Shown here one piece after another: positions 1-64,000 of a DNA stretch of 64,000 nt; the first letter of the stretch is position 1, and each line of letters opens with the position of its first letter. The notes under the pieces are model-generated. The model worked only from the letters and a program-made list of their open reading frames with translations. It made no database searches and had not been told where the DNA came from. Source of the stretch: Escherichia phage mobillu; the sequence record MN850622.1. The stretch is one strand, 5' to 3'. Both the position numbers and the translations under genes were made by a program.

Positions 1-1371
1 GAACGTCCTTCAGATGTGTACAGTTGTTCTCCTAACGGCATGATGTATTATAAAGACCGTGATGGTGTAGTTCCAACTGAAATCACTAAGGTCTTTAATC
101 AACGTAAAGAACATAAAGGTTATATGCTTGCAGCTCAACGTAATGGTGAAATAATTAAAGAGGCATTGCATAATCCTAATCTTTCTGTTGACGAACCATT
201 AGATGTTGATTATCGTTTTGACTTCACTGACGAGATTAAAGAAAAGATTAAAAAGTTGTCTGCTAAATCTCTTAATGAAATGTTGTTTAGAGCTCAACGT
301 ACTGAAGTTGCAGGTATGACTGCACAAATTAACCGTAAATTGCTTATCAACTCACTTTATGGTGCACTTGGCAACGTTTGGTTCCGTTATTATGATTTGC
401 GTAATGCTACTGCAATCACAACATTCGGGCAAATGGCTTTACAGTGGATTGAACGTAAAGTTAATGAATATCTGAATGAAGTTTGTGGTACAGAAGGTGA
501 AGCTTTCGTTCTTTATGGTGATACAGACTCTATTTACGTATCTGCTGATAAAATTATCGATAAGGTTGGTGAATCTAAATTCCGCGATACTAACCATTGG
601 GTAGACTTCTTAGATAAGTTTGCACGTGAACGTATGGAACCAGCTATTGATAGAGGTTTCCGTGAAATGTGTGAATACATGAACAATAAACAACACTTAA
701 TGTTCATGGACCGAGAAGCTATCGCTGGTCCTCCGCTCGGTTCTAAAGGTATTGGTGGATTCTGGACTGGCAAGAAACGTTATGCATTAAACGTGTGGGA
801 TATGGAAGGCACTCGTTACGCCGAGCCTAAACTCAAAATCATGGGTCTAGAGACTCAGAAATCTTCGACCCCTAAAGCAGTACAGAAAGCTCTTAAAGAA
901 TGTATTCGTCGTATGCTTCAAGAAGGTGAAGAATCATTACAAGAATATTTTAAAGAGTTTGAAAAAGAATTCCGTCAATTGAATTATATTAGCATCGCGT
1001 CGGTATCTTCTGCGAATAACATTGCTAAATATGACGTAGGTGGATTCCCGGGTCCTAAATGCCCGTTCCATATTCGTGGAATTCTGACGTATAACCGAGC
1101 TATCAAAGGTAATATTGATGCACCACAAGTTGTAGAAGGTGAAAAAGTATATGTTCTGCCTTTACGTGAAGGAAACCCATTCGGTGATAAATGTATCGCA
1201 TGGCCTTCTGGTACTGAAATCACAGATTTAATTAAAGACGATGTACTTCATTGGATGGACTACACTGTTCTCCTTGAGAAGACATTTATTAAACCGCTTG
1301 AAGGATTCACATCAGCAGCTAAACTCGATTACGAGAAGAAAGCATCTCTGTTCGATATGTTTGATTTTTGA
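1..1371 (+). CDS. 43: DNA polymerase gp43, C-terminal portion (5' end lies outside window)
   Basis: Family-B polymerase motifs KLLINSLYGALGN (motif B) and YGDTDS (motif C); frame open to position 1; ends ...LFDMFDF as in T4/RB69-type gp43. Confidence 0.95.
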   Translation, partial: ERPSDVYSCSPNGMMYYKDRDGVVPTEITKVFNQRKEHKGYMLAAQRNGEIIKEALHNPNLSVDEPLDVDYRFDFTDEIKEKIKKLSAKSLNEMLFRAQRTEVAGMTAQINRKLLINSLYGALGNVWFRYYDLRNATAITTFGQMALQWIERKVNEYLNEVCGTEGEAFVLYGDTDSIYVSADKIIDKVGESKFRDTNHWVDFLDKFARERMEPAIDRGFREMCEYMNNKQHLMFMDREAIAGPPLGSKGIGGFWTGKKRYALNVWDMEGTRYAEPKLKIMGLETQKSSTPKAVQKALKECIRRMLQEGEESLQEYFKEFEKEFRQLNYISIASVSSANNIAKYDVGGFPGPKCPFHIRGILTYNRAIKGNIDAPQVVEGEKVYVLPLREGNPFGDKCIAWPSGTEITDLIKDDVLHWMDYTVLLEKTFIKPLEGFTSAAKLDYEKKASLFDMFDF

Positions 1372-1411
1372 TATAATGCCAAGGACGGCCAACTAATTAA
1401 ATGAGAGAAAT

Positions 1412-2047
1412 ATGAAAACTACACCAATCACTATCGCTATTGACGCAATCGTAAAACAAGCTTCATCTCTTGCCACTATGGCTAAAGTAATTAGTCAAAA
1501 CCCTGCTCGGTATAATGCTATTCTTGAAACTCTTCGTCGCCCTGGACTGAGTAATTATGAAAGTCGTGTAATTATTACAGGTGTTGGTAAGAACGCTAAT
1601 ATCGCAACTAAAGCTTCCGAGACTTTTGCTTCACTAGGTATTCCTAGCATGTATTTGAACACTGGGCATTATTCTCATGGTGACGCAGGATTTATTGCAC
1701 CTAATGATGTATTAGTTCACATCAGCCGTTCTGGTAAGACTGAAGAAATGATAGGTGTTGCTAAACATCTTCGTATGATTCGTCCTCAGGTTAAACAGAT
1801 TCTGTTACATTGTAACCCTGACATTCCACAAGAATACGAAGCCCTTTTTGATTACTCTTTCTGTACAGGCATCGCGGTAGAGGTTGATGAGAATTCTCTG
1901 GCTCCGACCATGTCCACTACATTGTTGTTAGCGCTTATCGATACGTTTGCTATCAACCTTTCGTCTGAACGTGGATTTACCTCTAATGATTTCCTTAAGT
2001 TCCATCCAGGCGGTGCACTAGGTGCCATGTTACGAGGCGAACAATGA
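1412..2047 (+). CDS. SIS-domain sugar-phosphate isomerase (arabinose-5-phosphate isomerase KdsD/GutQ-like, SIS domain only)
   Basis: SIS signatures VIITGVGKNANIATKASETFASLG and HISRSGKTEE; 211 aa; sits in the T4 imm slot between 43 and 42. Confidence 0.6.
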   Translation: MKTTPITIAIDAIVKQASSLATMAKVISQNPARYNAILETLRRPGLSNYESRVIITGVGKNANIATKASETFASLGIPSMYLNTGHYSHGDAGFIAPNDVLVHISRSGKTEEMIGVAKHLRMIRPQVKQILLHCNPDIPQEYEALFDYSFCTGIAVEVDENSLAPTMSTTLLLALIDTFAINLSSERGFTSNDFLKFHPGGALGAMLRGEQ

Positions 2048-2187
2048 AAGCAATAACAATAGGACTTTTACTATTGATGCTTGTCATGACTATCTACTGG
2101 AGCTTAACGGCTCCGGTAATGATTCCAACACTTGTAATTGGATGGATTATGATTGGTCTACAGGCAAAGTATGAATGCTTTAACTAG
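2044..2187 (+). CDS. small hydrophobic protein (47 aa, two predicted TM segments)
   Basis: ATGA overlap with upstream stop (translational coupling); strongly hydrophobic; not in ORF track (<60 aa). Confidence 0.3.
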   Translation: MKAITIGLLLLMLVMTIYWSLTAPVMIPTLVIGWIMIGLQAKYECFN

Positions 2188-2228
2188 AATAGTGTACAAT
2201 ACTCCTACTTACCAATGAGGACTTCAAC

Positions 2229-3914
2229 ATGAAAAAAGCTGTTATTCTTGGTGCTGGATTGGCAACTCGTTTGTATCCAATAACGCATCATATTCCTAAG
2301 GTGCTTGTTAACTATAAACAAGACACTATTCTGAGCAATTTGTATACAATTTATTCTGACCTTGGCGCAGATGAAATTATTGTAGTAGTTCATTCAAAAT
2401 TTGCTGAAACTGTTCGAGCTTATTGTGAGCAAGAAGGGTTCAATGTGACTATTCGTACAGTTGATGAAGCGTATGGTTCTGCTTATGCTCTTGCTAAATT
2501 ACACAAAGATTTAGACGGCCATAATGTAATTGTTAACTGGTGTGATATTATTCCCGATTTTGGTTCATGGTCTTGGAATGTTAACGCAATCTATGTTAAG
2601 GGTGACGAATGTCGATATAATTTCGACGGTGAAAATATCACTAACGTAGGTTCAACAGGTGGTAATGTTGTAGGAATTTATCAGTTCAAAGACTGGGAAT
2701 TCTATATGGGTTCTACTGATGAGGAAATTCATGAATACTGCAAAGGACGTGATTTCGTAGAATTCCTTTACGGCAGCGCATTCAATAAATCAGAGCTTAT
2801 GAATATAATTGATTTAGGTGATATGCCTAAACTTGAAAAGGCTCATGAAGTTCGTGAACTTAATCGTAGTTTTAATGCAGTTGAAATTGGTGAAGAAACT
2901 GTAACTAAATTCGCATTAACCGAACAGGGACGAGCTCTTCAGAAAGATGAGATTTCGTGGTATTTGAAAGTGAAATCAGATTCAGTTCCTCAGTTAGTTT
3001 CTGTTAATGAAAATAACTTTGAAATGGAACGCATTAAAGGTAAGCCGGCATTTGAATATATTAAATCAAAATCAAGTCTTGCTCGTCCACAAATTATTGA
3101 TGCAATTTTAGATGCACTGAAATTCAGCACAGACACTTATTTTGTAAGTCCTGAAACTGTTCGTCGTGATTTCACTAAAGAATTCTATACGAAAGTTATT
3201 GATCGTTGTGAAAGCATTCAACCATTGATTGATTCATTTGGTAAAATCACACATGTGAACTACACTAAGATTGGACGTCTGAAGCCAATGCTGAAACAAG
3301 CTTTAGAACACCTTATTCGTTATCATAACCGTTCTCAGGGACAGTACTCTGTTATTCATGGTGACCCGAACTTCAGTAATACTATGATTACTGATAACGG
3401 CGAAGTCAAGTTTATCGACCCTCGTGGATATTTTGGCGAAACCAAGATTTACGGGCCAAAATTGTATGATGAAGCTAAAGTGCTTTATGCTGTTTCAGGT
3501 TATGATGAATTCAATGCTAATCCGACCTGGGGACAGTTTACTATTGATGAAACAACTTGTAATGTGACTATTAACATCAATCCATTAGTTTACAAATATG
3601 GAAAGATGAGTTCGTTTAACGAGTATCATCATTTGGCTGTAGCAATTATCTGGATTGCATTAGGTGGTTATTTCAAGAATAATCCACTTAAAGCGGTAGC
3701 CGCATATTATAAAGGTATGGAACTTCTGACTAAGCAATTACGTAACATGGGCCGTGTACTTCAAGACGGCTCTATTAGTTATGACGTAGCAGAACCTGTA
3801 ACGGCTACTCTGATTACAAAAAATCCTGGTAAATGGGTACTAACTGATAAAGAAACTGGTGTTTCCTATCGTCCAATCGGTGGCGATATCACTCATCAAT
3901 GGGAACGAATCTAA
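2229..3914 (+). CDS. bifunctional sugar-phosphate nucleotidyltransferase / phosphotransferase (APH or choline-kinase-like kinase domain)
   Basis: N-terminus MKKAVILGAGLATRLYPIT has the GxGxRL motif of sugar-1-P nucleotidyltransferases; C-terminal HGDPNFSNTMI plus IDPRG resemble the Brenner motif and DxG of APH/choline-kinase fold. Confidence 0.6.
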   Translation: MKKAVILGAGLATRLYPITHHIPKVLVNYKQDTILSNLYTIYSDLGADEIIVVVHSKFAETVRAYCEQEGFNVTIRTVDEAYGSAYALAKLHKDLDGHNVIVNWCDIIPDFGSWSWNVNAIYVKGDECRYNFDGENITNVGSTGGNVVGIYQFKDWEFYMGSTDEEIHEYCKGRDFVEFLYGSAFNKSELMNIIDLGDMPKLEKAHEVRELNRSFNAVEIGEETVTKFALTEQGRALQKDEISWYLKVKSDSVPQLVSVNENNFEMERIKGKPAFEYIKSKSSLARPQIIDAILDALKFSTDTYFVSPETVRRDFTKEFYTKVIDRCESIQPLIDSFGKITHVNYTKIGRLKPMLKQALEHLIRYHNRSQGQYSVIHGDPNFSNTMITDNGEVKFIDPRGYFGETKIYGPKLYDEAKVLYAVSGYDEFNANPTWGQFTIDETTCNVTININPLVYKYGKMSSFNEYHHLAVAIIWIALGGYFKNNPLKAVAAYYKGMELLTKQLRNMGRVLQDGSISYDVAEPVTATLITKNPGKWVLTDKETGVSYRPIGGDITHQWERI

Positions 3915-4300
3915 TGCACCGTGTAGAAAACATGCTTAATCTTTGTTTTGATGTCGATGATTGTATAACAGAGTGGAATAACAATCGTGATTACGTGAAC
4001 TTCAAACCAGACGTCGAAATGGTGTCTGCCATTAATGCCCTGTATGATGCAGGGCATACCATAACGCTTTACACTGCTCGCGGTATGAAGTCAGTAGGTC
4101 CTGGTCGTATAGCAATTGACATTCTCCCAAGTCTGATTCAGAACTTGGCAAACATTGGCTTGAAGTACCATAATTTGCTAACACATAAACCAGTATATGA
4201 TTGGATTATCGACGACAAAGCTATGCGTCCTGACGAATTCAAAGCTCTTATGAATAAAGGCGAATTCGAAACATTTAAATCATATAAACCAAATCTATAA
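3914..4300 (+). CDS. HAD-superfamily-like small phosphatase
   Basis: N-terminal FDVDDCIT (DxD-type motif I) and C-terminal WIIDDKA (motif IV-like); TAATG overlap with upstream gene; alternative in-frame start at 3899. Confidence 0.45.
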   Translation: MHRVENMLNLCFDVDDCITEWNNNRDYVNFKPDVEMVSAINALYDAGHTITLYTARGMKSVGPGRIAIDILPSLIQNLANIGLKYHNLLTHKPVYDWIIDDKAMRPDEFKALMNKGEFETFKSYKPNL

Positions 4301-4357
4301 TAATTTAAGTAAGACCTGCAAAAACCATCGCATCAATTAACGTGAGATGCAAAAAAA

Positions 4358-5518
4358 ATGAATACTTTTAAAATCGGAACGAATTTTGATTTAGCTCTTC
4401 TTGATAAAATCGTAGAGCTCAATAAAACTTATCCTAATAGCTTGATAAACGAAGTATACGGCTCTACAAGAGAAATGGCTTTTGTAGCAGCCAGACCTGA
4501 TTTTAGGCTTCCTGACGTTGACAAAAAGATGTTAGAAGATTACGTTAAACGTTGTAACGAATTAGGTATTTGCTTTAACTATACACTCAACACGATAAAT
4601 CCTGGTTCAAAAAGAGAACTAGTTGAGTGGAAGAAGAAAGCTATTCAGGATTATGTTCAGTATCTTTGGTCAATAGGCGTATGGCGTATTACTATCGCTA
4701 ACCCTGTTGTTATGGAAATTGTTCGTGAAGTCAATAAAGACATTGAGATTGAAGTTTCAACAATTCTACATGTCGATGCTGTAACTCAAATCAAATACTT
4801 GCATGACCAGTATAATATCAAAAAGGTCTGCTGTGGAATTCATAAGAACCGTTCAGTTTCTTTCCTGAAGCGTGCAGCAGAGTTTTGCAATAAGAACAAT
4901 ATAATATTTGAAGTTCTTGTAAATGAGTTCTGTTCTAATGCTGGTAAAGGGTATACAACACATTGTAGCTATCGTGACTCTTGCTATATTTTCCATAGTA
5001 CTGATGTTACAGCTGATGATGCTAAATCCTTAAACGGATATCCTATGCAGCACTGTATTAAAGCTCGTGATACAGACCCATTTAACTGGTTGAGAACTCG
5101 TTTTGTTCGTCCTCAAGATTTGAAACTTTATAATGATATTGGTATCACTCAATTCAAAGTTTCAGGACGTACAGGTAGCACAGACTACATTTTGAAAGTT
5201 CTTGAAGCATACGCTTCTGAAAAGTTTGAAGGTAATTTGTTAGAACTGTGGAAGCCTTTAGAGACTATTTTCACTCTTGAAAATGAGACCGAGTTTTCAC
5301 ATACGGTAAATATTGAAACCTCTTTGTTAGATGGCTTTTTAGAAAAAAGGTGGTTCAGACATCCAGATTTCGATTGTGCTAATGAAATCTGCGGGACGAC
5401 GTGTACATATTGTGAAAGATATTATAAACGTCAGTTATCTAAAAATGGGTTATCAGAAAATTCTATATCTATTATTGATATAACTAACTCTGATGACGCT
5501 TTGAGGTACCCAGAATGA
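4358..5518 (+). CDS. hypothetical protein, possible peptidase-U32-like fold
   Basis: 386-aa ORF with RBS; Cys-containing segment EFCSNAGKGYTTHCSYRDSC loosely resembles the U32 family signature; assignment tentative. Confidence 0.35.
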   Translation: MNTFKIGTNFDLALLDKIVELNKTYPNSLINEVYGSTREMAFVAARPDFRLPDVDKKMLEDYVKRCNELGICFNYTLNTINPGSKRELVEWKKKAIQDYVQYLWSIGVWRITIANPVVMEIVREVNKDIEIEVSTILHVDAVTQIKYLHDQYNIKKVCCGIHKNRSVSFLKRAAEFCNKNNIIFEVLVNEFCSNAGKGYTTHCSYRDSCYIFHSTDVTADDAKSLNGYPMQHCIKARDTDPFNWLRTRFVRPQDLKLYNDIGITQFKVSGRTGSTDYILKVLEAYASEKFEGNLLELWKPLETIFTLENETEFSHTVNIETSLLDGFLEKRWFRHPDFDCANEICGTTCTYCERYYKRQLSKNGLSENSISIIDITNSDDALRYPE

Positions 5519-5754
5519 TTTCTAGAAAAACTTTTAACCACCAACTTAATGAAGAGATTTTGACTATGAAAATTAACAGCAACGAACAAATTCTTAAAAA
5601 GGCCCTTATGGGCCTGTTTGAAACTAAAGCGGCTAAAGTGATTAAAGGACCTGTTCAATTGGAATACTACGCTGATGCATTTCTTCATAGTGTTCTTGGA
5701 AGTATCGATGCTGAAGCTTTACGTTATATCAACATTGTCAAGAAATTCAAATAA
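5515..5754 (+). CDS. hypothetical protein (79 aa)
   Basis: ATGA overlap with upstream gene; no recognisable motif. Confidence 0.45.
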   Translation: MISRKTFNHQLNEEILTMKINSNEQILKKALMGLFETKAAKVIKGPVQLEYYADAFLHSVLGSIDAEALRYINIVKKFK

Positions 5755-5777
5755 GCTTTACGAATTGAGTATATAAT
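5753..5777 (+). promoter_or_regulatory. middle-type promoter candidate (MotA-box-like aGCTTTA plus TATAAT)
   Basis: aaGCTTTA at 5753-5760, about 11 bp spacer, TATAAT at 5772-5777, upstream of gene 42. Confidence 0.4.
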
Positions 5778-5796
5778 AAATTGTATTGAGGTAAAC

Positions 5797-6513
5797 ATGG
5801 GAAAACATAACACAATGAAATATATCAAAGCCGCAGATTTTCAAACCGCATTTAAAGCAGTCAATCGTGAAATTTTAGAAAACCCGGAATTCGTAACTGA
5901 TTCTCGTATTGGACGTTGTAATGAAATTGGGTCTATGACAGTAGTTGTTGACACTCCATCATCATTCAAAATGACCGACCCACGTATTAACCGCATCTCT
6001 TATGAATACGCCGAAGATTTCTGGAAGTTTATGATTTCTGGTGGTACCAACGCAGAAGAAGCGTTTAAGGCATATCCTAATGTCGCTAAATTTATTTCTA
6101 AACCAAAATCAGATGTTTTGCCGGCGAACTTCAACACTTTCTACGGTCCTCGCATTGCGGCCCAATTACCAGCTCTTCTAAAAGAACTTAAAGAGAAGCC
6201 TAACTCCCGAAGAGTTGTGTTCCAAATTCTAGAAAGTTCTGATCAGGCTTTGCTTGATTCAGACGAAACGCTTGAATATCCATGTACTGACTCAGTGACT
6301 TATTATATTCGTGATGGTAAGCTTTATACCCACTGTCATATGCGTTCTCAGAACTGTGCTGTTGTTATGCAGTTGGATTTTTATCTCCAAGGAAAATTAC
6401 TTCATTATATCGCTAACGAATGTGGTGTAGAAGTTGGTGATTATACTCATACCATGGTAAGTGCCCATGTGTTTGAACGTGATTTTGATTATGTTAAAGG
6501 ATTCCTTGACTAA
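5797..6513 (+). CDS. 42: dCMP hydroxymethylase (thymidylate-synthase fold)
   Basis: Matches remembered T4 gp42 blocks: PNSRRVVFQI, YPCTDSVTYYIRDGKLYTHCHMRSQN, VSAHVFERDF; position between uvsX and 43 as in T4. Confidence 0.85.
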   Translation: MGKHNTMKYIKAADFQTAFKAVNREILENPEFVTDSRIGRCNEIGSMTVVVDTPSSFKMTDPRINRISYEYAEDFWKFMISGGTNAEEAFKAYPNVAKFISKPKSDVLPANFNTFYGPRIAAQLPALLKELKEKPNSRRVVFQILESSDQALLDSDETLEYPCTDSVTYYIRDGKLYTHCHMRSQNCAVVMQLDFYLQGKLLHYIANECGVEVGDYTHTMVSAHVFERDFDYVKGFLD

Positions 6514-7412
6514 TGGCTATTTTCCGCGTACCAATCTTGAGTATGCGGTCTTATGAAACTGGACAGTATGCTATCCTTAAGGATGGCAACTTCCAACTTC
6601 ATTTGCACCGTGCTAATCCAGGTGATGTGATTACATATCCACGTAATGCATCTGATATTAAAGAATGCGAACGTCTTTTCCCAGAATTTAAGTTTGTTCC
6701 ATTATGGTATAAAGATAACGCGTATAACACTCGTAAATATTTCTGGTCTGAAAATGAATTTGTGGTTGATTCATTAATTGCTTATTATGATTGTGATTTT
6801 CTAATCACAGATATCACCGGATATGACGGTGCTTTTGATGTAGAATTCAATTTCAATATCACTGCAGACCCTAATAAACCACGTTTTTATATTGACGAAT
6901 TCTTAAAAACCGACATGTTGTCGGTTAATCGTTCACTTCAAACTACTGTGTTGAACGAACGTCAAAAAGAAGTGCTGGTTAACGCAGGTGCAGATGGTAA
7001 TAAGATTATCGTAACGCAGAAAGTTATACGTCCTTCCATCATGCAGCGTCTTGTAGGTGATTTGGCTCCTATTCATCTAGATGGTATTTTTCATCCATTT
7101 CGAATTAGCGACCCGTGCTATCGTTTTGAACAAGTGGTTGAATGTGCAATTCAATTAGGCCAACCGCTTTATATAACCGATCCAAATAATAGCTTCGACA
7201 GAAATAAGTATCCTGAAGAAGCGCTGATTCGAATTTTTAAACCAACTAAAACTGAGTACTATCAAATTCTTAAAGGACGTCCGAAAATTCAATATTTCGA
7301 AAATCCTGAAGAAGTATTCCATCCAGGTCTTGGTGAGTTCATCTACTTTAATGCTTTAATTTCTTCGCCGTATAATATACCTAAATATGAAGATGTCGTA
7401 ATCGAGGAATAA
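6513..7412 (+). CDS. hypothetical protein (299 aa) occupying the T4 beta-glucosyltransferase slot
   Basis: TAATG overlap with gene 42; no recognisable motif; positional replacement of beta-gt. Confidence 0.5.
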   Translation: MAIFRVPILSMRSYETGQYAILKDGNFQLHLHRANPGDVITYPRNASDIKECERLFPEFKFVPLWYKDNAYNTRKYFWSENEFVVDSLIAYYDCDFLITDITGYDGAFDVEFNFNITADPNKPRFYIDEFLKTDMLSVNRSLQTTVLNERQKEVLVNAGADGNKIIVTQKVIRPSIMQRLVGDLAPIHLDGIFHPFRISDPCYRFEQVVECAIQLGQPLYITDPNNSFDRNKYPEEALIRIFKPTKTEYYQILKGRPKIQYFENPEEVFHPGLGEFIYFNALISSPYNIPKYEDVVIEE

Positions 7413-7413
7413 A

Positions 7414-7962
7414 ATGGCTAAAATTATTTTAGTAGATGGCCCAGATAATGCTGGTAAAACAACTTTCATTAATGACATAATGGAAATTAGTGAAAGATAT
7501 GTAAAGATTGATTTCCCTAAACGAACAGTTGATGGGCGTTTCGATGTTAAGTCTCGAAATGAAGTTGGCTGCTTCGAAACGATGTTGAATTATTTAGACC
7601 CTACTAAGATTTATCTGTTAGACCGTGGATATATTAGTAACTGGGTTTATGGACGTATTCGACAAGATGCGGACTCGGTTCTTGACGTTTATGAACAGGA
7701 TTATGTTCGTCTTTGCCAAAACCATGATGTGTTCACAATTATTTTAACACGTAACGAAATGACTGAAAGTTTTGAAGACGACCTTATTACTTTGTCTTCA
7801 TTCGGTTTTAATACAGTCATTTCACATTTTGAAGAGTTTGCAATTCATAACAAAATCCAAACGTATCAATTACTTAATCATGATGGTGCTAACAAAGTTA
7901 TAGGATTTAATGCAAGCGAACGTAATTATTTGATTACAGAAATTATCAAATGGGCTCGTTAA
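7414..7962 (+). CDS. P-loop kinase, thymidylate-kinase-like (dNMP/nucleoside kinase fold)
   Basis: P-loop IILVDGPDNAGKTTF and DR-motif LLDRGYISNWVYG resemble Tmk family. Confidence 0.5.
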   Translation: MAKIILVDGPDNAGKTTFINDIMEISERYVKIDFPKRTVDGRFDVKSRNEVGCFETMLNYLDPTKIYLLDRGYISNWVYGRIRQDADSVLDVYEQDYVRLCQNHDVFTIILTRNEMTESFEDDLITLSSFGFNTVISHFEEFAIHNKIQTYQLLNHDGANKVIGFNASERNYLITEIIKWAR

Positions 7963-7982
7963 GAGCCATTTAAAGTTTTAAA

Positions 7983-8008
7983 TGCTGTATAACCCTTAGT
8001 ATATAATC
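7983..8008 (+). promoter_or_regulatory. middle promoter candidate for uvsX
   Basis: MotA-box-like aaaTGCTGTA at 7981-7989, 13 bp spacer, TATAAT at 8003-8008. Confidence 0.45.
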
Positions 8009-8060
8009 ATCTTATCTTTTAAACATGAGTAAAATATAATGATGCCTATGGAAAAATACA

Positions 8061-9233
8061 ATGTCTGATTTAAAATCTCGTTTGATTAAAGCTTCTACTT
8101 CTAAAATGACTGCAGACTTGACTAAGTCTAAGCTGTTTAATAATCGCGATGAAGTCCCTACTCGTATTCCAATGTTGAATATTGCACTAGGTGGTGCACT
8201 GAATGCCGGGTTGCAATCAGGCTTGACTATTTTTGCTGCTCCTTCTAAACACTTTAAAACGTTGTTTGGACTGACCATGGTTGCAGCATATATGAAGAAA
8301 TATAAAGATGCAATCTGTTTGTTTTATGACTCAGAATTCGGTGCTTCGGAATCTTATTTTCGTTCAATGGGTGTTGATTTAGACCGTGTAGTTCATACTC
8401 CGATTCAATCGGTCGAACAACTTAAGGTTGATATGACTAATCAGCTTGACGCGATTGAACGCGGTGATAAAGTTATTATCTTTATTGACTCGATTGGTAA
8501 TACTGCATCTAAGAAAGAAACCGAAGATGCATTGAACGAGAAAGTTGTAGGTGATATGTCTCGTGCTAAGGCACTTAAATCTCTGTTCCGCATTGTGACC
8601 CCGTATCTGACTATTAAAGATATTCCGTGTGTTGCAATTAACCATACAGCAATGGAAATCGGCGGATTGTATCCTAAAGAGATTATGGGCGGTGGTACAG
8701 GTATTCTTTATTCTGCCAACACGGTATTTTTTATCTCTAAACGTCAGGTTAAAGAAGGTACAGAATTGACCGGTTATGACTTCACGTTGAAAGCAGAAAA
8801 ATCTCGCACAGTTAAAGAGAAATCTACTTTCCCGATCACGGTTAATTTTGATGGCGGTATTGACCCATTCAGTGGCTTGTTAGAAATGGCAACTGAAATT
8901 GGTTTTGTAGTTAAGCCTAAAGCTGGTTGGTATGCTCGTGAATTCCTTGACGAAGAAACAGGTGAAATGATTCGTGAAGAAAAATCATGGCGTGCTAAAG
9001 CTACTGATTGTGTAGAATTCTGGGGACCTTTGTTTAAACACAAACCTTTCCGAGATGCAATTGAAACTAAATATAAACTAGGTGCTATCTCTTCTATTAA
9101 AGAAGTTGATGACGCTGTTAACGACCTTATTAATTGCAAAGCAACAACTAAAGTTCCGGTTAAAACTTCTGATGCTCCATCTGCAGCAGATATAGAAAAC
9201 GACCTTGACGAAATGGAAGATTTCGATGAATAA
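8061..9233 (+). CDS. uvsX: UvsX recombinase (RecA-like)
   Basis: Near-identical to remembered T4 UvsX (MSDLKSRLIKASTSK..., Walker A region, C-terminal acidic tail). Confidence 0.97.
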   Translation: MSDLKSRLIKASTSKMTADLTKSKLFNNRDEVPTRIPMLNIALGGALNAGLQSGLTIFAAPSKHFKTLFGLTMVAAYMKKYKDAICLFYDSEFGASESYFRSMGVDLDRVVHTPIQSVEQLKVDMTNQLDAIERGDKVIIFIDSIGNTASKKETEDALNEKVVGDMSRAKALKSLFRIVTPYLTIKDIPCVAINHTAMEIGGLYPKEIMGGGTGILYSANTVFFISKRQVKEGTELTGYDFTLKAEKSRTVKEKSTFPITVNFDGGIDPFSGLLEMATEIGFVVKPKAGWYAREFLDEETGEMIREEKSWRAKATDCVEFWGPLFKHKPFRDAIETKYKLGAISSIKEVDDAVNDLINCKATTKVPVKTSDAPSAADIENDLDEMEDFDE

Positions 9234-9567
9234 TCTCGATGATTTAAATCTAGAAATCGTTGATGAATCCCCTTCTTCGGAAGGGGAAGACATTCGCAAA
9301 GAACGAGTGTTTAATGAATCTCTTAAAATTGTCCGTTCAGCAATGGAAAATGTCATTCAAGAGATTCTGATTACACTTGAAGACGGTTCCCATCATATAG
9401 TCTATATTACAAAACTAGACTGGGTTGATGGTAAAATCGTAATGGACTTTGCAGTTCTTGACCAGGACAGAAAAGCAGAACTTGCACCGCACGTTGAAAA
9501 ATGTGTTACAATGCAAGTACAACAAGCTTTTAATGAACGAACCAAGAAAAAATTTAAATTCTTTTAA
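9226..9567 (+). CDS. 40: gp40 head vertex assembly protein (positional homolog)
   Basis: ATGAATAA overlap with uvsX stop; position between uvsX and 41 as in T4; ORF-track start 9205 is TTG, first ATG is 9226. Confidence 0.6.
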   Translation: MNNLDDLNLEIVDESPSSEGEDIRKERVFNESLKIVRSAMENVIQEILITLEDGSHHIVYITKLDWVDGKIVMDFAVLDQDRKAELAPHVEKCVTMQVQQAFNERTKKKFKFF

Positions 9568-9576
9568 GGAGTTATC

Positions 9577-11019
9577 GTGGTAGAAATTATTTTGTCTCAT
9601 CTAGTATATGACCAGGCTTATTTTTCTAAGGTCTGGCCTTATATGGATTCTGAGTATTTTGAGCGTGGACCGGCAAAAAATGTCTTTAAAATTATAAAGA
9701 GCCACGTTAACGAATATAATGCAATGCCATCTATCAATGCGTTAAAGGTGGCTTTAGATAACAGTTCTTTAACTGAAGCCGAATATAAAGGAACTTCAGA
9801 CCTAATTGAAAAATTGGCTGATACTCCTGAAGACCATGAATGGTTGGTTAAAGAAACTGAGAAATATGTCCAGCAAAAAGCGATGTATAATGCTACATCC
9901 AAAATCATTGAGATTCAGTCTAATGCTGAACTACCTCCAGAACAACGTAACAAGAAAATGCCTGACGTAGGAGCTATTCCTGATATTATGCGTCAAGCAC
10001 TTTCAATTTCGTTTGATAGTTATGTTGGTCATGACTGGATGGAAGACTACGAAGCACGCTGGCTTTCTTATCTAAATAAAGCACGTAAGGTCCCGTTCAA
10101 ATTAAACATTTTGAATAAAATCACTAAAGGTGGTGCTGAAACAGGTACACTAAACGTTTTAATGGCCGGTGTTAACGTTGGTAAATCTTTAGGCCTTTGT
10201 TCACTTGCTGCAGATTATCTTCAAACAGGTCATAACGTTCTTTATATTTCTATGGAAATGGCTGAAGAAGTTTGTGCTAAGCGTATAGATGCAAACATGC
10301 TTGACGTATCACTCGATGATATCGATGATGGTAACGTATCTTATGCTGAATATAAAGCCAAGATGGAAAAATGGCGTTCAAAAACAACATTAGGACGTTT
10401 AGTAGTTAAACAGTATCCCACTGGTGGAGCTAATGCTAATACATTTCGTGCATTGCTTAATGAGTTAAAACTTAAGAAGAACTTTGTGCCATCTGTAATC
10501 ATGGTTGATTACTTAGGTATTTGTGGGTCTTGTCGTATCAGAGTTTACACTGAAAATAGCTACACATTAGTTAAAGCTATCGCAGAAGAACTTCGTGCAT
10601 TAGCAGTAGAATCTGAAACAGTTCTATGGACTGCAGCTCAAGTAGGACGGGCAGCATGGGATGCTTCGGATATGAACATGAGCGATATTGCAGAATCAGC
10701 AGGTTTACCAGCAACGGCAGATTTCATGTTGGCCGTAATTGAAACCGAAGAACTTGCACAAGCTGAACAACAACTTATCAAACAAATCAAATCACGATAC
10801 GGCGATAAGAATAAGTGGAATAAATTCCTGATGGGTGTACGTAAAGGCAACCAGAAATGGATTGAGATTGAGCAAGAAGGCATGAACACACCTAACACAG
10901 TAAATGAAAACGCAGGTGCTCAGATGCGTCAGGCAGAGGTGAATCGTACGGAACGCGTAGGTAAAGCCAAAGCAACACGTGCTGACCTAGATAGCTTAGC
11001 CAATGAGTTAAAATTTTAA
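9577..11019 (+). CDS. 41: gp41 replicative DNA helicase (DnaB-like)
   Basis: Matches remembered T4 gp41 (MVEIILSHL..., Walker A GVNVGKSLG); GTG start preceded by AAGGAG. Confidence 0.95.
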   Translation: MVEIILSHLVYDQAYFSKVWPYMDSEYFERGPAKNVFKIIKSHVNEYNAMPSINALKVALDNSSLTEAEYKGTSDLIEKLADTPEDHEWLVKETEKYVQQKAMYNATSKIIEIQSNAELPPEQRNKKMPDVGAIPDIMRQALSISFDSYVGHDWMEDYEARWLSYLNKARKVPFKLNILNKITKGGAETGTLNVLMAGVNVGKSLGLCSLAADYLQTGHNVLYISMEMAEEVCAKRIDANMLDVSLDDIDDGNVSYAEYKAKMEKWRSKTTLGRLVVKQYPTGGANANTFRALLNELKLKKNFVPSVIMVDYLGICGSCRIRVYTENSYTLVKAIAEELRALAVESETVLWTAAQVGRAAWDASDMNMSDIAESAGLPATADFMLAVIETEELAQAEQQLIKQIKSRYGDKNKWNKFLMGVRKGNQKWIEIEQEGMNTPNTVNENAGAQMRQAEVNRTERVGKAKATRADLDSLANELKF

Positions 11020-11025
11020 TAAAAA

Positions 11026-11045
11026 GGAGACTTCGGTCTCCTTTC
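11026..11045 (+). terminator. intrinsic terminator candidate (UUCG tetraloop hairpin)
   Basis: GGAGAC-TTCG-GTCTCC followed by TTTCGGGGTTT, just after gene 41. Confidence 0.5.
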
Positions 11046-11048
11046 GGG

Positions 11049-11078
11049 GTTTACATCTTCCTCTAGGCATGATATGAT
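11049..11078 (+). promoter_or_regulatory. T4-type early promoter
   Basis: GTTTAC 11049-11054, 18 bp spacer, TATGAT 11073-11078. Confidence 0.55.
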
Positions 11079-11107
11079 GTACTTACACCAACCAAGAGGA
11101 AAACATT

Positions 11108-11482
11108 ATGAATATGTCTCAAGCAATTTTTACTGTAATCACCGAAAACACAACTGTTGAAGTAGTTTCTCCACTGGCAACCTACGTTATTCTTGCTCCT
11201 AAAACTATTGTATCTCGTATGGAAAACATGGGCAAACGTATCGTACAAATAGTTGGAGCCGGAAATCAAAAACTTGATTATCTACGAACCATCAAAGCTT
11301 ATGAACATTTCCAACTCGAAAAAGGTTCTCCTATCCAGGTAGAACTCGTAAATGGTGATATCGTTCGAGCAATGTTCCATCATTTCTATGCATTGAATGA
11401 CCCATCTAAAGCGGTTCGTTTAATTGCATACGACGCAAACCAAAACGAAATCAACGCAGATGTATCTAAATTACGTTTTTAA
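11108..11482 (+). CDS. hypothetical protein (124 aa)
   Basis: ORF with RBS aagaggaaaacatt; no recognisable motif. Confidence 0.55.
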   Translation: MNMSQAIFTVITENTTVEVVSPLATYVILAPKTIVSRMENMGKRIVQIVGAGNQKLDYLRTIKAYEHFQLEKGSPIQVELVNGDIVRAMFHHFYALNDPSKAVRLIAYDANQNEINADVSKLRF

Positions 11483-11537
11483 GTTTACTTCTCCAGTAGT
11501 TGTGTTATTATAGATCTATCAACTACTGGAGAACAAA

Positions 11538-11855
11538 ATGAAAACCATCGATTGTAAAGCAGAATTTAAGATTTTTTATCACGGTTCAAGTAGTTCAGCT
11601 AACATCGAAAACATGCTTTGTCCTCCTGAAGAAACAGGAGTTCTGTCTGAAACTGGACGTAAGAAAAACTTGGATCGTGTATTCTTTACTGAAGATATCG
11701 GTTTAGCAAAGATTTATGCAGGACGAGCAGCACGCTCTTATGGAGGTGAACCACGTCTCTATCGAGTAATTTCTCCGGTAGATGTAGTTCAAATGAATGA
11801 TACTAAAGGCGCTACAGTTTATCACGCTGAATGGGCATTTTGCGAGGAAATATGA
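11538..11855 (+). CDS. hypothetical protein (105 aa) with FYHGSSS motif
   Basis: ORF with RBS; a YHGS-type motif is reminiscent of H-Y-E class ADP-ribosyltransferases, but the protein is very small. Confidence 0.5.
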   Translation: MKTIDCKAEFKIFYHGSSSSANIENMLCPPEETGVLSETGRKKNLDRVFFTEDIGLAKIYAGRAARSYGGEPRLYRVISPVDVVQMNDTKGATVYHAEWAFCEEI

Positions 11856-12040
11856 GCAAATTAACTAAAGTTACTTTTATCGGTTGGTTTAAAAGCGGTG
11901 AGATGTTCACTAAAGATATCATGTTATCAGGTGATCGCGAAGAAATCGAGTGGGTTACGGTACAACTTGCTGAAGTGAACAAAGCATTAGTTAAAGCATT
12001 TGTTAATGACGAGAAAGTTTTCGAAGCAGATTTTCGATAA
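11852..12040 (+). CDS. dmd: Dmd antitoxin (discriminator of mRNA degradation; inhibitor of host RnlA/LsoA toxins)
   Basis: Matches remembered T4 Dmd: VTFIGWFKSGEMFTKDI...QLAEVNKALVKAFVNDEKVFEADFR; ATGA-coupled start. Confidence 0.85.
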   Translation: MSKLTKVTFIGWFKSGEMFTKDIMLSGDREEIEWVTVQLAEVNKALVKAFVNDEKVFEADFR

Positions 12041-12052
12041 TTTTAAATAGCT

Positions 12053-12082
12053 GTTTACAAGCCCCACATACTGTGTTACTAT
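12053..12082 (+). promoter_or_regulatory. T4-type early promoter
   Basis: GTTTAC 12053-12058, 18 bp spacer, TACTAT 12077-12082. Confidence 0.55.
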
Positions 12083-12110
12083 CTTTCTATCAACTACAGA
12101 GGAAATTGAA

Positions 12111-12479
12111 ATGAAAAAATTAATCGCTTTAGCAATGGTATTTGGATTAACCGGATGTGGTGCCCATGGCTTTATCCCTAATAATGTTGGCCAACTGATT
12201 TATAATCCGAATGTTAAACAGTACGACCAACCTAAAGTTGAAGTGGAAGACCCGGTTACTGTAGGTAATCGAATGATTCAAGCTGATGCCCATGCTCAAC
12301 GTTATCGTGACTCTGATACTGTAGCATTGTCAAAAGAACAGCGCGTTAAAGAACATTGCTTACAGGCTACTGAAATCGCATTCATTCGCTATGTTGAAAC
12401 AACCGGTAAAGAGCCTACCCAGAAACAAATCGCGAATAACTACGTCCAGTGTATTGAACGTTTAAACAAATTTAATTAA
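12111..12479 (+). CDS. predicted lipoprotein (122 aa)
   Basis: Signal peptide MKKLIALAMVFGLTGC with lipobox L-T-G-C. Confidence 0.6.
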   Translation: MKKLIALAMVFGLTGCGAHGFIPNNVGQLIYNPNVKQYDQPKVEVEDPVTVGNRMIQADAHAQRYRDSDTVALSKEQRVKEHCLQATEIAFIRYVETTGKEPTQKQIANNYVQCIERLNKFN

Positions 12480-12482
12480 TTG

Positions 12483-12512
12483 GTTTACACCAAAGTTAAA
12501 ATAAGATACTAT
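12483..12512 (+). promoter_or_regulatory. T4-type early promoter
   Basis: GTTTAC 12483-12488, 18 bp spacer, TACTAT 12507-12512. Confidence 0.55.
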
Positions 12513-12540
12513 AAACATAACAAATCAAGAGGAAATTAAC

Positions 12541-12789
12541 ATGGAATTATTCGTAGCTAGTTCAGTAGCAGTTTTAATCGCAGGTATTGGTTCAATCATC
12601 ATTTACATGTTGCCTTGGGTAATCGCACTTATTCGTGGCACAAAAAGCACAACAGCAATCTTCTTTGTATCTTTACTCTTTAACTGGACGATGGTTGGTT
12701 GGATTGGAACTTTAATTTGGTCTATCATTGCCGAAAAGAAATCGGCTCAGCAGCCTCAACAAGTAATTATTATTCGCGAAAAAGAATAA
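12541..12789 (+). CDS. small inner-membrane protein, superinfection-immunity (Imm) family-like
   Basis: Two hydrophobic segments; LFNWTMVGWIGTLIWSI resembles the superinfection-immunity family motif; 82 aa, similar in size to T4 Imm. Confidence 0.45.
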   Translation: MELFVASSVAVLIAGIGSIIIYMLPWVIALIRGTKSTTAIFFVSLLFNWTMVGWIGTLIWSIIAEKKSAQQPQQVIIIREKE

Positions 12790-12793
12790 ACTT

Positions 12794-12823
12794 GTTTACA
12801 TTATAGATGGACTATAGTATAGT
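12794..12823 (+). promoter_or_regulatory. T4-type early promoter
   Basis: GTTTAC 12794-12799, 18 bp spacer, TATAGT 12818-12823; -10 region embedded in inverted repeat GGACTA...TAGTCC. Confidence 0.55.
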
Positions 12824-12852
12824 AGTCCTATCAAATCAACTAAGGAGTTAAA

Positions 12853-13146
12853 ATGAAAAAGTTATCATTGGCAGCAATCTTACTTGCAGTATCATGTGCA
12901 CCGGCTCCAGTTACGGCAGGTTATGATAAAGACCTCTGTGAGTGGTCAATGACTGCAAATCAAGAAGATGTTGAACAACAAATCTTCTCTGATATCATGA
13001 ACATCACTAAACGAGACCGTCCTAATATGGTTAATAAAGTTGTTGAACAACTTAAGTCTGGCGGTATCATGCAGTACAACTATGTTTTGTATTGTGACCC
13101 TAATTTCGATAACAAAGATATCGTAACCGAAATCACAGGTGAATAA
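12853..13146 (+). CDS. sp: Spackle (Sp), periplasmic superinfection-exclusion protein / lysozyme inhibitor
   Basis: Signal peptide plus AGYDKDLCEWSMTA...MQYNYVLYCD matching remembered T4 Sp; 97 aa. Confidence 0.85.
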   Translation: MKKLSLAAILLAVSCAPAPVTAGYDKDLCEWSMTANQEDVEQQIFSDIMNITKRDRPNMVNKVVEQLKSGGIMQYNYVLYCDPNFDNKDIVTEITGE

Positions 13147-13147
13147 T

Positions 13148-13798
13148 ATGATTTATTATATGCACAAAAATGCGCCATTTAAATATGGTAAATTTCCTAA
13201 TGCACAATGTTATAATATAACGCCGAATGAAAATAATAACGGATACCATCTCGGTGTAATTTTTGTAATTGTTAAAGATAACGAAATAGTTGCCTGGGCA
13301 GATTTTAAAGGTACAACATATGATGTTAATCCTGTGCCTTTCACATATTACAATATAATGGATTTGGCATATGATTATAATTGGTTTAATCATGACACGT
13401 TGGCTCATATTGAAGGTGTAGGATTTGACATCTCTTATTCTAGCTATTCATTATGTCCTATGAGCCGAGCTCACGGTAAAGATGTATCATATCTTTCAAT
13501 TCGGAAACGTGTAAACTTCAAACGTAGTACAGAGTATGTTGGTGGACTCTTTGTTAAAGATAATAAAATAACCCGTATTAGTTATCCTCTAAGTGTAGGC
13601 CAAAAAGATGTTGATGTTGATTTGGACTTAACTGAAAATAACATTAATCGTATTGCTTCTGTATATTTTGATATCGATGAAAAAATTGTAGTGTGTGGAT
13701 ACGAATTACCACCTGAAGAAAAGGCCGAAGCAATTGAAGTCGAATTAGAAATTTCTGTTGATGACCAAATATTTAATGCATTTATGAATCGAGGTTAA
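13148..13798 (+). CDS. hypothetical protein (216 aa), AT-rich coding sequence
   Basis: ORF with AGGTGA RBS; first ATG at 13148 (track start 13139 is GTG); visibly AT-rich codons. Confidence 0.55.
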   Translation: MIYYMHKNAPFKYGKFPNAQCYNITPNENNNGYHLGVIFVIVKDNEIVAWADFKGTTYDVNPVPFTYYNIMDLAYDYNWFNHDTLAHIEGVGFDISYSSYSLCPMSRAHGKDVSYLSIRKRVNFKRSTEYVGGLFVKDNKITRISYPLSVGQKDVDVDLDLTENNINRIASVYFDIDEKIVVCGYELPPEEKAEAIEVELEISVDDQIFNAFMNRG

Positions 13799-13799
13799 A

Positions 13800-13997
13800 A
13801 TGACTACTGCAATTTGCACTGGTTCTAAAATTAGTGTTTTTACAAGTTTTGAAGATTATGAAGTTGTTTCAAAACACCAATGCCATATTAGCGTAAAAGC
13901 TAATGATGGTGTAATTTGGAATATTCCACAGTATGAAGGCACTACATATGAAGTCACAGATATAAATGGTGACAAAGCAATCTTTGTAATTGATTAA
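13800..13997 (+). CDS. hypothetical protein (65 aa)
   Basis: Tightly packed after upstream stop; no motif. Confidence 0.4.
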   Translation: MTTAICTGSKISVFTSFEDYEVVSKHQCHISVKANDGVIWNIPQYEGTTYEVTDINGDKAIFVID

Positions 13998-14016
13998 ATA
14001 TACTCAGGAGGTACCT

Positions 14017-14484
14017 ATGGGTATTATTAACACTGCAATAGATTCTGTTTATGCATATAAGTTTATTCGACTAATGCAAAAACCTTTTACTGAATGGAAA
14101 GCATACGAAGCCAAAATCATCGATGAACGTGGAAGTGTTCTTAAACGCCCTTCCACTCCTGAAGAGAAAGCGGCTTATACACCTTTTCATGCTTCAGTTC
14201 GTTCAATGAAGCGAATGATGAGCACTGTTCCAGGTCTTAATGGAATGGCCTCAATGATGTCTGCCTGGAGTGCTGTAGCTTCACGCTATAACATTACGGA
14301 AGAACAACAGAAAGAAATATTTAAAGAACTCCCTTTATTTGAGGATATGGTTGCTGGTGATTCAGGCGACAGTCCTCAAGCTATTGCATCAGGAACAACT
14401 ACAGGTGCAGTCGTAAATAAAGGTCCAGAACAAATTCCTTCCAAGAAAAGAAAGCGAATTAAAGTAAATATTAATAAGTTGTGA
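14017..14484 (+). CDS. hypothetical protein (155 aa)
   Basis: Start with strong RBS caggaggtacctATG; basic C-terminal tail KKRKRIKV. Confidence 0.55.
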   Translation: MGIINTAIDSVYAYKFIRLMQKPFTEWKAYEAKIIDERGSVLKRPSTPEEKAAYTPFHASVRSMKRMMSTVPGLNGMASMMSAWSAVASRYNITEEQQKEIFKELPLFEDMVAGDSGDSPQAIASGTTTGAVVNKGPEQIPSKKRKRIKVNINKL

Positions 14485-14490
14485 TATGAT

Positions 14491-14510
14491 GGCCTTATTA
14501 ATTTAAGGCC
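14491..14510 (+). promoter_or_regulatory. hairpin immediately upstream of primase RBS
   Basis: GGCCTTA-ttaatt-TAAGGCC, 7-bp stem, no U-run. Confidence 0.3.
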
Positions 14511-14523
14511 TCTGGAGAATACT

Positions 14524-15546
14524 ATGGCTGAATGGATAGATAATGAATTTGCTTATCGTGCGTTTTCTCACCTACCTCGTTTTAGACAAATCAATAATTC
14601 AAGCACATTTAAATTAACATTTCGATGTCCAGTTTGTGGCGACTCTCAGACAGATGCAATGAAAGCTCGCGGTTGGTATTATGGCGGTACTCCTGGTAAT
14701 GTACATTGCTATAACTGTCAATACCACAATACAATTTCCGGATACTTAAAGGAGTATGATGAAGAGCTTTATCGCGAATATCTAATGGAAGTTCGTAAAG
14801 AAAAAGCTAGAATGGAACCAAAGATTGAAAAGGTTCCTGAAGCTAAGCCAGAGCCAGAGAAAAAGACTATAAATTCTTTGCCGTCTTGTTCTCGTCTGGA
14901 CAAGTTGCCTGAAGAGCATCCTATTGTGAAATATGTTAAGTCTCGGTGTATTCCTAAAGAATCATGGAACAGATTATGGTTCACATTAGAATGGCCCAAA
15001 TTGGTCAACAAGATTCAACCTGGTACGTATAAGAAAGAGATTCCCGAACCACGTTTAGTGATTCCTATTTTTAATAAAGATGGTAAGGCCGAGTCATTCC
15101 AAGGACGTGCACTTCGTAAAGATGCTCCTCAGAAATATATCACTATTAAAGCGTTTGAGTCTGCAACAAAAATTTATGGTGTTGAACGTGTTAAGGAAGG
15201 GGACGTCTGGGTAATGGAAGGCCCTATTGATAGTTTATTCATACCCAATGCAATCGCTATTACAGGCGGCTCAATAGATTTAGATGTGGTACCATTTAAA
15301 GAACGTCGGGTATGGGTAATGGATAATGAACCTAGGCATCCGGATACTATAGCTCGCATGAAGCGATTAGTTGATGCAGGCGAACGTGTCATGTTCTGGG
15401 ATCGAGCTCCATGGAGATCAAAGGATGTGAATGATATGGTAATGAAAGAAAATGCAACACCACAAGAAATTTTAGAATATATGAAACAGAATATTTCAAG
15501 TGGGTTGCATGCTAAAATGAGATTATCTCGTTATTCGAAGATTTAA
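14524..15546 (+). CDS. 61: DNA primase gp61
   Basis: Matches remembered T4 gp61 (zinc finger CPVCGDS...CYNC, Toprim region RVWVMDNEPRHPDT). Confidence 0.95.
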   Translation: MAEWIDNEFAYRAFSHLPRFRQINNSSTFKLTFRCPVCGDSQTDAMKARGWYYGGTPGNVHCYNCQYHNTISGYLKEYDEELYREYLMEVRKEKARMEPKIEKVPEAKPEPEKKTINSLPSCSRLDKLPEEHPIVKYVKSRCIPKESWNRLWFTLEWPKLVNKIQPGTYKKEIPEPRLVIPIFNKDGKAESFQGRALRKDAPQKYITIKAFESATKIYGVERVKEGDVWVMEGPIDSLFIPNAIAITGGSIDLDVVPFKERRVWVMDNEPRHPDTIARMKRLVDAGERVMFWDRAPWRSKDVNDMVMKENATPQEILEYMKQNISSGLHAKMRLSRYSKI

Positions 15547-15740
15547 ACAAGCCCTATAATAGCAAAGGCCAAATCAACTACAGTATCCAATGGAACAGAA
15601 GGAACCATAACACCATGGGCAACTAACAATGGTGCAATCCCGAAGTTCCATGAAATAATGCCACCTACAACTATTGCAGCGATAGCAGTTTTCTTTTTAT
15701 TGCCTTTAATAGCGTTGATTAACGATGGAAGTTTAAACAT
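15543..15740 (-). CDS. small hydrophobic membrane protein (65 aa) encoded antisense to neighbouring early genes
   Basis: Minus-strand ORF in the 61-56 gap with strong RBS AAGGAGatatcATG; two hydrophobic segments. Confidence 0.5.
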   Translation of the reverse strand: MFKLPSLINAIKGNKKKTAIAAIVVGGIISWNFGIAPLLVAHGVMVPSVPLDTVVDLAFAIIGLV

Positions 15741-15828
15741 GATATCTCCTTAGTTACCTATTATTTATTACGCTTTATAAAATTAATGTTAGAATTAACT
15801 CTCTTATACTGAATTGAAAGGAAAAATA

Positions 15829-16350
15829 ATGGCACACTTTAACGAATGTTCACAACTTATTTCTGGTGTTGATAAAGCAGAAGAAGCTTATTTTAATGCT
15901 CTGATTCACGAAGATAAAGACCCACTGCAGGTAATGCTTGATATGCAGAAATCTTTACAGGTTCGTCTGGCAAATGACAAGCCTGAACATAACAAACATC
16001 CTGATGAATTGGCCACTGCTGGCGATGTTGTTGATTGGCTGCGTAATCAGAAAGATTATATTGATGATGAATTTCGTGAACTGCTGACTTCACTTGGTGG
16101 TATGTCCAACGGTGAAAAAGCTGCCAGCTCTGTGTGGAAGCCATGGAAAGCACAACATGCTGAATATCGTAATCGTCGTATTGATGAACTGTCTCCTGAA
16201 GACCAGCTCGAAATTAAATTCGAAATGATTGATATTCTGCACTTCGTTCTGAACATGTTCCAAGGTCTGGGTCTTTCTGCCGAAGAAATCTTTAAACTGT
16301 ATTATCTGAAGAATGCTGAAAACTTTGCTCGTCAAGACCGAGGTTATTAA
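15829..16350 (+). CDS. 56: dCTP pyrophosphatase (dCTPase/dUTPase)
   Basis: Position between 61 and soc and size as T4 gp56; start at ATG 15829 after aaaggaaaaataATG (track start 15814 is TTG). Confidence 0.7.
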   Translation: MAHFNECSQLISGVDKAEEAYFNALIHEDKDPLQVMLDMQKSLQVRLANDKPEHNKHPDELATAGDVVDWLRNQKDYIDDEFRELLTSLGGMSNGEKAASSVWKPWKAQHAEYRNRRIDELSPEDQLEIKFEMIDILHFVLNMFQGLGLSAEEIFKLYYLKNAENFARQDRGY

Positions 16351-16523
16351 TGGCTCGTTTAAATAAACGTCAGCTTAAGAAAGCTCATAAGAAACGTATT
16401 GACCAACTATTTAAAAATGATAACAGTGAGCTTATTTGTAAGCTCCTGTCTAATCAGCTTCAGCATGTTAGTCAATTATCAGACCATCTACATATGGTTG
16501 ATTGGGTTGCAAATGAAACTTGA
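16350..16523 (+). CDS. hypothetical small basic protein (57 aa)
   Basis: TAATG coupling to gene 56 stop; alternative frame to the 5' part of track ORF 16399..16737. Confidence 0.3.
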   Translation: MARLNKRQLKKAHKKRIDQLFKNDNSELICKLLSNQLQHVSQLSDHLHMVDWVANET

Positions 16524-16737
16524 TTTTTATGCATGGCAAAAAGCCGGGAGACCGGCTAATAAAGCATTCGGCTCTGATGGATATAATACTAGACTCCACT
16601 GGAAATTTAATACTCCAGATGATTATTCTCCGGTAATAATTAACGGTGATGTTGTTATATTAGCTAAATTCGGATATTTTATTGTACCGAAGAAATTCAT
16701 TATAAATACACCTGTAACTAAACAACAAAGGAGTTAA
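16513..16737 (+). CDS. hypothetical protein (74 aa)
   Basis: Internal ATG of track ORF 16399..16737; the upstream part of that ORF overlaps the coupled 57-aa frame. Confidence 0.3.
   Translation: MKLDFYAWQKAGRPANKAFGSDGYNTRLHWKFNTPDDYSPVIINGDVVILAKFGYFIVPKKFIINTPVTKQQRS
16701..16708 (+). promoter_or_regulatory. late promoter (TATAAATA) for soc
   Basis: Exact TATAAATA about 30 bp upstream of the soc start. Confidence 0.6.
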
Positions 16738-16739
16738 TT

Positions 16740-16976
16740 ATGGGTGGTTATGTAAACATCAAAACCTTTACGCATCCTGCTGGTGAAGGTAAAGAAGTTA
16801 AAGGTATGGAAGTTTCTGTGCCGTTTGAGATTTATTCAAACGAACATCGGATTGCAGATTCTCATTACCAAATCTTTCCATCAGAAAAGGCAGCTTATTC
16901 TACTGTAGTTTCTGATGCAGCTGACTGGAAAACTAAGAACGCTGCAATGTTTACCCCTACACCAGTAAGTGGTTAA
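16740..16976 (+). CDS. soc: Soc small outer capsid protein
   Basis: GYVNIKTF...YQIFPSEKAAYSTV matches remembered T4 Soc. Confidence 0.9.
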   Translation: MGGYVNIKTFTHPAGEGKEVKGMEVSVPFEIYSNEHRIADSHYQIFPSEKAAYSTVVSDAADWKTKNAAMFTPTPVSG

Positions 16977-16983
16977 ATAATTT

Positions 16984-17011
16984 AAGGAATCCTTCGGGAT
17001 TCCTTTTTTTG
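16984..17011 (+). terminator. intrinsic terminator (UUCG tetraloop hairpin + U7)
   Basis: GGAATCC-TTCG-GGATTCC followed by TTTTTTT. Confidence 0.8.
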
Positions 17012-17019
17012 TTTCTACA

Positions 17020-17049
17020 GTTTACAACAACTAAAAACTGTGTTAAGAT
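17020..17049 (+). promoter_or_regulatory. T4-type early promoter
   Basis: GTTTAC 17020-17025, 18 bp spacer, TAAGAT 17044-17049. Confidence 0.45.
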
Positions 17050-17077
17050 ATTTTTACTTACTCAAGAGGAGAACAAT

Positions 17078-17305
17078 ATGTTAAATCGTTGGATTAAACC
17101 TAATAACACATTAGGTGCTTTGATTGCTCAAGAAGTTTCGTTGAAATACGGTCTTGGATATTACGATGATGTAGTCGTACACTCATTCATGATGGATGGT
17201 GAAGACGTCAAATTTAATGTCGAAATCCGTTGGGATGATGGTGGTGTTCGTTTTGTTCGAGGAACAATTAATGCTTACGATACTGAAGAAGTTGTTTGCT
17301 GTTAA
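17078..17305 (+). CDS. hypothetical protein (75 aa)
   Basis: Start after RBS caagaggagaacaat; track ORF start 17009 lies inside the promoter. Confidence 0.5.
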   Translation: MLNRWIKPNNTLGALIAQEVSLKYGLGYYDDVVVHSFMMDGEDVKFNVEIRWDDGGVRFVRGTINAYDTEEVVCC

Positions 17306-17318
17306 GCCAGGCGAAGGT

Positions 17319-17519
17319 ATGATGCCTATTCCTGATACACACGAAAAAAGTTGGGAATATATCGGTGACGGCATGATGGAAGAAGTTGTTCGTCCAAAAA
17401 CAAAACATGTTAATGCTTCAAGCTCTTCAAGTTATAATCATTCATACGTATCGTCTTGGCCTGGTGATTCTGGGTCAAGTTATTCTGATTGTGGTTCAAG
17501 CTCAGGGAGCTGCGAATGA
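17319..17519 (+). CDS. hypothetical protein (66 aa) with Ser/Gly-rich C-terminus
   Basis: ATGATG start after GAAGG; tail SSSSSYNHSYVSSWPGDSGSSYSDCGSSSGSCE. Confidence 0.45.
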   Translation: MMPIPDTHEKSWEYIGDGMMEEVVRPKTKHVNASSSSSYNHSYVSSWPGDSGSSYSDCGSSSGSCE

Positions 17520-17695
17520 ACAAGATAGTTAAATGGTTTAAAAGCTGGGACGATGGTGTCGGTCCGGAAGATTGGCTGGATGTTCTTGAAGAGAATATGG
17601 CTAAAGAATTCCAGAAACATGAAGAAAAGCTCGTCGAAGATGAAGGCGAACGTATTGTAAAACTTTATATGGGTGAACCATCGAGGAAATTATAA
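17516..17695 (+). CDS. hypothetical protein (59 aa)
   Basis: ATGA overlap with upstream stop. Confidence 0.4.
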   Translation: MNKIVKWFKSWDDGVGPEDWLDVLEENMAKEFQKHEEKLVEDEGERIVKLYMGEPSRKL

Positions 17696-18159
17696 TGGAT
17701 GCTATGCTATTTAAAATGTATTTGCTTGAAGCCAAGTCATTTAAACATATACCAGTGGAAGATAAGACTCCACTAGAAATAGCTATTCTCATTAACAAAA
17801 GTCTAAATAATCCGCAATATATCGTAGAAGAATTCTGCAAATTGCAGATTCCTAAAGGTTACAAAATTCGTGTAGAGCGAGTTGGAGCTATTACTCGTTC
17901 TAAAAATTCTCCGTTTAGTCTTGAAGAAGGCATAAAGGACTTAGGTTATGAATCTACGGAAAATGCCGTTTATGCGAATCCTGAAAAGCGTTTAGACTTG
18001 TTTGAAAAGCGAGACCACAAGTATTTTGCCAAAAAATACTTTATTACATCATTAGCAGATTTAATCCATTTGCAACGAGCTATTTGGAAATTTTTTAAGA
18101 CAAAAGGTGTAGCGCTAGAAACATTCTCCGAGCAGCCTAGTTTTTATTTAGGTGAATAA
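17695..18159 (+). CDS. hypothetical protein (154 aa)
   Basis: TAATG-coupled start; no motif. Confidence 0.55.
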   Translation: MDAMLFKMYLLEAKSFKHIPVEDKTPLEIAILINKSLNNPQYIVEEFCKLQIPKGYKIRVERVGAITRSKNSPFSLEEGIKDLGYESTENAVYANPEKRLDLFEKRDHKYFAKKYFITSLADLIHLQRAIWKFFKTKGVALETFSEQPSFYLGE

Positions 18160-18160
18160 T

Positions 18161-18340
18161 ATGGACCTTATGAGTATGTTTGACGAGCCTGAAGTTGAGG
18201 CTCCTAAAGTGCATCGTAGTGAACTTGTTGATGAACTAGATAGTATTATACAGCGTCATGGCTTTAGTTTACCATTAGATGTCCTGAAAGACCTCGCCTC
18301 TTATTATGATGACCCTCCACCATGGAGTCCATGGAAATGA
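18161..18340 (+). CDS. hypothetical acidic protein (59 aa)
   Basis: First ATG after upstream stop; acidic, ends PPPWSPWK. Confidence 0.4.
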   Translation: MDLMSMFDEPEVEAPKVHRSELVDELDSIIQRHGFSLPLDVLKDLASYYDDPPPWSPWK

Positions 18341-18501
18341 AAGAGAAATTGAAAGAGAAATTCTTACTAGAAATCAAGGAAAAAGACTTTGAGACATGGT
18401 ATCGAATGGTGAAAGGGTTGACATTGCTTTTTAAAGCATCCTTATTCATGTTAGAACAACCTGGCCCTGATGGACCTTTAGTAGGAAAGCTTAAAAAGTA
18501 G
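18337..18501 (+). CDS. hypothetical protein (54 aa)
   Basis: ATGA-coupled; not in ORF track (<60 aa). Confidence 0.3.
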   Translation: MKEKLKEKFLLEIKEKDFETWYRMVKGLTLLFKASLFMLEQPGPDGPLVGKLKK

Positions 18502-18529
18502 TTTACATTCCCTCCTCTCGTGTTATGAT
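18501..18529 (+). promoter_or_regulatory. T4-type early promoter
   Basis: GTTTAC 18501-18506, 17 bp spacer, TATGAT 18524-18529. Confidence 0.55.
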
Positions 18530-18556
18530 AGGCTTATCTTTAAATGGAGGTCTATC

Positions 18557-19138
18557 ATGACATGTCAATCTGAACTTCAAGAACGTGAATACCTAACAAA
18601 TCTGATTGATAGCAAATTCACCCACCAAGAACAAAACATTCTCTGGGCTTGCACCGATTCTAAGGAAGACCCGGATTTCCACTATGAATTAGACCATCTT
18701 GTTCGTAAGCATATGACTTCTACAGTACCAGTAGAACTCTACCGTGGTGTAACTCCAGAAGAAGTAGAACGTCTTTCACTTCTTTCTGTTGGTTGCCATT
18801 GGTCTCCTGGACGAGTAACATCGTTCACAACTGATTTCAGTACAGCTCGTCAATTCTCCGGGAGATGGGAATATCAGACGTACACTATTCTTAGTCTCAG
18901 GAATGCTCCATTCATTTTTGATTACTACCAAAACATGATTAACATTGTACTCGCCGGAAAGAACCCTAAGCATGTTATGGAAGAAACGCGTGTTGACGTC
19001 CTAGATATGATTGAATCTGAACAAGAGTACATGGTCTCAGGTATCTCTAGATTTGAGATTGTGGAAATTGAAGACTTAGAATATGACCCTTTATCTCGAT
19101 TATACAAAATCATTCATTTGAAAATGTTGAATTTTTAG
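18557..19138 (+). CDS. ModA/ModB-family ADP-ribosyltransferase
   Basis: R-S-E arrangement: LYRG, SFTTDFSTA, ESEQEYMVSG; about 200 aa, upstream of the srd/dda region as in T4. Confidence 0.7.
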   Translation: MTCQSELQEREYLTNLIDSKFTHQEQNILWACTDSKEDPDFHYELDHLVRKHMTSTVPVELYRGVTPEEVERLSLLSVGCHWSPGRVTSFTTDFSTARQFSGRWEYQTYTILSLRNAPFIFDYYQNMINIVLAGKNPKHVMEETRVDVLDMIESEQEYMVSGISRFEIVEIEDLEYDPLSRLYKIIHLKMLNF

Positions 19139-19168
19139 TGTACAAACTCTTCCAATGATGATACTATT
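19138..19168 (+). promoter_or_regulatory. T4-type early promoter
   Basis: GTGTAC 19138-19143, 19 bp spacer, TACTAT 19163-19168. Confidence 0.45.
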
Positions 19169-19196
19169 ACCTTTATCAACCACAGGAGAAACCTAA

Positions 19197-19805
19197 ATGT
19201 TTATGCCGTATAACGAGTGTGAAATTGAAGAAATTGTTCGTCGTGCTCAAAACCCCGAATATCAAGATGTATTGCAGTACGAAATTGATAGTCAATTCAG
19301 CGACATTGAACAAAGTGTACTGTGGCAGTGTATGGAAAACAAGCCAGACTGTATTCAACAGGAGTTAAGTTCAATCGTTCGTAGAAATTGGACGTCTTCT
19401 GTTCCTGAGACAATGTATCGTGGAATCTCTAAGAAAACTATGGCCGCACTCGATGATAAAGGCATTGGTAGTATTATTAAATTTGACAGAGTAATGAGCT
19501 TCAGCCCAGTGTTCGGTGTAGCACGTAACTTTGCTTCGTATAATTTTTACGGAACATTTAATATGTTCTGCATCAAAGATGCACCATTTGCTTTCAACTT
19601 CCGTGAACATATGCTTAACATGATTCTGGCTGCGCCATCTTGTGAGTTCAATGGAGCTTTCCCTGAAGCGACAAGACGGTCTAATGCTAGACTTATATCC
19701 GACGAATGTGAATTTATGCTCCCTATAGGGACTACACTGCGTGTAGATTCTATTATTCAAGATGGACGTTATACAATCTGGAATCTGTCTATTGTCAGTT
19801 ACTGA
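19197..19805 (+). CDS. ModA/ModB-family ADP-ribosyltransferase (paralog of 18557..19138)
   Basis: MYRG, SFSPVFGVA, SDECEFMLPIG motifs. Confidence 0.7.
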   Translation: MFMPYNECEIEEIVRRAQNPEYQDVLQYEIDSQFSDIEQSVLWQCMENKPDCIQQELSSIVRRNWTSSVPETMYRGISKKTMAALDDKGIGSIIKFDRVMSFSPVFGVARNFASYNFYGTFNMFCIKDAPFAFNFREHMLNMILAAPSCEFNGAFPEATRRSNARLISDECEFMLPIGTTLRVDSIIQDGRYTIWNLSIVSY

Positions 19806-19879
19806 CTGAATTGGAATAACCGGATGGAACTCAGAACCATTATAACACATAAAAAATTAAAGCATTTTACGAAAAAAGA

Positions 19880-19908
19880 GTGTACACTACCTGAGGGCAT
19901 GATATTAT
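19880..19908 (+). promoter_or_regulatory. T4-type early promoter
   Basis: GTGTAC 19880-19885, 17 bp spacer, TATTAT 19903-19908. Confidence 0.45.
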
Positions 19909-19957
19909 AAGCTTATCAGCTAAATGACTTAACGTCCGTAAGACAGAGGAAAATATT

Positions 19958-20704
19958 ATGTTATCAAATAATAAAATTAACAAAATCAATCGTCGTCTTG
20001 ACCACACCAGAGCTTCTGCGAAGAGACGCTCTAAGGATTTTAACTTAGACTTTAATTACCTTAAAAACATTCTTGATCAAAAGGTCTGCGCTTACTCAGG
20101 TGAATCTTTCAATAACTCTGTTGAAGGTGAGAAATTATCCTTAGAACGTTTTAATAACGATATCGGCTACATTAAAGGTAATGTTATCCCGGTTAAGAAA
20201 AAATATAACACGGCTCGTTCTGATTTAACATTAGAAGAACTTATTGAGAAACGTGACGCTGTTGCAAGACGTATCGCTAATCCTTCTGCCCGTAAAGTAG
20301 AGAAACTTAATCTCGACGAGAAGAAATGGGCCCAAATTAAAAAGGTTTATGATACTATTTTAAAAATCCGAGCAAAACGTGAAAATCGTGTTAAGCATAT
20401 GGCGAACATGATGAAAAATCAACCTTTATCTAACGAATCTAAACTTAGAATTGTTGCTTTGAAAGCACGCATTAATGGCTCACATCAAGCAGAAGGCCAT
20501 GAACTTACTAAACTCAACGTTCTTCTTAAAGGCTCTGACTGGAAAACTAAAACTAAATTAACTGACGCTGAATCGCTTTTCGATACATATGATAAAGTTA
20601 TCCAAGGTCTGCAACGCTTTGAAAAGATTGGTTTCATTGGTAAATTAAAATTGAAACGTGGCTTACCACTTAGCGCATCATTATTCCAACTGATTAAAGG
20701 TTAA
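19958..20704 (+). CDS. hypothetical protein (248 aa), positional equivalent of T4 srd
   Basis: Location between the mod genes and dda; highly basic; no confident motif. Confidence 0.55.
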   Translation: MLSNNKINKINRRLDHTRASAKRRSKDFNLDFNYLKNILDQKVCAYSGESFNNSVEGEKLSLERFNNDIGYIKGNVIPVKKKYNTARSDLTLEELIEKRDAVARRIANPSARKVEKLNLDEKKWAQIKKVYDTILKIRAKRENRVKHMANMMKNQPLSNESKLRIVALKARINGSHQAEGHELTKLNVLLKGSDWKTKTKLTDAESLFDTYDKVIQGLQRFEKIGFIGKLKLKRGLPLSASLFQLIKG

Positions 20705-20706
20705 TT

Positions 20707-21018
20707 ATGGTTTATGTATATGCAATAGTTTATCGAGATATGGAAGGATTTACCGTCCCGGTTCCACTTGATGAGCATCGTCCTGCAGTATTTTTTAGAA
20801 AGGATATTGCAGATAAAGTTTTCGATACTTTGAAAACACAGTATAAAACAGATTTAAAAATGGGAGTTCTAAGAATGGTCGAAACTCCGCGTAAGTTCTG
20901 GTTTAATAAGCTTGAAATGAAACACGTTAAACTAGATGCGGAGACGCAAAGATTGTATCAACGAATCCTGGACACAGGCCGTATTGTTAGTATTCCAATT
21001 GCAGGGACTTTACGATGA
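20707..21018 (+). CDS. hypothetical protein (103 aa), dda.1 position
   Basis: Overlaps dda start by 4 nt (ATGA). Confidence 0.55.
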   Translation: MVYVYAIVYRDMEGFTVPVPLDEHRPAVFFRKDIADKVFDTLKTQYKTDLKMGVLRMVETPRKFWFNKLEMKHVKLDAETQRLYQRILDTGRIVSIPIAGTLR

Positions 21019-22328
21019 CATTTGATGATTTGACTGAAGGCCAGAAAAACGCCTTCAACGTTGTTATGGAAGCTATTAAAGAAAAGAAACATCACGTAAC
21101 TATTAATGGGCCTGCTGGTACAGGTAAAACAACCCTTACTAGATTTATTGTTGAAGCTCTTATTTCTTCAGGAGAATCAGGTATTATTTTAGCAGCCCCT
21201 ACACATGCTGCTAAAAAGGTTCTAAGCAAACTTGCGGGTCAAGAAGCATCGACTATTCATAGCATTCTTAAAATCAACCCAACTACATACGAAGAAAACG
21301 TATTGTTTGAACAGAAAAAGGTTCCCGACTTAGCCTTGTGCCGTGTACTGTTATTTGATGAAGCGTCAATGTGTGACCGTTCTCTGTTTAAAATAATGTT
21401 AGCTAGTATCCCTAAATGGTGTACAGTAATTGGAATTGGTGACCGATGCCAGATTCGTCCAGTAGACCCAGGTGAATCAACTGCGTATCTAAGTCCTTTC
21501 TTCACTCACAAAGACTTTGTGCAATGCAACCTTACAGAAGTTAAACGTAGCAATGCACCAATTATTGATGTTGCGACTGATATTCGTAATGGCAAATGGA
21601 TTTACGATAAAGTAGTTGATGGACACGGTGTTCATGGATATACAGACCTTAAATCGTATATGATGAACTATTTTAACGTTGTTAAAACTCCTGAAGACCT
21701 TTTCGAAAATCGAATGATGGCATTCACAAATAAGTCGGTGGACAAGTTAAATTCAATTATTCGCCGAAAACTTCTTGAAACAGAAAAACCATTTATTAAA
21801 GACGAAGTCATTGTTCTACAAGAGCCATTTACTAAGACATATAAGCTAGATGGTAAAAATATGACCGAAATGCTTTTCAATAACGGGCAATTCGTTCGTA
21901 TTCGAGATGCTGTAGAAACGTCTACATTCGTTAAAGCACGTGGTGTTTCAGGCGAATATATGATACGATACTGGAATCTTACAGTAGAAACATATGGGGA
22001 TGATGAAGAATACATCCGCGAAGATATAAAGGTTATTTCTTCTGAAGAAGAGCTTTATAAATTCAATTTGTTTTTGGCTAAGACCGCAGAAACATACAAA
22101 TTTTGGAATAAAGGTGGTAAAGCCCCATGGAGCGAATTCTGGGATGCTAAACGCATGTTCACTAAGGTGAAGGCACTACCTGTATCAACCTTCCATAAGG
22201 CCCAGGGTATATCTGTTGACACGGCCTTTGTTTATACACCGTGTATCCATTATGCCGATTCAGAATTAGCCAAACAATTACTATATGTCGGCACGACTCG
22301 TGGTCGTTTTGACGTCCATTTTATTTGA
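21015..22328 (+). CDS. dda: Dda SF1B DNA helicase
   Basis: Near-identical to remembered T4 Dda (MTFDDLTEGQKNAF..., Walker A GPAGTGKTT). Confidence 0.97.
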   Translation: MTFDDLTEGQKNAFNVVMEAIKEKKHHVTINGPAGTGKTTLTRFIVEALISSGESGIILAAPTHAAKKVLSKLAGQEASTIHSILKINPTTYEENVLFEQKKVPDLALCRVLLFDEASMCDRSLFKIMLASIPKWCTVIGIGDRCQIRPVDPGESTAYLSPFFTHKDFVQCNLTEVKRSNAPIIDVATDIRNGKWIYDKVVDGHGVHGYTDLKSYMMNYFNVVKTPEDLFENRMMAFTNKSVDKLNSIIRRKLLETEKPFIKDEVIVLQEPFTKTYKLDGKNMTEMLFNNGQFVRIRDAVETSTFVKARGVSGEYMIRYWNLTVETYGDDEEYIREDIKVISSEEELYKFNLFLAKTAETYKFWNKGGKAPWSEFWDAKRMFTKVKALPVSTFHKAQGISVDTAFVYTPCIHYADSELAKQLLYVGTTRGRFDVHFI

Positions 22329-22337
22329 GAGAAAATT

Positions 22338-23015
22338 ATGAGCACTGATGTTATTATAGATTTTGAAACATTCGGCAATACATCAAAAGCGGCTGTTATT
22401 GACCTTGCGGTTATTGCATATAATTCCGACCCTGAAGTTGTTGAATCATTTGAAGAACTTGTTCAACGAGGTAAGCGAATTAAATTTAATTTAGCTTCTC
22501 AGAAAGGGAAGCGAGTTTTCGCTAAATCCACTATGAAATGGTGGAAAGAGCAATCGGCTGAAGCACGTAAAAACTTGGCCCCGTCTGAAGACGATGTCAC
22601 TACGCTTGAAGGCATTAAAATCTTTTTAGATTATTGTCGAGCTAATAAAGTTGACCAATGGAAATCACAGATGTGGTGCCGTGGTATGAGCTTTGACTTC
22701 CCGATCTTGGTCGATTTGATTCGTGACCTCTATCGTGATGAAGGTGTTCTTGAACCAGATATTGATACTGATAAATTAGAACCGGTTAAATTCTGGGCTC
22801 AACGTGATATTCGTACGGCAATCGAAGCTTACTCGTTGACACGAGGATTAAGTATGTGTCCATTACCGATGGGTACGCTAAAAGGATTCGTTGCCCATGA
22901 TAGTATTCATGATTGTGCTAAAGATATTTTGATGTTAAAATATGCTCAGCGTTATGCGCTTGGCCTTGAAGATGTCCCTGAGAATCCTGACCCATTAAGT
23001 GTAAAACAGCGATAA
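22338..23015 (+). CDS. dexA: DexA exonuclease A
   Basis: DEDD-type N-terminus IIDFETFG; size and position as T4 dexA. Confidence 0.85.
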   Translation: MSTDVIIDFETFGNTSKAAVIDLAVIAYNSDPEVVESFEELVQRGKRIKFNLASQKGKRVFAKSTMKWWKEQSAEARKNLAPSEDDVTTLEGIKIFLDYCRANKVDQWKSQMWCRGMSFDFPILVDLIRDLYRDEGVLEPDIDTDKLEPVKFWAQRDIRTAIEAYSLTRGLSMCPLPMGTLKGFVAHDSIHDCAKDILMLKYAQRYALGLEDVPENPDPLSVKQR

Positions 23016-23020
23016 AACCG

Positions 23021-23050
23021 GTTTACAACCAAGGATGGTTGGAGTATAAT
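23021..23050 (+). promoter_or_regulatory. T4-type early promoter
   Basis: GTTTAC 23021-23026, 18 bp spacer, TATAAT 23045-23050. Confidence 0.6.
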
Positions 23051-23081
23051 CTTTCTATCTTAACCAAACAGGAAAAACATT

Positions 23082-23576
23082 ATGAATATCAATACTACGG
23101 CTACTTACATCCTGAAAGACGAAAAACAAATCAACTGGTACGGTGCTTCAGTGCGAGCTTATGAAAAGTTTTGTGAAATTTTAGGTGCCACTCAAGGTAA
23201 TAGTTTCACTATTGTTAACTTCATCAAACAAGCTGAAGGCCCTTGGTTATTCTTAGAAATTAAAAATTCATACGGTACAATTTCTACTGCCGCCCTTCCA
23301 AGCACCGACTTTGAACTGTTGATTGAAGAAGTAGAACCTGTTAAAGACATCTGTATTGATATGGATATCGCTTGTATGTACGGTACTCTGATTAAGCCTA
23401 TTGAGCCTACTGATTTGTTGTGTAAATATGTTTCAATTCGACGACCGTTCGCTGGTCCAGTAAATGGCTGGGTGTCTGACCAGTGGATTGAAGAAGGTGT
23501 TGAACTTCTGAACGTTGTTCATGCAGGTGATTTTAGTGTAGTTCCACGTAGTGCTGTGGTTAATATCCTTAATTAA
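23082..23576 (+). CDS. hypothetical protein, member 1 of tandem paralog family
   Basis: C-terminal GWVSDQWIEEGVELLNVVHAGDFSVVP shared with the next two genes. Confidence 0.6.
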   Translation: MNINTTATYILKDEKQINWYGASVRAYEKFCEILGATQGNSFTIVNFIKQAEGPWLFLEIKNSYGTISTAALPSTDFELLIEEVEPVKDICIDMDIACMYGTLIKPIEPTDLLCKYVSIRRPFAGPVNGWVSDQWIEEGVELLNVVHAGDFSVVPRSAVVNILN

Positions 23577-23578
23577 TG

Positions 23579-23608
23579 TTGTACATCCAAGGATGGATGG
23601 AGTATAGT
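23579..23608 (+). promoter_or_regulatory. T4-type early promoter (duplicate of 23021..23050 cassette)
   Basis: TTGTAC, 18 bp spacer, TATAGT; spacer ccaaggatggatggag nearly identical to upstream promoter spacer ccaaggatggttggag. Confidence 0.5.
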
Positions 23609-23638
23609 GAATTCAATTTAAACAAAGAGAGAGAAATT

Positions 23639-24094
23639 ATGATTGCTATTGGTGAAATTAAGCGTGTATCGTCTGCATCTCGTTCTAAAGCTGCAGGTCG
23701 TCTAGTTGAAGTGGTAGGACTTCGTACTAATGGTACTGGTCGTGTTAAAGAAGTTAAAGTTCGAATCATTCCTAGTTCTGGAAAAACTGAAACTCAGTAC
23801 GCTTACGTAAGTCCTAAATTTTTGGAAACTCATGTGAGCGCTCATTTTGCTTCTACTGAACCTAATGCACAGTTCAAATGGGCCCTTTGCAAAGGTGTTG
23901 AATTCCAGACTGATAAAGAATTTGACTTCATCGATGAATATGGTTATCCAAGCAAAACTGATACTATGTGTGGCTTCATTAGTGACCAATGGGTTGAAGA
24001 TGGTGAAAAGTTATACAATATCGTATTCTTAGGTGACTTCCGAGTTGTTAAAGAATCTGAAATCACTCGCTATGTGTCTCCTCGTAAAGCTTAA
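23639..24094 (+). CDS. hypothetical protein, member 2 of tandem paralog family
   Basis: Start after RBS agagagagaaatt; SRSKAAGRLVEVVG and GFISDQWVEDGEKLYNIVFLGDFRVV shared with paralogs. Confidence 0.6.
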   Translation: MIAIGEIKRVSSASRSKAAGRLVEVVGLRTNGTGRVKEVKVRIIPSSGKTETQYAYVSPKFLETHVSAHFASTEPNAQFKWALCKGVEFQTDKEFDFIDEYGYPSKTDTMCGFISDQWVEDGEKLYNIVFLGDFRVVKESEITRYVSPRKA

Positions 24095-24103
24095 GGAATT
24101 ATT

Positions 24104-24523
24104 ATGAATATTGTAAATCTCTCTACAGGTGATTACGTATATGTATCCGTTGCTTCTCGCTCTAAAGTTGCCGGGAAGTTGGTTGAAGTTCTTTCTGTGA
24201 GTGATCCGGTTTTTGGACGTAACGAAGTTAAAGTTCGTGACGCTGATGGTAACATTGGTTATGTCTCAAGCCAATTCATTGAACCAGAAGAAAAAGCGTT
24301 CAAATGGGGACTATGCAGATCAGTTTCTGTTGAAAAAGACCATGAATTCACTATTGCTGCGGCAACTGATGGAACACCGTGGAAAACTAAGCAAATCGCC
24401 GGATTTATTAGCGACCGTTGGGTAGAAGATGGTGTTAAGCTTTATAACATCGTTTTCGCTGGACAGTTCATGGTAGTTCCTGAATTCCAAATTAAAAAAT
24501 ATAGCCCAGCTGCTTTTGCATAA
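24104..24523 (+). CDS. hypothetical protein, member 3 of tandem paralog family
   Basis: SRSKVAGKLVEVLS, FKWGLC and GFISDRWVEDGVKLYNIVFAGQFMVVP shared with paralogs. Confidence 0.6.
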   Translation: MNIVNLSTGDYVYVSVASRSKVAGKLVEVLSVSDPVFGRNEVKVRDADGNIGYVSSQFIEPEEKAFKWGLCRSVSVEKDHEFTIAAATDGTPWKTKQIAGFISDRWVEDGVKLYNIVFAGQFMVVPEFQIKKYSPAAFA

Positions 24524-24527
24524 AGTT

Positions 24528-24556
24528 GTTTACTTCTCCTCTGGTTTTGATATTAT
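24528..24556 (+). promoter_or_regulatory. T4-type early promoter
   Basis: GTTTAC 24528-24533, 17 bp spacer, TATTAT 24551-24556. Confidence 0.55.
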
Positions 24557-24582
24557 AACCATATCAACCAGAGGAGAATAAT

Positions 24583-25107
24583 ATGTTAGTTTACCGCGTA
24601 GAACGTAGTTTTTGTACTCAACGTGAATCATTACCAGGAATTGCTATCGAAGACGGTAAAGCCGTCAGAATTTGGGAAACCTCTTGGAATAAAGAACCTC
24701 GCTCGCCGTACGGTTGGTCGGGCACCGACAACTCTGAAGAAACATGGGAGTTCCTTGATAAACACGGAATACTCTCAGGTAACTTCTACCATCACGGCGA
24801 CAACTATAATGTCCCTAATCGTCCTACAGTAAATGAAGACAAACTCCTTGAACAAAATATCTTAAGATACCATAGAATTGAGTACACATTTGAATTGAGT
24901 GAAGATTGGGCTCAAGGGTTCTATTTTGGATTTGAAAGTGTTGACGCGGTTTATGCATGGTTTGATGACCAGGTGGATGTTGAACTCTTGAAAGCTAAAG
25001 GATACTACATCGCGGTCTATGAAGCACCTGATTTCATCCTCGGAAGTTGTCAATTAATGTTCAGACGTTCATTGGCAGAACAAGTTGATTTTATTTTGCT
25101 AAAATGA
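24583..25107 (+). CDS. hypothetical protein (174 aa)
   Basis: RBS accagaggagaataat; no motif. Confidence 0.55.
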   Translation: MLVYRVERSFCTQRESLPGIAIEDGKAVRIWETSWNKEPRSPYGWSGTDNSEETWEFLDKHGILSGNFYHHGDNYNVPNRPTVNEDKLLEQNILRYHRIEYTFELSEDWAQGFYFGFESVDAVYAWFDDQVDVELLKAKGYYIAVYEAPDFILGSCQLMFRRSLAEQVDFILLK

Positions 25108-25136
25108 TGTACAACAACTATGGTCTATGATACTAT
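25107..25136 (+). promoter_or_regulatory. T4-type early promoter
   Basis: ATGTAC 25107-25112, 18 bp spacer, TACTAT 25131-25136. Confidence 0.45.
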
Positions 25137-25164
25137 AGACCTATCAAAACAAGAGGAGAATATT

Positions 25165-25392
25165 ATGAAACGTCAAATCATTAAAAACGTAACTACTGAT
25201 TCAAACATCGATGAGTTTGAAGATGTTCTGTTTAATCCTGATTTAGTTGTTGTACAGAAAAACTGGACTGAATTTTTATGCTACACTGAAGTGGTTTACG
25301 TTTACGAAAAACTCGGCGATGAAATGCCTATCTATGGTATCTTCCGTGAAATCACTGAAAATGGTACAACTTATTGGAAGGAAACTTACTAA
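25165..25392 (+). CDS. hypothetical protein (75 aa)
   Basis: Start after RBS caagaggagaatatt; track ORF start 25120 lies in the promoter. Confidence 0.5.
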
Positions 25393-25805
25393 TGGCTAAT
25401 AAATTCCGCGTTAACTCATGGTACCAATTTAAAGATAAACGTGCCCAAGAAGAGTTTATTAAAGACCACACTGATAATGGGATTTATGCACGACGTCTTG
25501 GCATGGAACCATTTAAAGTATTAGATGTTGACCATCTTGGTCGTCCTACTAAAATTGTGACATCTACTGGCACGGTTGGATACGCAACAGGCGGTGATAT
25601 CCTTGATGAAAACTTTATCTGGCTCTCCACGAATGAAGCAGAATTCTTTGACGAAGTTGGAAATCCATATCAAGCGTCCGAAGAGCAAGATTCTGGTGAA
25701 CTTGATGAATTGTCTGAATTTCCGGTGATGACGATTACTATCGAAAATAACGACCAGGCATGGTCTTTGTATCAAATGTTGAAAGCTCACTTTAAGGAAC
25801 AATAA
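25392..25805 (+). CDS. hypothetical acidic protein (137 aa)
   Basis: TAATG coupling to upstream gene. Confidence 0.5.
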
Positions 25806-25984
25806 TGCCGTTATACGACTATAAATGTCAATCTGAAGATTGTGGTCATGAATATGAAAAAATTAAAAGAATTTCTGAACGAGAAAACGATGTTTGCCTT
25901 GAATGTCATCGTCTGTCTACTCGTCGGGTTTCTGCTCCTAAACATGTGAACGGTGGTTTTTACGACTTACTTAAGAAGGGTTAA
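25805..25984 (+). CDS. FmdB-like zinc-ribbon protein (59 aa)
   Basis: [18 protein letters not shown]...CLECHR: two CxxC pairs and MP-YDY-C N-terminus typical of FmdB-family zinc ribbons; TAATG coupled; absent from ORF track (<60 aa). Confidence 0.5.
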   Translation: MPLYDYKCQSEDCGHEYEKIKRISERENDVCLECHRLSTRRVSAPKHVNGGFYDLLKKG

Positions 25985-25986
25985 TT

Positions 25987-26409
25987 ATGGCTTTTAAAGG
26001 TTTTGAAGTTGGTAAGAAATATCGTATTATCAAAGGACAGGAAGATAATTTCTTGAGAATTCTTAATACGACTGGTAAACGTCTTAACACTACTCTGCAT
26101 ACAGTTTTATTATCAAGAGATTTTATTGTAGAAGAGATGATTGGTTATGGTGTTTCAATGATTGCCGCTGAAACCGATGGACCTGGACGTACAATCATTA
26201 GTATGCAAGGTGATATTCTAATTTACGGTGCAGAATTTAAATTCTTTGAAGAAGTTCCTGAATCAGATACAGCCGTAGATTTCAAAAAAGGCTCTATAGA
26301 ATTTGTTGATGGTTCGGTGATCGTATCAGGTGATGTGGTCATTACAGTTAAAAGTGAACAAGGGCGTTTGGCTGCAATTGATGCACTTCAGAAAATTAAA
26401 TTTAAATAA
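25987..26409 (+). CDS. hypothetical protein (140 aa)
   Basis: ORF directly upstream of gene 39, followed by terminator hairpin. Confidence 0.55.
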   Translation: MAFKGFEVGKKYRIIKGQEDNFLRILNTTGKRLNTTLHTVLLSRDFIVEEMIGYGVSMIAAETDGPGRTIISMQGDILIYGAEFKFFEEVPESDTAVDFKKGSIEFVDGSVIVSGDVVITVKSEQGRLAAIDALQKIKFK

Positions 26410-26427
26410 GGGCTTCGGCCCTTTTTG
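26409..26427 (+). terminator. intrinsic terminator (UUCG tetraloop hairpin + U5)
   Basis: AGGGC-TTCG-GCCCT followed by TTTTT. Confidence 0.65.
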
Positions 26428-26450
26428 CTTTAGATTTCGGATGATAGAAT
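26426..26450 (+). promoter_or_regulatory. middle promoter candidate for gene 39
   Basis: Perfect MotA-box-like tttTGCTTTAg at 26423-26433, 12 bp spacer, TAGAAT 26445-26450. Confidence 0.5.
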
Positions 26451-26472
26451 ACCTTCATAACGAGGAGACAAC

Positions 26473-28290
26473 ATGATTAAAAATGAAATTAAGGTATTGT
26501 CAGATGTAGAACATATTAAGAAACGTAGTGGTATGTATATTGGTTCTTCGGCTAAAGAAGCCCACGAGCGTTTTTTGTTTGGTAAATATCAACAAGTTGA
26601 ATATGTTCCTGGTCTGGTTAAATTAATCGATGAGATTATTGACAACTCGGTTGATGAAGCTATTCGTACATCATTTAAGTTTGCAAATAAAATTGATGTG
26701 CAAATTAAAAATAATCAAGTTTCGGTGGAAGATAACGGACGTGGTATTCCTCAAGGTTTAGTTACCGACCAAACAGGTGAACAAATTCCTGGACCTGTAG
26801 CAGCCTGGACTATTCCAAAGGCCGGTGGTAACTTTGGTGATGACTCTGAACGCAAGACTGGTGGTATGAACGGCGTCGGGAGTAGTTTAACTAATATCTT
26901 CTCTACGTTGTTTACAGGCATCACGTCAGATGGCGAAAACGAAATCACTGTTAACTGTTCAAACGGAATGGAAAACAAATCATGGTCTTCTAAGAAATCT
27001 AAAGGTAAAGGCACTAAAGTAATCTTCACTCCTGATTTCTCTTCATTTGAAGAGCATAATTTATCTCAAATTTATTTAGATATTACTTTAGACCGACTTC
27101 AAACATTGGCAGTCGTTTATCCTGATATCAAGTTCACATTTAATGGTAAAAAGGTTGATGGTAATTTTAAACGATTTGCTAAACAATTTGGCGAAGATAA
27201 CATCATTCAAGAAAATGATAAAGTCTCTATAGCATTCACAACATCACCAGATGGCTTCCGTCATTTAACTTATGTGAATAACATCCATACTAAAAATGGT
27301 GGTCATCATGTTGAATGTGTAATGGATGATATCTGTGAACATCTTTTGCCTGGTATTAAAAAGAAATATAAGGGTATTGAAGTCACTAAAGCTCGTGTTA
27401 AAGAATGTCTCACAATGTTGATGTTTATTAGAGACATGAGCAACATGCGTTTTGATTCTCAGACTAAAGAACGTTTAACGTCAACGTATGGTGATATTCG
27501 TAATCATATCCAATTAGATGCTAAGAAAATTGCTCAGGCACTTCTTAAAAACGAAGCCTTGATTATGCCTATTGTTGAAGCAGCATTAGCTCGTAAATTG
27601 GCAGCAGAAAAGGCTGCAGAAACTAAAGCAGCTAAAAAGGCAACTAAAGCTAAGGTTCATAAGCATATTAAAGCTAACCAATGTGGTAAAGATGCAGATA
27701 CGACATTGTTTTTAACAGAAGGTGATTCGGCAATTGGTTATCTCATTGATGTTCGTGACCGTGAACTACACGGCGGATTCCCATTACGTGGTAAGGTGAT
27801 GAATAGCTGGGGTATGTCATATGCTGATATGATGAAGAACAAAGAGCTCTTTGATATCTGTGCTATCACGGGTCTTATTCTTGGTGAAAAGGCAGAGAAT
27901 ACGAACTATCGTAATATTGCAATTATGACCGATGCCGATCATGACGGTCTTGGAAGTATTTATCCGGCTTTGCTTGCTTTCTTTAGTAATTGGCCTGAAT
28001 TGTTTGAACAAGGACGTATTCGCTTTGTTAAAACGCCTGTAATTATTGCACAAATTGGCAAAACTCAAAAATGGTTTTATACTGTAGCTGAGTATGAAGA
28101 AGTTAAAGATACACTGCCTAAGCATAGTATTAGATACATCAAGGGATTAGGCTCCCTTGAAAAGTCAGAATATCGTGAAATGATTCAGAACCCTGTGTAC
28201 GACGTAGTTAAACTTCCTGAAAATTGGAAAGAACTCTTTGAAATGTTGATGGGTGATGATTCAGAACTTCGTAAAGAATGGATGTCCTAA
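26473..28290 (+). CDS. 39: DNA topoisomerase II large subunit, gp39 with gp60-equivalent C-terminus fused (GyrB-like)
   Basis: GHKL ATPase N-terminus and Toprim region; 605 aa, i.e. the T4 39 + 60 products as a single uninterrupted ORF. Confidence 0.92.
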   Translation: MIKNEIKVLSDVEHIKKRSGMYIGSSAKEAHERFLFGKYQQVEYVPGLVKLIDEIIDNSVDEAIRTSFKFANKIDVQIKNNQVSVEDNGRGIPQGLVTDQTGEQIPGPVAAWTIPKAGGNFGDDSERKTGGMNGVGSSLTNIFSTLFTGITSDGENEITVNCSNGMENKSWSSKKSKGKGTKVIFTPDFSSFEEHNLSQIYLDITLDRLQTLAVVYPDIKFTFNGKKVDGNFKRFAKQFGEDNIIQENDKVSIAFTTSPDGFRHLTYVNNIHTKNGGHHVECVMDDICEHLLPGIKKKYKGIEVTKARVKECLTMLMFIRDMSNMRFDSQTKERLTSTYGDIRNHIQLDAKKIAQALLKNEALIMPIVEAALARKLAAEKAAETKAAKKATKAKVHKHIKANQCGKDADTTLFLTEGDSAIGYLIDVRDRELHGGFPLRGKVMNSWGMSYADMMKNKELFDICAITGLILGEKAENTNYRNIAIMTDADHDGLGSIYPALLAFFSNWPELFEQGRIRFVKTPVIIAQIGKTQKWFYTVAEYEEVKDTLPKHSIRYIKGLGSLEKSEYREMIQNPVYDVVKLPENWKELFEMLMGDDSELRKEWMS

Positions 28291-28316
28291 GCTCCTTCGG
28301 GAGCTTCATTTTAATT
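28289..28316 (+). terminator. terminator-like hairpin
   Basis: AAGCTCC-TTCG-GGAGCTT followed by cattttaatttt. Confidence 0.45.
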
Positions 28317-28332
28317 TTAATAAGGCTTAATT

Positions 28333-29433
28333 ATGAAAGTTATGTTTATCCCATCTCGCGCAGTCCCATTTAACCCAGAACGTGTACAAGGTGGTCTTGA
28401 AGCAGTACATTTAAATGTGTTGAAATATCTTGTGTCCATCGGTGCTGATATTGATTATATCGGCTTTGATAATGACACGTTTGGTGACTGGAAGGTTAAT
28501 CATCATCCTGTTGGTCATCTGACTAAATTCAGTCTAGGTATGAGTTATACTATGGCTCGTAAGATTGTTGAACTAGCCGGCATTAATGAGTACGATTTCG
28601 TTGTTACAATGGAACCGACCAAACTAACCGTTCAGGCAATTAAAGACGCAGGTCTCTCTAAAGTTCATAAGAATTTTATGGCAACACCATTTGAACCAGT
28701 ATCTCGTGGCATTGTTCAAATTTGGGACCAGACTATTCAAATTCATAAGAACGGTGGTAAGAGTTATGCTCCTACTAAAGCCTTCCGTGAATTTGAACGC
28801 AAATATTGTTATATGACTTCAGGTCTGACTGACAAAATTGATTATGATTATTGGCGAGCAAATCCGTTGTTTGAAGCCGAAGATTATCCGGTTATTTGTT
28901 TGAATGATAAACCTGAAGTTCTTCCGGCGACTGATCTGATTATTAGTGCACAACGTTATGACACTAAAATGCGTCGTACTGATGTTGCTCTTGAAGCGAT
29001 TAAAGCACTAGGCGAAAATGGTGCAGGATACTGTCCTAGTAAATGGGCACCACCAGCTAAATATCCTGTTATTATTGATGCTCCACACAGTGAAATCATG
29101 GAACGTCTTAAAATGGCTAAAGCACTTATTAATACGTGTCCTGACACAGGTACGGTAGAGAATAGTTCTATTGAAGCCATCTCTAAAGGTGTCCCTGTAA
29201 TCCAGTTAGTTTTTAAGGATTATCCTCATGCGACATTCGAATACGACCCGGATACTGTGCGTGTAGAAATTGATTCCTCTACTCCTAAGAAAGAAGTAGT
29301 TGCGCTTTACACAAAAGCTGTATTAGAATTCACTGACACATACGAAGCTCGAGTTAAACGTGCTGAAGCAGTATGGAAGAAATATAATCGAGATGCAGTT
29401 GTTGCGATGTGGGATAAAATCTTCACAGCGTAA
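28333..29433 (+). CDS. GT-B fold glycosyltransferase, candidate DNA hmC glycosyl (arabinosyl) transferase
   Basis: N-terminus MKVMFIPSRAVPFNPERVQGGLEAV resembles GT4/GT5 N-termini; C-terminal TGTVENSSIEAISKGVPVIQ resembles the GT-B donor-binding motif; sits between 39 and rIIA. Confidence 0.5.
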   Translation: MKVMFIPSRAVPFNPERVQGGLEAVHLNVLKYLVSIGADIDYIGFDNDTFGDWKVNHHPVGHLTKFSLGMSYTMARKIVELAGINEYDFVVTMEPTKLTVQAIKDAGLSKVHKNFMATPFEPVSRGIVQIWDQTIQIHKNGGKSYAPTKAFREFERKYCYMTSGLTDKIDYDYWRANPLFEAEDYPVICLNDKPEVLPATDLIISAQRYDTKMRRTDVALEAIKALGENGAGYCPSKWAPPAKYPVIIDAPHSEIMERLKMAKALINTCPDTGTVENSSIEAISKGVPVIQLVFKDYPHATFEYDPDTVRVEIDSSTPKKEVVALYTKAVLEFTDTYEARVKRAEAVWKKYNRDAVVAMWDKIFTA

Positions 29434-29449
29434 ATCCTGAATAGCCTGA

Positions 29450-29500
29450 GGCACTATTACACATAAGATGATAGATTATATGGTCTTTAGTAATAGTGCC
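29450..29500 (+). repeat. perfect 11-bp inverted repeat flanking a 29-bp AT-rich spacer
   Basis: GGCACTATTAC (29450-29460) and GTAATAGTGCC (29490-29500). Confidence 0.7.
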
Positions 29501-29525
29501 CTAGGAATCTACTGAAGAGAATATT

Positions 29526-29726
29526 ATGAGAACATATAACGTGGACTTGGAACTTTTTGATAAAGCAGTGCTCCGGGAATTCCGGCTTATCCAAAGATTT
29601 TTTGATATCGAATCAGCAGAGTCCTTTAAAGAACGCTTTAAAGAAATTCGATATAAAATACAAACCGATACAGCTACTAAAGAAGAACTTCTTGAAGTAG
29701 CAGAAATTTTTAAACGTAACTTGTGA
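29526..29726 (+). CDS. hypothetical protein (66 aa), rIIA.1 position
   Basis: RBS gaagagaatattATG; immediately upstream of rIIA. Confidence 0.5.
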   Translation: MRTYNVDLELFDKAVLREFRLIQRFFDIESAESFKERFKEIRYKIQTDTATKEELLEVAEIFKRNL

Positions 29727-29738
29727 TGAGAGAAAAAT

Positions 29739-31952
29739 ATGATTATTGAAACGGCTAAAGAAACGATTATTGGTTCTGGTGGTAAAAGCACAGCATTTAC
29801 TATTCAAGGCAATAGCAAAGTTTATAAGATTTTGTCTAATGACCTTTATACAAACAAAGAATTGGCTTGTGTACGTGAATTAATCACAAACTGTATTGAT
29901 GGGCAAATTCTTAATGGTTGCACTGATAAGTTTATTGTTCAGGCACCAGGTCGTTTAGACCCACGTTTTGTAGTTCGAGACTTTGGTCCTGGTATGAGTG
30001 ATTTCACCATTCGAGGTAATGACGAAGAGCCAGGAATTTATAACTCATATTTTGCTTCAACTAAAACATCGAGTAACGATTTCATTGGTGGATTCGGACT
30101 CGGCTCTAAAGCTCCATTAGCATATACCGATACGTTTAACCTTACGTCTTATCACAACGGCGAAGTTCGTGGTTACGTAATCTACCAAGATGACACGGGT
30201 CCACAAATTAAGCCGACCTTTGTAGATAAGATGGGTCCTGATGACCGTACTGGTGTAGAAGTAGTCGTACCGGTTAACCCGGAAGATTTTGAAAAGTTTG
30301 CATCCGAAATTGCGTATGTTATGCGTCCTCTAGGTGATATTGCAGAAGTTCGTGGTGTTAAAGATATTAAATACTTCCCTGAATTTGACGATGTATATTT
30401 GGCCAAGGAAGCTCCATGGGGTGAACGCGGTAATATCATGGCTGTTTACGGTGGTATTGTATATCCAATCGGAAGTGTTATTAAAGAACAAACATGGATG
30501 ATGACGCGATGCACTACAGCTTATATTAAATTCCCTATGGGTGAACTAGATGTAGCTCCGTCTCGTGAAGCATTGTCATTTGATAAACGTACGGTAGCAA
30601 ATATCCATAAACGCGTTGCAGAAATCGATGCTAAATTGTTCGCTGAAGATTCTAAGAAATGGATTGATTGTAAATACCCACGTCATGTGTTCCGTGAAAT
30701 TGATTCTCTTGGCTATACCGCTCGTAAATACATGGAAAAGGCTGGGTCTAATATTGAATCACTGAAATACTCTAAAGAACAACTAACTTATTCTGAGTTG
30801 TACAAACGTTTTAAAATGGGGCCTGAGTGGTGTAATCTTGGCGTCGTATATGATATCGTTGAATCCCCTCGTCTTCGTCGTATTCGTGAAAGTGGTAGCT
30901 CAACGGCAACCATTTCAATTAACAGTCTGATTGGCATTAACATTAAAAACGTTGAAATTGTTATTGACGACGTTAAGGGACGCGTTCCATTAATGCGAGC
31001 TCTTAATTCAATTGAAATGTCTAAAGACGAGGTTAAATTAACTGGTAAAGTTCCACGCGGTTTTGGTAAAAGCGTACTATTCGTTGACCCTACAGACGAA
31101 GATGCAATGAAACTTCTGGAACGCCTTAAAGTTATCTTTGTTGGCGACAACATTAACATGTACAAGACTTCAGAGCTTTTACAAATCGTTAAGCCATGGA
31201 TTGAAGTCAGGAAACGAACTAATGAGCCTCGTCCTAAATCGCCAAGTGCTCATCGATTCTTTAAGAATGAAAACGATGTTTGGGTATCAGAAGACCTCTT
31301 TATTCCGGCAAGTGAAGCAGATGAAATCCAAGGTTATGCTATAGTTCGTAATCGTTCTAATGCTGAATGTCTTGATGCAGATAAAGGTTGGTTGAACTAT
31401 GACTCTAATTTCTTGACCCGTATTGCTGATTTGTCAGATATTAAAGAGTTCACTGTAGTCCGTCCACAGATTGCTAAGAAAGTTCGTAAACTTGGTGAAG
31501 TAGAATGCTTGTTCGAAAAATCAATTAATGACTATATTACGCTAATCGATAAAGTAGATTATGATGAGTATGTATCACCAAGTCGTAGAGCACAGCCCTA
31601 TCTAAACCATATTACTCGTAATGAAGAGCTTAACTTCCTTAGTAAGTATTTTAGCTCTAAGAACAAAGAAATCAGTAAAGATTTTGCAAAACTCTCCACA
31701 GTAAATAATCGCTGGGGATGGAATCGATTCGCAGGTGCTACTAATACAGACCTGAATAAGAAGTTAGAATTGTGTGCTAAAATTTTCGATAAGCTTAAAG
31801 ATAATGCTTACGATAATGATGATAAAATGGTTATTGAATTCGAAACCAATTATCATATTGTGACAGAATACATGGGACGACGTGGTACTCTTTCAAAAGA
31901 ACAGGTCGCTCAAATCGTTAAATTCATGAAGGCCGTGGAAGCGGCCAAATAA
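29739..31952 (+). CDS. rIIA: rIIA membrane-associated protector from prophage-induced early lysis
   Basis: 737 aa; N-terminus MIIETAKETIIGSGGKS...KVYKILSNDLYTNK matches remembered T4 rIIA; adjacent to rIIB. Confidence 0.85.
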   Translation: MIIETAKETIIGSGGKSTAFTIQGNSKVYKILSNDLYTNKELACVRELITNCIDGQILNGCTDKFIVQAPGRLDPRFVVRDFGPGMSDFTIRGNDEEPGIYNSYFASTKTSSNDFIGGFGLGSKAPLAYTDTFNLTSYHNGEVRGYVIYQDDTGPQIKPTFVDKMGPDDRTGVEVVVPVNPEDFEKFASEIAYVMRPLGDIAEVRGVKDIKYFPEFDDVYLAKEAPWGERGNIMAVYGGIVYPIGSVIKEQTWMMTRCTTAYIKFPMGELDVAPSREALSFDKRTVANIHKRVAEIDAKLFAEDSKKWIDCKYPRHVFREIDSLGYTARKYMEKAGSNIESLKYSKEQLTYSELYKRFKMGPEWCNLGVVYDIVESPRLRRIRESGSSTATISINSLIGINIKNVEIVIDDVKGRVPLMRALNSIEMSKDEVKLTGKVPRGFGKSVLFVDPTDEDAMKLLERLKVIFVGDNINMYKTSELLQIVKPWIEVRKRTNEPRPKSPSAHRFFKNENDVWVSEDLFIPASEADEIQGYAIVRNRSNAECLDADKGWLNYDSNFLTRIADLSDIKEFTVVRPQIAKKVRKLGEVECLFEKSINDYITLIDKVDYDEYVSPSRRAQPYLNHITRNEELNFLSKYFSSKNKEISKDFAKLSTVNNRWGWNRFAGATNTDLNKKLELCAKIFDKLKDNAYDNDDKMVIEFETNYHIVTEYMGRRGTLSKEQVAQIVKFMKAVEAAK

Positions 31953-31961
31953 GGAAACATT

Positions 31962-32909
31962 ATGTACAATATCAAATGCTTGTCCCAAGAAGAACAGTTA
32001 GAAGCTTACGGCCTGGTTGAATCAGGCAAATGGACTCGTAAAGAAATTGCCGATTACTTCGACATTTCAACAGATACTCTTCGTAAGATTGTTAAGAATT
32101 TTAAAGCAGAAGGCGTTGTCCCTGAAGCAAACGATGCCTCTTATGTAATCGAAGAAATTCCAGAAAATGATGAACCTATTATCGGCGGACATCGTCCAGA
32201 AATCGTATGGAACGCATCATCTAAATTTATTTCAATCATTGAAGGACGCGTAGCATACAATGCGACCCCATCAAGTCATGCAAATTTTGAAGAAATTAAA
32301 GCTAATCTGGTCGCAGGAAACCTTAGTAAAGCTGTCGAACTTATTAACATCAAGAAAGCTATTAGTAAGTTTGTTGACGGTAATGTTGTTATTGAAGGTG
32401 GTAGTTTATTTTATCAAGGTATAGAGATTCGTTCTGGCCTGGTTAATCGTATTATTGATTCTATGGAAAAAGGCGAAGACTTTAAATTCTATCTACCGTT
32501 CCTTGAAAACCTGTTAGAAAACCCGAGCGAAAAAGCTGTACAACGTTTATTCGACTTCTTGGTTGCAAATGATATTGAAATCACTGAAGATGGTCATTTC
32601 TATGCGTGGAAAGTAGTTCGTAAGGACTATTTAGACTGCTATAGTGGTACATTTGATAACTCCCCAGGTAAAGTTGTTTCAATGCCTCGTACTCGAGTTA
32701 ACGACGATGATACTCAAACCTGCTCCCGTGGTCTCCACGTTTGTGCTAAATCTTATATTCGCCACTTTGGTTCAAGCTCAGATAAAGTTGTGAAAGTTAA
32801 AGTTCATCCACGTGATGTTGTATCCATCCCGGTTGACTATGGTGATGCTAAGATGCGTACATGTCGTTATGAAGTAATTTCAGACGTTACTGAATTGTTT
32901 GCAGAATAA
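31962..32909 (+). CDS. rIIB: rIIB protein
   Basis: MYNIKCL... and C-terminal blocks FDFLVANDIEITEDG, DDDTQTCSRGLHVC, VKVHPRDVVSIP match remembered T4 rIIB. Confidence 0.9.
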   Translation: MYNIKCLSQEEQLEAYGLVESGKWTRKEIADYFDISTDTLRKIVKNFKAEGVVPEANDASYVIEEIPENDEPIIGGHRPEIVWNASSKFISIIEGRVAYNATPSSHANFEEIKANLVAGNLSKAVELINIKKAISKFVDGNVVIEGGSLFYQGIEIRSGLVNRIIDSMEKGEDFKFYLPFLENLLENPSEKAVQRLFDFLVANDIEITEDGHFYAWKVVRKDYLDCYSGTFDNSPGKVVSMPRTRVNDDDTQTCSRGLHVCAKSYIRHFGSSSDKVVKVKVHPRDVVSIPVDYGDAKMRTCRYEVISDVTELFAE

Positions 32910-32914
32910 TAATT

Positions 32915-32937
32915 GGGGACTTCGGTCCCCTTTTTTC
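32915..32937 (+). terminator. intrinsic terminator (UUCG tetraloop hairpin + U6)
   Basis: GGGGAC-TTCG-GTCCCC followed by TTTTTT. Confidence 0.8.
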
Positions 32938-32950
32938 TTTAGGGGTAATT

Positions 32951-33238
32951 ATGATTCATCCATTTGACGTATCAGAATCCAAAATTGCTAATCTTCGTGG
33001 TCATCATAAGTGTAAATCAGTTTATTGCGCTAAATTGGTAAAACATCCTGGTGATGCACACTACGGCTGGTTAGAATGCGACGAAGTTGTTATTGAAATC
33101 CCACCGGTAGATGCAGAATATCTTGAAGAAGGTGACCGCATTTATTTTGGCGAACTACACATCAGAGGTATCTATGGTAAAGACGAACTTGGGGCTGTTG
33201 AGGCTGAAGAGTCTTCCGACATTTATCCTGTCGAATGA
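32951..33238 (+). CDS. hypothetical protein (95 aa)
   Basis: RBS ttaggggtaattATG; no motif. Confidence 0.5.
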   Translation: MIHPFDVSESKIANLRGHHKCKSVYCAKLVKHPGDAHYGWLECDEVVIEIPPVDAEYLEEGDRIYFGELHIRGIYGKDELGAVEAEESSDIYPVE

Positions 33239-33254
33239 GTTTTTGACTAGTGAA

Positions 33255-33731
33255 ATGAAGGTGAAGATTGCTGACACTGCTCGGTACTCGTTGAAACAAG
33301 ATCCTGACCAAAACAAAGAAGATGTAGTTCGACGTTGTAAGGTTGCAGTCTTTGCAGAGTATGTAGTAGCAAATTGGCTAGACGGATATGTTAATAAAGG
33401 TAATGAAGACGTAGAAGACCCGTACACGTATGCATGGGACGTGTTAGCCCATCCCAAATATTGTGGAATTCGTGTAGAAGTCAAGACACATCAGATGGAT
33501 TCTAAATGGATTTCTGTTACCACAGGATACAGTGGTGATTATCCGGGTGGCAACGGAATCAACATAGGGCCCTTCTTGAACCATCGAGTCGCAGATTGCA
33601 TTATTATATTAGATGTCAAAGAAACCTCACCTGACGTCTTCTCTTATTCTATAAAGTTCGTGGGAGACCATGAAGACCTAAAGAAAATCGTCCGCAAGAG
33701 CAACTACAACGGGTGGTATCTTCATCTTTAA
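33255..33731 (+). CDS. hypothetical protein (158 aa)
   Basis: First ATG after the upstream stop; track start 33111 overlaps the previous gene; lies in the T4 denB region but no motif recognised. Confidence 0.5.
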   Translation: MKVKIADTARYSLKQDPDQNKEDVVRRCKVAVFAEYVVANWLDGYVNKGNEDVEDPYTYAWDVLAHPKYCGIRVEVKTHQMDSKWISVTTGYSGDYPGGNGINIGPFLNHRVADCIIILDVKETSPDVFSYSIKFVGDHEDLKKIVRKSNYNGWYLHL

Positions 33732-33743
33732 TTTCATAAAAGT

Positions 33744-33773
33744 GTTTACAACTAAGTAGGACTATGATATATT
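33744..33773 (+). promoter_or_regulatory. T4-type early promoter
   Basis: GTTTAC 33744-33749, 18 bp spacer, TATATT 33768-33773, inside inverted repeat TAGGACTA...TAGTCCTA. Confidence 0.5.
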
Positions 33774-33799
33774 AGTCCTATCTAAAAGAGGATAACATC

Positions 33800-34063
33800 A
33801 TGAAATTTAAATTTTTCTACGCAAAACATAAAGTAACAGGCGAATTTGTTTCAATGTACAACACTGCAGATGACGAAGGGATGATTTATACCCATTTGGG
33901 TCTATCTCATTGGGACTCAGACGTGCCTTATATGTCATCTGAAGCCGAAATAACTCGTTTAGTTAACGGACATATGAACGACCATTTTAGTGTTATTCTT
34001 TCTAAAGACCTTAAAGAGGTTATCAACAAAGGATATATGGAACTTGCGGAAGTTGAGATATGA
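33800..34063 (+). CDS. hypothetical protein (87 aa)
   Basis: RBS aaaagaggataacatcATG. Confidence 0.55.
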   Translation: MKFKFFYAKHKVTGEFVSMYNTADDEGMIYTHLGLSHWDSDVPYMSSEAEITRLVNGHMNDHFSVILSKDLKEVINKGYMELAEVEI

Positions 34064-34252
34064 GCTCTAAAATGTGGATCGGAATATGGTTGCTTAGTAT
34101 CCCTATGATTTGTATAATATTTTCAATTGCATTGAGGTACTTATGAAAAATGCGCTTATTGTATTAAGAACAATTTGTGATACGGGTTTTTACATTGCAT
34201 GTTCGTTCACTGGAACATGGTTGGCTTTAACATATTTTAATGTAATTTAATT

Positions 34253-34282
34253 GTTTACATCACGGTAGGATTATGGTATAGT
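34253..34282 (+). promoter_or_regulatory. T4-type early promoter
   Basis: GTTTAC 34253-34258, 18 bp spacer, TATAGT 34277-34282. Confidence 0.55.
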
Positions 34283-34310
34283 AGTCCTACTGAAACATGA
34301 GGAACACAAA

Positions 34311-34511
34311 ATGGCTAAGCTTTTTAAAGATGTTGAAATTGGTGAAAAATTTGTTCTGAATAATGGTCAGCAGCTTATTCGTGTAGCTTCTATCGCCGGA
34401 CAAACTCATAACTGTATCGCCCCAACGTGTTGGACTCGATTCTTTATTGAAGATGACACTGAATGTTTAACTGTTGAAGAGCTTTTTGAACGTTCTGATA
34501 TAGCCGAATAA
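34311..34511 (+). CDS. hypothetical protein (66 aa)
   Basis: RBS catgaggaacacaaaATG. Confidence 0.5.
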   Translation: MAKLFKDVEIGEKFVLNNGQQLIRVASIAGQTHNCIAPTCWTRFFIEDDTECLTVEELFERSDIAE

Positions 34512-34513
34512 AA

Positions 34514-34543
34514 TTGTACAAACTCTTGAGAGCAGAGTATAAT
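34514..34543 (+). promoter_or_regulatory. T4-type early promoter with inverted repeat flanking -10
   Basis: TTGTAC, 18 bp spacer, TATAAT; GAGAGCA-gagtataa-TGCTCTC. Confidence 0.55.
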
Positions 34544-34587
34544 GCTCTCATGGATTACAAAAACATTAATCAATTGAGGAAATTAGC

Positions 34588-35034
34588 ATGTCCAAATATT
34601 TAACTCGTAAAGACCTTCTGGCAGTTGGCGGTGAAGTTGTTGCAGTAGTTCGTAATGGCGAATACGGTTCTGAAGTTTCTAAAGAGTTTCGTTCTCGTGA
34701 AGGTTTTTACTTCTTTGTTAAAGGTTCATCTGATTGGCGACAAGTAGCAGCACGATTCTTTGTAGGACGTCAACGTTCTAAACAAGGGTTGGATGCAATT
34801 CTTTCTCACATTCGTCAAGGCCGTTCGCAACTAGCCCGTACCATGGGCACTAACAATATTGAATATGACGTAATCTTTGTTGCAGCTAAGAACATGAAAC
34901 CACTGACCACTGGTTATGGTAAAGGTCAATTGGCTCTGGCATTCACTCGCAACCATACATCAGAATATCAAACACTCACTGAAATGAACCGTCTTCTGGC
35001 AGATAATTTCAAATTCATTCTGCAGAGTTACTAA
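34588..35034 (+). CDS. ndd: Ndd nucleoid disruption protein
   Basis: FYVGNQRSKQG...[14 protein letters not shown]...[20 protein letters not shown]...LADNFKF matches remembered T4 Ndd. Confidence 0.9.
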
Positions 35035-35086
35035 TTTATACAGGCCTATTAAGTTGGGCCTTTAATTTATTTTTGAGGTAATTAAA

Positions 35087-35233
35087 ATGGTAGCATGGAT
35101 TATTGCATTGCTGTGTTGGTCGTTTTTATTCGTTAACACTTTAGTTACAGGCGAAACAACAGTATTTCAACAGGCCGTATCACAAGGTACCTTAGCGGTC
35201 TTAGCTCTTATTAACGTGTTAAAAGGCGAGTAA
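35087..35233 (+). CDS. small hydrophobic membrane protein (48 aa)
   Basis: RBS ttgaggtaattaaaATG; hydrophobic; positional analog of the T4 ac/52.1 small genes. Confidence 0.4.
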   Translation: MVAWIIALLCWSFLFVNTLVTGETTVFQQAVSQGTLAVLALINVLKGE

Positions 35234-35373
35234 TGATTAAGAAAATCTTAGCAGGAGCCTTCGGGCTCTTGTTGTTGCTTACGGTTCTGTACTACGGTGC
35301 GATGTTTGGACTAATCCAAGTAGTGCTTTTCATTTCAGATGTTATAATGGTTATTCGTTCATTAATATGGTGA
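35233..35373 (+). CDS. small hydrophobic membrane protein (46 aa)
   Basis: TAATG coupling; hydrophobic. Confidence 0.35.
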   Translation: MIKKILAGAFGLLLLLTVLYYGAMFGLIQVVLFISDVIMVIRSLIW

Positions 35374-35377
35374 AAAT

Positions 35378-36703
35378 ATGCAATTGAATTCTCGTAATCT
35401 AAAAAGTATTATTGATAACGAAGCCTTAGCATATGCGATGTACACCGTTGAAAACCGTGCAATCCCAAACATGATTGATGGATTTAAGCCGGTTCAACGT
35501 TTTGTGGTTCATCGCGCGTTAGATTTGGCTCGTGGTAATAAAGAAAAATTTCATAAACTTGCGTCAATTGCAGGCGGTGTTGCAGATTTAGGTTATCACC
35601 ATGGTGAATCTTCTGCACAAGATGCAGGTGCATTGATGGCTAACACATGGAACAACAACTATCCATTGTTAGATGGCCAAGGCAACTTTGGTTCTCGAAC
35701 AGTCCAAAAAGCTGCAGCATCTCGTTATATTTTTGCTCGTGTAAGTAAAAATTTCTATAACGTATATAAAGATACTGAATATGCTCCAGCTCATGAAGAT
35801 AAAGAACACATTCCACCAAAATTTTATCTTCCTATTATTCCGACAGTTCTTTTGAATGGCGTCTCTGGTATTGCAACCGGTTACGCAACAAATATTCTGC
35901 CTCATAGTTTTAAATCAGTCAAAAAGGCTGTATTACAAGCTCTTCAAGGTAAAAATGTCACTAAGCCAAAAGTTGAATTCCCGGAATTCCGTGGTGAAGT
36001 ACATGAAGTTGATGGGCGTTATGAGATTCACGGAACATATAAGTTCACATCTCGCACTCAAATGCAGATAACTGAAATCCCATATAAATTCGACCGTGAA
36101 ACGTATGTGAGTAAGGTTCTTGACCCGTTGGAAGACAAAGGTCTAATCTCATGGGAAGATGATTGTGGTGAACACGGCTTTGGGTTTAAGGTGAAGTTCC
36201 GTAAAGAGTACTCGCTTCCTGATGATGAAGAGCTACGTCATGAAAAAATCATGAAAGATTTTAGTCTCATCGAACGTCGTTCACAAAACATCACAGTGAT
36301 TAATGAAAAGGGTAAATTAGCTGTCTATGATAACGTAGTGGACTTAATCAAAGATTTTGTTGAAGTCCGTAAGACTTACGTTCAGAAACGTATTGACAAC
36401 AAAATCCTTGAATCTGAAAAAGCATTTAAACTTGCTTTTGCTAAGGCACACTTCATCAAAAAAGTTATCAACGGTGAAATTGTGATTCAGGGCAAGACTC
36501 GTAAAGCTTTGACTGAAGAGCTAGCACAAATCGAAATGTATAAAGAACATGTCGATAAACTGGTAGGTCTTAACATCTTCCATATCACTTCCGATGAAGC
36601 ACGTAAACTAGCAGAAGAAGCTAAAGCTAAGAAAGAAGAAAATGGGTATTGGAAGTCTACTGATGTTGTGACAGAGTACACTAAAGACTTGGAGGCACTT
36701 TGA
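35378..36703 (+). CDS. 52: DNA topoisomerase II medium subunit gp52 (GyrA-like)
   Basis: N-terminus with AYAMYTVENRAIPNMIDGFKPVQRF typical of type IIA topoisomerase A subunits; 441 aa as T4 gp52. Confidence 0.92.
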   Translation: MQLNSRNLKSIIDNEALAYAMYTVENRAIPNMIDGFKPVQRFVVHRALDLARGNKEKFHKLASIAGGVADLGYHHGESSAQDAGALMANTWNNNYPLLDGQGNFGSRTVQKAAASRYIFARVSKNFYNVYKDTEYAPAHEDKEHIPPKFYLPIIPTVLLNGVSGIATGYATNILPHSFKSVKKAVLQALQGKNVTKPKVEFPEFRGEVHEVDGRYEIHGTYKFTSRTQMQITEIPYKFDRETYVSKVLDPLEDKGLISWEDDCGEHGFGFKVKFRKEYSLPDDEELRHEKIMKDFSLIERRSQNITVINEKGKLAVYDNVVDLIKDFVEVRKTYVQKRIDNKILESEKAFKLAFAKAHFIKKVINGEIVIQGKTRKALTEELAQIEMYKEHVDKLVGLNIFHITSDEARKLAEEAKAKKEENGYWKSTDVVTEYTKDLEAL

Positions 36704-36779
36704 GTGCCCTAGCCTTAGGATTTCTCGGTGCAATAGCTGCACTAGTGATTTGGCTGTATTGGTTGGACAAACATGATTA

Positions 36780-36800
36780 GGGAGCTTCGGCTCCTTTTTG
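36780..36800 (+). terminator. intrinsic terminator (UUCG tetraloop hairpin + U5)
   Basis: GGGAGC-TTCG-GCTCC followed by TTTTT. Confidence 0.75.
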
Positions 36801-36820
36801 TGCATTTTTCTCACAAAACA

Positions 36821-36849
36821 GTTTACACGTGCTTCAAACATGATATTAT
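36821..36849 (+). promoter_or_regulatory. T4-type early promoter for motA
   Basis: GTTTAC 36821-36826, 17 bp spacer, TATTAT 36844-36849. Confidence 0.6.
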
Positions 36850-36888
36850 AAACCTATCAAAACAAAACAGCCGAATTGGAGAAATAAA

Positions 36889-37521
36889 ATGTCTAAAGTT
36901 ACTTACATCATCAAAGCTTCTGAAAACGCTCTGAATGAAAAAACTGCTGCAATAATGGTTTATATCATTAAGAACAACTTCACCACTGCTGCCAATGTCC
37001 GTGAAGCTCTGGAAGCAGAATACAATGCATCGGTTGTTAACTCTAACATTGGTGTATTGATTAAGAAAGGTTTGGTCGAAAAATCCGGTGATGGACTTGT
37101 AGCAACAGGCGAAGCAATGGATATTATCCAAAAAGCTGCAGACCTATTTGCTCAAGAAAATGCTCCAGAACTTCTTCAGAAACGTAACACCAGAAAAGCA
37201 CGTGGAGTTACTCCTGAAATGCATGAATTAGCAAACTTTGTTTTTGAAAATATTAAAGATAAAGTTGAAGTTAAAGAAATTGGTGAAAACCGTAGTAACT
37301 TAGAAGTTCGATTTGCAAAACGAGTTCTAGGTATTCGTCAGATCGAAATTCGTCGAGATGGCGCTCTTAGAATCTTTGCATACAACATGTCAGAAACTGA
37401 ATCAAAGCTGTTTACTTCTCTTGAAAATGATGTTAAGATTAAGATCGGTGGTAAATATACTTACATTGACTTCCCTAATGTGTCCAAAGAAATCATTACC
37501 CTTGTAACTAACGTACTGTGA
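36889..37521 (+). CDS. motA: MotA middle-transcription activator
   Basis: MSKVTYIIKAS...VVNSNIGVLIKKGLVEKSGDGL matches remembered T4 MotA. Confidence 0.95.
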   Translation: MSKVTYIIKASENALNEKTAAIMVYIIKNNFTTAANVREALEAEYNASVVNSNIGVLIKKGLVEKSGDGLVATGEAMDIIQKAADLFAQENAPELLQKRNTRKARGVTPEMHELANFVFENIKDKVEVKEIGENRSNLEVRFAKRVLGIRQIEIRRDGALRIFAYNMSETESKLFTSLENDVKIKIGGKYTYIDFPNVSKEIITLVTNVL

Positions 37522-37531
37522 GGAATACATA

Positions 37532-37861
37532 ATGAATAAGCTGAATATTATTAACGAACTTCGTAAATGTGCAGAACCTACTCAGGAAGGATGGGATATT
37601 TGGTACCACGGGGCTTATTTAGGGACAATTGTAAAGATTAAAGCAGGCCAATATACGGTTATTCGTGAAAATAATGACGCGCCATTTGGCCTTCGTAAAA
37701 ACTACATGGCAGCGATCAGTTCATTTGTTGATGCAGCTTACGAAATCTATAAAGAAGATTATAAAGAATATCAGCAGTCACAACCGGTTATTCGTTCAAT
37801 TGGTGTTAACAAAGCTCAGCAGAAAACTTTGTGGCAACGTATTAAAGGATGGTTTAAATGA
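37532..37861 (+). CDS. hypothetical protein (109 aa)
   Basis: RBS gtgaggaatacataATG. Confidence 0.55.
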
Positions 37862-38319
37862 AAACTTTTAAAGAACGTTTAGCTCTGTTAGATAAAGCTT
37901 TGACGCGTGAGACTCCGGAAAGTCTGGCTGCTAAATTAGCTTCTTACGGTGGTGAATATACAGAACAAAATGTTTTAGATGAAGTTCCTGAAATCTGTTG
38001 GCAGACTCTGTATTGGGATGAAAACCAAAAGTATCAACGACGAATTGTCTGCGCAGCCAACCGTTTTAAATTAAAAGATGGACGAACTCTTATTATTCCA
38101 GGTGCTCGTCATTATTCTAAAGATATGGCAGAAGTTTTAGATGTAGTTAAACCTCAATTAGTTACTCAACAAGTTTGTGATGATGACCAAGGGTTTATTG
38201 ACCAGTATAGTAATTATTGGACACGTGAAGAAGCAATGATTATTGCAACTTACGCTGGACAAGTACGTATTGAACGTGGTGGTAATGAAAAAGAACTTTA
38301 CTCTGAGGACCTTTACTAA
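37858..38319 (+). CDS. hypothetical protein (153 aa)
   Basis: ATGA-coupled; lies in the motA-asiA interval where T4 carries arn. Confidence 0.55.
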
Positions 38320-38600
38320 TGAATCTTAAACAACTCCAGATTGATGCTATTGAAGCCCACATTAATCATATCAAACGCCTGAATGCTATGATGGAAGAAA
38401 ATTATGGTATGTATGCTAATCAGCCTGGTTGGGATGCTTTAGACCATCCTTATTTGGTTAATTTATGTAAAGGTGATACGTTAGCAATTATTCGTGATGG
38501 GTTAAAACCTTTCTTGCGCGACATGTATATTAAAATGAACGAAGAAATTATTAGCTCGTTGCAATATCAATTAAGGAAATTAGATGATGAGAATAATTGA
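38319..38600 (+). CDS. hypothetical protein (93 aa)
   Basis: TAATG-coupled. Confidence 0.5.
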   Translation: MNLKQLQIDAIEAHINHIKRLNAMMEENYGMYANQPGWDALDHPYLVNLCKGDTLAIIRDGLKPFLRDMYIKMNEEIISSLQYQLRKLDDENN

Positions 38601-38811
38601 TTCTAAAGCGGATTATTTTAATTCTGTTAATGATAAGAATAAAGCTTTAATTCGCCACTTTATTACTGAGATGGGATATACTGACTCTAAAGATTTGAAA
38701 GAGCACATTATTGAATGTTCTGTGGCTAAAAAGTTTTCTTTCACAGACAAATGTTTAAATGAGGTTATAAATCATTATGAACAATCTTGTAGCAAAACAC
38801 GATTTCAATAA
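38584..38811 (+). CDS. hypothetical protein (75 aa)
   Basis: Overlapping start within upstream gene end. Confidence 0.4.
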   Translation: MMRIIDSKADYFNSVNDKNKALIRHFITEMGYTDSKDLKEHIIECSVAKKFSFTDKCLNEVINHYEQSCSKTRFQ

Positions 38812-38885
38812 GGCTTCTGTCCATAAGGACAAGAAGAAATCAGAACTTCAATCTAAACGCAAACAAAAACATAAGGGTAAAGACT

Positions 38886-39185
38886 ATGCTTACTAAAATC
38901 AAAGAAAATCCTGCCACTGAACTTGTTATTCGATGTGAAGAACTTGCAGAGCTTTATCAGGTTAACCGAGAAGTGTGTCGTAGTGTTATCGTAGATATGG
39001 CAGACGAAGTATGTTCTCGTATTCCTTTTAGTGTCGATTTCAATCACATGAAGCCTGGCGAAATCACTATCGTCTTTGGTTCTGACTATACTGAAGAACG
39101 GGCTCTTAACGTCCTAGAATATGAAATGTCGTTTTTCGACATACAGGACTATATTGATAGTTATAAGGAACGATATGAGTCATAA
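38886..39185 (+). CDS. hypothetical acidic protein (99 aa)
   Basis: RBS taagggtaaagactATG. Confidence 0.5.
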   Translation: MLTKIKENPATELVIRCEELAELYQVNREVCRSVIVDMADEVCSRIPFSVDFNHMKPGEITIVFGSDYTEERALNVLEYEMSFFDIQDYIDSYKERYES

Positions 39186-39336
39186 TCTTCAGAACGTAGT
39201 AGAGGCCGAACGTGAGCGTGAGGCTTTAGTCTATAATGAACTATTAGTTCAATTCTTGGTCTTACACTCGTATGAACAGGAAGACTATACCAATTACGTT
39301 AAAAGCGTAGAAAAAGCCGTTTACAATCAACACTGA
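39175..39336 (+). CDS. hypothetical protein (53 aa)
   Basis: Internal ATG of track ORF 39121..39336, overlapping upstream stop. Confidence 0.35.
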   Translation: MSHNLQNVVEAEREREALVYNELLVQFLVLHSYEQEDYTNYVKSVEKAVYNQH

Positions 39337-39348
39337 TAATGGTACTAT
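39319..39348 (+). promoter_or_regulatory. T4-type early promoter for asiA
   Basis: GTTTAC 39319-39324, 18 bp spacer, TACTAT 39343-39348. Confidence 0.6.
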
Positions 39349-39382
39349 ATCCATATCAACTAAGTGGAATGAATAAAACGTT

Positions 39383-39655
39383 ATGAATAAAGACATTGAA
39401 ATCGTACGTGAAATTATTACTATTGCTTCTATTTTGATTAAATTCTCTAGGGAAGATATTGTTGAAGACCGAGCAAGTTTCATCGGATTCTTGAATGAGA
39501 TTGGAATTAAAAAAGATGGTCGGCAGCTAAATCAGAATTCGTTCAGAAAACTAATTACAAATTTAACTGCCGAAGAAAAGAAAACACTGATTAGTGAATT
39601 CAATGAAGGTTTTGAAAATATTTATCGTCATTTAGCGATGTATTCTAACAACTAA
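39383..39655 (+). CDS. asiA: AsiA anti-sigma-70 factor
   Basis: MNKDIEIVREIITIASILIKFSREDIVEDRASFIGFLNEIG near-identical to remembered T4 AsiA. Confidence 0.97.
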   Translation: MNKDIEIVREIITIASILIKFSREDIVEDRASFIGFLNEIGIKKDGRQLNQNSFRKLITNLTAEEKKTLISEFNEGFENIYRHLAMYSNN

Positions 39656-40315
39656 TTATTTAGCCCTTCCTAGTATTCGGACCGCTTGGTTGCATATAGC
39701 CGCTAAGCGATCTTCCTCAAGTATATTATTCCCCTTATACCAATACATCGTCACAGTTCCAGCATAGATGTTATCCAAATTAAAGTATGGACAACTATAC
39801 ATATAAGAAAGTTCGGCAGTCTTAGATTTTGTAGGCAAAAATGCAAATTCTGATTTAGATGAGAAATGACGGCCACTTAAATGAATTATATATTCATTGG
39901 CCGTTTTATCCACCGGGAATCCGCCAAGGGACTTTTCAGAAATTGTGCTAGGTAGTTTGCCTTCATAAGCTATAAGGTCGACAAAATAATTTAAGTTTTT
40001 AGGTCTGAAAGAATACACAGCACTAAAATCTGCACCAGATGAGATATGAACTATTTGCAGTTGTTCTAGAGCCGCAGATTCAAAACGTAAAGCTCGTTCT
40101 TTTTGGATTATTTCAGTATAAGTATCATACTTAGCTCTTACATAATAATCCAGCAAAATACTTCCTTTGTACCATATTAGTGCCATTAGGAACAAAAGAA
40201 TAATTACCGCTACTCGGGACATTAAAACCTTTCCAGTAGCGTTATCTTTGAAAATACGATCTAGCAACCCAAATAGAATATCACTAAGCGAAAATGACAC
40301 TTTTGGTGTTGCCAT
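39656..40315 (-). CDS. t: holin T
   Basis: Matches remembered T4 T holin (MATPKVSFSLSDILFGLLDRIFKDNATGKV..., single TM, large periplasmic domain); convergent with asiA at zero spacing. Confidence 0.95.
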   Translation of the reverse strand: MATPKVSFSLSDILFGLLDRIFKDNATGKVLMSRVAVIILLFLMALIWYKGSILLDYYVRAKYDTYTEIIQKERALRFESAALEQLQIVHISSGADFSAVYSFRPKNLNYFVDLIAYEGKLPSTISEKSLGGFPVDKTANEYIIHLSGRHFSSKSEFAFLPTKSKTAELSYMYSCPYFNLDNIYAGTVTMYWYKGNNILEEDRLAAICNQAVRILGRAK

Positions 40316-40324
40316 AATACCTCC

Positions 40325-40876
40325 TTACTTAAAGATATTTATAATTCGTTTAACAAGTGATTTGCTTTCAAGGTCAGGGAATTTAGGGAATTCGCCGCCA
40401 AGATGTTCATGTTTTTCTAAAAGGGCAAAGAATTTTTTGAGCTCTTTAAATTTTCGTTTTTCTTCTCTATTAGCAACCTCTGCATCAATAAGAGAACTTA
40501 AAACACTGAATAATTTATAGAGTTCATGAATTTTCTTATCACGTTGAACTACCCGCTTATACGCTTCATCTTCCTTCCACCCGTCGTCAGTCCAAAGGTC
40601 AAATTCACCTGGTTCTTCTGTAGTGACATTTTGAAGAGCACCTGGAGTGTCAATAACAATTTTTTGCTTATCATAAGTCCATACTGTTTTTCCGCGATGG
40701 TCTTCAACATATACCCATTCTTGCTCGCGTTCATCAAATATAACAGCATAGCCTTCTTTAGGGTCTAAAGGTTTTTTTGGTGTCGAATGAGCCGGAAATC
40801 CTACGCCTTTTAATGGTTTATAATTTTCTTCTTTGTAAAATTCTTTAGTGTCAAAATAATAGTGATAGAGTTTCAT
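40325..40876 (-). CDS. 38: gp38 tail-fibre assembly protein (T4-type)
   Basis: MKLYHYYFDTKEFYKEENYKP...FFALLEKHEHLGGEFP matches remembered T4 gp38; 183 aa. Confidence 0.92.
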   Translation of the reverse strand: MKLYHYYFDTKEFYKEENYKPLKGVGFPAHSTPKKPLDPKEGYAVIFDEREQEWVYVEDHRGKTVWTYDKQKIVIDTPGALQNVTTEEPGEFDLWTDDGWKEDEAYKRVVQRDKKIHELYKLFSVLSSLIDAEVANREEKRKFKELKKFFALLEKHEHLGGEFPKFPDLESKSLVKRIINIFK

Positions 40877-40912
40877 ATTATAAAAAGGGACCGAAGTCCC
40901 TTCTCCTTATGC
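40877..40912 (-). promoter_or_regulatory. split ribosome-binding site: hairpin between SD and AUG of gene 38
   Basis: Minus strand reads TAAGGAG-aa-GGGAC-TTCG-GTCCC-tttttataat-ATG; SD overlaps gene 37 stop and lies about 33 nt from the AUG unless the hairpin forms. Confidence 0.6.
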
Positions 40913-43900
40913 TAAACGAACGATATAGTTAAAAGCAACGTTTTTAACTGTGTTTTCTGTATTTCCTGTGGCATTTACAGTTATTGTATGTCCATGGGAA
41001 CCAATTGCAACAGTATGAGAATGAGCACCAATACCTACCGAATGGGTATGAGCACCAATACCCACAGTATGAGCATGGTTACCAGTAGCGCTAGTAGTTC
41101 CTGACCAACTATGAGTGTGGGCACCGTCTGAAGAAGTTTTGGCTATATTCGACCCTGCAGTAGCACCGTTCACGGTTCCAGTGAATTTAGCGTTGGCGTT
41201 TGCACCTACACTATTATATCCGTCATAGAATATGTTATTGGGTATGCCGGCTTGTATCTGAGGACCTGAACGCGCGTGTTGGTGCGCACCAGCGGAACTA
41301 GTATTACCACTCACTGTATGGTTATGGTTACCAGTGGTATTACTGGTCTTAGTACCATAATCAAAGCTTGAAGTCGTTTTGCTACCGTAATCAAAACTAG
41401 AAGTGGTCTTAGTACCCAAATCTGTGCTTGATGCACTTGCACTATGGCTATGTGACTTAACACCGTCTGCTTCTGTACTCAATACAGCACGCCCAGATGG
41501 TTTACCCTTGATAGTTTGACCACGCATATCAGGCAGAGCGCCGGAAGGATACACCGCAGCTAACTTAGGATACAAGTCAGCATCAAATGTTTGACCTTCC
41601 ATTATGGCATAACCTTCAGGAGGTGTATCAGTAGGCCAAGGAATCGGAGCACCAATAGGATAACTTGAGACAATATCCGTCTTAAGGTTATTTATTGTGG
41701 TATTCAAGTTAGCAAAATTACCAGTGCCGCCAGTGATGTTACCATCAGTACCGAATTGAGCATTACCGACTTTAAGAGGTTTAGCTATATCAACCGTATC
41801 AGAGTTTAATGCAATACCATGGGAGTAGGTGTAACTGTGCATACGAACGATGTTACCGCCATCGCCAATACCTAAATACCATTTCGGAACATCTGCTTTA
41901 CGTCCTTGAATGAAGTTAGAAGACTCTTGTGTTGGAGCATTTATTCTAATAGCATCTGATGCCATATTTACTGTTATTCGTTGACCAGCCGTAGTTCCAG
42001 CCGCTTCTACTTTAAATCTACCGCCGCCGATATCTACATCATGATCCATGGAAACTTTACCATTACTTAATGTAATATAGAATGGACGTAAATTAGAAAT
42101 ACCACCTGATTCACCAGCATTCTGCGGAGTTGGAATAATATAAAACTTATCTTCAGAACGACGGAAAATAGCACCATATTCAGCATCGTAAATACGGAAA
42201 GCATCAGCAGTCCCGCCAATTTTAACCTGTCCGGTAATTGAGGCACCACCTTGAACAAACAATCCATTATTCATTGTAACGTTGCCAACTAGAGTGCTTA
42301 ATCCGTTAACTCTAAGACTTCCGTCGGTTATTAAGCTTCCTCTAGCATTAACCTGTCCATTGAACTGAGTTACAACAGGGCCTGTAGTTTCAGAACCGGT
42401 CGGAGCTACGCGTTGAGAATAGAAATAATAACCTTGGCCATCAGAAACCTCAAATACGGTTTCTCGAGCTTTATCACCAGTAGCATTAAATGAGTTACCC
42501 CATGCTTTCACGGTCACATAACTTTTGTTCTGACCTGCACGAGTACCGCCTTCCCACATTATTTGCTTAGTGCCATCAATACCTGAAGCTGCTTTAAAAA
42601 CTAGAGAAGCATTAGTTCCATCACCATTAAAATATAATCCGTTATTAAGTTTTAACGTTTGAACAGAAGCGATGGTACCATCAGCACGCAAATTTAGCGA
42701 ATTTGAACCAGTTTTAATATCTAAAATGCCGGGCTCAACAAGAAGTCCATCGCCCATACTAACGGACATACGACCTGTACCACGGAAATAGTGATACATC
42801 TTAGCATTGCTGCTATATCCGATATGAGTCTGTCCATCGCCGTTATTATTACCATCAACATCGGTACGCGCAGTAAACATTGCTTGGTTATTATTTGGGA
42901 AATCCCAAGTAGAACCTGAATCTCGGCTATAACCAACCATCAATTTCTTGGTGCTGTTAATACCATTGTTCAAAATGGTAGCCGAAGAAATACCGTTGGC
43001 CATTAAATCGATAACGCCGTCGCGAACCCATTTAATACCTGTATCGTTATCACCAATGGCAATACCTTTACCAAACGAAACCAATGGATAACGTCCTTGG
43101 TCACCAACATCAGCAAGACCTATACCTATCGAATTAGCAACAGACATACGCCCATCTGTGGTATAAGACCATTGATAAACTTCGGCATTACGTCCCGTCC
43201 AATACGAAATATTCTGTGGTTTACCTGAACGAGCATCAGCAACTTCATGGAAAATAGCAGAAGAAACATGTCCGCGGAATTTACGAAGGTAGTTTATACC
43301 ATTAGTATCCAAATCCGTTTCGGTTGGAGTATACTGCCAAGTCGGTAATGAAACTAAATCATATGCAGTATCAATATTAGTGTCCCAAGATTTAGTGCTC
43401 ACATTGATGTTTTTGGTAATAACTTTAGGACCAATTAAAGAACCAGCTTTAGTTTCAATATTACTTTGAGTAACTAAATATCCATTAGATACTAATAAAC
43501 TTCCGGAATCAACTTGAAAATTACCGTTTCGATTAAAAGTCCAGTATTTTGAAGTCCCGGTTTCATCAATATAATGGAATTTAAAACTACCTTCGTTTAC
43601 TAATGTACCAGCAGAAAAAGTTCCATCTTTATAGCGTTGTTTAATCAGTGGATGGTATTCTGAAACAGAAGTAGTTGAACTTAAATCTGTAAAGATAGGG
43701 GCTTTATTCGAATGTTGGTTAGCCCAAGCGCCATTTCCAGTGGTTTTAGGTAAAAATTCAATGTATTTTCCTGCATAAACAAACTGATTTCCATTGAGAT
43801 TATACGTGCCGTTTTGTAAATAATCACCAGTTTGAGTTACATTACCGTTAATATCCCCGCCCTTAGCAAAGCCTAGGCTAATAATATTACCGAGGTCATC

Positions 43901-44023
43901 TTTGGTAAAAAGAGTTCGATCTTTTAAGTTTATCGCTAATTCGCCTTCGGCTAATTGTGCTGCAGTAGGATTAACTCCTGCTACTTTGCTTCTTTTAAAT
44001 TGTATCTGTTTTAATGTAGCCAT
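40907..44023 (-). CDS. 37: gp37 long tail fibre distal subunit (receptor-binding)
   Basis: [13 protein letters not shown]... N-terminus and C-terminal His-box repeats [32 protein letters not shown] as in T4 gp37. Confidence 0.95.
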
Positions 44024-44031
44024 AAGTCCTC

Positions 44032-44697
44032 TTAATAATAGCCGAAATCTTGAACAGAATCTTTAATTACAATCTGGTCGAAACGAGGAACATGATTAGC
44101 CTCAGACGCCGGATTCTGTGAGAAAAAGTTTGGTGCTGTTAAAGTACCAGTCATGGTATCGCCTTTACGCAATACACGGGAATTTGCGTTATCCGTAACA
44201 ATATTTATTCTTCCATCAACATAATCTTTTCTTGTGAGATCATTTGCTGCAACCGGAGCAGTCATATCGCTTCTTACTTGACCAGCTGCCGACACAACGC
44301 CTTTTGTATTAATATCACCATTACGTGTATTGATTACTACAGTTCTACCAGCTGTTCCTTGTGATGATTTAAAACCAATACCGTACCATGAAACAATATC
44401 AATATTTGCTGTAACAAAAGTAGCTGCATCACCGTTACCTGGATAAACACCACATGGGTTTGTATTGTTTATAGCATATGGTATTTGCACACCACTGTTA
44501 AATGTTACCTTTGAAGCGTAAGTACCACCGTTTGCTTTAGAAACGAAATCGTTATCAGCAGCTTGTGGCTTATTATATTCCGAATAGAGTTTAAACGTTT
44601 TATACAGGACGTCATCACCTGCTGGCATTAAAGGGAAATTACCTTGATGCCATATAACGGCACCACCAGTTGTACTACCAGCTTTTAAATCGGCCAT
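44032..44697 (-). CDS. 36: gp36 long tail fibre distal connector subunit
   Basis: 221 aa from ATG at 44697 with AAGGAG RBS (track start 44733 is TTG and overlaps the late promoter). Confidence 0.85.
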
Positions 44698-44722
44698 AGT
44701 TGTCTCCTTATATGTATACCCA

Positions 44723-44730
44723 TATTTATA
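44723..44730 (-). promoter_or_regulatory. late promoter (TATAAATA) for gene 36
   Basis: Minus-strand TATAAATA about 26 nt upstream of the gene 36 start. Confidence 0.6.
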
Positions 44731-44755
44731 CAAAAATGGGAGACCGAAGTCTCCC
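44731..44755 (-). terminator. intrinsic terminator after gene 35 (UUCG tetraloop)
   Basis: Minus strand GGGAGAC-TTCG-GTCTCCC followed by ATTTTTG. Confidence 0.6.
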
Positions 44756-44760
44756 TAAAT

Positions 44761-45888
44761 TTATTCTGATGCTTCTTTAAATTCTTGCCCAAATACCTTA
44801 CCAGTATCAGTTGAAGATTGAGTAGGTAATGTCATTATGTCTGGAGCACTTAAAGATTCTGAAACATAATTTACACGAATACCATTTATACCAAACTCAG
44901 CAGGTTTTGAAACGCTTCCATTACATGATACTTCAGTGAATATAACGTTTCTTAATCCACCTTGCCCGACTGGAGCTGTACGATAACAATAAATCGTGAA
45001 CCCGTCAGCACCAGCAGGAATTTCTATGTAGTCTTCATATATCTTCCATTCACCTGCAACCCCATCAAAGTTTATATCCTTAAATGAAATAGGTGAAGTA
45101 GAAGGAGATTTAAAGAAACGAATAGAAAGTCGTGTCGTCCCTTGTGCTAACAAATCAGCATCGGCCATTAGTTGGAATTTCATATAAAGGAAATCTCCAG
45201 GCTTCAATTTATACCCAGCGAGAGGTGTAATAATGGACGTTGTAGGCATCCTTTTAATTTCATTATTAGTACCTCCAACAGCAGATAAAAATGTGTCTGT
45301 CGATTCGTACGTACGACTAGGGAAGCCGGTAGCACCAATATCATCGATCGTGTCGTACACAACATCAAGTGGTGTACTATAGTCGGTTGAAGTTTTCTTA
45401 TTACTATACTTAATATGTTCTAGTGCTATAGCATTCTTACCAGAAATATAAAATGCCGAATAAGAAATGTCCACTATATTTAAAACTTGTTGAGCTAATG
45501 GAATAGCAGAACTTCCGGCTTTATTAAACCATGTAAGAACTTCTGGCGGAAAGTTTGTTTTAGCGTTAGTAACAAGAGCAAATATAAAATTTGAAGAATA
45601 TGTGTCCATGAAAGTAACAAATGCACTTGACGTGGCGTCGTTTTCAGTAGAGAAATTATATGTCTTAGATTCAACTACTGCACCCGTTGTAGGATTTATT
45701 ACACGAACGTTTAATCCAACGGAAAAAACCTGGGACCCAAGTGGATTATCCTGGAACTTAATATAAGCAGGAGATGTTGATAGCGGGCAAGAGCCCGCTA
45801 TGCTTAATTTAAATCGTACTGAATTGCTTTCCGATAAAAATGGCGTTTGGACGTATCCTTGTCCAAACTTAGCCATAAATTTTTCCAT
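44761..45888 (-). CDS. 35: gp35 long tail fibre hinge connector
   Basis: MEKFMAKFGQGYVQTPFLSESNSVRFK... matches remembered T4 gp35. Confidence 0.93.
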   Translation of the reverse strand: MEKFMAKFGQGYVQTPFLSESNSVRFKLSIAGSCPLSTSPAYIKFQDNPLGSQVFSVGLNVRVINPTTGAVVESKTYNFSTENDATSSAFVTFMDTYSSNFIFALVTNAKTNFPPEVLTWFNKAGSSAIPLAQQVLNIVDISYSAFYISGKNAIALEHIKYSNKKTSTDYSTPLDVVYDTIDDIGATGFPSRTYESTDTFLSAVGGTNNEIKRMPTTSIITPLAGYKLKPGDFLYMKFQLMADADLLAQGTTRLSIRFFKSPSTSPISFKDINFDGVAGEWKIYEDYIEIPAGADGFTIYCYRTAPVGQGGLRNVIFTEVSCNGSVSKPAEFGINGIRVNYVSESLSAPDIMTLPTQSSTDTGKVFGQEFKEASE

Positions 45889-45896
45889 AATACCTC

Positions 45897-48800
45897 TTAT
45901 TCAATCCACTCGAATTTAACAGATTTATTCACAGGGTCTGGAATAATGCGGACATTACCAATCCTTAAGAAATCCCTTATTGTCAAGTTTCCGATTGTTG
46001 CATTATCAGAAGGTAAAGCACCAATATCAGAAGGTTGAGGAGGGTTTCCACCATCAAATACCTGAACAAAACTTGACCAAGAATTTTTAGTTTTCTGCCA
46101 TGTACGAGTCCAACGGGTTGTACGTGCTTCTGGAGTTGTTGGATAAGTAATCCAATCTTGGTAAAGTGAATCAAGTGTGTTACCAAACTGAGTCAGTGTA
46201 CCAGGAGATTTAACTTCTTCGCCACGTTCTAAGTATGGAAGCCCAGTCACTTCATTAGTTTTTTCAACCATTTTAAAATAACCTGGGAACTGGTTATAAG
46301 TGGCTGAATCGTTAATATCAATTGACCAGAATCCTACATTATCAGATGTTGGCGCACGGGTATATAAATCGGATGTTTTAGTACCCTGAGAACGAATTCT
46401 CGAGTTAACAGTCAAACCGCCAGAATTTATAGTAGCACCTTTGGCAATGATTAAGCTTTCACCAATCGTAACTTGTCCGGATTGATTATTAATTGATAAT
46501 GGACGTAATCCATTAAATCCACCGGCCTGATCACCAGATGCAGTAAGCATAAAATATGTGCTGCCGCCATCATTGCGAATAAAGAATCCGTAATCACCAC
46601 TAATTGCTCTAAATGCATTTGCAGACTTGCTAATGAATTCGCCATTGGCTGTAACTGAACGACCAAATGTTGCAACGCCATTCGCATTTAACGTGCCTGA
46701 AGCGTTAACATTTATTGGCATCACAGTACCATTAATGCTAAACGTTATATTCCCAGCTTTATTACGTTGAGAATAAAAGTGATTAGATGTTTCATCACCA
46801 ACTTCAAATACAGTAGAACGTGTTGTATCTGAACCACCACCACCAAATTCATTTCCCCAAACTCTGATAGTCATCGTCTGTGCTGGGTTAGTTCCAGTCT
46901 GAGGTCCTTTCTCAAAAATCAGACGAGTTGCCGTTCCAGTATTAGAAATAGTTAATGTACTATTTGCCGAAACTGAACCACCAAACGTAGCAGTACTAGT
47001 TGATACAAGAGGGGCACTCAGATTCGTTTGTTGGGTTAAGGTTAGTGAACCATTAACCGTCTGTGCAATGTCCCTACGAATGAACTGAGATGAATCTAGG
47101 CCATCTAATAAATTTGCGTCAGCAGCTTTTGCTTTTAATGGCAAATAGTTAGCAAGTACACGGTTTAATTCATATGGAGAAATAGCATAACTATTTTTTT
47201 CATATGATTCTAAAGGTTGTGTTGAACCAACTGTATCATTACCAACGAATGTAATTGAACCAGATGAAGTTTTAACAAAACCTCTTATTGCAGTAGTAGC
47301 AGCCCATGTTGGTTCATTCTGGACAATCCATTTTAAATTCTTAGGAGATACAGCAGTATTAGCAGAAGTTCCTGTTATAGTTTCAGCCTGAGTAGCAACC
47401 TTAATTACGCCTTCAGACGTTTCAGTGGACTTAGTCCCTAAAAGCTTTTTAGGAGTAATAAGAACATCATCTAAAGTTCCTGCATTAGATTCTGCCTGAG
47501 TCGCTACGCGAAGTGTACCACGTTGTGTTTCATTTGCTTTAGAAATATCAAGAGTATAATGGTTCCACAAGGTTCCTTCTTCAATAAGTCCAGAATCAGA
47601 ATTAACACTGGTACGGTCAGAAGAATCAAAATGAGTTTTAATTTTCAGTGGAGTCGAGATACGAGTATCATCAGTTCCAGTATCAAATTCGACTTGCGTA
47701 GCAAGTTCGGCTATGCCGGATAATCCTTCCGTAGCTTTCCTATCATTTAACGTCTTAGGCGTTACTGCACGTGTATAATCAGTCCCAGCATTAGTTTCTG
47801 CTTGCGTAGCAATTTCAATTAAACCAATACGTCCATCAGTAGAAGTTTTCTTATGTAGTGTTTCAGGAGTTACTACAGCGTGAGAATAACCTGCTTGTGA
47901 TTGACCAGCAATTACTTCACTATCAACAGCTAAAATTACTGCACCTTGTTGAGCATAAGTTGCTTTATATTGGTCAAGGGCTTTAGGAGAAATAGTTAAA
48001 TTATTTATGGTTTTATTATAAACGTTAGTGCCTGCAGCACCACGAGTTTCAGCAGGAGTAGCAGAAGTAGTTGATACATATTTAACTATACCAGATAGTG
48101 TTTCAGAGCCCTGACGTGCCTGCAATTTCTTAGGTGTAATAATCGTTGTGTCATCAAGACCAGCATCGGTTTCGGTCTGAGTAGCAATTTCGGCAAGACC
48201 ACGACGAGTTTCAGTTGCTGTACGCTCATTTAGTTTTTTAGGCGTAACAATAGTATCATCTACAAATGTTGCTGTGGAATTCTGGTTAACTTGTGCTGTT
48301 GTGGCAATTTTAGCGATACCACGTCGAGCTTCAGTTGCTGTACGATTTGCCAATGTTTCCGGAGTAATAGCAACTTCTTTAGCTGGAGTATTCTCTAAAT
48401 CAACATTTGCTTGCGCTTGAGTAGCAAGAGCAATAACACCTAAACGAGCTCGTGTAGCATCAGTTCCAGCATCAACACGTTCTACAGTAGGGACGTTTTG
48501 TTGAACAACCCAATAACGTGTACCAGCAACGGTGTCTTCGATATACGCTAATTCTAATACAGGAACATATGAAGTAGTGCCATTGAATTCTAGTTCAGTA
48601 ACAGAGACCCATTGAGCATCAGGTGGATATTCAGAACGTTTAGGGAACTGAAGCAATGCAACAGAAGAAGCAATTGTATCACCTTCGGCAGCTTTAATTT
48701 TTACTGTTTGGCCTTTACGCATGTAGTTCATTGAAATTTTAACAGTGTCACCACTCAAAATTCCGGAAGGCAGCGTAAGATTAATAGTTCCGGCTGTAGC

Positions 48801-49775
48801 GTTATTTGTGCCAAAAATAAGAACTTCTTCATTTGGACGAATATTTGAATCCGCACGGATAATACGAAGACGCGATTTCTGGTCGCCTTCCCATATACGC
48901 CATAAACTATTTGCAGCATCAAAAACAAAAAACGCGTCAGAGTCATTTCTGCCTTCGGCAATATGAGTCCCGACTTCACCAATAGACGTTGTATCATCAA
49001 ATGTTTTAACAATTGTATGATACAGTGGGTTTAATTTATCTAAATCAACTAGGTGGATTATATCACCATTGTTAGCATTACGTGGAAGTGTAATGTTGAT
49101 TGGTGCTGCACTAGTAAAACGACGAACGATAAAATCATTTGCTTGTGCTTGATATGGTGTCGCAGGTGTAACAGTGATTGATTCTTTACCATAATCGGTA
49201 ATATACATCTGCCACAAACGATTACTAAACACAAACAATAGTTGTGAACGCGGACGCGTCATTAAAACCGTACGAACTTGTTCACCTCTAAAGTTTAAAA
49301 TGCTCTGCACAGACGCGTTAATCTGTACTTTAACTGTCCCGGTTCTTCCGCCAATATCAGCCAAAACAACAGTATCGCCATCAACCGGCGTATTCGGCAA
49401 CGTGAAAACCATATCATTACCGGCACCAGTGTTAACCGAAATAGATTCACCTGAAGAAAGTTGATAAGTCCCAGAAGCGACAGTTATCCATTGTGCATCA
49501 GTACGAACTGCACGCCATTGTAAAAGGTTAAATGCCCCGGAAGGAGACACGATATCATTTATTGCTTGATATAAACGGTTGTCATAAAGAACAACAAATC
49601 CTTTGTTATATCCACGCGTAGAATCATATACTTGAACGGTGTTTTCTTGTACCAGGAAGTCAACGTTTACGCCATCAGTACCTACTGTACGGTCGGCTAA
49701 TGCTACGTTAACAATCTTGTCGCCACCGGCGTCCAGACCGTCTTCGGCTCTGAACTTACGTTTGATGTCGGCCAT
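45897..49775 (-). CDS. 34: gp34 long tail fibre proximal subunit
   Basis: 1292 aa, extensive match to remembered T4 gp34 (MADIKRKFRAEDGLDAGGDKIVNVALADRTV...). Confidence 0.97.
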   Translation of the reverse strand: MADIKRKFRAEDGLDAGGDKIVNVALADRTVGTDGVNVDFLVQENTVQVYDSTRGYNKGFVVLYDNRLYQAINDIVSPSGAFNLLQWRAVRTDAQWITVASGTYQLSSGESISVNTGAGNDMVFTLPNTPVDGDTVVLADIGGRTGTVKVQINASVQSILNFRGEQVRTVLMTRPRSQLLFVFSNRLWQMYITDYGKESITVTPATPYQAQANDFIVRRFTSAAPINITLPRNANNGDIIHLVDLDKLNPLYHTIVKTFDDTTSIGEVGTHIAEGRNDSDAFFVFDAANSLWRIWEGDQKSRLRIIRADSNIRPNEEVLIFGTNNATAGTINLTLPSGILSGDTVKISMNYMRKGQTVKIKAAEGDTIASSVALLQFPKRSEYPPDAQWVSVTELEFNGTTSYVPVLELAYIEDTVAGTRYWVVQQNVPTVERVDAGTDATRARLGVIALATQAQANVDLENTPAKEVAITPETLANRTATEARRGIAKIATTAQVNQNSTATFVDDTIVTPKKLNERTATETRRGLAEIATQTETDAGLDDTTIITPKKLQARQGSETLSGIVKYVSTTSATPAETRGAAGTNVYNKTINNLTISPKALDQYKATYAQQGAVILAVDSEVIAGQSQAGYSHAVVTPETLHKKTSTDGRIGLIEIATQAETNAGTDYTRAVTPKTLNDRKATEGLSGIAELATQVEFDTGTDDTRISTPLKIKTHFDSSDRTSVNSDSGLIEEGTLWNHYTLDISKANETQRGTLRVATQAESNAGTLDDVLITPKKLLGTKSTETSEGVIKVATQAETITGTSANTAVSPKNLKWIVQNEPTWAATTAIRGFVKTSSGSITFVGNDTVGSTQPLESYEKNSYAISPYELNRVLANYLPLKAKAADANLLDGLDSSQFIRRDIAQTVNGSLTLTQQTNLSAPLVSTSTATFGGSVSANSTLTISNTGTATRLIFEKGPQTGTNPAQTMTIRVWGNEFGGGGSDTTRSTVFEVGDETSNHFYSQRNKAGNITFSINGTVMPINVNASGTLNANGVATFGRSVTANGEFISKSANAFRAISGDYGFFIRNDGGSTYFMLTASGDQAGGFNGLRPLSINNQSGQVTIGESLIIAKGATINSGGLTVNSRIRSQGTKTSDLYTRAPTSDNVGFWSIDINDSATYNQFPGYFKMVEKTNEVTGLPYLERGEEVKSPGTLTQFGNTLDSLYQDWITYPTTPEARTTRWTRTWQKTKNSWSSFVQVFDGGNPPQPSDIGALPSDNATIGNLTIRDFLRIGNVRIIPDPVNKSVKFEWIE

Positions 49776-49805
49776 TCGTTTTTCCTTTATTGTTTCAATA
49801 ATACT

Positions 49806-49813
49806 TATTTATA
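49806..49813 (-). promoter_or_regulatory. late promoter (TATAAATA) for gene 34
   Basis: Minus-strand TATAAATA about 30 nt upstream of gene 34 start. Confidence 0.6.
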
Positions 49814-49816
49814 CCA

Positions 49817-49846
49817 GTTTACGCTTTCAAATGAGTGTGTTACTAT
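49817..49846 (+). promoter_or_regulatory. T4-type early promoter for rnh, divergent from gene 34 late promoter
   Basis: GTTTAC 49817-49822, 18 bp spacer, TACTAT 49841-49846. Confidence 0.55.
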
Positions 49847-49878
49847 AGACAAGTTGACTAACTGAACAAGAGGTTCAT

Positions 49879-50796
49879 ATGGATTTAGAAATGATGTTAG
49901 ATGAAGATTACAAAGAAGGTATTGCACTTGCTGACTTTAGTAACATTGCATTGGCAGCCGCATTAAACAACTTTGAAGACGGCGATAAAATTACCGTTCC
50001 GATGGTTCGCCATGTAATCTTGAATTCAATTCGTAAAAACGTAGTGATGTTCCGTAAGCAAGGCTATACAAAATTTGTATTGTGTATGGATAATGCTACT
50101 TCGGGTTATTGGCGTCGTGACTTTGCTTACTATTACAAGAAAAATCGTAAAACCGATCGTGAAGCTTCAAAGTGGGATTGGGAAGGATATTTTACTGCAC
50201 TCCATCAAGTTGTCGATGAGATTAAGAAATACATGCCATACGTTGTAATGGATATTGACAAGTATGAAGCGGATGACCATATCGGTGTATTAACTAAATA
50301 TTTGTCATTAGCTGGACATAAAGTATGTATTGTTGCATCGGATGGCGACTTTACACAATTACACAAATATCCTAACGTTAAACAGTGGTCGCCACCACAG
50401 AAAAAATGGGTTAAAATTAAGAATGGTTCTGCTGAAATTGATTGCATGACTAAAATTCTTAAAGGTGACCGTAAGGATGGTGTTGCATCTGTTCGAGTTC
50501 GTGGCGACTTCTGGTTTACCAGAGTTGATGGTGAACGAACTCCAAGCATGAAAACATCAATTATTGAAGCAATTGCTAACGACCGTTCTCAAGCCGAAGT
50601 ATTATTAAGTGCAGAAGAATATAAACGGTATCAAGAAAATTTGGTTCTCATTGATTTTGATTATATCCCTGATAATATTGCTTCAACCATTATAGAGTAT
50701 TATAACTCATATAAACAACAACCTAAAGGCAAGATTTATTCATACTTTGTAAAATCTGGTCTTTCTAAATTAACAAGTGTAATTAATGAATTCTGA
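49879..50796 (+). CDS. rnh: RNase H (5'-3' exonuclease, FEN family)
   Basis: Near-identical to remembered T4 RNase H (MDLEMMLDEDYKEG..., 305 aa). Confidence 0.97.
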   Translation: MDLEMMLDEDYKEGIALADFSNIALAAALNNFEDGDKITVPMVRHVILNSIRKNVVMFRKQGYTKFVLCMDNATSGYWRRDFAYYYKKNRKTDREASKWDWEGYFTALHQVVDEIKKYMPYVVMDIDKYEADDHIGVLTKYLSLAGHKVCIVASDGDFTQLHKYPNVKQWSPPQKKWVKIKNGSAEIDCMTKILKGDRKDGVASVRVRGDFWFTRVDGERTPSMKTSIIEAIANDRSQAEVLLSAEEYKRYQENLVLIDFDYIPDNIASTIIEYYNSYKQQPKGKIYSYFVKSGLSKLTSVINEF

Positions 50797-50803
50797 GGTA
50801 AAC

Positions 50804-51073
50804 ATGGCTAAGAAAGAAGCAGTTGAATTTAATCAAGATGTGCATGGTGAAGAACTGGCTAAACTAGTCAAGGAAGCTTCCGATAACAAACTTAAAATTT
50901 CTGGTTATAATGAACTGATTAAAGACATTCGTACTCGTGCTAAAGAAGAGCTTGGTGTCGATGGAAAAATGTTTAATCGTTTGTTAGCTCTTTATCATAA
51001 AGACGCTCGTGACCAATTTGAAGCTGAAAACGAAGAGGTAGTCGAGCTTTATGACACAGTTTTCACTAAGTGA
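50804..51073 (+). CDS. dsbA: DsbA dsDNA-binding late transcription protein
   Basis: MAKKEAVEF...LKISGYNELIKDIRTRAKEELGVDGKMFNRLLALYHKD matches remembered T4 DsbA. Confidence 0.9.
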   Translation: MAKKEAVEFNQDVHGEELAKLVKEASDNKLKISGYNELIKDIRTRAKEELGVDGKMFNRLLALYHKDARDQFEAENEEVVELYDTVFTK

Positions 51074-51389
51074 TATTAAACCGGTTGATGAGGCCGGTTT
51101 ATCTGAACAAGAATTAGCAGTAAAACACGATAAAGATGATATCGCTAAATTGCTTGACCGACAAGAAAACGGATTCATTATCGAATCCATGGTTGAACAA
51201 TTTGGTATGTCTTATTTAGAAGCAACAACTGCTTTCTTGGAAGAGAATTCTATTCCAGAAACACAATTTGCTAAATTTATTCCTACAGGAATTGTTGAAA
51301 AAATTACAAGCGAAGCAATTGACGAAAACATGCTTCGCCCGTCAGTTGCTCGTGGTGAAAAAACTAATACGTTAGATTTCTTATTATGA
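51051..51389 (+). CDS. 33: gp33 late transcription co-activator
   Basis: MTQFSLSDIKPVDE...EKTNTLDFLL near-identical to remembered T4 gp33. Confidence 0.95.
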   Translation: MTQFSLSDIKPVDEAGLSEQELAVKHDKDDIAKLLDRQENGFIIESMVEQFGMSYLEATTAFLEENSIPETQFAKFIPTGIVEKITSEAIDENMLRPSVARGEKTNTLDFLL

Positions 51390-52039
51390 TTAAAATACGC
51401 ATGCCTCCTGACGGAGAACGTTATATTAACGGTAAATCAGTATATAAACTATACTTGATGTGCAAAAACCACTTTGGTGGTCGGTATGATGTAATCAAAT
51501 ATAACTGGTGCATGCGTGTTTCGGATAATGCGTATCAAAAACGCCGAGATAAATATTTCTTTGAAAAACTAGCAGAGAAATATAAATTGAAGGAACTCAC
51601 CTTGATATTCATAAGCAACTTAGTTGCTAACCAAGACGCATGGATTGGTGAGATATCGGACGCTGATGCATTAGTTTTCTATAGGGAATATATTGGACGT
51701 CTCAAACAAGCTAAAGAGACGTTTGCTGAAGACGTACGTAACATCTACTATTTCAGTAAGAAAGTTGAAGTTAGTGCGCTTCAAGAGATATTTGATTATA
51801 ATAACAACGTTCAGTCGAGCTACATATTCAAATTGCTACAAAGCAATATAATTTCATTTGAGACTTTCTTATTGTTAGACTCGTTTTTGAATATTATAGA
51901 TAAGCACGACGAACTCACTGACAATTTAGTCTGGCAAAATTATTCTACCAAATTAAAGGCATATCGAAAAATACTTCAAATCGATGTAAATGCTGCTAAG
52001 AAATTGTTCATAGAAACAATCAAATCATGTAAGTATTAA
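51386..52039 (+). CDS. 59: gp59 helicase loader
   Basis: MIKIRMPPDGERYINGKSVYKLYLM... near-identical to remembered T4 gp59. Confidence 0.95.
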   Translation: MIKIRMPPDGERYINGKSVYKLYLMCKNHFGGRYDVIKYNWCMRVSDNAYQKRRDKYFFEKLAEKYKLKELTLIFISNLVANQDAWIGEISDADALVFYREYIGRLKQAKETFAEDVRNIYYFSKKVEVSALQEIFDYNNNVQSSYIFKLLQSNIISFETFLLLDSFLNIIDKHDELTDNLVWQNYSTKLKAYRKILQIDVNAAKKLFIETIKSCKY

Positions 52040-52068
52040 GCTTTATTTCTTGTGTGTTAAAATTACTT

Positions 52069-52076
52069 TATAAATA
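52069..52076 (+). promoter_or_regulatory. late promoter (TATAAATA) upstream of gene 32
   Basis: Exact TATAAATA about 80 bp upstream of gene 32 start. Confidence 0.5.
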
Positions 52077-52085
52077 AATCATACC

Positions 52086-52155
52086 AGCTACGAGGTATAA
52101 GTGTCGTAGCAACCAACTGTAAATAAATTAAATAATCTAAATAAAGGTAAATATA
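52086..52155 (+). promoter_or_regulatory. gene 32 translational operator (hairpin/pseudoknot plus AU-rich gp32-binding leader)
   Basis: Hairpin GCTACGA-ggtataagtg-TCGTAGC followed by aaataaattaaataatctaaataaaggtaaatataATG. Confidence 0.6.
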
Positions 52156-53058
52156 ATGTTTAAACGTAAATCTACTGCTGACCTCGCTGCTCAAATGGCT
52201 AAACTGAACGGTAACAAAGGTTTCTCTTCAGAAGATAAAGGCGAATGGAAGCTGAAGCTAGATGCATCAGGTAATGGTCAAGCGGTAATTCGTTTCTTGC
52301 CAGCAAAAACTGATGATGCACTACCATTTGCAATTCTTGTTAACCACGGTTTCAAGAAAAATGGTAAATGGTATATTGAAAATTGCTCTTCTACACATGG
52401 TGATTACGACTCTTGTCCTGTATGTCAGTACATTAGTAAAAATGACCTGTACAATACCAACAAAACTGAATATTCTCAACTGAAACGTAAAACTTCTTAT
52501 TGGGCTAATATTCTGGTTGTTAAAGACCCTCAAGCTCCAGATAATGAAGGTAAAGTATTTAAATATCGTTTCGGTAAAAAGATTTGGGACAAAATCAATG
52601 CAATGATTGCAGTTGATACCGAAATGGGTGAAACTCCGGTTGATGTTACTTGCCCGTTTGAAGGTGCCAACTTCGTTCTGAAAGCTAAGCAGGTTTCCGG
52701 TTTTAGCAACTATGACGAATCTAAATTCTTGGGTCAATCTGAAATTCCTCGTATTAATGACGAAGCATTCCAGAAAGAACTATATGACCAGATGGTAGAC
52801 CTTACTACTTTGACGGCTAAAGACCAGTTCAAGTCCTTTGAAAAATTAAATGAATCTTTCGCTAAGGTTCTTGGTACTGCCGCTCTTGGTGGTGCAGCAG
52901 CCGCAGCAGCTTCTGTTGCAGATAAAGTTGCTTCTGACCTTGACGATTTTGATAAAGACATGGAAGCCTTTAGTTCTGCAAAAACTGAAGATGACTTCAT
53001 GAGCTCTACCTCATCCTCTGATGATGGCGACCTAGATGACCTGTTAGCTGGTCTATAA
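52156..53058 (+). CDS. 32: gp32 single-stranded DNA-binding protein
   Basis: Near-identical to remembered T4 gp32 ([23 protein letters not shown]..., acidic C-terminus). Confidence 0.98.
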
Positions 53059-53064
53059 TAAATT

Positions 53065-53087
53065 GGGAGACTTCGGTCTCCCTTTTG
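53065..53087 (+). terminator. intrinsic terminator (UUCG tetraloop hairpin + U4)
   Basis: GGGAGAC-TTCG-GTCTCCC followed by TTTT. Confidence 0.75.
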
Positions 53088-53113
53088 AGTATCTGTAAAT
53101 TGCCGAAAAAGTT

Positions 53114-53142
53114 GTTTACTTCTTCCCTGGATGTGTTAGTAT
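53114..53142 (+). promoter_or_regulatory. T4-type early promoter
   Basis: GTTTAC 53114-53119, 17 bp spacer, TAGTAT 53137-53142. Confidence 0.5.
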
Positions 53143-53171
53143 AGACCTATCAACAACATGAGGAAATCAAA

Positions 53172-53558
53172 ATGGAAATCGGAAAATCTTATATCATCAA
53201 CCCTTTATTTAAAGACGACTTTGCTAACGAGTGCCGTTGCAATACAATAATGCTAAATTTAATAGAGAAGCACGGACCTAGTTTTGTTGTAGATGAAATG
53301 GAAAGTGATGATTGTGCTGGTGAATGTGTGGTACGTGTAACTATGGAAGATGGCACTGAATACATGGCGAGTGGCCCACTTGAGACGTATTTTGAGATTT
53401 ACTCTGAAGAATTCAAATACTTTACTGAGGTAGATTTAGTAAAGCCTCAACCTACTAACGAAGGTATAACTTTAGGTGTAACAAAAATCCATTGTATCGT
53501 AGATGAAACCAACGTCGACGAAATCATCGAACTTTTGCAAAAAACTTTTAAAAAGTAG
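53172..53558 (+). CDS. hypothetical protein (128 aa)
   Basis: RBS catgaggaaatcaaaATG; lies between 32 and frd. Confidence 0.55.
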   Translation: MEIGKSYIINPLFKDDFANECRCNTIMLNLIEKHGPSFVVDEMESDDCAGECVVRVTMEDGTEYMASGPLETYFEIYSEEFKYFTEVDLVKPQPTNEGITLGVTKIHCIVDETNVDEIIELLQKTFKK

Positions 53559-53587
53559 TTTATAATAAGATAGGGTTATGTTATAGT
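53558..53587 (+). promoter_or_regulatory. T4-type early promoter
   Basis: GTTTAT 53558-53563, 18 bp spacer, TATAGT 53582-53587. Confidence 0.5.
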
Positions 53588-53605
53588 AGCCCTATCAAAT
53601 CAAAA

Positions 53606-53869
53606 GTGAAGGAGAATAAAATGAGATTGCAACGCCAGAGCATCAAAGATTCTGAAGTTAGAGGTAAATGGTACTTCAACATCGTTGGTAAAGACGCTGA
53701 ACTCCTTGAACAAGCTGAAGAAGCTTTACGTGAAATGGGTTGGAATGAAGAATGTGATGGATGTCCACTCTACGAAGATGGTGAAAGCGCAGGATTCTGG
53801 ATTCACCACTCTGATGTTGAATCGTTTAAAGCTGATTGGAAAGTTGTTAAGAAAAATCTGAGGAAATAA
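53606..53869 (+). CDS. hypothetical protein (87 aa)
   Basis: RBS gaaggagaataaaATG. Confidence 0.55.
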   Translation: MKENKMRLQRQSIKDSEVRGKWYFNIVGKDAELLEQAEEALREMGWNEECDGCPLYEDGESAGFWIHHSDVESFKADWKVVKKNLRK

Positions 53870-53871
53870 AA

Positions 53872-54459
53872 ATGCTTAAATTAGTATTCGCATGCGCACC
53901 ATCTAAAACAGTTGATGATAAATTGGAATATGCTTTTGGATTAGGTGATGGACTTCCATGGAAGCATATCAAACAAGATATGAGTAACTTTGTTGCTCGC
54001 ACTAAAAACACTGTAATGGTTATGGGTGCTAAGACTTTTGCATCATTACCTCGTCTACTACCAGATCGTACTCATGTGGTTGTCACTGATATGGCCAGAA
54101 AACTGCCTAGGACTAAAACCAACGAACTTGCACGGTTCTATATCACCCAAGCAGAATTTATTGCCTTGGTAATGGGTAGTGAAATTAACCTGTTTAGCCC
54201 TTCAACAGACGTATCGTTTAAACTTTCTACTGAACATGTTGATGTATCTGTTATCGGCGGTCCTGCCTTATTAAAACAAGCACTGCCTTATGCCGATGAA
54301 ATTGTGATGACTAAAATCATTAAGAAATGTCGTGTTAATTCAGACGTTCAACTTGATAAAGATTTCATCCAAGATATTATGCTTCAACGTTCTATGGTAG
54401 AATCTCATTACTACAGAATCGATGAACTCACCGAAATTACTGAGAGCGTATATAAATGA
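53872..54459 (+). CDS. frd: dihydrofolate reductase
   Basis: Matches remembered T4 Frd (GLGDGLPW, MGAKTF, VIGGPALL). Confidence 0.92.
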   Translation: MLKLVFACAPSKTVDDKLEYAFGLGDGLPWKHIKQDMSNFVARTKNTVMVMGAKTFASLPRLLPDRTHVVVTDMARKLPRTKTNELARFYITQAEFIALVMGSEINLFSPSTDVSFKLSTEHVDVSVIGGPALLKQALPYADEIVMTKIIKKCRVNSDVQLDKDFIQDIMLQRSMVESHYYRIDELTEITESVYK

Positions 54460-55316
54460 AACAATACCAATACCTGATTAATGATATCCTAGAAAATGGC
54501 TACGAAACAGACGACCGTACAGGCACAGGAACAATTGCCCTGTTCGGAACTAAATTACGTTGGGACCTGACTAAAGGATTCCCTGCAGTAACAACTAAGA
54601 AATTAGCATGGAAAGCTTGTATTGCCGAACTACTGTGGTTCATGTCTGGTTCTACCAACGTTAATGATTTGCGTATTCGTACTCATGGTAGTCTTATTCA
54701 AGGTAAAACTATTTGGGACGACAACTATGAAAATCAGGCAAAAGACCTTGGATATCATAGCGGCGAACTTGGTCCTATTTACGGTAAGCAATGGCGTGAT
54801 TTTGGCGGTGTAGACCAATTGGTCAAAACTATCGACCGCATTAAAGCTCTTCCTAATGATCGTCGTCAAATAGTTTCTGCATGGAACCCAGCCGAAATTG
54901 ACCAAATGGCTCTTCCTCCTTGTCATATGTTCTATCAATTTAATGTGCGTAATGGGCATCTTGATTTACAATGGTATCAACGCAGTGTAGATGTTTTCTT
55001 GGGCCTGCCGTTCAACATTGCCTCGTACGCTGCCTTGACGCATATTGTAGCGAAGATGTGTAACCTTATCCCAGGTGATTTAGTGTTCTCAGGCGGCAAC
55101 ACGCATATCTACAGCAATCATGTAGAACAATGCAAAGAAGTTCTTCGTCGTGAACCTAAAGAGTTATGTTCTCTTGAAATTAATTGGCCTAGTAATTTTG
55201 AGAATTGGCCTACAAAAATCCAAATGGACTGGGTTACCGGAACGATGACACATTCTGATTTCGTTCTTAAAAATTACGAATCACATCCAGCTATAAAAGC
55301 TAAAATGGCGGTATAA
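54456..55316 (+). CDS. td: thymidylate synthase (uninterrupted, no intron)
   Basis: DRTGTGT and PPCH active-site motifs in one continuous 286-aa ORF; ATGA overlap with frd. Confidence 0.96.
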   Translation: MKQYQYLINDILENGYETDDRTGTGTIALFGTKLRWDLTKGFPAVTTKKLAWKACIAELLWFMSGSTNVNDLRIRTHGSLIQGKTIWDDNYENQAKDLGYHSGELGPIYGKQWRDFGGVDQLVKTIDRIKALPNDRRQIVSAWNPAEIDQMALPPCHMFYQFNVRNGHLDLQWYQRSVDVFLGLPFNIASYAALTHIVAKMCNLIPGDLVFSGGNTHIYSNHVEQCKEVLRREPKELCSLEINWPSNFENWPTKIQMDWVTGTMTHSDFVLKNYESHPAIKAKMAV

Positions 55317-55317
55317 A

Positions 55318-55572
55318 ATGATTTTACGTTTTATTAATTCATATGGCACCACAATTTTTGAAATGAAAAATCCAAGTGAACTGGATATCCCTTCACCAAA
55401 TAGTGAAATCACAATTAAAGGTGAACGATTCATTTGTTATTCACATGAACGAATTTATGAATATCGTGAATTTTGTGGTGGTTACGGTATGGAAAAAGAA
55501 CCATTGGTTTATTTCGATATCACGGTCTTGACACCTAAAGAATACGAAGAAATTATTGCTGAGGATAATTAA
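55318..55572 (+). CDS. hypothetical protein (84 aa)
   Basis: Immediately after td; no motif. Confidence 0.5.
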   Translation: MILRFINSYGTTIFEMKNPSELDIPSPNSEITIKGERFICYSHERIYEYREFCGGYGMEKEPLVYFDITVLTPKEYEEIIAEDN

Positions 55573-55659
55573 CGCTTCAGTTTAAAAGTGTATAATAAAT
55601 TAACGGGATAAATACTATCCCGTTTGGAGTAATGTCTATCAACCTATACTGAGGAATAT

Positions 55660-57915
55660 ATGCAAGTAACTAAGAGCAGTGGTGTATCACAAAATTTTGA
55701 TGCACAGAAAATTATTCAAGTCTTAACTTGGCAATGTGAAGGAACACAAATTGATCCATATGAATTGTACGAAGAAATTAAGACCCATCTTGTCGACGGG
55801 ATGAGCACCAAAGATATCCAGAAGATTTGTATTAAAGTTGCAGCTAACTCGATTTCTGTCGAAGAACCTGATTATCAGTATGTCGCCGCCAAAGGGCTAA
55901 TGTTTGCACTTCGTAAAGATGTATATGGGCAGTTTGAACCGCCTGCTTTTATCGACCATATTTCTTATTGTGTTAATGAAGGCAAATATGACCCTGAGCT
56001 GTTGTCTCAATATTCAGCAGAAGAAATCATTTATCTCGATTCACAGATTAAACATGAACGAGACTTTGACCTGACTTATGCTGGTGCTATGCAGCTTAAA
56101 GAAAAATATCTAGTTAAAGATAAAACAACTGGGAAGATTTATGAAACTCCCCAGTTTGCTATCATGGCTATTGGCATGGCCTTACACCAAGACGAAACTC
56201 ATGACCGTTTGAAACATATTATTCGTTTTTATGATGCCGTTTCTACTCATCAAGTTTCATTGCCAACCCCAATTATGGCAGGTGCTCGTACTCCAACTCG
56301 CCAGTTCTCTAGTTGTGTAGTTATTGAAGCCGGTGATTCGTTAAAATCTATTAACAAAACTTCAGCATCAATTATTGAATATATTTCTAAACGAGCTGGT
56401 ATCGGTATCAACGTTGGTATGCTTCGTGCAGAAGGTTCTAAGATCGGTATGGGTGAAGTTCGACATACGGGTGTTATTCCATTCTGGAAACATTTCCAAA
56501 CTGCAGTAAAATCTTGTTCTCAAGGTGGTATTCGTGGTGGTGCTGCTACAGCGTATTATCCGATGTGGCACTTAGAAGTAGAGAACCTATTAGTTCTGAA
56601 AAATAACAAAGGCGTGGATGAAAACCGTATTCGACATATGGACTACGGAATTCAGATTAATGACCTCATGATGGAACGCCTTGGTAAAAATGATTATATT
56701 ACTTTATTTAGCCCTCACGAAATGTCAGGCGAACTATATTACTCGTTCTTTGAAGATCAAGATAAATTCCGTGAGCTTTATGAGAAAGCTGAAAAAGACC
56801 CAACAATTAGAAAGAAAAGAATCAAAGCACTAGAACTCTTTGAATTGTTCATGACTGAACGTTCTGGTACTGCTCGAATTTATCCACAGTTTGTTGATAA
56901 CACGAATAACTACACTCCATTTATTCGTGAAAAAGCTCCAATTCGTCAAAGTAACTTATGTTGTGAAATCGCTATTCCAACTAATGATGTGAATGGTCCT
57001 GATGCTGAAATTGGTTTATGCACATTATCTGCTTTTGTATTAGATAAATTTGATTGGCAAGACCAAGATAAAATTAATGAACTTGCTGAAGTACAAGTAC
57101 GTGCACTTGATAACCTGCTAGACTATCAAGATTATCCGGTTCCAGAAGCTTTAAAAGCTAAAAAGCGTCGTAATCTTGGTGTTGGTGTTACGAACTATGC
57201 TGCATGGTTAGCTTCTAACTTTGCTTCATATGAAGACGCTAACGATTTGACTCATGAATTGTTTGAGAGATTGCAATATGGCCTTATCAAAGCATCAATC
57301 AAACTCGCCAAAGAAAAAGGATGTTGCGAGTATTATTCAGACACTAAATGGTCTAGAGGCGAATTACCTATCGACTGGTACAATAAAAAGATTGACCAAA
57401 TCGCAGCCCCGAACTACGTCTGTGACTGGGAAGAACTTCGAGCTAAACTCAAAGAACATGGAATTCGTAACTCAACGTTGTCTGCACTCATGCCTTGTGA
57501 GTCAAGCAGTCAAGTATCAAACTCTACAAACGGGATTGAGCCACCACGTGGTCCAGTAAGTATTAAAGAATCTAAAGAAGGCAACTTCCGACAGGTTGTT
57601 CCTAATATCGAACATAACATGAGTCTTTACGACTACGCGTGGAAACTTGCTAAGAAAGGTAATAAACCTTATTTGACCCAAGTTGCTATCATGTTGAAAT
57701 GGGTGTGCCAATCTGCTTCTGCTAATACTTACTATGACCCTGCAGTATTTGAGAAAGGTAAAGTGCCAATGTCAGTAATGCTTGACGATCTGCTTTACTT
57801 CTGGTACTTTGGCGGAAAAAACCTCTACTATCATAACACTCGTGATGGGTCTGGTACAGACGACTATGAATTAGAAACACCTAAAGCAGAAGATTGTTCT
57901 GCTTGTAAGCTTTAA
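55660..57915 (+). CDS. nrdA: aerobic ribonucleotide reductase large subunit
   Basis: Near-identical to remembered T4 NrdA (ATP-cone N-terminus, active-site NLCCEIA region, C-terminal Cys pair). Confidence 0.97.
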   Translation: MQVTKSSGVSQNFDAQKIIQVLTWQCEGTQIDPYELYEEIKTHLVDGMSTKDIQKICIKVAANSISVEEPDYQYVAAKGLMFALRKDVYGQFEPPAFIDHISYCVNEGKYDPELLSQYSAEEIIYLDSQIKHERDFDLTYAGAMQLKEKYLVKDKTTGKIYETPQFAIMAIGMALHQDETHDRLKHIIRFYDAVSTHQVSLPTPIMAGARTPTRQFSSCVVIEAGDSLKSINKTSASIIEYISKRAGIGINVGMLRAEGSKIGMGEVRHTGVIPFWKHFQTAVKSCSQGGIRGGAATAYYPMWHLEVENLLVLKNNKGVDENRIRHMDYGIQINDLMMERLGKNDYITLFSPHEMSGELYYSFFEDQDKFRELYEKAEKDPTIRKKRIKALELFELFMTERSGTARIYPQFVDNTNNYTPFIREKAPIRQSNLCCEIAIPTNDVNGPDAEIGLCTLSAFVLDKFDWQDQDKINELAEVQVRALDNLLDYQDYPVPEALKAKKRRNLGVGVTNYAAWLASNFASYEDANDLTHELFERLQYGLIKASIKLAKEKGCCEYYSDTKWSRGELPIDWYNKKIDQIAAPNYVCDWEELRAKLKEHGIRNSTLSALMPCESSSQVSNSTNGIEPPRGPVSIKESKEGNFRQVVPNIEHNMSLYDYAWKLAKKGNKPYLTQVAIMLKWVCQSASANTYYDPAVFEKGKVPMSVMLDDLLYFWYFGGKNLYYHNTRDGSGTDDYELETPKAEDCSACKL

Positions 57916-57969
57916 GACTTTTTATTATAATTTACTCATGGATGAGTTAATAACTAAGTGAGAAATATA

Positions 57970-59145
57970 ATGAGTACAGTTTTTAACACACATCAAGTCG
58001 ATGTTTTGAATGAACCGATGTTCTTTGGTTCTGGTCTTGGCCTCGCACGGTATGATATTCAGCGTCATAAAGTTTTTGAAGAACTTATTGAAAAGCAATT
58101 GTCGTTTTTCTGGCGCCCAGAAGAGGTAAACTTGATGTTGGATTCGGCCCAGTTTAATAAGCTTCCACAGTTCCAACAGGACATCTTTACCAACAACCTT
58201 AAGTATCAATCATTATTAGATTCTATCCAAGGTAGAGCACCATCTGCGGTACTTATGTCATTGCTTTCAGACCCTTCATTAGATACATGGGTTGCTACAT
58301 GGACTTTCAGTGAAACTATTCACTCTCGTTCATATACTCATATTATGCGAAATCTTTATACAGATCCATCGAAGGTGTTTGATGAGATTGTATTAGATGA
58401 AGCTATTATGAAGCGTGCCGAATCTATCGGACGATATTATGATGATGTTCTAGTCAAGACTCGTCATTGGGAAAATGCTAAGGAAGTTTATGAGTGTTCA
58501 ATAGGCTCATGCCAGCAGAATGATATTGAGATGTACGAAGAAATAATGTTTAACGCCAAGCGTGATTTAATGAAGTCTCTTTATCTCTGTTTGCATGTTA
58601 TCAACGCCTTAGAAGCTATTCGTTTTTACGTATCATTTGCATGTACTTTCAACTTCCATAAAAATATGGAAATTATGGAAGGTAATGCAAAGATTATGAA
58701 GTTCATTGCTCGTGACGAACAACTCCATCTCAAGGGTACTCAGTACATTATCCGTCAACTTCAATCTGGTACTGATGGCGATGAGTGGGTTCAAATTGCT
58801 AAAGAATGTGAACAAGAAGCAGTTGACATTTTTATGGAAGTAAATAGTCAAGAGAAGGAATGGGCTGCACACCTCTTTAAAGACGGTACATGTCCAGGTA
58901 TCAATACGCAGAGTATGTGTGCTTTTGTTGATTACTTGACTGTGTCTCGTATGAAACAGTGCGGTTTGCCATGTCCAATTACTGATGCTCCGACCAAGCA
59001 TCCGTATCCTTGGATTCGTGAATATCTGAACTCTGATTTAGTTCAAGCAGCTCCTCAGGAAGTTGAAATCAGTTCTTATCTTGTCGCACAAATTGATAAC
59101 GATGTAGACCAAAATGTAATCAATTCATACAAAAAATATTTCTAA
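57970..59145 (+). CDS. nrdB: aerobic ribonucleotide reductase small subunit (uninterrupted, no intron)
   Basis: Di-iron/tyrosyl radical protein features in a continuous ORF; first ATG at 57970 (track start 57958 is GTG). Confidence 0.93.
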   Translation: MSTVFNTHQVDVLNEPMFFGSGLGLARYDIQRHKVFEELIEKQLSFFWRPEEVNLMLDSAQFNKLPQFQQDIFTNNLKYQSLLDSIQGRAPSAVLMSLLSDPSLDTWVATWTFSETIHSRSYTHIMRNLYTDPSKVFDEIVLDEAIMKRAESIGRYYDDVLVKTRHWENAKEVYECSIGSCQQNDIEMYEEIMFNAKRDLMKSLYLCLHVINALEAIRFYVSFACTFNFHKNMEIMEGNAKIMKFIARDEQLHLKGTQYIIRQLQSGTDGDEWVQIAKECEQEAVDIFMEVNSQEKEWAAHLFKDGTCPGINTQSMCAFVDYLTVSRMKQCGLPCPITDAPTKHPYPWIREYLNSDLVQAAPQEVEISSYLVAQIDNDVDQNVINSYKKYF

Positions 59146-59148
59146 GGA

Positions 59149-59170
59149 CGGGACTTCGGTCCCACTTTAT
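59149..59170 (+). terminator. terminator-like hairpin (UUCG tetraloop)
   Basis: CGGGAC-TTCG-GTCCC followed by actttatt. Confidence 0.45.
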
Positions 59171-59171
59171 T

Positions 59172-59582
59172 ATGAAAGATATCGCCGCCGAATATTCCTT
59201 TATTAAATATACAGAATTGGAGCTATTAGAAGATGCAACAATTAAAACAGTTGATGTCCCTAATAAGAAAAATGTCATATACGCTATTGCTATAGATGAC
59301 GAACTTGTGTATATTGGTAAAACCAAGAATTTAAAGAAACGCATTAACTATTATCGAACAGCCATAAATCGAAAAGACCAGACTTCAGATTCAAGAAAAT
59401 CACTTATGATTTTGGATGCCTTAATGCAAGGCAAAAAGGTTGAATTCTGGGCCCGCCAATGTTTTGACCTTTCAGTCACCAACGAACTTGGTTCAATGAC
59501 CATCGCAACAATGGACCTTGAAGAACCGCTTTTTATCAAAAAGTTCAACCCGCCTTGGAATATCCAACATAAGAAAAAGTAG
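59172..59582 (+). CDS. denA: endonuclease II (GIY-YIG family)
   Basis: YIGKTKNLKKRINYYR and overall match to remembered T4 DenA; 136 aa. Confidence 0.92.
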   Translation: MKDIAAEYSFIKYTELELLEDATIKTVDVPNKKNVIYAIAIDDELVYIGKTKNLKKRINYYRTAINRKDQTSDSRKSLMILDALMQGKKVEFWARQCFDLSVTNELGSMTIATMDLEEPLFIKKFNPPWNIQHKKK

Positions 59583-59611
59583 TTTACATACCACAAGGAT
59601 TGTGGTACAAT
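59582..59611 (+). promoter_or_regulatory. T4-type early promoter for rnlA
   Basis: GTTTAC 59582-59587, 18 bp spacer with CCACAA-gga-TTGTGG palindrome, TACAAT 59606-59611. Confidence 0.5.
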
Positions 59612-59629
59612 TTAAAAAAAACTAACTGA

Positions 59630-60763
<1,134 letters not shown>

Positions 60764-60765
60764 TG

Positions 60766-60795
60766 GTTTACAAACACCAAGGAAGGTGTTACTAT
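60766..60795 (+). promoter_or_regulatory. T4-type early promoter for alc
   Basis: GTTTAC 60766-60771, 18 bp spacer, TACTAT 60790-60795. Confidence 0.5.
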
Positions 60796-60825
60796 GGCTT
60801 TTATCAACAACACGAGGAGAAAATT

Positions 60826-61326
60826 ATGAATATGCAATTGATTACTAACGATATGGTCGTAACCGCTTTTGGAGACACAACTGACGGAATCCGAGTCTTT
60901 AAGAAAGGACGTCCAGTTGGTTATCTTACTGACCTACGTGTTACACTGGCCAAAAATCTTAAAAAGAAAGTAAAACAAAAAGAGTATTCCACCCGATACG
61001 CTGAAGAGAAACGCGAAGCTATGCCAGAAGCAGTTAATGCCATGGTAGAATTTCTTCAAAACAATTTGACTAAATATGACGCTAATGTGTTCATTAATAT
61101 TAGTCAACCAAACGTACATATCGCAGGTATCAAATTCTATATTATTTGCGACCCTCTTACCGACAAATTCAACCGTCTCGGAATCTCAAGCCCATATCAT
61201 ACAGCAGAAGAGTTGTGTGTATTGTTTGAATCATACAAAATCCAAACTGACGGGCCTAAAACAGTTCTTATCAATGGATTATCCCGAGACGAAATCATTG
61301 AGATTATTCAAACATGCTTAAAGTAA
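60826..61326 (+). CDS. alc: Alc (blocks transcription of cytosine-containing DNA)
   Basis: 167 aa from ATG 60826 with gaggag RBS; position after rnlA as in T4; track ORF start 60763 would overlap the promoter. Confidence 0.7.
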   Translation: MNMQLITNDMVVTAFGDTTDGIRVFKKGRPVGYLTDLRVTLAKNLKKKVKQKEYSTRYAEEKREAMPEAVNAMVEFLQNNLTKYDANVFINISQPNVHIAGIKFYIICDPLTDKFNRLGISSPYHTAEELCVLFESYKIQTDGPKTVLINGLSRDEIIEIIQTCLK

Positions 61327-61670
61327 ATGCATCATATATTGTAGTGGCAGCTTTTGCAGTTGTTGCTACTGTAACAATAGCATTTCTGAACCATAAAGTC
61401 GATTCGCTGAATACTGAATTGGCTTCTGTTAAAGAGACTGCTAAAAACAATGCTAAAGTATTAGACGACTTCAAGATTCAATATCAGTCAATCGAAGAAA
61501 TGACTTATAAGAACCGTGTTTTAGTTGACCAACTTAAGGCTGAAAATGAAAAGCTCCGTAAGGATTCGAAGAAGAAGAACGTGGTGGCAAGTAAGCCAGG
61601 ATTGGTCGAAAAACAAATCAACAGGTCCTTCGATTCCTTTGCAGAAGACCTCAGGAAGCTCTCAGAATGA
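61314..61670 (+). CDS. hypothetical membrane-anchored coiled-coil protein (118 aa)
   Basis: N-terminal TM helix YIVVAAFAVVATVTIAF; overlaps alc end. Confidence 0.5.
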   Translation: MLKVNASYIVVAAFAVVATVTIAFLNHKVDSLNTELASVKETAKNNAKVLDDFKIQYQSIEEMTYKNRVLVDQLKAENEKLRKDSKKKNVVASKPGLVEKQINRSFDSFAEDLRKLSE

Positions 61671-61957
61671 TTAAATTAACTGTGGCTGTATTATCTATTG
61701 GTCTCCTAGTTGGATGTACTCAGGATGTGCCAGTAAGCCCTAAAGAAACTTTACATCCTTCATGGCCTACGCCTATTTCCGAATACAACCAGAAATGGCA
61801 AGTAAAGGTTATTGATGGTAATCCGTGGGTTGGAATGCCATTTGAAGACTCTCAAGAATTTCGTATCTGGTTAAACGACGTAAAAAGATATATACATGAC
61901 CAGAAGACTATGTTATGTTATTATCGTAGTGGTTTAAAAGAGGAAAAATGCCAATGA
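61667..61957 (+). CDS. predicted lipoprotein (96 aa)
   Basis: Signal peptide MIKLTVAVLSIGLLVGC with lipobox L-V-G-C; ATGA coupled. Confidence 0.6.
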   Translation: MIKLTVAVLSIGLLVGCTQDVPVSPKETLHPSWPTPISEYNQKWQVKVIDGNPWVGMPFEDSQEFRIWLNDVKRYIHDQKTMLCYYRSGLKEEKCQ

Positions 61958-62172
61958 CTAAAGAACAGCATGAATACATTAAAGGGCTTATCTATGAATC
62001 TGAAATGGCGGCTATGATTTATGGGCGCCAGATTCAACGATTAGAATCTTTGCCTCCGACTAATGACCGATTGTTAGTTCAGTCTCGTGCTAATCTGAAA
62101 AATGAATATCAGAATAAGTGGGCAGTAGCGACTAAAGCTCTTCACGAGTATATTGAATCTTTAGTAAAATAG
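61954..62172 (+). CDS. hypothetical protein (72 aa)
   Basis: ATGA coupled; AGAGGA RBS at appropriate spacing for 61954 rather than 61948. Confidence 0.45.
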   Translation: MTKEQHEYIKGLIYESEMAAMIYGRQIQRLESLPPTNDRLLVQSRANLKNEYQNKWAVATKALHEYIESLVK

Positions 62173-62201
62173 TTTACAAACTCTCAGGAGCAGAGTATAA
62201 T
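62173..62201 (+). promoter_or_regulatory. T4-type early promoter with inverted repeat flanking -10
   Basis: GTTTAC, 17 bp spacer, TATAAT; GGAGCA-gagtataa-TGCTCC; near-duplicate of the 34514 promoter. Confidence 0.55.
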
Positions 62202-62229
62202 GCTCCTATGGATAATTGAGGAAATCTAA

Positions 62230-62528
62230 ATGAAAACATTACTAGAGAATTACATCAAACGGTCTGATGAGTATATTGATATCTGCCGTGGAATGACACT
62301 TGTAGATTATGACAAAGATGCAGCAAAGGCACTAGATGAAGCAGGTAAAGCTCTTCGTAAAGCTGCTAAAGAAAAAGGGTTGGATTTGCAACAACTCAAA
62401 AGTCATATGATTAAATTTATTTCTTCAAACGTTAGAAGTACGTCAATTAATAAAAACGTTGCTGAAATTAATAAAGACCGGCGCGAACTCAACATTCGTA
62501 TTCTTGAAGCTTTCTTAGGAATCAAATA

Positions 62529-62529
<1 letters not shown>
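62230..62529 (+). CDS. hypothetical protein (99 aa)
   Basis: RBS tgaggaaatctaaATG. Confidence 0.55.
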
Positions 62530-63616
<1,087 letters not shown>

Positions 63617-63808
63617 ATGAAACGATTATATGAAGTGATTGAGGCCATCGAACAGCATAAAGAATATTTGTTTGTAGCCTGGCCTTTAGTAAATGGACAG
63701 TTCGGTATTGATGTGCTGGACTATGAGCATGAAGAACGTTTGGACGGTGGTATATTTGATAACGTCGACCAGGCAATTGAATGGTTAAATGAAAACTATG
63801 TACGATAA
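63617..63808 (+). CDS. hypothetical protein (63 aa)
   Basis: TAAATG junction with pseT. Confidence 0.45.
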   Translation: MKRLYEVIEAIEQHKEYLFVAWPLVNGQFGIDVLDYEHEERLDGGIFDNVDQAIEWLNENYVR

Positions 63809-64000
63809 ACATCATGAAATCGAAGATGAAGCATACAAAATGCTTCGTAAACTAGTGGGACTTAATATGAGTCCTACATTAATCAACAAACTCGCAGGAA
63901 TTCGTAATGATCTGAATACTCGTTACAAAGGTGAATATCATGTAGAGTTTGTTCCTGTAGGTGAACCAACCGAGCGATTTGTTGTTCGAGTTAAAGTAAA
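63798..64000 (+). CDS. hypothetical protein, 5' portion (continues beyond window)
   Basis: Open frame from ATG 63798 to window end, overlapping the upstream stop. Confidence 0.35.
   Translation, partial: MYDKHHEIEDEAYKMLRKLVGLNMSPTLINKLAGIRNDLNTRYKGEYHVEFVPVGEPTERFVVRVKV

Follow-up and report, generated by a model that had tools for sequence, protein, structure and literature searches.

Assignment of a probable arabinosyl-5-hydroxycytosine DNA cluster in Escherichia phage mobillu and a putative role for its U32-family protein

Location and identity of the gene island

Positions 1412–5754 of the Escherichia phage mobillu record MN850622.1 raise the question of what six ORFs next to the DNA polymerase gene are for, and whether they supply a sugar for DNA modification. 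The 64,000-nucleotide stretch analysed here (the window) belongs to a Mosigvirus and is 97.8–98.5% identical to RB69 and Bas46, which bears out the link to RB69 made in the original prediction. The + strand carries all six ORFs, with the boundaries first called for them, between a segment encoding the C-terminal part of the DNA polymerase (16–1371) and a gene of the thymidylate synthase family (5797–6513). Homologues of the ORFs occur in hundreds of phage records, which rules out chance ORFs. In T4, imm.1 and imm lie between genes 43 and 42, and the island occupies that slot, as had been proposed; imm of this phage was found elsewhere (12541–12786).

The similarity of the encoded proteins indicated that the island is very probably the gene cluster for arabinosyl-5-hydroxycytosine DNA of Mosigvirus phages (RB69, Bas46 and HY126-type). 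The cluster has already been published (Thomas 2018; Mahler 2025; He 2026; Lee 2026) and is hence not new; the module was proposed by Thomas 2018 (PMC6024577), and Bas46 has been annotated to match. It enables RB69-like coliphages to put arabinose on every cytosine of their DNA. The functions were shown or relayed for proteins of RB69, HY126 and DLP3 and are carried over here on 96–99.7% identity. Profile searches confirmed all four assignments made from the sequence (SIS isomerase, nucleotidyltransferase-kinase fusion, HAD phosphatase and U32 protein), and the predicted route from ribulose-5-P via arabinose-5-P to an NDP-arabinose donor for the hypermodification of DNA cytosines was correct but already described.

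Sugar branch

The first gene (1412..2047, +) encodes a D-arabinose-5-phosphate isomerase of 211 aa with a SIS domain, KdsD/GutQ-like but with no CBS pair, which is homologous to RB69 gp55 (97% identity to RB69p055). The protein matched Pfam SIS (E 2.8e-9), NCBIfam KpsF/GutQ (1e-31) and KdsD (4e-30) and the arabinose-5-P isomerases 3ETN, 5UQI and 2XHZ in the PDB (E 1e-25 to 1e-18); its function is also a computational assignment in PMC13326640. The start of the next ORF (2044..2187, +) overlaps the SIS stop codon (ATGA). This ORF encodes a hydrophobic peptide of 47 aa (RB69 gp54, phrog_3610), which in 13 T4-like loci adjoins the SIS gene; of the five T4-like loci without the SIS gene or its neighbour, four do not have it.

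The third gene (2229..3914, +) encodes a bifunctional AfhE-like nucleotidyltransferase-kinase of 561 aa. Its ORF is unbroken in this phage, and the RB69 record splits it (ORF53_52c) by a sequencing error (PMC6024577). Residues 3–99 matched NTP_transferase (E 8.8e-10), and NCBIfam and PDB searches returned sugar-1-P nucleotidylyltransferases, including MurU, and 1JYK; weak protein-kinase-like matches (APH, fructosamine kinase, EcKL) cover residues 308–409. The motifs GAGLATRL at 8, HGDPNFSN at 377 and FIDPRG at 395 are present. The fourth gene (3899..4300, +) encodes an AfhF-like HAD-superfamily phosphatase of 133 aa (RB69 gp51), whose real start may be 3914; from that position the protein is 99% identical to RB69p051. 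It matched NCBIfam TIGR01689 (E 4e-13) and the near-identical solved structure 9IQW (E 8e-88) and carries the DxD motif (17–24; FDVDDCIT at residue 17), T59, K97 and DD105–106.

In the proposed route, the isomerase would convert host ribulose-5-P to D-arabinofuranose-5-P (Araf5P), the C-terminal kinase domain of the fusion would place a phosphate on C1, the phosphatase would remove the 5-phosphate of the resulting Araf-1,5-bisphosphate, and the N-terminal nucleotidyltransferase domain would join Araf-1-phosphate and UTP to UDP-Araf. The kinase and nucleotidyltransferase activities of HY126 AfhE, and the order of kinase before phosphatase for AfhE/AfhF (Araf5P, Araf-1,5-bisphosphate, Araf1P, UDP-Araf), rest on He et al. 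2026 as relayed by Lee et al. (PMC13326640), whose Table 1 keeps the opposite order.

Base branch and transfer of arabinose to DNA

The gene downstream of the island (5797..6513, +) lies outside the interval of the original prediction and is part of the system. It had been taken for gene 42, the dCMP hydroxymethylase, but the encoded protein is 99.2% identical to RB69 gp48 (RB69p048) and only 25% to T4 gp42. It has the motif MRSQNC, Asp at ThyA position 177 and Asn at position 169, where ThyA and gp42 have Asp, and near-identical solved structures are available (9IQC, 9IR2, 9IQU). RB69 gp48 is a ThyA-family 5-hydroxy-dCMP synthase using O2 and flavin, as followed by 18O2 labelling (PMC13326640). 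A re-analysis of RB69 DNA by MS/MS and NMR showed arabinose ether-linked to 5-hydroxycytosine (PMC13326640; PMC13390438).

Four further genes on the + strand complete the set. DNA arabinosyltransferase 1, RB69 gp46:47 (6513..7412; phrog_3891), assigned in PMC13326640, is intact and 99.7% identical to that of Bas46, and is followed by a thymidylate-kinase-like nucleotide kinase, RB69 gp45 (7414..7962; phrog_761), with the P-loop GPDNAGKT. A second DNA arabinosyltransferase (28333..29433), homologous to RB69 ORF003c (98.6% identity to RB69p003), is located between a topoisomerase gene and rIIA; its role is given in PMC6024577 and PMC13326640. The gp56 dCTPase homologue (15829..16347; 99.4% identity to RB69p028) supplies dCMP and removes dCTP. 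According to this scheme, the ThyA-like enzyme would hydroxylate the dCMP yielded by the dCTPase, kinases and polymerase would carry 5-hydroxycytosine into DNA, and the two glycosyltransferases would then add arabinose to the DNA.

The original version, in which the phosphatase acts before the anomeric kinase by way of free arabinose and the sugar is placed on hydroxymethylcytosine made by gene 42, is thus very unlikely. The domain content fits it, arabinosyl-hydroxymethylcytosine was reported by Thomas 2018 (PMC6024577), and Table 1 of Lee et al. agrees with its order of steps. The acceptor found in RB69 DNA, the identity of the neighbouring synthase and the bisphosphate order relayed for HY126 speak against it. 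Moreover, free arabinose would leave the furanose form found in DNA, whereas the bisphosphate route would hold the sugar locked as a furanose.

The U32-family protein

The fifth gene (4358..5518, +) encodes a U32-family Fe-S protein of 386 aa (RB69 gp50), which scored 42.2 bits with Pfam Peptidase_U32 (cut-off 22.4). The best PDB fold match of its AF2 model (pLDDT 90.5) was the U32 protein 5D88. Ten Cys are invariant in the phage U32 clade, of which C203 and C209 align with C169 and C176 of UbiU, Cys of the UbiU cluster. The start of the sixth ORF (5515..5754, +; RB69 gp49, phrog_8601) overlaps the U32 stop codon (ATGA), and its product of 79 aa was modelled as four helices (AF2, pLDDT 62). 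Because this protein was encountered only together with U32, it is a probable U32 accessory. It co-occurs with a chorismate mutase in loci L017, L022, L024 and L030; it was also considered as a chorismate mutase itself, and this was rejected, as there was no CM_2 match and hhalign against phage chorismate mutases gave a probability of 0.2%.

The analysis of gene neighbourhoods showed that U32 homologues of 45–58% identity occur both in phages unrelated to this one and in genome bins from strictly anaerobic organisms, next to the same glycosyltransferase and nucleotide kinase and without the ThyA-like enzyme. In 20 of the 24 non-T4-like loci, a glycosyltransferase homologue immediately precedes U32, and nucleotide kinase homologues are nearby in 17 of the 24. 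A ThyA homologue was detected in only one of the 24 non-T4-like groups, and the Asn signature is absent from it; the metagenomic loci were examined for about 10 kb on each side, so that a more distant hydroxylase gene could be missed. Genes for arabinose occur in only half of the non-T4-like U32 loci. The same U32 modules were seen in Romboutsia and Erysipelotrichales bins.

The U32 homologues are often followed by a prephenate-making gene, which encodes chorismate mutase either alone or fused to DAHP synthase. Within the T4-like phages, a genuine chorismate mutase follows U32 in seven of nine dereplicated groups. All 54 phage records with this chorismate mutase are Tevenvirinae, and its named neighbours are always 'peptidase' (U32) and/or 'thymidylate synthase' genes; in Kanagawavirus, U32 and chorismate mutase are present or missing together as one cassette. 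The neighbours of U32 in unrelated phages are the fusions, stand-alone chorismate mutases or DAHP synthase. Of the non-T4-like U32 loci, two thirds have no prephenate gene within 4 kb. Neither chorismate mutase nor DAHP synthase was found in the window, so U32 would depend here on host PheA and TyrA.

The relatives of the U32 protein are tied to glycosyltransferase, kinase and prephenate-making genes and not to sugar genes, and the sugar route does not require this protein. On balance, this context favours a putative role as a prephenate-dependent, O2-independent cytosine 5-hydroxylase making 5-hydroxy-dC(MP). RlhA produces 5-hydroxycytidine and requires prephenate and Fe-S clusters, and prephenate is the oxygen donor of UbiU/V. 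U32 and its coupled 79-aa partner would thus give the phage another way to the same hydroxylated base, one that is independent of O2 and has prephenate as the oxygen donor; if so, the phage could modify its DNA in anoxic hosts. U32 is absent from the Acinetobacter phage DLP3, and its match summary contains no Acinetobacter genus, compared with 65 Acinetobacter records for the ThyA-like gene; this aerobe/anaerobe host pattern represents few independent lineages. U32-less E. coli and Enterobacter phages exist, so phages can do without U32, at least when grown aerobically in the laboratory.

Two other readings appear unlikely, and to the same degree. In the first, U32 is no hydroxylase but a redox helper: it would act as an Fe-S reductase, returning the flavin of the ThyA-like hydroxylase to its reduced state, or would reduce a sugar or heterocycle intermediate. 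Lee et al. (PMC13326640) label it 'sugar or heterocycle reductase', the ten invariant Cys, including a C-terminal CX4CX3CX2C, suffice for two clusters, and the gene adjoins that of a flavoenzyme. However, most non-T4-like U32 loci have no ThyA homologue and hence no flavoenzyme to serve, only half have arabinose genes, and this reading does not account for the finding that U32 is linked time and again to chorismate mutase and DAHP synthase. Furthermore, gp48 and dNMP kinase form 5hodC in E. coli without gp50 (PMC13326640). In the second, U32 hydroxylates another target (DNA cytosines, dUMP, host RNA or quinone), or the chorismate mutase serves otherwise, e.g., by draining host chorismate. U32 directly follows dCMP deaminase in one megaphage, and a bacterial locus ties it to deoxynucleoside salvage genes, but U32 repeatedly lies close beside the genes for the DNA glycosyltransferase and for a dNMP-type kinase, which suggests a DNA precursor as the substrate and would be left unexplained by an RNA or quinone target. 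A collagenase-like peptidase, the reading found in many GenBank records (with the labels 'peptidase', 'collagenase' and 'capsid and scaffold'), is hardly credible: the family has its name for historical reasons, those E. coli members that have been characterised are hydroxylation factors, and the genomic context is nucleotide metabolism.

Comparison with known systems

The cluster shares its gene content and order with those of RB69 (gp45–gp55), Bas46 and HY126 (Afh), at 96–100% protein identity, and PDB structures exist for near-identical hydroxylase and phosphatase proteins. The differences are only at strain level; two ORFs split in the RB69 record by sequencing errors are intact here.

The T4 system of hydroxymethylcytosine glucosylation (gp42, gp56, gp1, alpha- and beta-glucosyltransferase) is similar in its slot by DNA polymerase and uvsX, and in that a ThyA-family enzyme modifies dCMP before replication and the sugar is added later on DNA. 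It differs in the base (hydroxymethylcytosine instead of 5-hydroxycytosine) and in the use of folate instead of flavin and O2 (PMC13326640), and RB69 has no homologues of the T4 glucosyltransferases (PMC13326640). The sugar donor is host UDP-glucose in T4, while here it is UDP-Araf made by the phage.

In the ADP-heptose pathway (GmhA/HldE/GmhB), a SIS isomerase is followed by an anomeric kinase giving a bisphosphate, a HAD phosphatase removing the distal phosphate and a nucleotidyltransferase; HldE combines kinase and transferase in one protein with ribokinase-like and cytidylyltransferase-like domains. The step logic and the kinase-transferase fusion are the same as here, and a GmhB-like fold match for the phosphatase was reported in PMC13326640. 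In contrast, the kinase here is protein-kinase/APH-like, the transferase is RmlA/MurU-like, and the pathway acts on a pentose, with UDP as the nucleotide. AmgK-MurU pairs an APH-fold anomeric sugar kinase with a minimal uridylyltransferase. The likeness lies in the anomeric kinase and MurU-type transferase: NCBIfam MurU matched the N-terminal domain of the fusion, and MurU was the top fold match according to Lee et al. (PMC13326640). The two activities are fused here, however, and the substrate carries a C5 phosphate, so an extra phosphatase step is needed.

The U32 hydroxylation factors RlhA (ho5C2501), TrhP (ho5U34) and UbiU/UbiV, all of them dependent on prephenate, share with the phage protein the U32 domain and conserved Cys and Glu positions, and pyrimidine C5 hydroxylation is the chemistry predicted for gp50. 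The phage protein is only about 18% identical to the E. coli paralogues, one of its four cluster Cys appears relocated (C192), it has the extra C-terminal Cys motif, and its putative target would be a DNA precursor. Like the pairs TrhO/TrhP and UbiIHF/UbiUV, in which a U32 factor is matched with an O2-dependent alternative, gp50 would be paired with gp48.

Organisation of the island

The six ORFs of the island are located on the + strand at 1412-2047, 2044-2187, 2229-3914, 3899-4300, 4358-5518 and 5515-5754, and the ORF listing reproduced exactly the coordinates of the original prediction. They are closely packed, and the starts at 2044 and 5515 overlap the preceding stop codon in an ATGA. The end of the DNA polymerase gene (16-1371) flanks the island upstream and a gene of the thymidylate synthase family (5797-6513) downstream, followed by a 299-aa ORF (6513-7412), a 182-aa P-loop kinase (7414-7962) and uvsX (8061-9233). 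Two starts are ambiguous: that of the HAD phosphatase (3899 or 3914), where RB69p051 begins at the equivalent of 3914 and the PDB chain 9IQW aligns from residue 5, and that of the U32 gene (4349 or 4358), where the RB69p050 annotation is three codons longer than the listed ORF. The promoter and terminator scan of 1200-8200 was uninformative, with fewer promoter-like sites than in shuffled sequence.

For the first 9.3 kb of the window, 150 phage records gave matches with a coverage of at least 80%. The best nucleotide matches were Mosigviruses with an identity of 97.8-98.5%, RB69 and Bas46 (ChristianSchoenbein) among them, and the identity to RB69 proteins was 96-99.5%. The ORFs at 2229-3914 and 6513-7412 are unbroken in the window and split in the RB69 record (L065, 28094-29780 and 24597-25497), which speaks for the published explanation of the RB69 splits as sequencing errors; Thomas et al. 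2018 demonstrated a single 561-aa gene in place of ORF053c and ORF052c of RB69 (PMC6024577). In T4, imm.1 and imm lie between genes 43 and 42, as had been claimed. The imm homologue of the window (98.8% identical to RB69p036) was found at 12541-12786 (+), near dmd and the 61.x genes, and because this is outside the 43-42 interval, the T4 imm slot was taken over and not lost.

Genes of the sugar branch

Profile searches were in agreement with the predicted folds: SIS, nucleotidyltransferase and HAD domains were found, and the kinase was recognised by sub-threshold matches and motifs. No observation named in advance as grounds for refuting the original prediction was made. The SIS protein (1412-2047; Pfam E 2.8e-9, NCBIfam KpsF/GutQ 1e-31 and KdsD 4e-30) matches the arabinose-5-P isomerases 3ETN, 5UQI and 2XHZ in the PDB and, being 97% identical to RB69p055, corresponds to the isomerase of the Mosigvirus ara-5hoC cluster. 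The 561-aa protein (2229-3914) begins with a sugar-1-P nucleotidyltransferase domain (NTP_transferase, Pfam 8.8e-10, above the cut-off) containing the motif GAGLATRL. Its C-terminal region gave protein-kinase-like matches, all sub-threshold, and contains the motifs HGDPNFSN (HGDxxxxN) and FIDPRG (xIDxxG); the protein is 99% identical to that of Bas46 and has the fused architecture of AfhE, the nucleotidyltransferase-kinase of phage HY126. The 133-aa protein (3899-4300) matches the HAD capsule-phosphatase subfamily TIGR01689 with an E value of 4e-13, below the curated cut-off of that model, carries the DxD, T, K and DD motifs of HAD enzymes expected of an AfhF-type phosphatase, and has a near-identical counterpart in the PDB, the chain 9IQW (E 8e-88).

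Next to the SIS gene, 13 T4-like loci have a conserved 47-aa hydrophobic peptide (2044-2187 in the window); of the five T4-like loci without the SIS gene or without the peptide's neighbour, four do not have it. The peptide may associate with the membrane and act as a partner of the isomerase.

The predicted synthesis of NDP-arabinose by isomerase, kinase, phosphatase and nucleotidyltransferase was upheld; its passage through free arabinose was not, as the route reported for HY126 goes through the 1,5-bisphosphate. According to the account of He et al. 2026 relayed in PMC13326640, AfhE of HY126 acts as an Araf5P 1-kinase and UDP-Araf pyrophosphorylase, and AfhF is a Mg-dependent phosphatase acting on the 1,5-bisphosphate. 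As this route avoids free arabinose, it would also explain how the furanose ring is kept.

The ThyA-like hydroxylase and the acceptor base

The gene at 5797-6513 had been taken for gene 42, encoding dCMP hydroxymethylase, and hmC for the acceptor base; both assignments failed. The protein is 25% identical to T4 gp42, and its alignment with E. coli ThyA and T4 gp42 revealed the motif MRSQNC, with Asn at the position of ThyA Asp169 and Asp at that of Asn177. The Asp at ThyA position 169 that characterises a gp42-type hydroxymethylase, and with it the T4-type hmC system, is thus missing from the island's ThyA homologue, whereas Asn in its place is the signature of 5hodCMP synthases according to Lee et al. 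(PMC13326640). MRSQNC was present in the ThyA homologue of all 18 collected T4-like loci, and the PDB chains 9IQC, 9IR2 and 9IQU are near-identical to the window's protein. Given this signature and the low identity to gp42, the acceptor base is 5hoC and not hmC.

The published chemistry points to the same base. RB69 gp48, the ThyA-like protein, binds a flavin and, together with a dNMP kinase, gave 5hodC in E. coli with 18O taken from O2 (PMC13326640). For RB69, a new analysis with MS/MS and NMR identified the base as 5-hydroxy-deoxycytidine carrying beta-D-Araf-(1-3)-alpha-D-Araf (Lee et al. 2026, PMC13326640), and a second group described the earlier 'hydroxymethyl' assignment as erroneous (PMC13390438). 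Virion DNA with mono- or di-arabinosyl-5hoC has been reported for RB69, NP and Bas46, isolates other than mobillu (PMC13326640 and PMC13390438 among the reports), and RB69 is without homologues of alpha- and beta-glucosyltransferases according to Lee et al. (PMC13326640). Two DNA arabinosyltransferases are encoded in the window, at 6513-7412 and 28333-29433, with 98.6-99.7% identity to the RB69 and Bas46 proteins. Sequence searches of the PDB with the glycosyltransferase and with the kinase gave no match.

The gene at 54456-55313 (+) encodes a canonical thymidylate synthase of the td type, in which the Asp169/Asn177 motif is normal (QRSVDVFLGLPFN); as the gene at 5797-6513 is of the Asn type, the phage carries two ThyA-family enzymes of different chemistry. 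Downstream of td are two large ORFs, 55660-57915 (751 aa) and 57958-59145 (395 aa), both on the + strand, which probably encode NrdA and NrdB.

The island as such was confirmed as an observation, and its interpretation, supported in part, had been anticipated: Thomas et al. 2018 put forward this very module for UDP-arabinose synthesis (PMC6024577), and the Bas46 record is annotated in line with it. In view of that paper, Lee et al. 2026, He et al. 2026 and the near-identical PDB chains (including 9IQW), the island is the already known UDP-arabinofuranose and 5-hydroxycytosine system, which protects RB69-like phages against restriction enzymes and CRISPR. A transposon-mutagenesis preprint on LC53 and Bas46 contains no statement on the island genes. 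Within the library searched, no paper tied a U32 or chorismate mutase gene of a phage to 5hoC; He et al. 2026 and Mahler 2025, which lay outside it, may address that link. The sole new and testable lead from the island is the proposed dependence of its U32 protein on prephenate.

The U32 protein

The 386-aa protein encoded at 4358-5518 scored 42.2 bits with Peptidase_U32 (Pfam gathering score 22.4) and gave a weak UbiU match in NCBIfam. Its structural model (pLDDT 90.5) had as top fold match 5D88, to our knowledge the only U32 protein with a solved structure; a sequence search of the PDB with the U32 protein gave no match. The phage U32 clade has ten invariant cysteines, of which C203, C209 and C233 align with UbiU C169, C176 and C232, the position of UbiU C193 falling in a gap. 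C209 is invariant in all 12 aligned proteins, E. coli paralogues included, and C233 comes after a conserved YP motif, like UbiU C232. Judging from the alignment, the invariant C192 may stand in for UbiU C193 as a cluster ligand, and a second cluster could be bound by the C-terminal CX4CX3CX2C motif. The Glu corresponding to RlhA E161 is conserved in the clade as well. Lee et al. listed the gene as 'sugar or heterocycle reductase', nothing more (PMC13326640). Published work on RlhA shows that RlhA-dependent 5-hydroxycytidine in rRNA needs prephenate and Fe-S clusters, and UbiU/V have been demonstrated to take their oxygen from prephenate, which the same prephenate work proposed as donor for the entire U32 family.

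Gene neighbourhood of U32 homologues

The database search with the U32 protein returned 268 relatives, the best 120 of them with 48-87% identity. Five metagenomic homologues are surrounded by phage replication and nucleotide-metabolism genes (dUTPase/MazG, thymidylate-kinase-like, UDG, dCMP deaminase, Pol III alpha, TAGT and other glycosyltransferases) and by no sugar operons. In tblastn searches of the metagenomic loci, U32 was immediately preceded by homologues of the glycosyltransferase and the kinase of the window, and no ThyA-like gene was found. We fetched 47 IMG/VR loci, scored them with locally built HMMs and dereplicated them at 95% U32 identity, which left for counting nine T4-like groups and 24 non-T4-like groups in which U32 had 3 kb or more of sequence on each side. 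A ThyA homologue, a glycosyltransferase, a kinase and an AfhE-like gene were near U32 in all nine T4-like groups, and the SIS gene in seven. In the non-T4-like groups the glycosyltransferase (20/24) and the kinase (17/24) were the most frequent, followed by the AfhE-like gene (12/24), the SIS gene (8/24) and a single ThyA homologue of the ordinary Asp type (1/24). The counts show that U32 tracks base-handling genes more closely than arabinose genes.

Three kinds of loci are noted separately. Contigs of an anaerobic Firmicute with a dockerin/GH43 neighbour (L004, 10001-17428; also L005 and L067) carry a run of phage-type U32, NT5C deoxyribonucleotidase, PnuC-like transporter, deoxynucleoside kinase, radical-SAM/SPASM protein, a second, divergent U32 and nucleoside deoxyribosyltransferase, which may be a cellular pathway for modified deoxynucleosides. 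On a 466-kb, megaphage-sized contig (L003, 9447-11086), dCMP deaminase is directly followed by U32, in the vicinity of thymidylate kinase, UDG, a MazG-like protein and a radical-SAM/SPASM protein, which hints at hydroxylated uracil, not cytosine, as the target. On a third contig (L008, 7777-16179), U32 lies between a glycosyltransferase like RB69 gp46:47, a TET-associated-type TAGT (weak match), DCD/dUTPase and UDP-galactopyranose mutase, with neither TET nor ThyA in the locus in view; this suggests galactofuranosyl-hydroxypyrimidine DNA.

Proposed link to prephenate and the 79-aa protein

The shikimate pathway begins with DAHP synthase, and prephenate is formed by chorismate mutase. In Serratia phage LC53 and Klebsiella phage KLB31, the gene overlapping the U32 stop codon encodes an AroQ chorismate mutase (CM_2, 44.6 and 38.5 bits; cut-off 27). 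Chorismate mutase is present in seven of the nine T4-like groups, and tblastn against 50,697 phage records found the U32-linked gene in 54, all Tevenvirinae, whose named neighbours were 'peptidase' and/or 'thymidylate synthase' genes throughout. In unrelated phage contigs, U32 adjoins a DAHP synthase with a C-terminal chorismate mutase domain (L040, 8411-9433; L041, 9-971; L043, 7302-8357; L044, 8332-9387; L054, 11079-12197). This fusion, of which the literature search found no description in phages, is a shikimate-pathway auxiliary gene in viruses. Stand-alone chorismate mutase adjoins U32 in L046, L048 and the L051 group and DAHP synthase alone in L007 and L029, so that one or both are beside U32 in 8 of the 24 non-T4-like groups. 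The DAHPS model also scores chorismate mutase domains, and the resulting 'DAHPS' flags at T4-like loci were left out as artefacts. Reading the DAHP_synth_1 neighbours as KDO-8-P synthases, which use arabinose-5-P, is disfavoured by NCBIfam, where DAHP synthase scored 221-237 bits, though below the curated cut-offs, and the alternative about 60.

Neither chorismate mutase nor DAHP synthase was found in the window. Mosigviruses have in the place of chorismate mutase a conserved 79-aa helical protein (phrog_8601; 5515-5754 in the window), which is always beside U32 and whose homologues are all close Mosigvirus copies. It was rejected as a degenerate chorismate mutase on the basis of no CM_2 match, an hhalign probability of 0.2% and a real chorismate mutase alongside it in four loci. 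Its AF2 model (pLDDT 62) was of too low confidence for a fold search.

Distribution of U32 among phages and hosts

U32 and chorismate mutase behave as one cassette, present in Kanagawavirus KLB31 and gone from Kanagawavirus Q7622, where the phosphatase gene directly abuts the ThyA-like gene. U32 is absent from E. coli Dhakavirus dhaeg and Acinetobacter phage DLP3. The hosts in the 221 U32-positive phage records are Enterobacterales and Shewanella; Acinetobacter accounts for 65 records among the ThyA-like matches and for none in the U32 genus summary. Phage-type U32 homologues also occur in genome bins of strict anaerobes, and a scan of one genome per species found them only in assemblies of Romboutsia (two), Erysipelotrichales, Lachnospiraceae, another Bacillota, Tannerella, Phocaeicola and a BRC1 bin. 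Both Romboutsia contigs have the order U32, chorismate mutase, glycosyltransferase, which is followed in the longer one (L073) by an AfhE-like gene; the Erysipelotrichales contig has U32 and, further on, chorismate mutase, kinase and glycosyltransferase. This host pattern, which comprises few independent lineages, is at most supportive of an O2-independent activity.

Proposed role of U32 and comparison with known systems

Family membership and gene neighbourhood would be explained most economically if U32 were a hydroxylase, dependent on prephenate and independent of O2, that acts on C5 of a pyrimidine DNA precursor. The precursor is probably dCMP, since kinases and dNTP pyrophosphatases are associated with U32. 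For the Mosigviruses we lean, on sequence evidence, towards gp50 with its translationally coupled gp49 (the 79-aa protein) being the first such hydroxylase acting on a DNA precursor, and providing an anaerobic route to 5-hydroxy-dC beside the ThyA-like enzyme. These phages would then hold an aerobic (O2/flavin, ThyA-like) and an anaerobic (U32) enzyme for 5-hydroxylation, and in relatives U32 is paired with a phage chorismate mutase or the DAHP synthase-chorismate mutase fusion. If true, this would explain how full DNA modification is maintained by these gut phages in the absence of oxygen, would predict oxygen dependence of U32-lacking relatives such as Dhakavirus, and would offer a small soluble substrate for an in vitro U32 assay, one still missing according to the cited prephenate work. 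As U32 is the sole hydroxylase found beside a glycosyltransferase in many phages of strict anaerobes, glycosylated hydroxypyrimidine DNA would also be expected to form a wide class that has gone unrecognised, with many uncultured phages of anaerobes as its likely carriers.

In its working, the sugar branch of the window resembles the ADP-heptose pathway (GmhA/HldE/GmhB), which likewise passes through a bisphosphate, but it is no member of it: HldE consists of ribokinase-like and cytidylyltransferase-like adenylyltransferase domains, and the window has NTP_transferase and APH-like domains. For the two hydroxylases, the model is given by the paired aerobic and anaerobic enzymes of E. coli, TrhO/TrhP for ho5U and UbiIHF/UbiUV for ubiquinone, to which the ThyA-like/U32 pair would correspond.

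What the first reader, a model, noticed from the sequence alone, without database searches (positions are those of the whole stretch)
2229..3914. Single polypeptide fusing a sugar-1-P nucleotidyltransferase to an APH/choline-kinase-like kinase
The N-terminus has the GxGxRL motif (LGAGLATRL) and the C-terminal half has HGDPNFSN and IDPRG kinase motifs. A kinase-nucleotidyltransferase fusion would channel a free sugar to an NDP-sugar in two steps. The closest general analogy is the LicA/LicC-type kinase plus cytidylyltransferase logic. Substrate and nucleotide specificity are unknown and could define a new activated pentose donor.
Basis: inference. Interest (0 to 1): 0.65.

Follow-up and report, generated by a model that had tools for sequence, protein, structure and literature searches.

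The report
Known phage arabinose-activating bifunctional enzyme
This gene is a real fusion of a sugar kinase and a sugar-nucleotide-forming enzyme, but it is the already described enzyme that RB69-like phages use to make the activated arabinose that decorates their DNA, so it is confirmed but not new.

Summary
Window 2229-3914 (+) is one intact 561-aa ORF. Its N-terminal half is a sugar-1-phosphate nucleotidyltransferase domain (GxGxR...PK signature; folds like MurU, RmlA, LicC, HddC). Its C-terminal half is an APH/choline-kinase-like domain with every catalytic residue invariant across homologues. The window is an RB69-like Mosigvirus. The protein differs at 4 residues from frameshift-corrected RB69 ORF53_52c (gp52:53). 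It lies in the known DNA-arabinosylation cluster: arabinose-5-P isomerase, this gene, HAD phosphatase, U32 protein, ThyA-like 5-hydroxy-dCMP synthase, arabinosyltransferase. Published work already describes the two-domain enzyme: Thomas 2018, and NAR 2026, which cites He 2026 and Mahler 2025. The HY126 counterpart, AfhE, is reported to be a D-arabinose-5-phosphate kinase plus UDP-D-arabinose pyrophosphorylase, with a separate phosphatase (AfhF) acting between the two steps. The "free sugar in two steps" route is probably wrong. The best pathway analogy is ADP-heptose synthesis (GmhA/HldE/GmhB), with LicA/LicC and AmgK/MurU as fold relatives. Verdict: already known, low interest. One side lead is worth recording: the neighbouring U32 protein could be a prephenate-dependent, oxygen-independent cytosine hydroxylase.

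The parts
2229..3914 (+). Whole gene: bifunctional nucleotidyltransferase/kinase, 561 aa; orthologue of RB69 ORF53_52c (gp52:53), Bas46 bas46_0146 and DLP3 gp82; reported counterpart of HY126 AfhE
   Evidence: intact ORF; 4 aa differences from frameshift-corrected RB69; Bas46 annotation; 373 phage records
2229..2843 (+). N-terminal sugar-1-phosphate nucleotidyltransferase (pyrophosphorylase) domain, about aa 1-205; invariant G10, R14, K24, D106, D195, G197, D198
   Evidence: Pfam NTP_transferase 8.8e-10; PDB LicC 2.1e-5; profile against PDB, HddC 1.2e-13; Foldseek MurU/RmlA/LicC about 1e-8; invariant columns
2247..2273 (+). LGAGLATRL: the G-x-G-x-R-L nucleotide-binding signature of sugar nucleotidyltransferases
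   Evidence: G10 and R14 invariant
2859..3749 (+). APH/choline-kinase-like (eukaryotic-like kinase fold) domain, about aa 211-507; invariant K227, E241, G378, D379, N384, D397, R399
3357..3380 (+). HGDPNFSN: catalytic loop (HxDxxxxN, Brenner motif) of the kinase domain
   Evidence: G378, D379 and N384 invariant, H377 at least 90%
3414..3428 (+). IDPRG: metal-binding Asp (DFG equivalent) followed by the family-specific invariant P398-R399-G400
3750..3911 (+). C-terminal tail of about 55 aa (small beta elements), present only in T4-like phage homologues and missing from the shorter (about 520-545 aa) relatives; function unknown
   Evidence: alignment columns 701-773; lower pLDDT of 79-89
1412..2047 (+). 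SIS-domain arabinose-5-phosphate isomerase (KpsF/GutQ/KdsD-like); supplies Ara-5-P from ribulose-5-P
   Evidence: Pfam SIS; NCBIfam KpsF/KdsD 1e-31 / 4e-30, below the curated cut-offs; phrog_5670
3899..4300 (+). Small HAD-like phosphatase (RB69 gp51 / AfhF counterpart). It overlaps the end of the NT-kinase gene; an internal ATG at 3914 forms a TAATG stop/start overlap, suggesting translational coupling
   Evidence: NCBIfam TIGR01689 capsule biosynthesis phosphatase 4.3e-13, below cut-off; sequence at 3890-3920; RB69p051/p052 share one base; role from PMC13326640
5797..6513 (+). Thymidylate-synthase-like enzyme; orthologue of RB69 gp48, shown experimentally to make 5-hydroxy-dCMP (not hydroxymethyl-dCMP)
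   Evidence: Pfam Thymidylat_synt 2.3e-15; synteny with RB69p048; PMC13326640
6513..7412 (+). Counterpart of RB69 gp46:47, the predicted DNA arabinosyltransferase 1 that consumes the NDP-arabinose
   Evidence: same position as RB69p046+047; phrog_3891; assignment from PMC13326640; no Pfam hit here

Best explanation
The ORF encodes the bifunctional sugar-activating enzyme of the arabinosyl-5-hydroxycytosine DNA-hypermodification pathway of RB69-like (Mosigvirus) phages. The proposed route has five steps. (1) The upstream SIS isomerase (1412-2047) converts host ribulose-5-P to D-arabinose-5-P. (2) The C-terminal APH/choline-kinase-like domain of this protein uses ATP to phosphorylate the anomeric C1-OH, giving arabinofuranose-1,5-bisphosphate. 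(3) The overlapping downstream HAD-like phosphatase (3899-4300) removes the 5-phosphate. (4) The N-terminal nucleotidyltransferase domain condenses Araf-1-P with UTP to give UDP-D-arabinofuranose plus PPi. (5) Phage GT-B arabinosyltransferases transfer arabinose onto 5-hydroxycytosine in DNA, which blocks restriction and CRISPR nucleases. Shown here: the architecture, both folds, conservation of the catalytic residues, the gene neighbourhood and near-identity to RB69. Taken from the literature: the identity of the sugar, the order of steps and UDP as the carrier. Inferred: that this orthologue behaves like HY126 AfhE.
Against: No enzymology exists for this exact protein or for RB69's. The AfhE biochemistry (He et al. 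2026) could not be read directly, and the HY126 sequence could not be retrieved, so homology to AfhE rests on the statement in PMC13326640. Table 1 of that same paper still lists the alternative order (phosphatase makes free arabinose, kinase makes Ara-1-P). The window protein itself does not reach any Pfam kinase-family cut-off. The nucleotide specificity (UDP) is not derivable from the sequence analyses done here.
Confidence: 0.8

Rival explanations
1. Salvage-type order, essentially the first reader's model. The HAD phosphatase first makes free D-arabinose from Ara-5-P. The kinase domain then phosphorylates C1 of the free sugar, and the NT domain makes NDP-arabinose. This copies the MupP/AmgK/MurU route to UDP-MurNAc.
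For: The families match that pathway: MurU is among the top structural hits for the N-terminal half (4y7u, 4y7t). AmgK is an anomeric sugar kinase (PMC5371407), which from my own knowledge is of the APH type. MupP is a HAD phosphatase acting before the kinase (PMC5371407). Table 1 of PMC13326640 lists exactly this order for RB69 gp51 and the gp52:53 C-terminal half. The structural relatives include kinases I know to act on unphosphorylated sugars (NahK, maltokinase, glucosamine kinase).
Against: The text of PMC13326640, citing experiments on HY126 AfhE/AfhF, states that the kinase acts on Araf-5-P and that the phosphatase acts on the 1,5-bisphosphate. The DLP3 phosphatase counterpart resembles GmhB, a bisphosphate 7-phosphatase. 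I speculate that the invariant family-specific basic residues in the kinase domain (R213, R326, R399, K417) could bind a phosphate on the substrate.
Confidence: 0.14
2. The protein is a GT-A-type glycosyltransferase fused to a phosphotransferase, and it transfers the sugar to cytosine or DNA directly. This was suggested for Thanatos TH1_060 and by the old CDD annotation of RB69 ORF053c.
For: There is a CDD 'glycosyltransferase family A' label (PMC6024577; PMC12838424). Nucleotidyltransferases and GT-A enzymes share a Rossmann-like fold.
Against: The GxGxR...PK signature and all top sequence and structure hits are nucleotidyltransferases, not glycosyltransferases. Only 1 of 43 homologues has a weak Glyco_tranf_2_4 hit. 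ORF53_52c scored poorly against the phage glycosyltransferase HMMs (PMC6024577). TH1_060 did not transfer xylose to DNA or nucleotides. Separate GT-B arabinosyltransferases are assigned in the cluster.
Confidence: 0.03
3. It is a GlmU-like bifunctional enzyme or a mannose-1-P guanylyltransferase, as several GenBank records annotate it.
For: Record annotations read 'bifunctional protein GlmU', 'GlmU' and 'mannose-1-phosphate guanyltransferase'. There are weak NCBIfam GlmU hits confined to aa 3-106.
Against: All GlmU and guanylyltransferase scores are far below the curated cut-offs, for example 22 bits against 367-505. No left-handed beta-helix acetyltransferase domain is present; the C-terminal half is a kinase fold.
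Confidence: 0.01

Closest known systems
RB69 ORF53_52c / gp52:53, DLP3 gp82, HY126 AfhE (bifunctional D-arabinose-5-P kinase / UDP-D-arabinose pyrophosphorylase of phages with arabinosylated 5-hydroxycytosine)
   Same: Same length (561 aa). It differs at 4 residues from corrected RB69. It has the same gene cluster and order and the same N-terminal NT plus C-terminal kinase architecture. It even gives the same top structural hits as published for RB69: 4y7t and 1jyk for the N-terminal half, 3ham for the C-terminal half.
   Different: Nothing of substance. It is a strain variant from another Mosigvirus isolate. Biochemistry has been reported only for the HY126 enzyme.
ADP-heptose pathway GmhA / HldE / GmhB (E. 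coli LPS core; established knowledge, Kneidinger et al. 2002)
   Same: The pathway logic is identical. A SIS isomerase makes a sugar phosphate. A bifunctional kinase/nucleotidyltransferase phosphorylates the anomeric carbon to give a bisphosphate. A separate HAD phosphatase removes the distal phosphate. The second domain of the bifunctional enzyme then makes the NDP-sugar.
   Different: The two domains are not homologous to HldE's. From my own knowledge, HldE has a PfkB/ribokinase-type kinase and a cytidylyltransferase-like adenylyltransferase. Here the kinase is APH/choline-kinase-like and the NT is RmlA/MurU-like. The sugar is a pentofuranose, the carrier is UDP, and the acceptor is DNA rather than LPS.
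MupP / AmgK / MurU anabolic MurNAc recycling (Pseudomonas; PMC5371407)
   Same: MurU-type NT and a HAD phosphatase, plus what I know to be an APH-type anomeric kinase (AmgK). The product is a UDP-sugar.
   Different: The enzymes are separate proteins. The phosphatase acts first, so the kinase sees a free sugar. The sugar is a hexosamine derivative, and there is no isomerase step.
   Different: They are separate proteins. The substrate is choline, not a sugar. The carrier is CDP. There is no isomerase or phosphatase step, and identity is only 12-20%.
FKP-type L-fucokinase/GDP-fucose pyrophosphorylase and the Leishmania arabino/fucokinase-pyrophosphorylase (from my own knowledge; not tested here)
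   Same: A single polypeptide with an N-terminal pyrophosphorylase and a C-terminal anomeric kinase that makes an NDP-sugar; the Leishmania enzyme makes GDP-D-arabinopyranose.
   Different: The kinase is of the GHMP family rather than APH-like. It acts on free sugar, the carrier is GDP, and it serves a salvage role.

Membership tests
Sugar-1-phosphate nucleotidyltransferase (Pfam NTP_transferase PF00483; RmlA/GlmU-NTD/MurU/LicC/HddC) | Score above Pfam's gathering threshold | tested here: met
   39 bits against 21.2, aa 3-99; 36 of 43 homologues also match
Sugar-1-phosphate nucleotidyltransferase (Pfam NTP_transferase PF00483; RmlA/GlmU-NTD/MurU/LicC/HddC) | N-terminal G-x-G-x-R-L signature followed by the P-K lysine | tested here: met
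   LGAGLATRL at aa 7-15 and PK at aa 23-24; G10, R14 and K24 invariant in 43 homologues; aligned to the same motif in LicC and GMPPB
Sugar-1-phosphate nucleotidyltransferase (Pfam NTP_transferase PF00483; RmlA/GlmU-NTD/MurU/LicC/HddC) | Rossmann-like alpha/beta nucleotidyltransferase fold over the whole domain | tested here: met
   AF2 pLDDT 93.7; Foldseek probability 1.00 and TM (target) 0.62-0.69 to MurU, LicC and B. anthracis RmlA
Sugar-1-phosphate nucleotidyltransferase (Pfam NTP_transferase PF00483; RmlA/GlmU-NTD/MurU/LicC/HddC) | Conserved acidic residues for Mg2+ and sugar-phosphate binding | tested here: inconclusive
   D106, D195 and D198 are invariant. Their equivalence to the catalytic Asp residues of RmlA or MurU was not checked by structural superposition, because no coordinates were available.
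APH / choline-kinase-like kinases (Pfam APH PF01636, protein-kinase-like clan) | Bilobal eukaryotic-like kinase fold | tested here: met
APH / choline-kinase-like kinases (Pfam APH PF01636, protein-kinase-like clan) | Catalytic loop H-x-D-x-x-x-x-N and downstream metal-binding Asp | tested here: met
   HGDPNFSN at aa 377-384 and IDP at aa 396-398; G378, D379, N384 and D397 invariant, H377 at least 90%
APH / choline-kinase-like kinases (Pfam APH PF01636, protein-kinase-like clan) | ATP-anchoring Lys (beta3) paired with Glu (alphaC) | tested here: met
   K227 lies in strand 224-229 and E241 in helix 232-247 of the model, and both are invariant. The assignment is by position in the fold, not by superposition.
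APH / choline-kinase-like kinases (Pfam APH PF01636, protein-kinase-like clan) | Sequence score above a curated Pfam kinase-family threshold | tested here: not met
   The window protein has only sub-threshold hits: Fructosamin_kin 17.1 against 22.4, EcKL 16.1 against 22, RIO1 16.1 against 22, and no APH hit. However, 18 of 43 homologues match APH, best 6.1e-10. It is therefore a divergent superfamily member rather than a member of a curated family.
AfhE-type bifunctional Ara-5-P kinase / UDP-Ara pyrophosphorylase (phage 5-arabinosyl-hydroxycytosine pathway) | N-terminal NT plus C-terminal APH-like kinase in one polypeptide of about 550-565 aa | tested here: met
   described in the same way for RB69 gp52:53 and DLP3 gp82 in PMC13326640
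AfhE-type bifunctional Ara-5-P kinase / UDP-Ara pyrophosphorylase (phage 5-arabinosyl-hydroxycytosine pathway) | Encoded with an Ara-5-P isomerase, a HAD phosphatase, a ThyA-like 5hodCMP synthase and an arabinosyltransferase | tested here: met
   Gene order 1412-7962 is colinear with Bas46 and RB69 and largely so with LC53, which has an extra endonuclease gene
AfhE-type bifunctional Ara-5-P kinase / UDP-Ara pyrophosphorylase (phage 5-arabinosyl-hydroxycytosine pathway) | Orthology to a phage whose DNA is shown to carry arabinosylated 5-hydroxycytosine | tested here: met
   4 aa differences from RB69; 98.2% DNA identity to Bas46 over the cluster. RB69, Bas46 and NicPhage DNA chemistry is in PMC13326640 and PMC13390438.
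AfhE-type bifunctional Ara-5-P kinase / UDP-Ara pyrophosphorylase (phage 5-arabinosyl-hydroxycytosine pathway) | Direct sequence homology to HY126 AfhE, and the two enzyme activities | not testable with these tools
   He et al. 2026 and Mahler et al. 2025 are not held. The HY126 sequence was not retrievable.
HldE (bifunctional heptose-7-P kinase / heptose-1-P adenylyltransferase) | PfkB/ribokinase-type kinase domain and cytidylyltransferase-like (HIGH-motif) transferase domain | tested here: not met
   No PfkB or CTP_transf_like hits were found in Pfam or NCBIfam, and the folds are APH-like and RmlA-like. It works like HldE but is not a member.

The most novel reading that the evidence does not exclude
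The Mosigvirus enzyme might differ mechanistically from the characterised HY126 AfhE. It could act on free arabinose, as in the AmgK/MurU order. It could use a different nucleotide. The phage-specific tail of about 55 aa (aa 508-561) could dock the overlapping-gene phosphatase, forming a channelled kinase-phosphatase-transferase complex. None of this is excluded, because no enzymology exists for this orthologue and the primary AfhE paper could not be read.
Probability: 0.1. Interest if true: 0.3.

Novelty: already known. Interest (0 to 1): 0.15.

Why it matters
The enzyme makes the activated arabinose that RB69-like phages attach to 5-hydroxycytosine in their DNA. That hypermodification shields them from restriction enzymes and CRISPR nucleases and exposes them to type IV systems. 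It matters for phage therapy, phage engineering and enzymatic synthesis of UDP-arabinofuranose. The gene, its two-domain nature and its role have already been reported, so this window adds only another near-identical copy. The practical value of this check is twofold. It corrects misleading database annotations for the gene ('GlmU', 'hypothetical protein', 'mannose-1-phosphate guanyltransferase'; the neighbouring phosphatase is labelled 'phosphoheptose isomerase'). It also points to the uncharacterised U32 gene next door.

Tried and rejected
1. Reading the primary biochemistry (He et al. 2026, Nat Chem Biol; Mahler et al. 2025, Cell Host Microbe): neither is held. No supplements are held for the NAR paper. 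The AfhE facts are therefore second-hand, via PMC13326640.
2. Retrieving HY126: only a taxonomy entry exists, unclassified Caudoviricetes, and no other paper mentions it.
3. Single-sequence and profile searches of PDB sequences gave no significant kinase hit; the best was RIO2 at E of about 0.06. The kinase half therefore had to be tested by structure.
4. Foldseek with the full-length model listed only nucleotidyltransferases in the top 50. A separate C-terminal model (aa 205-561) was needed.
5. The GlmU and guanylyltransferase annotations were rejected: scores fall far below the cut-offs and there is no acetyltransferase domain.
6. The glycosyltransferase reading was rejected (see rival explanations).
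7. Side lead: the 79-aa ORF at 5515-5754 was tested as a chorismate mutase. It has no CM_2 hit and no similarity to the LC53 CM. The U32 protein has no PDB sequence match.
8. No tRNAs are present in the window.
Full report
**1. What is in the sequence.**
Window 2229-3914 (+) is one uninterrupted ORF (ATG...TAA) of 561 codons.
- LGAGLATRL at aa 7-15 (nt 2247-2273)
- HGDPNFSN at aa 377-384 (nt 3357-3380)
- IDPRG at aa 396-400 (nt 3414-3428)

The window is a T4-like phage. The ORF lies between the end of a family-B DNA polymerase gene (16-1371) and uvsX (8061-9233) and the gp41-type helicase (9577-11019). Megablast of 1400-8000 finds 151 phage records covering at least 80% of it. The 25 listed, nearly all Escherichia/Shigella Mosigvirus isolates (JK45, APCEc01, Bas46 'ChristianSchoenbein' and others), are 98.0-98.7% identical.

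**2. Identity with a described gene.**
Aligning the ORF to RB69 (NC_004928, RB69p053+p052) gives 98.2% DNA identity, with a single extra C in the RB69 record. Removing that base leaves 4 amino-acid differences in 561. The extra C is the sequencing error that Thomas et al. (2018) corrected. They showed that RB69 ORF053c and ORF052c are one 561-residue protein, 'ORF53_52c', expressed it as a roughly 64-kDa band, and proposed it together with the SIS protein ORF055c as candidates for UDP-arabinose synthesis (PMC6024577). Bas46 annotates the orthologue as 'putative enzyme involved in UDP-arabinose biosynthesis'.

**3. Independent test of the two halves.**

*N-terminal half.*
- Pfam NTP_transferase scores 39 bits against a cut-off of 21.2, over aa 3-99.
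- The best single-sequence PDB hit is S. pneumoniae LicC (1jyk, 2.1e-5).
- With a 43-sequence profile the best PDB hit is HddC, a heptose-1-P guanylyltransferase (1.2e-13), followed by LicC, GDP-mannose pyrophosphorylases and RmlA.

*Alignment.* 43 homologues with 29-75% identity were aligned.
- Invariant in the N-terminal half: G10, R14, K24, D106, D195, G197, D198.
- Invariant in the C-terminal half: K227, E241, G378, D379, N384, D397, P398, R399, G400.
- These include the ATP lysine, the alphaC glutamate, the HxDxxxxN catalytic loop and the metal-binding Asp of eukaryotic-like kinases.

*Structure.*
- AlphaFold2 on this alignment gives pLDDT 93.7 and pTM 0.90.
- The full model's top Foldseek hits are MurU, RmlA, LicC, HddC, GalU and GMPPB (E of about 1e-8, probability 1.00).
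- Because these swamped the list, I modelled aa 205-561 alone (pLDDT 93.7).
- Foldseek on that model gives APH(2'')-IIa 3ham (1.5e-7), then ethanolamine and choline kinases, macrolide kinases and LicA.
- From my own knowledge, maltokinase, MTR kinase and NahK phosphorylate the anomeric C1-OH of a sugar, and MTR kinase does so on a 5-substituted pentofuranose.

*Sequence-family membership of the kinase half.* The window protein itself stays below every Pfam kinase cut-off. However, 18 of 43 homologues hit Pfam APH, best 6.1e-10. PHROGs also has a stand-alone kinase family that aligns to aa 211-517.

The N-terminal half has the nucleotidyltransferase fold, and the C-terminal half has all the catalytic kinase residues.

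**4. Context.**
The gene order is:
- SIS arabinose-5-P isomerase (1412-2047; KpsF/KdsD-like, 1e-31 / 4e-30, below NCBIfam's curated cut-offs)
- a 47-aa hydrophobic ORF (2044-2187)
- this gene (2229-3914)
- a 133-aa phosphatase (3899-4300; TIGR01689 capsule-biosynthesis phosphatase, 4.3e-13, also below cut-off)
- a U32-family protein (4358-5518)
- a 79-aa ORF (5515-5754)
- a thymidylate-synthase homologue (5797-6513)
- a 299-aa protein (6513-7412)
- a thymidylate-kinase-like protein (7414-7962)

. The order is colinear with RB69 and Bas46 and largely so with Serratia phage LC53, which carries an extra endonuclease gene. The phosphatase gene overlaps the 3' end of the target gene. An internal ATG forms a TAATG stop/start overlap, and RB69p051 and p052 share one base. 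This suggests translational coupling.

The fusion is widespread. tblastn finds 373 phage records, 363 of them covering at least 80% of the protein, from Escherichia, Acinetobacter, Klebsiella, Vibrio, Serratia and other phages. The large protein database also contains 890-955-aa proteins that join HAD, SIS, NT and kinase domains in one chain. One of these lies in a giant-virus-like contig. This is Rosetta-stone evidence that the four activities, encoded separately in 1412-4300, belong to one pathway.

**5. What the literature says it does.**
NAR 2026 (PMC13326640) shows that RB69 and Acinetobacter phage DLP3 DNA carries poly-arabinosylated 5-hydroxycytosine, not hydroxymethylcytosine. It shows that the ThyA homologue (RB69 gp48) makes 5-hydroxy-dCMP. 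It also models RB69 gp52:53 as an N-terminal nucleotidyltransferase (hits 4y7t, 1jyk) plus a C-terminal kinase (hit 3ham), the same hits I obtained.

Citing He et al. 2026 (Nat Chem Biol) and Mahler et al. 2025 (Cell Host Microbe), that paper states the following. [quoted passage not shown] AfhF is a Mg2+-dependent phosphatase converting Araf-1,5-P2 to Araf-1-P. RB69 gp52:53 and gp51 are their counterparts. I could not read those two primary papers.

Genetics in Shewanella phage Thanatos show that the 54%-identical homologue TH1_060 is essential for propagation. No activity was found for it in assays with xylose-1-P and five NTPs (PMC12838424; identity). A Mosigvirus from the Durham collection (NicPhage, also a 98.1% hit to this window) carries mono- and di-arabinosylated dC (PMC13390438).

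**6. Mechanism.**
Best-supported route (confidence about 0.8):
1. Ribulose-5-P is converted to Ara-5-P by the isomerase (1412-2047).
2. Ara-5-P is converted to Araf-1,5-P2 by the C-terminal kinase domain.
3. Araf-1,5-P2 is converted to Araf-1-P by the phosphatase (3899-4300).
4. Araf-1-P is converted to UDP-Araf by the N-terminal NT domain.
5. GT-B arabinosyltransferases transfer arabinose to 5hoC in DNA.

Shown here: the architecture, the folds, the catalytic residues, the neighbourhood and the orthology to RB69. From the literature: the sugar, the order of steps and the carrier. Inferred: that this orthologue behaves like AfhE.

The main rival (about 0.14) is the order used by MupP/AmgK/MurU, in which the phosphatase acts first and the kinase acts on free sugar (PMC5371407).

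**7. Comparison with known systems.**
By membership, the N-terminal half is a bona fide PF00483 nucleotidyltransferase. The C-terminal half is a divergent member of the APH/choline-kinase superfamily, established by fold, motifs and transitive homology rather than by its own Pfam score.

By pathway logic, the closest analogue is ADP-heptose synthesis (GmhA isomerase, bifunctional HldE, GmhB phosphatase; established knowledge). Neither domain is homologous to HldE's.

**8. Verdict.**
The feature is a near-identical copy of an already described and, in a related phage, biochemically characterised enzyme. Novelty: already known. Interest: low (0.15).

**9. Side observation.**
The U32-family gene next door (4358-5518) is labelled only 'sugar or heterocycle reductase' in the NAR paper. 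That paper does not mention prephenate, chorismate, RlhA or TrhP.

U32 proteins include:
- RlhA, which makes ho5C in 23S rRNA
- TrhP, which makes ho5U in tRNA
- UbiU/UbiV

These are prephenate-dependent hydroxylases; oxygen independence is stated explicitly for the anaerobic ubiquinone (UbiU/UbiV) pathway (PMC5727448, PMC6599085, PMC10990095). Serratia phage LC53 encodes a genuine type II chorismate mutase, which makes prephenate, directly after its U32 gene (CM_2, 1.7e-11).

An anaerobic route to 5-hydroxycytosine, complementing the O2-dependent ThyA-like synthase, is therefore a testable idea. I could not establish whether it has been published.

Noticed in passing
window 4358-5518 (+); L003:7681-9191 (Serratia phage LC53): The U32-family protein in the arabinosylation cluster may be a prephenate-dependent, O2-independent C5 hydroxylase, like RlhA (ho5C in rRNA), TrhP or UbiU/V. 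In phage LC53 the next gene is a true chorismate mutase type II (CM_2, 1.7e-11), which makes prephenate. The NAR 2026 paper calls RB69 gp50 only a 'sugar or heterocycle reductase' and does not mention prephenate. This could be an anaerobic route to 5-hydroxycytosine.
   Followed up: partly
window 5515-5754 (+): A 79-aa ORF (phrog_8601, unknown function) overlaps the end of the U32 gene. It sits where LC53 has its chorismate mutase, but it has no CM_2 hit and no similarity to the LC53 protein.
   Followed up: yes
P0085, P0088, P0089, P0091, P0092, P0095, P0109; locus L004:8001-10781: Proteins of 890-955 aa fuse HAD phosphatase, SIS isomerase, nucleotidyltransferase and kinase in one chain. One is on a 103-kb contig next to MutS-HNH, RNA polymerase Rpb2 and RNA_pol_N genes, which is a giant-virus-like context. 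Forms of about 790 aa exist too; of the two I scanned, one has a weak, sub-threshold C-terminal mannose-6-P-isomerase (cupin) hit.
   Followed up: partly
window 3750-3911 (+), aa 508-561 of the target protein: A C-terminal tail of about 55 aa (TKNPGKWVLTDKETG...QWERI) is conserved only in T4-like phage homologues and absent from the shorter relatives. Its function is unknown; it might mediate a partner contact.
   Followed up: no
window 3899-4300 (+) and 3912-3916: The phosphatase gene overlaps the NT-kinase gene by 16 nt, or as a TAATG stop/start using the internal ATG as annotated in RB69. Many GenBank records and PHROG 1238 call this HAD-like phosphatase 'phosphoheptose isomerase', which looks like a propagated misannotation.
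   Followed up: partly
window 2044-2187 (+): A conserved 47-aa hydrophobic (probably transmembrane) ORF (phrog_3610) lies between the isomerase and the NT-kinase genes. It is also annotated in Bas46, and LC53 has a same-length ORF at the same position annotated as having transmembrane segment(s). Its role in a cytoplasmic sugar pathway is unexplained.
   Followed up: no
window 5797-6513 (+): This gene is annotated in many records as dCMP hydroxymethylase or thymidylate synthase. According to PMC13326640 the RB69 orthologue (gp48) is a flavin/O2-dependent 5-hydroxy-dCMP synthase, so the database names are outdated.
   Followed up: partly

Follow-up and report, generated by a model that had tools for sequence, protein, structure and literature searches.

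What provides the hydroxyl group of a hypermodified phage base when O2 is absent? The question is raised by a gene cluster of RB69, a phage whose DNA carries arabinosylated 5-hydroxycytosine (arabinosyl-5hoC; Lee et al., NAR 2026, PMC13326640). The route to this base, as published in 2025-2026, has a first step that requires O2, yet the phages prey on bacteria of the largely anoxic gut. According to the same work, cytosine is completely replaced in RB69 DNA, gp48 makes the hydroxyl at the mononucleotide level, binding flavin and incorporating 18O from O2, UDP-arabinofuranose is supplied by gp55, gp52:53 and gp51, and the first arabinose is transferred by gp46:47 (PMC13326640). One more protein of the cluster, gp50, appears in that paper in Table 1 only, as a 'sugar or heterocycle reductase' with the fold hit 5D88; it was neither discussed nor tested, and RlhA and TrhP/TrhO, which the authors named as 'other pyrimidine hydroxylation pathways', were not connected with it (PMC13326640).

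We have analysed gp50 in a stretch of 64,000 nucleotides of Escherichia phage mobillu (MN850622.1), from here on called the window, which is that of an RB69-like Mosigvirus with genes colinear with those of RB69 from gp55 to gp45, between the DNA polymerase gene and uvsX (Table 1). The gp50 gene itself is already known and annotated, and its functional reading is apparently unpublished: no paper in the literature searched (He et al. 2026 and Mahler et al. 2025 fell outside its scope) connects arabinosyl-5hoC modification with either U32 proteins or chorismate mutases, and the Thanatos and Durham-collection papers leave a U32 gene of the gp50 type unmentioned. On balance, we lean towards gp50 being a prephenate-dependent, O2-independent cytosine-5 hydroxylase. 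The reaction, the level at which the substrate is met, the dependence on prephenate and the anaerobic role are all inferred, from several independent genomic lines and no experiment, there being neither biochemical nor genetic data on gp50 in the literature searched.

Table 1. Genes of the modification cluster in the window, and cysteine sites within gp50
Feature	Position	Strand	Basis
gp55 orthologue, arabinose-5-phosphate isomerase (SIS domain)	1412..2047	+	Pfam SIS, RB69 annotation
gp52:53 orthologue, bifunctional nucleotidyltransferase/kinase (AfhE-like), intact in the window	2229..3914	+	Pfam NTP_transferase and kinase-like hits, PMC13326640
gp51 orthologue, HAD-type sugar-bisphosphate phosphatase (AfhF-like)	3899..4300	+	RB69 annotation, PMC13326640
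gp50 orthologue (RB69 ORF050c), U32-family TIM-barrel protein, 386 aa	4358..5518	+	ORF, PF01136, PHROG 5757, fold
Cys-rich segment of gp50, residues 190-233 (C192, C203, C209, C233); putative [4Fe-4S] site, counterpart of the U32 motif	4925..5056	+	
C340-X4-C345-X3-C349-X2-C352 of gp50, C-terminal; putative second metal/Fe-S site defining the subfamily	5375..5413	+	
gp49, 79-aa ORF without cysteines, function unknown; ATGA overlap with the gp50 stop (translational coupling)	5515..5754	+	phrog_8601
gp48 orthologue, thymidylate-synthase-family 5-hydroxy-dCMP synthase, FMN and O2 dependent	5797..6513	+	Pfam Thymidylat_synt, PMC13326640
gp46:47 orthologue, DNA arabinosyltransferase 1 (phrog_3891), acceptor the 5-OH of 5hoC	6513..7412	+	PHROG, PMC13326640
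gp45 orthologue, thymidylate-kinase-like nucleotide kinase	7414..7962	+	phrog_761, PMC13326640 Table 1

gp50 is a genuine member of the U32 family

An initial sequence-only reading of the window had described an ORF of 386 codons for gp50, and an ORF check confirmed it exactly, with an ATG start and a TGA stop. The gene shares 99.4% DNA identity with RB69 ORF050c (RB69p050, annotated as 'peptidase') and is present in 176 phage records by megablast, whereas tblastn places homologues with 81-100% amino-acid identity in 221 deposited phage genomes. PHROG 5757 matches the protein end to end with 886 bits. Moreover, conservation within the cluster is highest for gp50, with 81-88% identity between genera versus 43-83% for the others. 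Altogether, the PHROG match, the 221 genomes and the conservation across genera make it far more than a chance ORF. Promoter and terminator sites around it were no more numerous in a scan than in shuffled sequence, and the Bas46 transposon-mutagenesis preprint holds no essentiality data for it. The product names given to its relatives in GenBank and PHROG are 'peptidase' and 'collagenase-like protease'.

The same reading had noticed a resemblance to the peptidase-U32 family, which it called weak, and had proposed to check it with an HMM search against Pfam Peptidase_U32 and a structure prediction, and to drop it upon a match to an unrelated family. The resemblance held on all three counts. Residues 94-286 match PF01136 significantly (E = 7e-11), with 42.2 bits against a gathering cut-off of 22.4 bits; the AF2 model (pLDDT 92) is a U32 TIM barrel, as our fold criterion demanded, with 5D88 (Mk0906) as its closest fold; and no match to an unrelated family was found. 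In this line, hhalign gives a probability of 96.3% for gp50 against TrhP/RlhA/UbiU. Sequence, profile-profile comparison and fold thus agree that gp50 belongs to the U32 family. The sole match in single-sequence and profile searches of PDB sequences, yeast BIM1 with E = 0.004, was judged spurious.

Membership does not extend to any of the known subfamilies. No Pfam domain other than PF01136 occurs in gp50, which lacks both DUF3656 and the U32 C-terminal domain. The test for the RlhA subfamily was not met (386 aa against about 650, with an alignment that stops before the C-terminal half of RlhA), nor was the one for TrhP (20% identity, the C-terminal part of TrhP unaligned and no NCBIfam TrhP hit). 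UbiU/UbiV failed as well, the NCBIfam UbiU model NF047963 giving a weak, sub-threshold match to residues 57-158 with 18.5 bits against an equivalog cut-off of 440 bits; as to the partners UbiV and UbiT, the window cluster contains no second U32 gene and no SCP2 gene. Finally, PF00303 (ThyA) does not match gp50 and membership of the ThyA fold is not met, and gp50 could be only an analogue, not a member, of the thymidylate-synthase-type 5-hydroxy-dCMP synthases.

Two groups of conserved cysteines

As the possible U32 signature, the sequence-only reading had pointed to EFCSNAGKGYTTHCSYRDSC (gp50 residues 190-209, nt 4925-4984) and a further cysteine downstream. This observation held, the downstream residue being C233, and the segment lines up with cysteines that bind Fe-S in RlhA and are indispensable there, although the canonical spacing is not kept. 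In the profile-profile alignment, hhalign pairs C203, C209 and C233 of gp50 with C170, C177 and C197 of TrhP, and E185 with E162. The equivalent residues of RlhA are E161, C169 and C176, which align with E185, C203 and C209, and the criterion of a conserved Glu plus motif cysteines is therefore met. Three of the four positions of the canonical CX6CX15CX3/4C motif are kept (C203, C209, C233) and the third one aligns with G228; the first spacing is CX5C instead of CX6C, and an insertion of about 10 residues carries C192. It is conceivable from this alignment that the invariant C192 substitutes for the missing third cysteine. When gp50 was aligned with its E. coli paralogues by MAFFT alone, the register differed and two key motif cysteines seemed to be deleted, a result that the profile-profile alignment overturned.

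The conservation of these residues is an observed fact. In 121 close homologues, C158, C192, C203, C209, C233, C340, C345, C349 and C352 are all invariant. In a wider set, also of 121 representatives and reaching down to 28% identity, C192, C203 and C233 remain conserved at about 100%, whereas position 209 is Cys in 62% and His in 37%. The C-terminal CX4CX3CX2C, which falls within a confidently modelled region of the AF2 structure, is kept in 100% of the close homologues and in 93-95% of the wider family. Segment EFCSNAGKGYTTHCSYRDSC can thus be seen as the Fe-S motif region in a non-canonical form, to which this subfamily adds a second site of four cysteines, with the caveat that Fe-S binding data do not exist. 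From the eight to nine conserved cysteines in two groups we infer that gp50 is probably an Fe-S metalloenzyme. A reading of C345-X3-C349-X2-C352 as a radical-SAM motif was set aside in view of the fourth invariant cysteine (C340) and the C-terminal position; an auxiliary metal site is presumed instead, which is untested.

A chorismate mutase accompanies the U32 gene in other phages

The product of chorismate mutase is prephenate. In other genera of the Straboviridae a chorismate mutase gene comes straight after the U32 gene; it overlaps the U32 stop codon in Serratia phage LC53 and in Enterobacter phage Entb_45, and all six small U32-neighbour genes tested (LC53, Entb_45, TG1, Thanatos-2, phiP4-3 and 92A1) match Pfam CM_2. 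Arg, Arg, Lys, Glu, Ser and Gln, at invariant positions that we take to be the AroQ catalytic residues, are present in all six proteins. A tblastn search detected the phage chorismate mutase in 51 phage records, all belonging to taxa in which the U32 gene also occurs, and each match for which a position was recorded sits in the cluster, beside the U32 gene or a gp48 homologue. In Shewanella phage Thanatos-2 the U32 and chorismate mutase genes have shifted to a place beyond the kinase gene, and even there they remain a pair. Moreover, four metagenomic phage lineages have a fusion of DAHP synthase and chorismate mutase beside the U32 gene, and one more has DAHP synthase alone.

The window lacks such a gene: chorismate mutase was found neither in it, with Pfam and a custom HMM, nor in any Mosigvirus, with tblastn. 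An ORF at 19958..20704 was rejected as a candidate, as it gave only three weak, biased fragments with the custom HMM and no Pfam match. The slot occupied by gp49 in the window is filled or adjoined by chorismate mutase in other genera, and in TG1 and 92A1 homologues of gp49 lie between the U32 and chorismate mutase genes. gp49 has no Pfam hit, and with an hhalign probability of 0.15% the idea that it is a degenerate chorismate mutase was rejected.

In phage S-B43 a chorismate mutase has been linked to a CmoA-type carboxy-SAM synthase. A role in feeding CmoA is unsupported here, no CmoA or CmoB being found in 79 U32 loci. One lineage in that scan gave a weak, generic methyltransferase hit only.

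U32 and gp48 genes among the Straboviridae

Homologues of gp48 occur in 373 phage records, including those of Acinetobacter (57) and Rhizobium (20) phages. The Straboviridae that carry the U32 gene (221 records) are all phages of Enterobacterales or Shewanella, and none of the U32 hits came from the Acinetobacter (57 records) or Rhizobium/Agrobacterium phages with gp48 homologues. In the window, gp50 is inserted exactly between the phosphatase gene (gp51) and the O2-dependent gp48, upstream of the latter; in Acinetobacter phage Mokit and Pseudomonas phage PspYZU05, both without U32, the phosphatase gene abuts the gp48 homologue. RL38J1 keeps just the triad of hydroxylase, glycosyltransferase and kinase. 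The Dhakavirus CLB_P2 of E. coli has gp48 and no U32 gene, and since Dhakaviruses infect E. coli in this state, the U32 gene must be accessory and not obligatory for gut coliphages. The correlation of U32 presence with the host is confounded by phage phylogeny.

U32 homologues beyond the Straboviridae

U32 homologues with 37-58% identity are abundant in metagenomic phage contigs. To classify their neighbours, HMMs built from the window proteins were applied to the ORFs around 31 distinct non-Straboviridae U32 lineages. A gp46:47-like glycosyltransferase is encoded in 23 of these lineages (within 1.5 kb in 13 of the 23) and a gp45-like kinase in 24; less frequent are the nucleotidyltransferase/kinase (12/31), the arabinose-5-phosphate isomerase (9/31) and chorismate mutase (6/31). 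The glycosyltransferase assignment is backed by blastp (E = 7e-13 to 3e-9) and by phrog_3891 hits for seven of the ten U32-adjacent proteins tested. A fusion of glycosyltransferase and kinase was found among the U32-linked genes, and in other loci the U32 gene adjoins genes for dCMP deaminase, dUTPase, NT5C or a deoxynucleoside kinase.

A gp48-like gene within 10 kb of U32 was found in none of the 31 lineages, and a collection-wide, pattern-limited scan for gp48 relatives returned none of the non-Straboviridae U32 contigs. ThyA-type genes were sought only within those 10 kb and in that one scan. With a broad ThyA HMM, 41 non-Straboviridae U32 loci (about 715 kb) yielded a single ThyA-family gene, which we regard as the ordinary dUMP enzyme because the equivalents of Asn177 and Asp169 are kept. 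In the minimal modules of kinase, glycosyltransferase and U32 that lack arabinose genes, there is no other candidate for making the acceptor hydroxyl.

Among species-representative genomes, U32 relatives occur in metagenome-assembled genomes of obligate anaerobes, namely Erysipelotrichales, Oscillospiraceae, Romboutsia, Gastranaerophilaceae and Clostridia, as well as in a Phocaeicola isolate. Several of these loci again place the U32 gene next to those for a glycosyltransferase and a chorismate mutase; a ThyA-like gene is present in none. The hosts of U32 carriers are facultative or strict anaerobes.

A proposed role for gp50

The family membership, the fold, the conserved cysteines and the patterns of gene context are established; the function drawn from them is not. 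The slot beside a base-O-glycosyltransferase and a kinase would be filled, through non-orthologous displacement, by a ThyA-type hydroxylase, by a U32 protein with or without a supply of prephenate, or by both, and it is from this pattern that we propose for gp50 the C5 hydroxylation of a deoxycytidine nucleotide. gp50 would hydroxylate the C5 of cytosine without O2, with prephenate as the oxygen donor, and its Cys-ligated clusters may pass on two electrons, as has been suggested for UbiU/V. The likeliest substrate would be free dCMP, a nucleotide being favoured because dCTP is expected to be removed, cytosine is fully replaced and there are ties to nucleotide kinases. The resulting 5-hydroxy-dCMP would then be phosphorylated, incorporated into the phage DNA and arabinosylated. 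gp50 would in this way be an anaerobic, isofunctional partner, or back-up, of the neighbouring FMN/O2-dependent gp48, much as TrhO is paired with TrhP, and UbiI-H-F with UbiU-V, in E. coli, and the phage could thereby make its hypermodified DNA even where the gut is anoxic.

The initial reading had suggested an Fe-S enzyme that modifies nucleic acids or sugars. Its U32 part is supported, Fe-S binding and function remain inferences, and the target can be refined, as the gene context favours a nucleobase (C5 hydroxylation) over a sugar.

Besides the absence of experiments on gp50, the lack of in vitro reconstitution for U32 proteins, the Dhakaviruses without U32, the confounded host correlation and the limited search for ThyA-type genes, the following speaks against the proposal. 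Chorismate mutase is missing from the window, as from all Mosigviruses, which have gp49 in its stead, a protein without an explanation; with no phage enzyme present, prephenate would have to come from PheA/TyrA of the host. Secondly, the canonical four-cysteine motif is only partly kept in gp50. Lastly, there is the label 'sugar or heterocycle reductase' of Lee et al. (PMC13326640).

A bolder reading, which we would be as ready to doubt as to defend, is that U32 and a phage source of prephenate (chorismate mutase, sometimes fused to DAHP synthase) make up a self-contained, O2-independent route to 5-hydroxypyrimidine deoxynucleotides, acting as a back-up to the ThyA-type enzyme in phages of Enterobacterales and as the sole hydroxylase in many gut phages of strict anaerobes.

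Alternative explanations

The first alternative keeps the chemistry and moves it to the polymer: gp50 would hydroxylate cytosine in DNA after replication, as RlhA and TrhP act on RNA polymers, and not dCMP. In its favour, the characterised U32 enzymes of nucleic acids do act on polymers, and all the gene-context evidence fits it equally well. On the other hand, the phage dCTPase is expected to leave no unmodified cytosine for replication, and complete replacement is reported (PMC13326640). Moreover, the linkage to the kinase (including the glycosyltransferase-kinase fusion), dCMP deaminase, dUTPase and NT5C points to the metabolism of the nucleotide pool, and the additional domains at the C-termini of RlhA and TrhP are missing from gp50. 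We consider this alternative unlikely, although action on DNA instead of the nucleotide cannot be excluded.

A second unlikely alternative, implied by labels in the literature, makes gp50 a reductase or epimerase for the sugar moiety, working on arabinose phosphate or an NDP-sugar. The gene sits among those for sugar activation, the Table 1 entry of Lee et al. allows it (PMC13326640), the Durham-collection paper lists an 'epimerase' among the sugar genes of the cluster, and TIM barrels are common in sugar-phosphate enzymes. However, in the published route that Lee et al. relay (PMC13326640), the isomerase, AfhE and AfhF suffice for UDP-arabinofuranose, tri-arabinosyl-5hoC is made by Acinetobacter phage DLP3, which has no U32 gene (PMC13326640), and kinase-glycosyltransferase-U32 modules exist without arabinose genes. 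Sugar chemistry offers no rationale for the link to chorismate mutase and DAHP synthase and, to our knowledge, no U32 member acts on sugars.

Much less probable is a TrhP/RlhA-like RNA hydroxylase that tunes translation through phage or host tRNA or rRNA and is unrelated to DNA modification. The nearest characterised relatives of gp50 are indeed RNA hydroxylases, but the U32 gene is kept inside DNA-modification clusters across unrelated phage families and in varied gene orders, and gp50, without DUF3656 or the U32 C-terminal domain, falls far under the NCBIfam equivalog cut-off. A collagenase-like peptidase, supported by the database product names, is the least probable of all, as the names are inherited from a family whose catalytic type is unknown and whose studied E. 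coli members are hydroxylation factors, and as a peptidase has no rationale in a nucleotide/sugar pathway and leaves the coupling to chorismate mutase unexplained.

Comparison with known systems

The preferred reading, a prephenate-dependent hydroxylase of the nucleotide, has precedents within the family, as all the characterised U32 enzymes have been linked to prephenate-dependent, O2-independent hydroxylation (including a 2024 PNAS paper). For UbiU/V it has been demonstrated that prephenate donates the oxygen, and genetic evidence shows that RlhA and TrhP require it. As of the 2024 PNAS paper, and by its account, no U32 protein had had its hydroxylase activity directly reconstituted in vitro.

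RlhA (YdcP), the 5-hydroxycytidine-2501 synthase of E. coli 23S rRNA, shares the Pfam family with gp50, performs the chemistry proposed for it (at C5 of cytosine) and itself depends on prephenate and Fe-S biogenesis. It is, however, a protein of 653 aa with DUF3656, distant C-terminal cysteines (C580/C611) and a ribosomal precursor as substrate, whereas gp50 has 386 aa, no DUF3656, a CX4CX3CX2C tail, altered cysteine spacing and a place in a DNA-modification cluster. TrhP (YegQ) offers the logic proposed for gp50 and gp48, being the prephenate-dependent, O2-independent alternative to the O2-dependent TrhO in the synthesis of tRNA ho5U34, but differs in its tRNA uridine substrate and its C-terminal extension, and TrhO is of the rhodanese type and not a ThyA homologue. 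UbiU/UbiV are U32 Fe-S proteins, with prephenate identified as the oxygen donor by 18O labelling, that replace flavin/O2 monooxygenases under anoxia; they work as a heterodimer on a prenylphenol, with UbiT as their lipid carrier, whereas gp50 has no UbiV or UbiT partner.

The closest functional counterparts would be RB69 gp48 and DLP3 gp80, which have pathway and cluster in common with gp50 and a product identical to the one proposed for it, 5-hydroxy-dCMP. In other phages, U32 takes the place beside the glycosyltransferase and kinase that gp48 holds in RB69 and RL38J1. The folds are unrelated: gp48 has the ThyA fold and uses FMN and O2, whereas gp50 is a TIM barrel with Cys-ligated metal sites that presumably uses prephenate. 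Mk0906 of Methanopyrus kandleri (5D88), a U32 protein without known function, shares the fold of gp50 with only 11-14% identity and lacks its C-terminal Cys domain.

Implications for phages of anaerobic bacteria

An O2-independent hydroxylase would close the O2 gap in the arabinosyl-5hoC pathway. If the proposal is true, DNA precursors would join rRNA, tRNA and ubiquinone as substrates of prephenate-dependent U32 enzymes, gp50 would be the first U32 enzyme whose substrate is small and soluble, which would allow prephenate-dependent hydroxylation to be studied in vitro, and the presence of chorismate mutase and DAHP synthase genes in phages would be explained. The combination of U32, a phrog_3891 glycosyltransferase and a kinase would then be a signature predicting hypermodified DNA in uncultured phages of anaerobes, and under the bolder reading O-glycosylated 5-hydroxypyrimidine DNA would be widespread in phages of strictly anaerobic gut bacteria. 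Such modifications decide the sensitivity to restriction enzymes, CRISPR and type IV defence, and with it how therapeutic phages behave in the gut. RB69 also encodes an anaerobic ribonucleotide reductase, NrdD/NrdG.

Fused genes and a possible supply of prephenate

In the phages of L048, L051, L052 and L062, the gene for the U32-family protein, proposed to be a prephenate-dependent hydroxylase, has as its neighbour a fusion of DAHP synthase with chorismate mutase, the enzyme that makes prephenate (see table). These phages apparently raise the flux of the shikimate pathway towards prephenate. Another fusion joins the phrog_3891 glycosyltransferase and the thymidylate-kinase-like kinase in a single protein, whereas in RB69 both are encoded by separate neighbouring genes.

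Features in the window and in comparison loci from other phages or metagenomic contigs
Feature	Location	Strand	Description
DAHP synthase-chorismate mutase fusion	L048:8411-9430		PF00793 + C-terminal PF01817; adjoins U32 gene
DAHP synthase-chorismate mutase fusion	L051:7302-8354		PF00793 + C-terminal PF01817; adjoins U32 gene
DAHP synthase-chorismate mutase fusion	L052:8332-9384		PF00793 + C-terminal PF01817; adjoins U32 gene
DAHP synthase-chorismate mutase fusion	L062:11079-12194		PF00793 + C-terminal PF01817; adjoins U32 gene
phrog_3891 glycosyltransferase-thymidylate-kinase-like kinase fusion	L046:2594-4408		single 605-aa protein
gp49	window 5515-5754	+	79 aa, Cys-free; ATGA overlap with gp50 (translational coupling)
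sigma-70-like site TTTAAA-16-TATAAT	window 4274-4301	+	57 nt upstream of gp50 start codon

The ORF coupled to gp50

The gp49 protein belongs to family phrog_8601 and has the motif EYYxDAFxHS in common with TG1 gp051 and 92A1 CDS0039. A role as chorismate mutase was ruled out; its function is otherwise unknown, and that of an accessory protein for U32 remains a possible candidate. The N-terminal stretch of a 114-aa 'chorismate mutase domain protein' of Serratia phage LC53 (L003:7158-7502) is similar to the gp49 N-terminus, and this protein appears to be a chorismate mutase with a fused gp49 remnant.

Other gene arrangements around U32

Two very large phage contigs, of up to 466 kb, show the order dCMP deaminase, U32 and an unannotated ~250-aa protein with a faint likeness to nucleotide-sugar epimerase (L008:7447-9939 and L019:6504-8826). 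No glycosyltransferase was found near U32 in either, and the substrate there might be a uracil nucleotide. In 16 metagenomic loci (L052:9335-9979 and 15 others) U32 is directly preceded by a ~215-aa protein whose sole match was a weak one to HAD hydrolases; it probably corresponds to the gp51 phosphatase. In the Dhakavirus CLB_P2, an E. coli phage without U32, the genes for the phosphatase and the gp48 homologue are separated by that for the P-loop kinase (L012:5468-6004), whose place in RB69 is downstream of the glycosyltransferase.

A second, very divergent U32 paralogue adjoins a radical-SAM/SPASM gene in L009 (13227-14360 and 12160-13185), a pairing also seen in L010 and L075. The paralogue, with a Pfam score slightly under the cut-off (21.7 bits), has a C-terminal Cys cluster of its own. 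Its gene and the first U32 gene are ~4 kb apart, and methyltransferase, NT5C and deoxynucleoside-kinase genes lie close by.

Weak signals and intact ORFs in the window

A 248-aa ORF (19958-20704, + strand) without any Pfam match was judged spurious as a chorismate mutase, since its match to a custom HMM was weak and fragmented. In a region scan, sigma-70-like sites around gp50 were not more numerous than in shuffled sequence. Both gp52:53 (2229-3914, 561 aa) and gp46:47 (6513-7412, 299 aa) are single intact ORFs in the window, whereas each is broken into two in the RB69 reference record, a split ascribed to sequencing errors by Lee et al. (PMC13326640).
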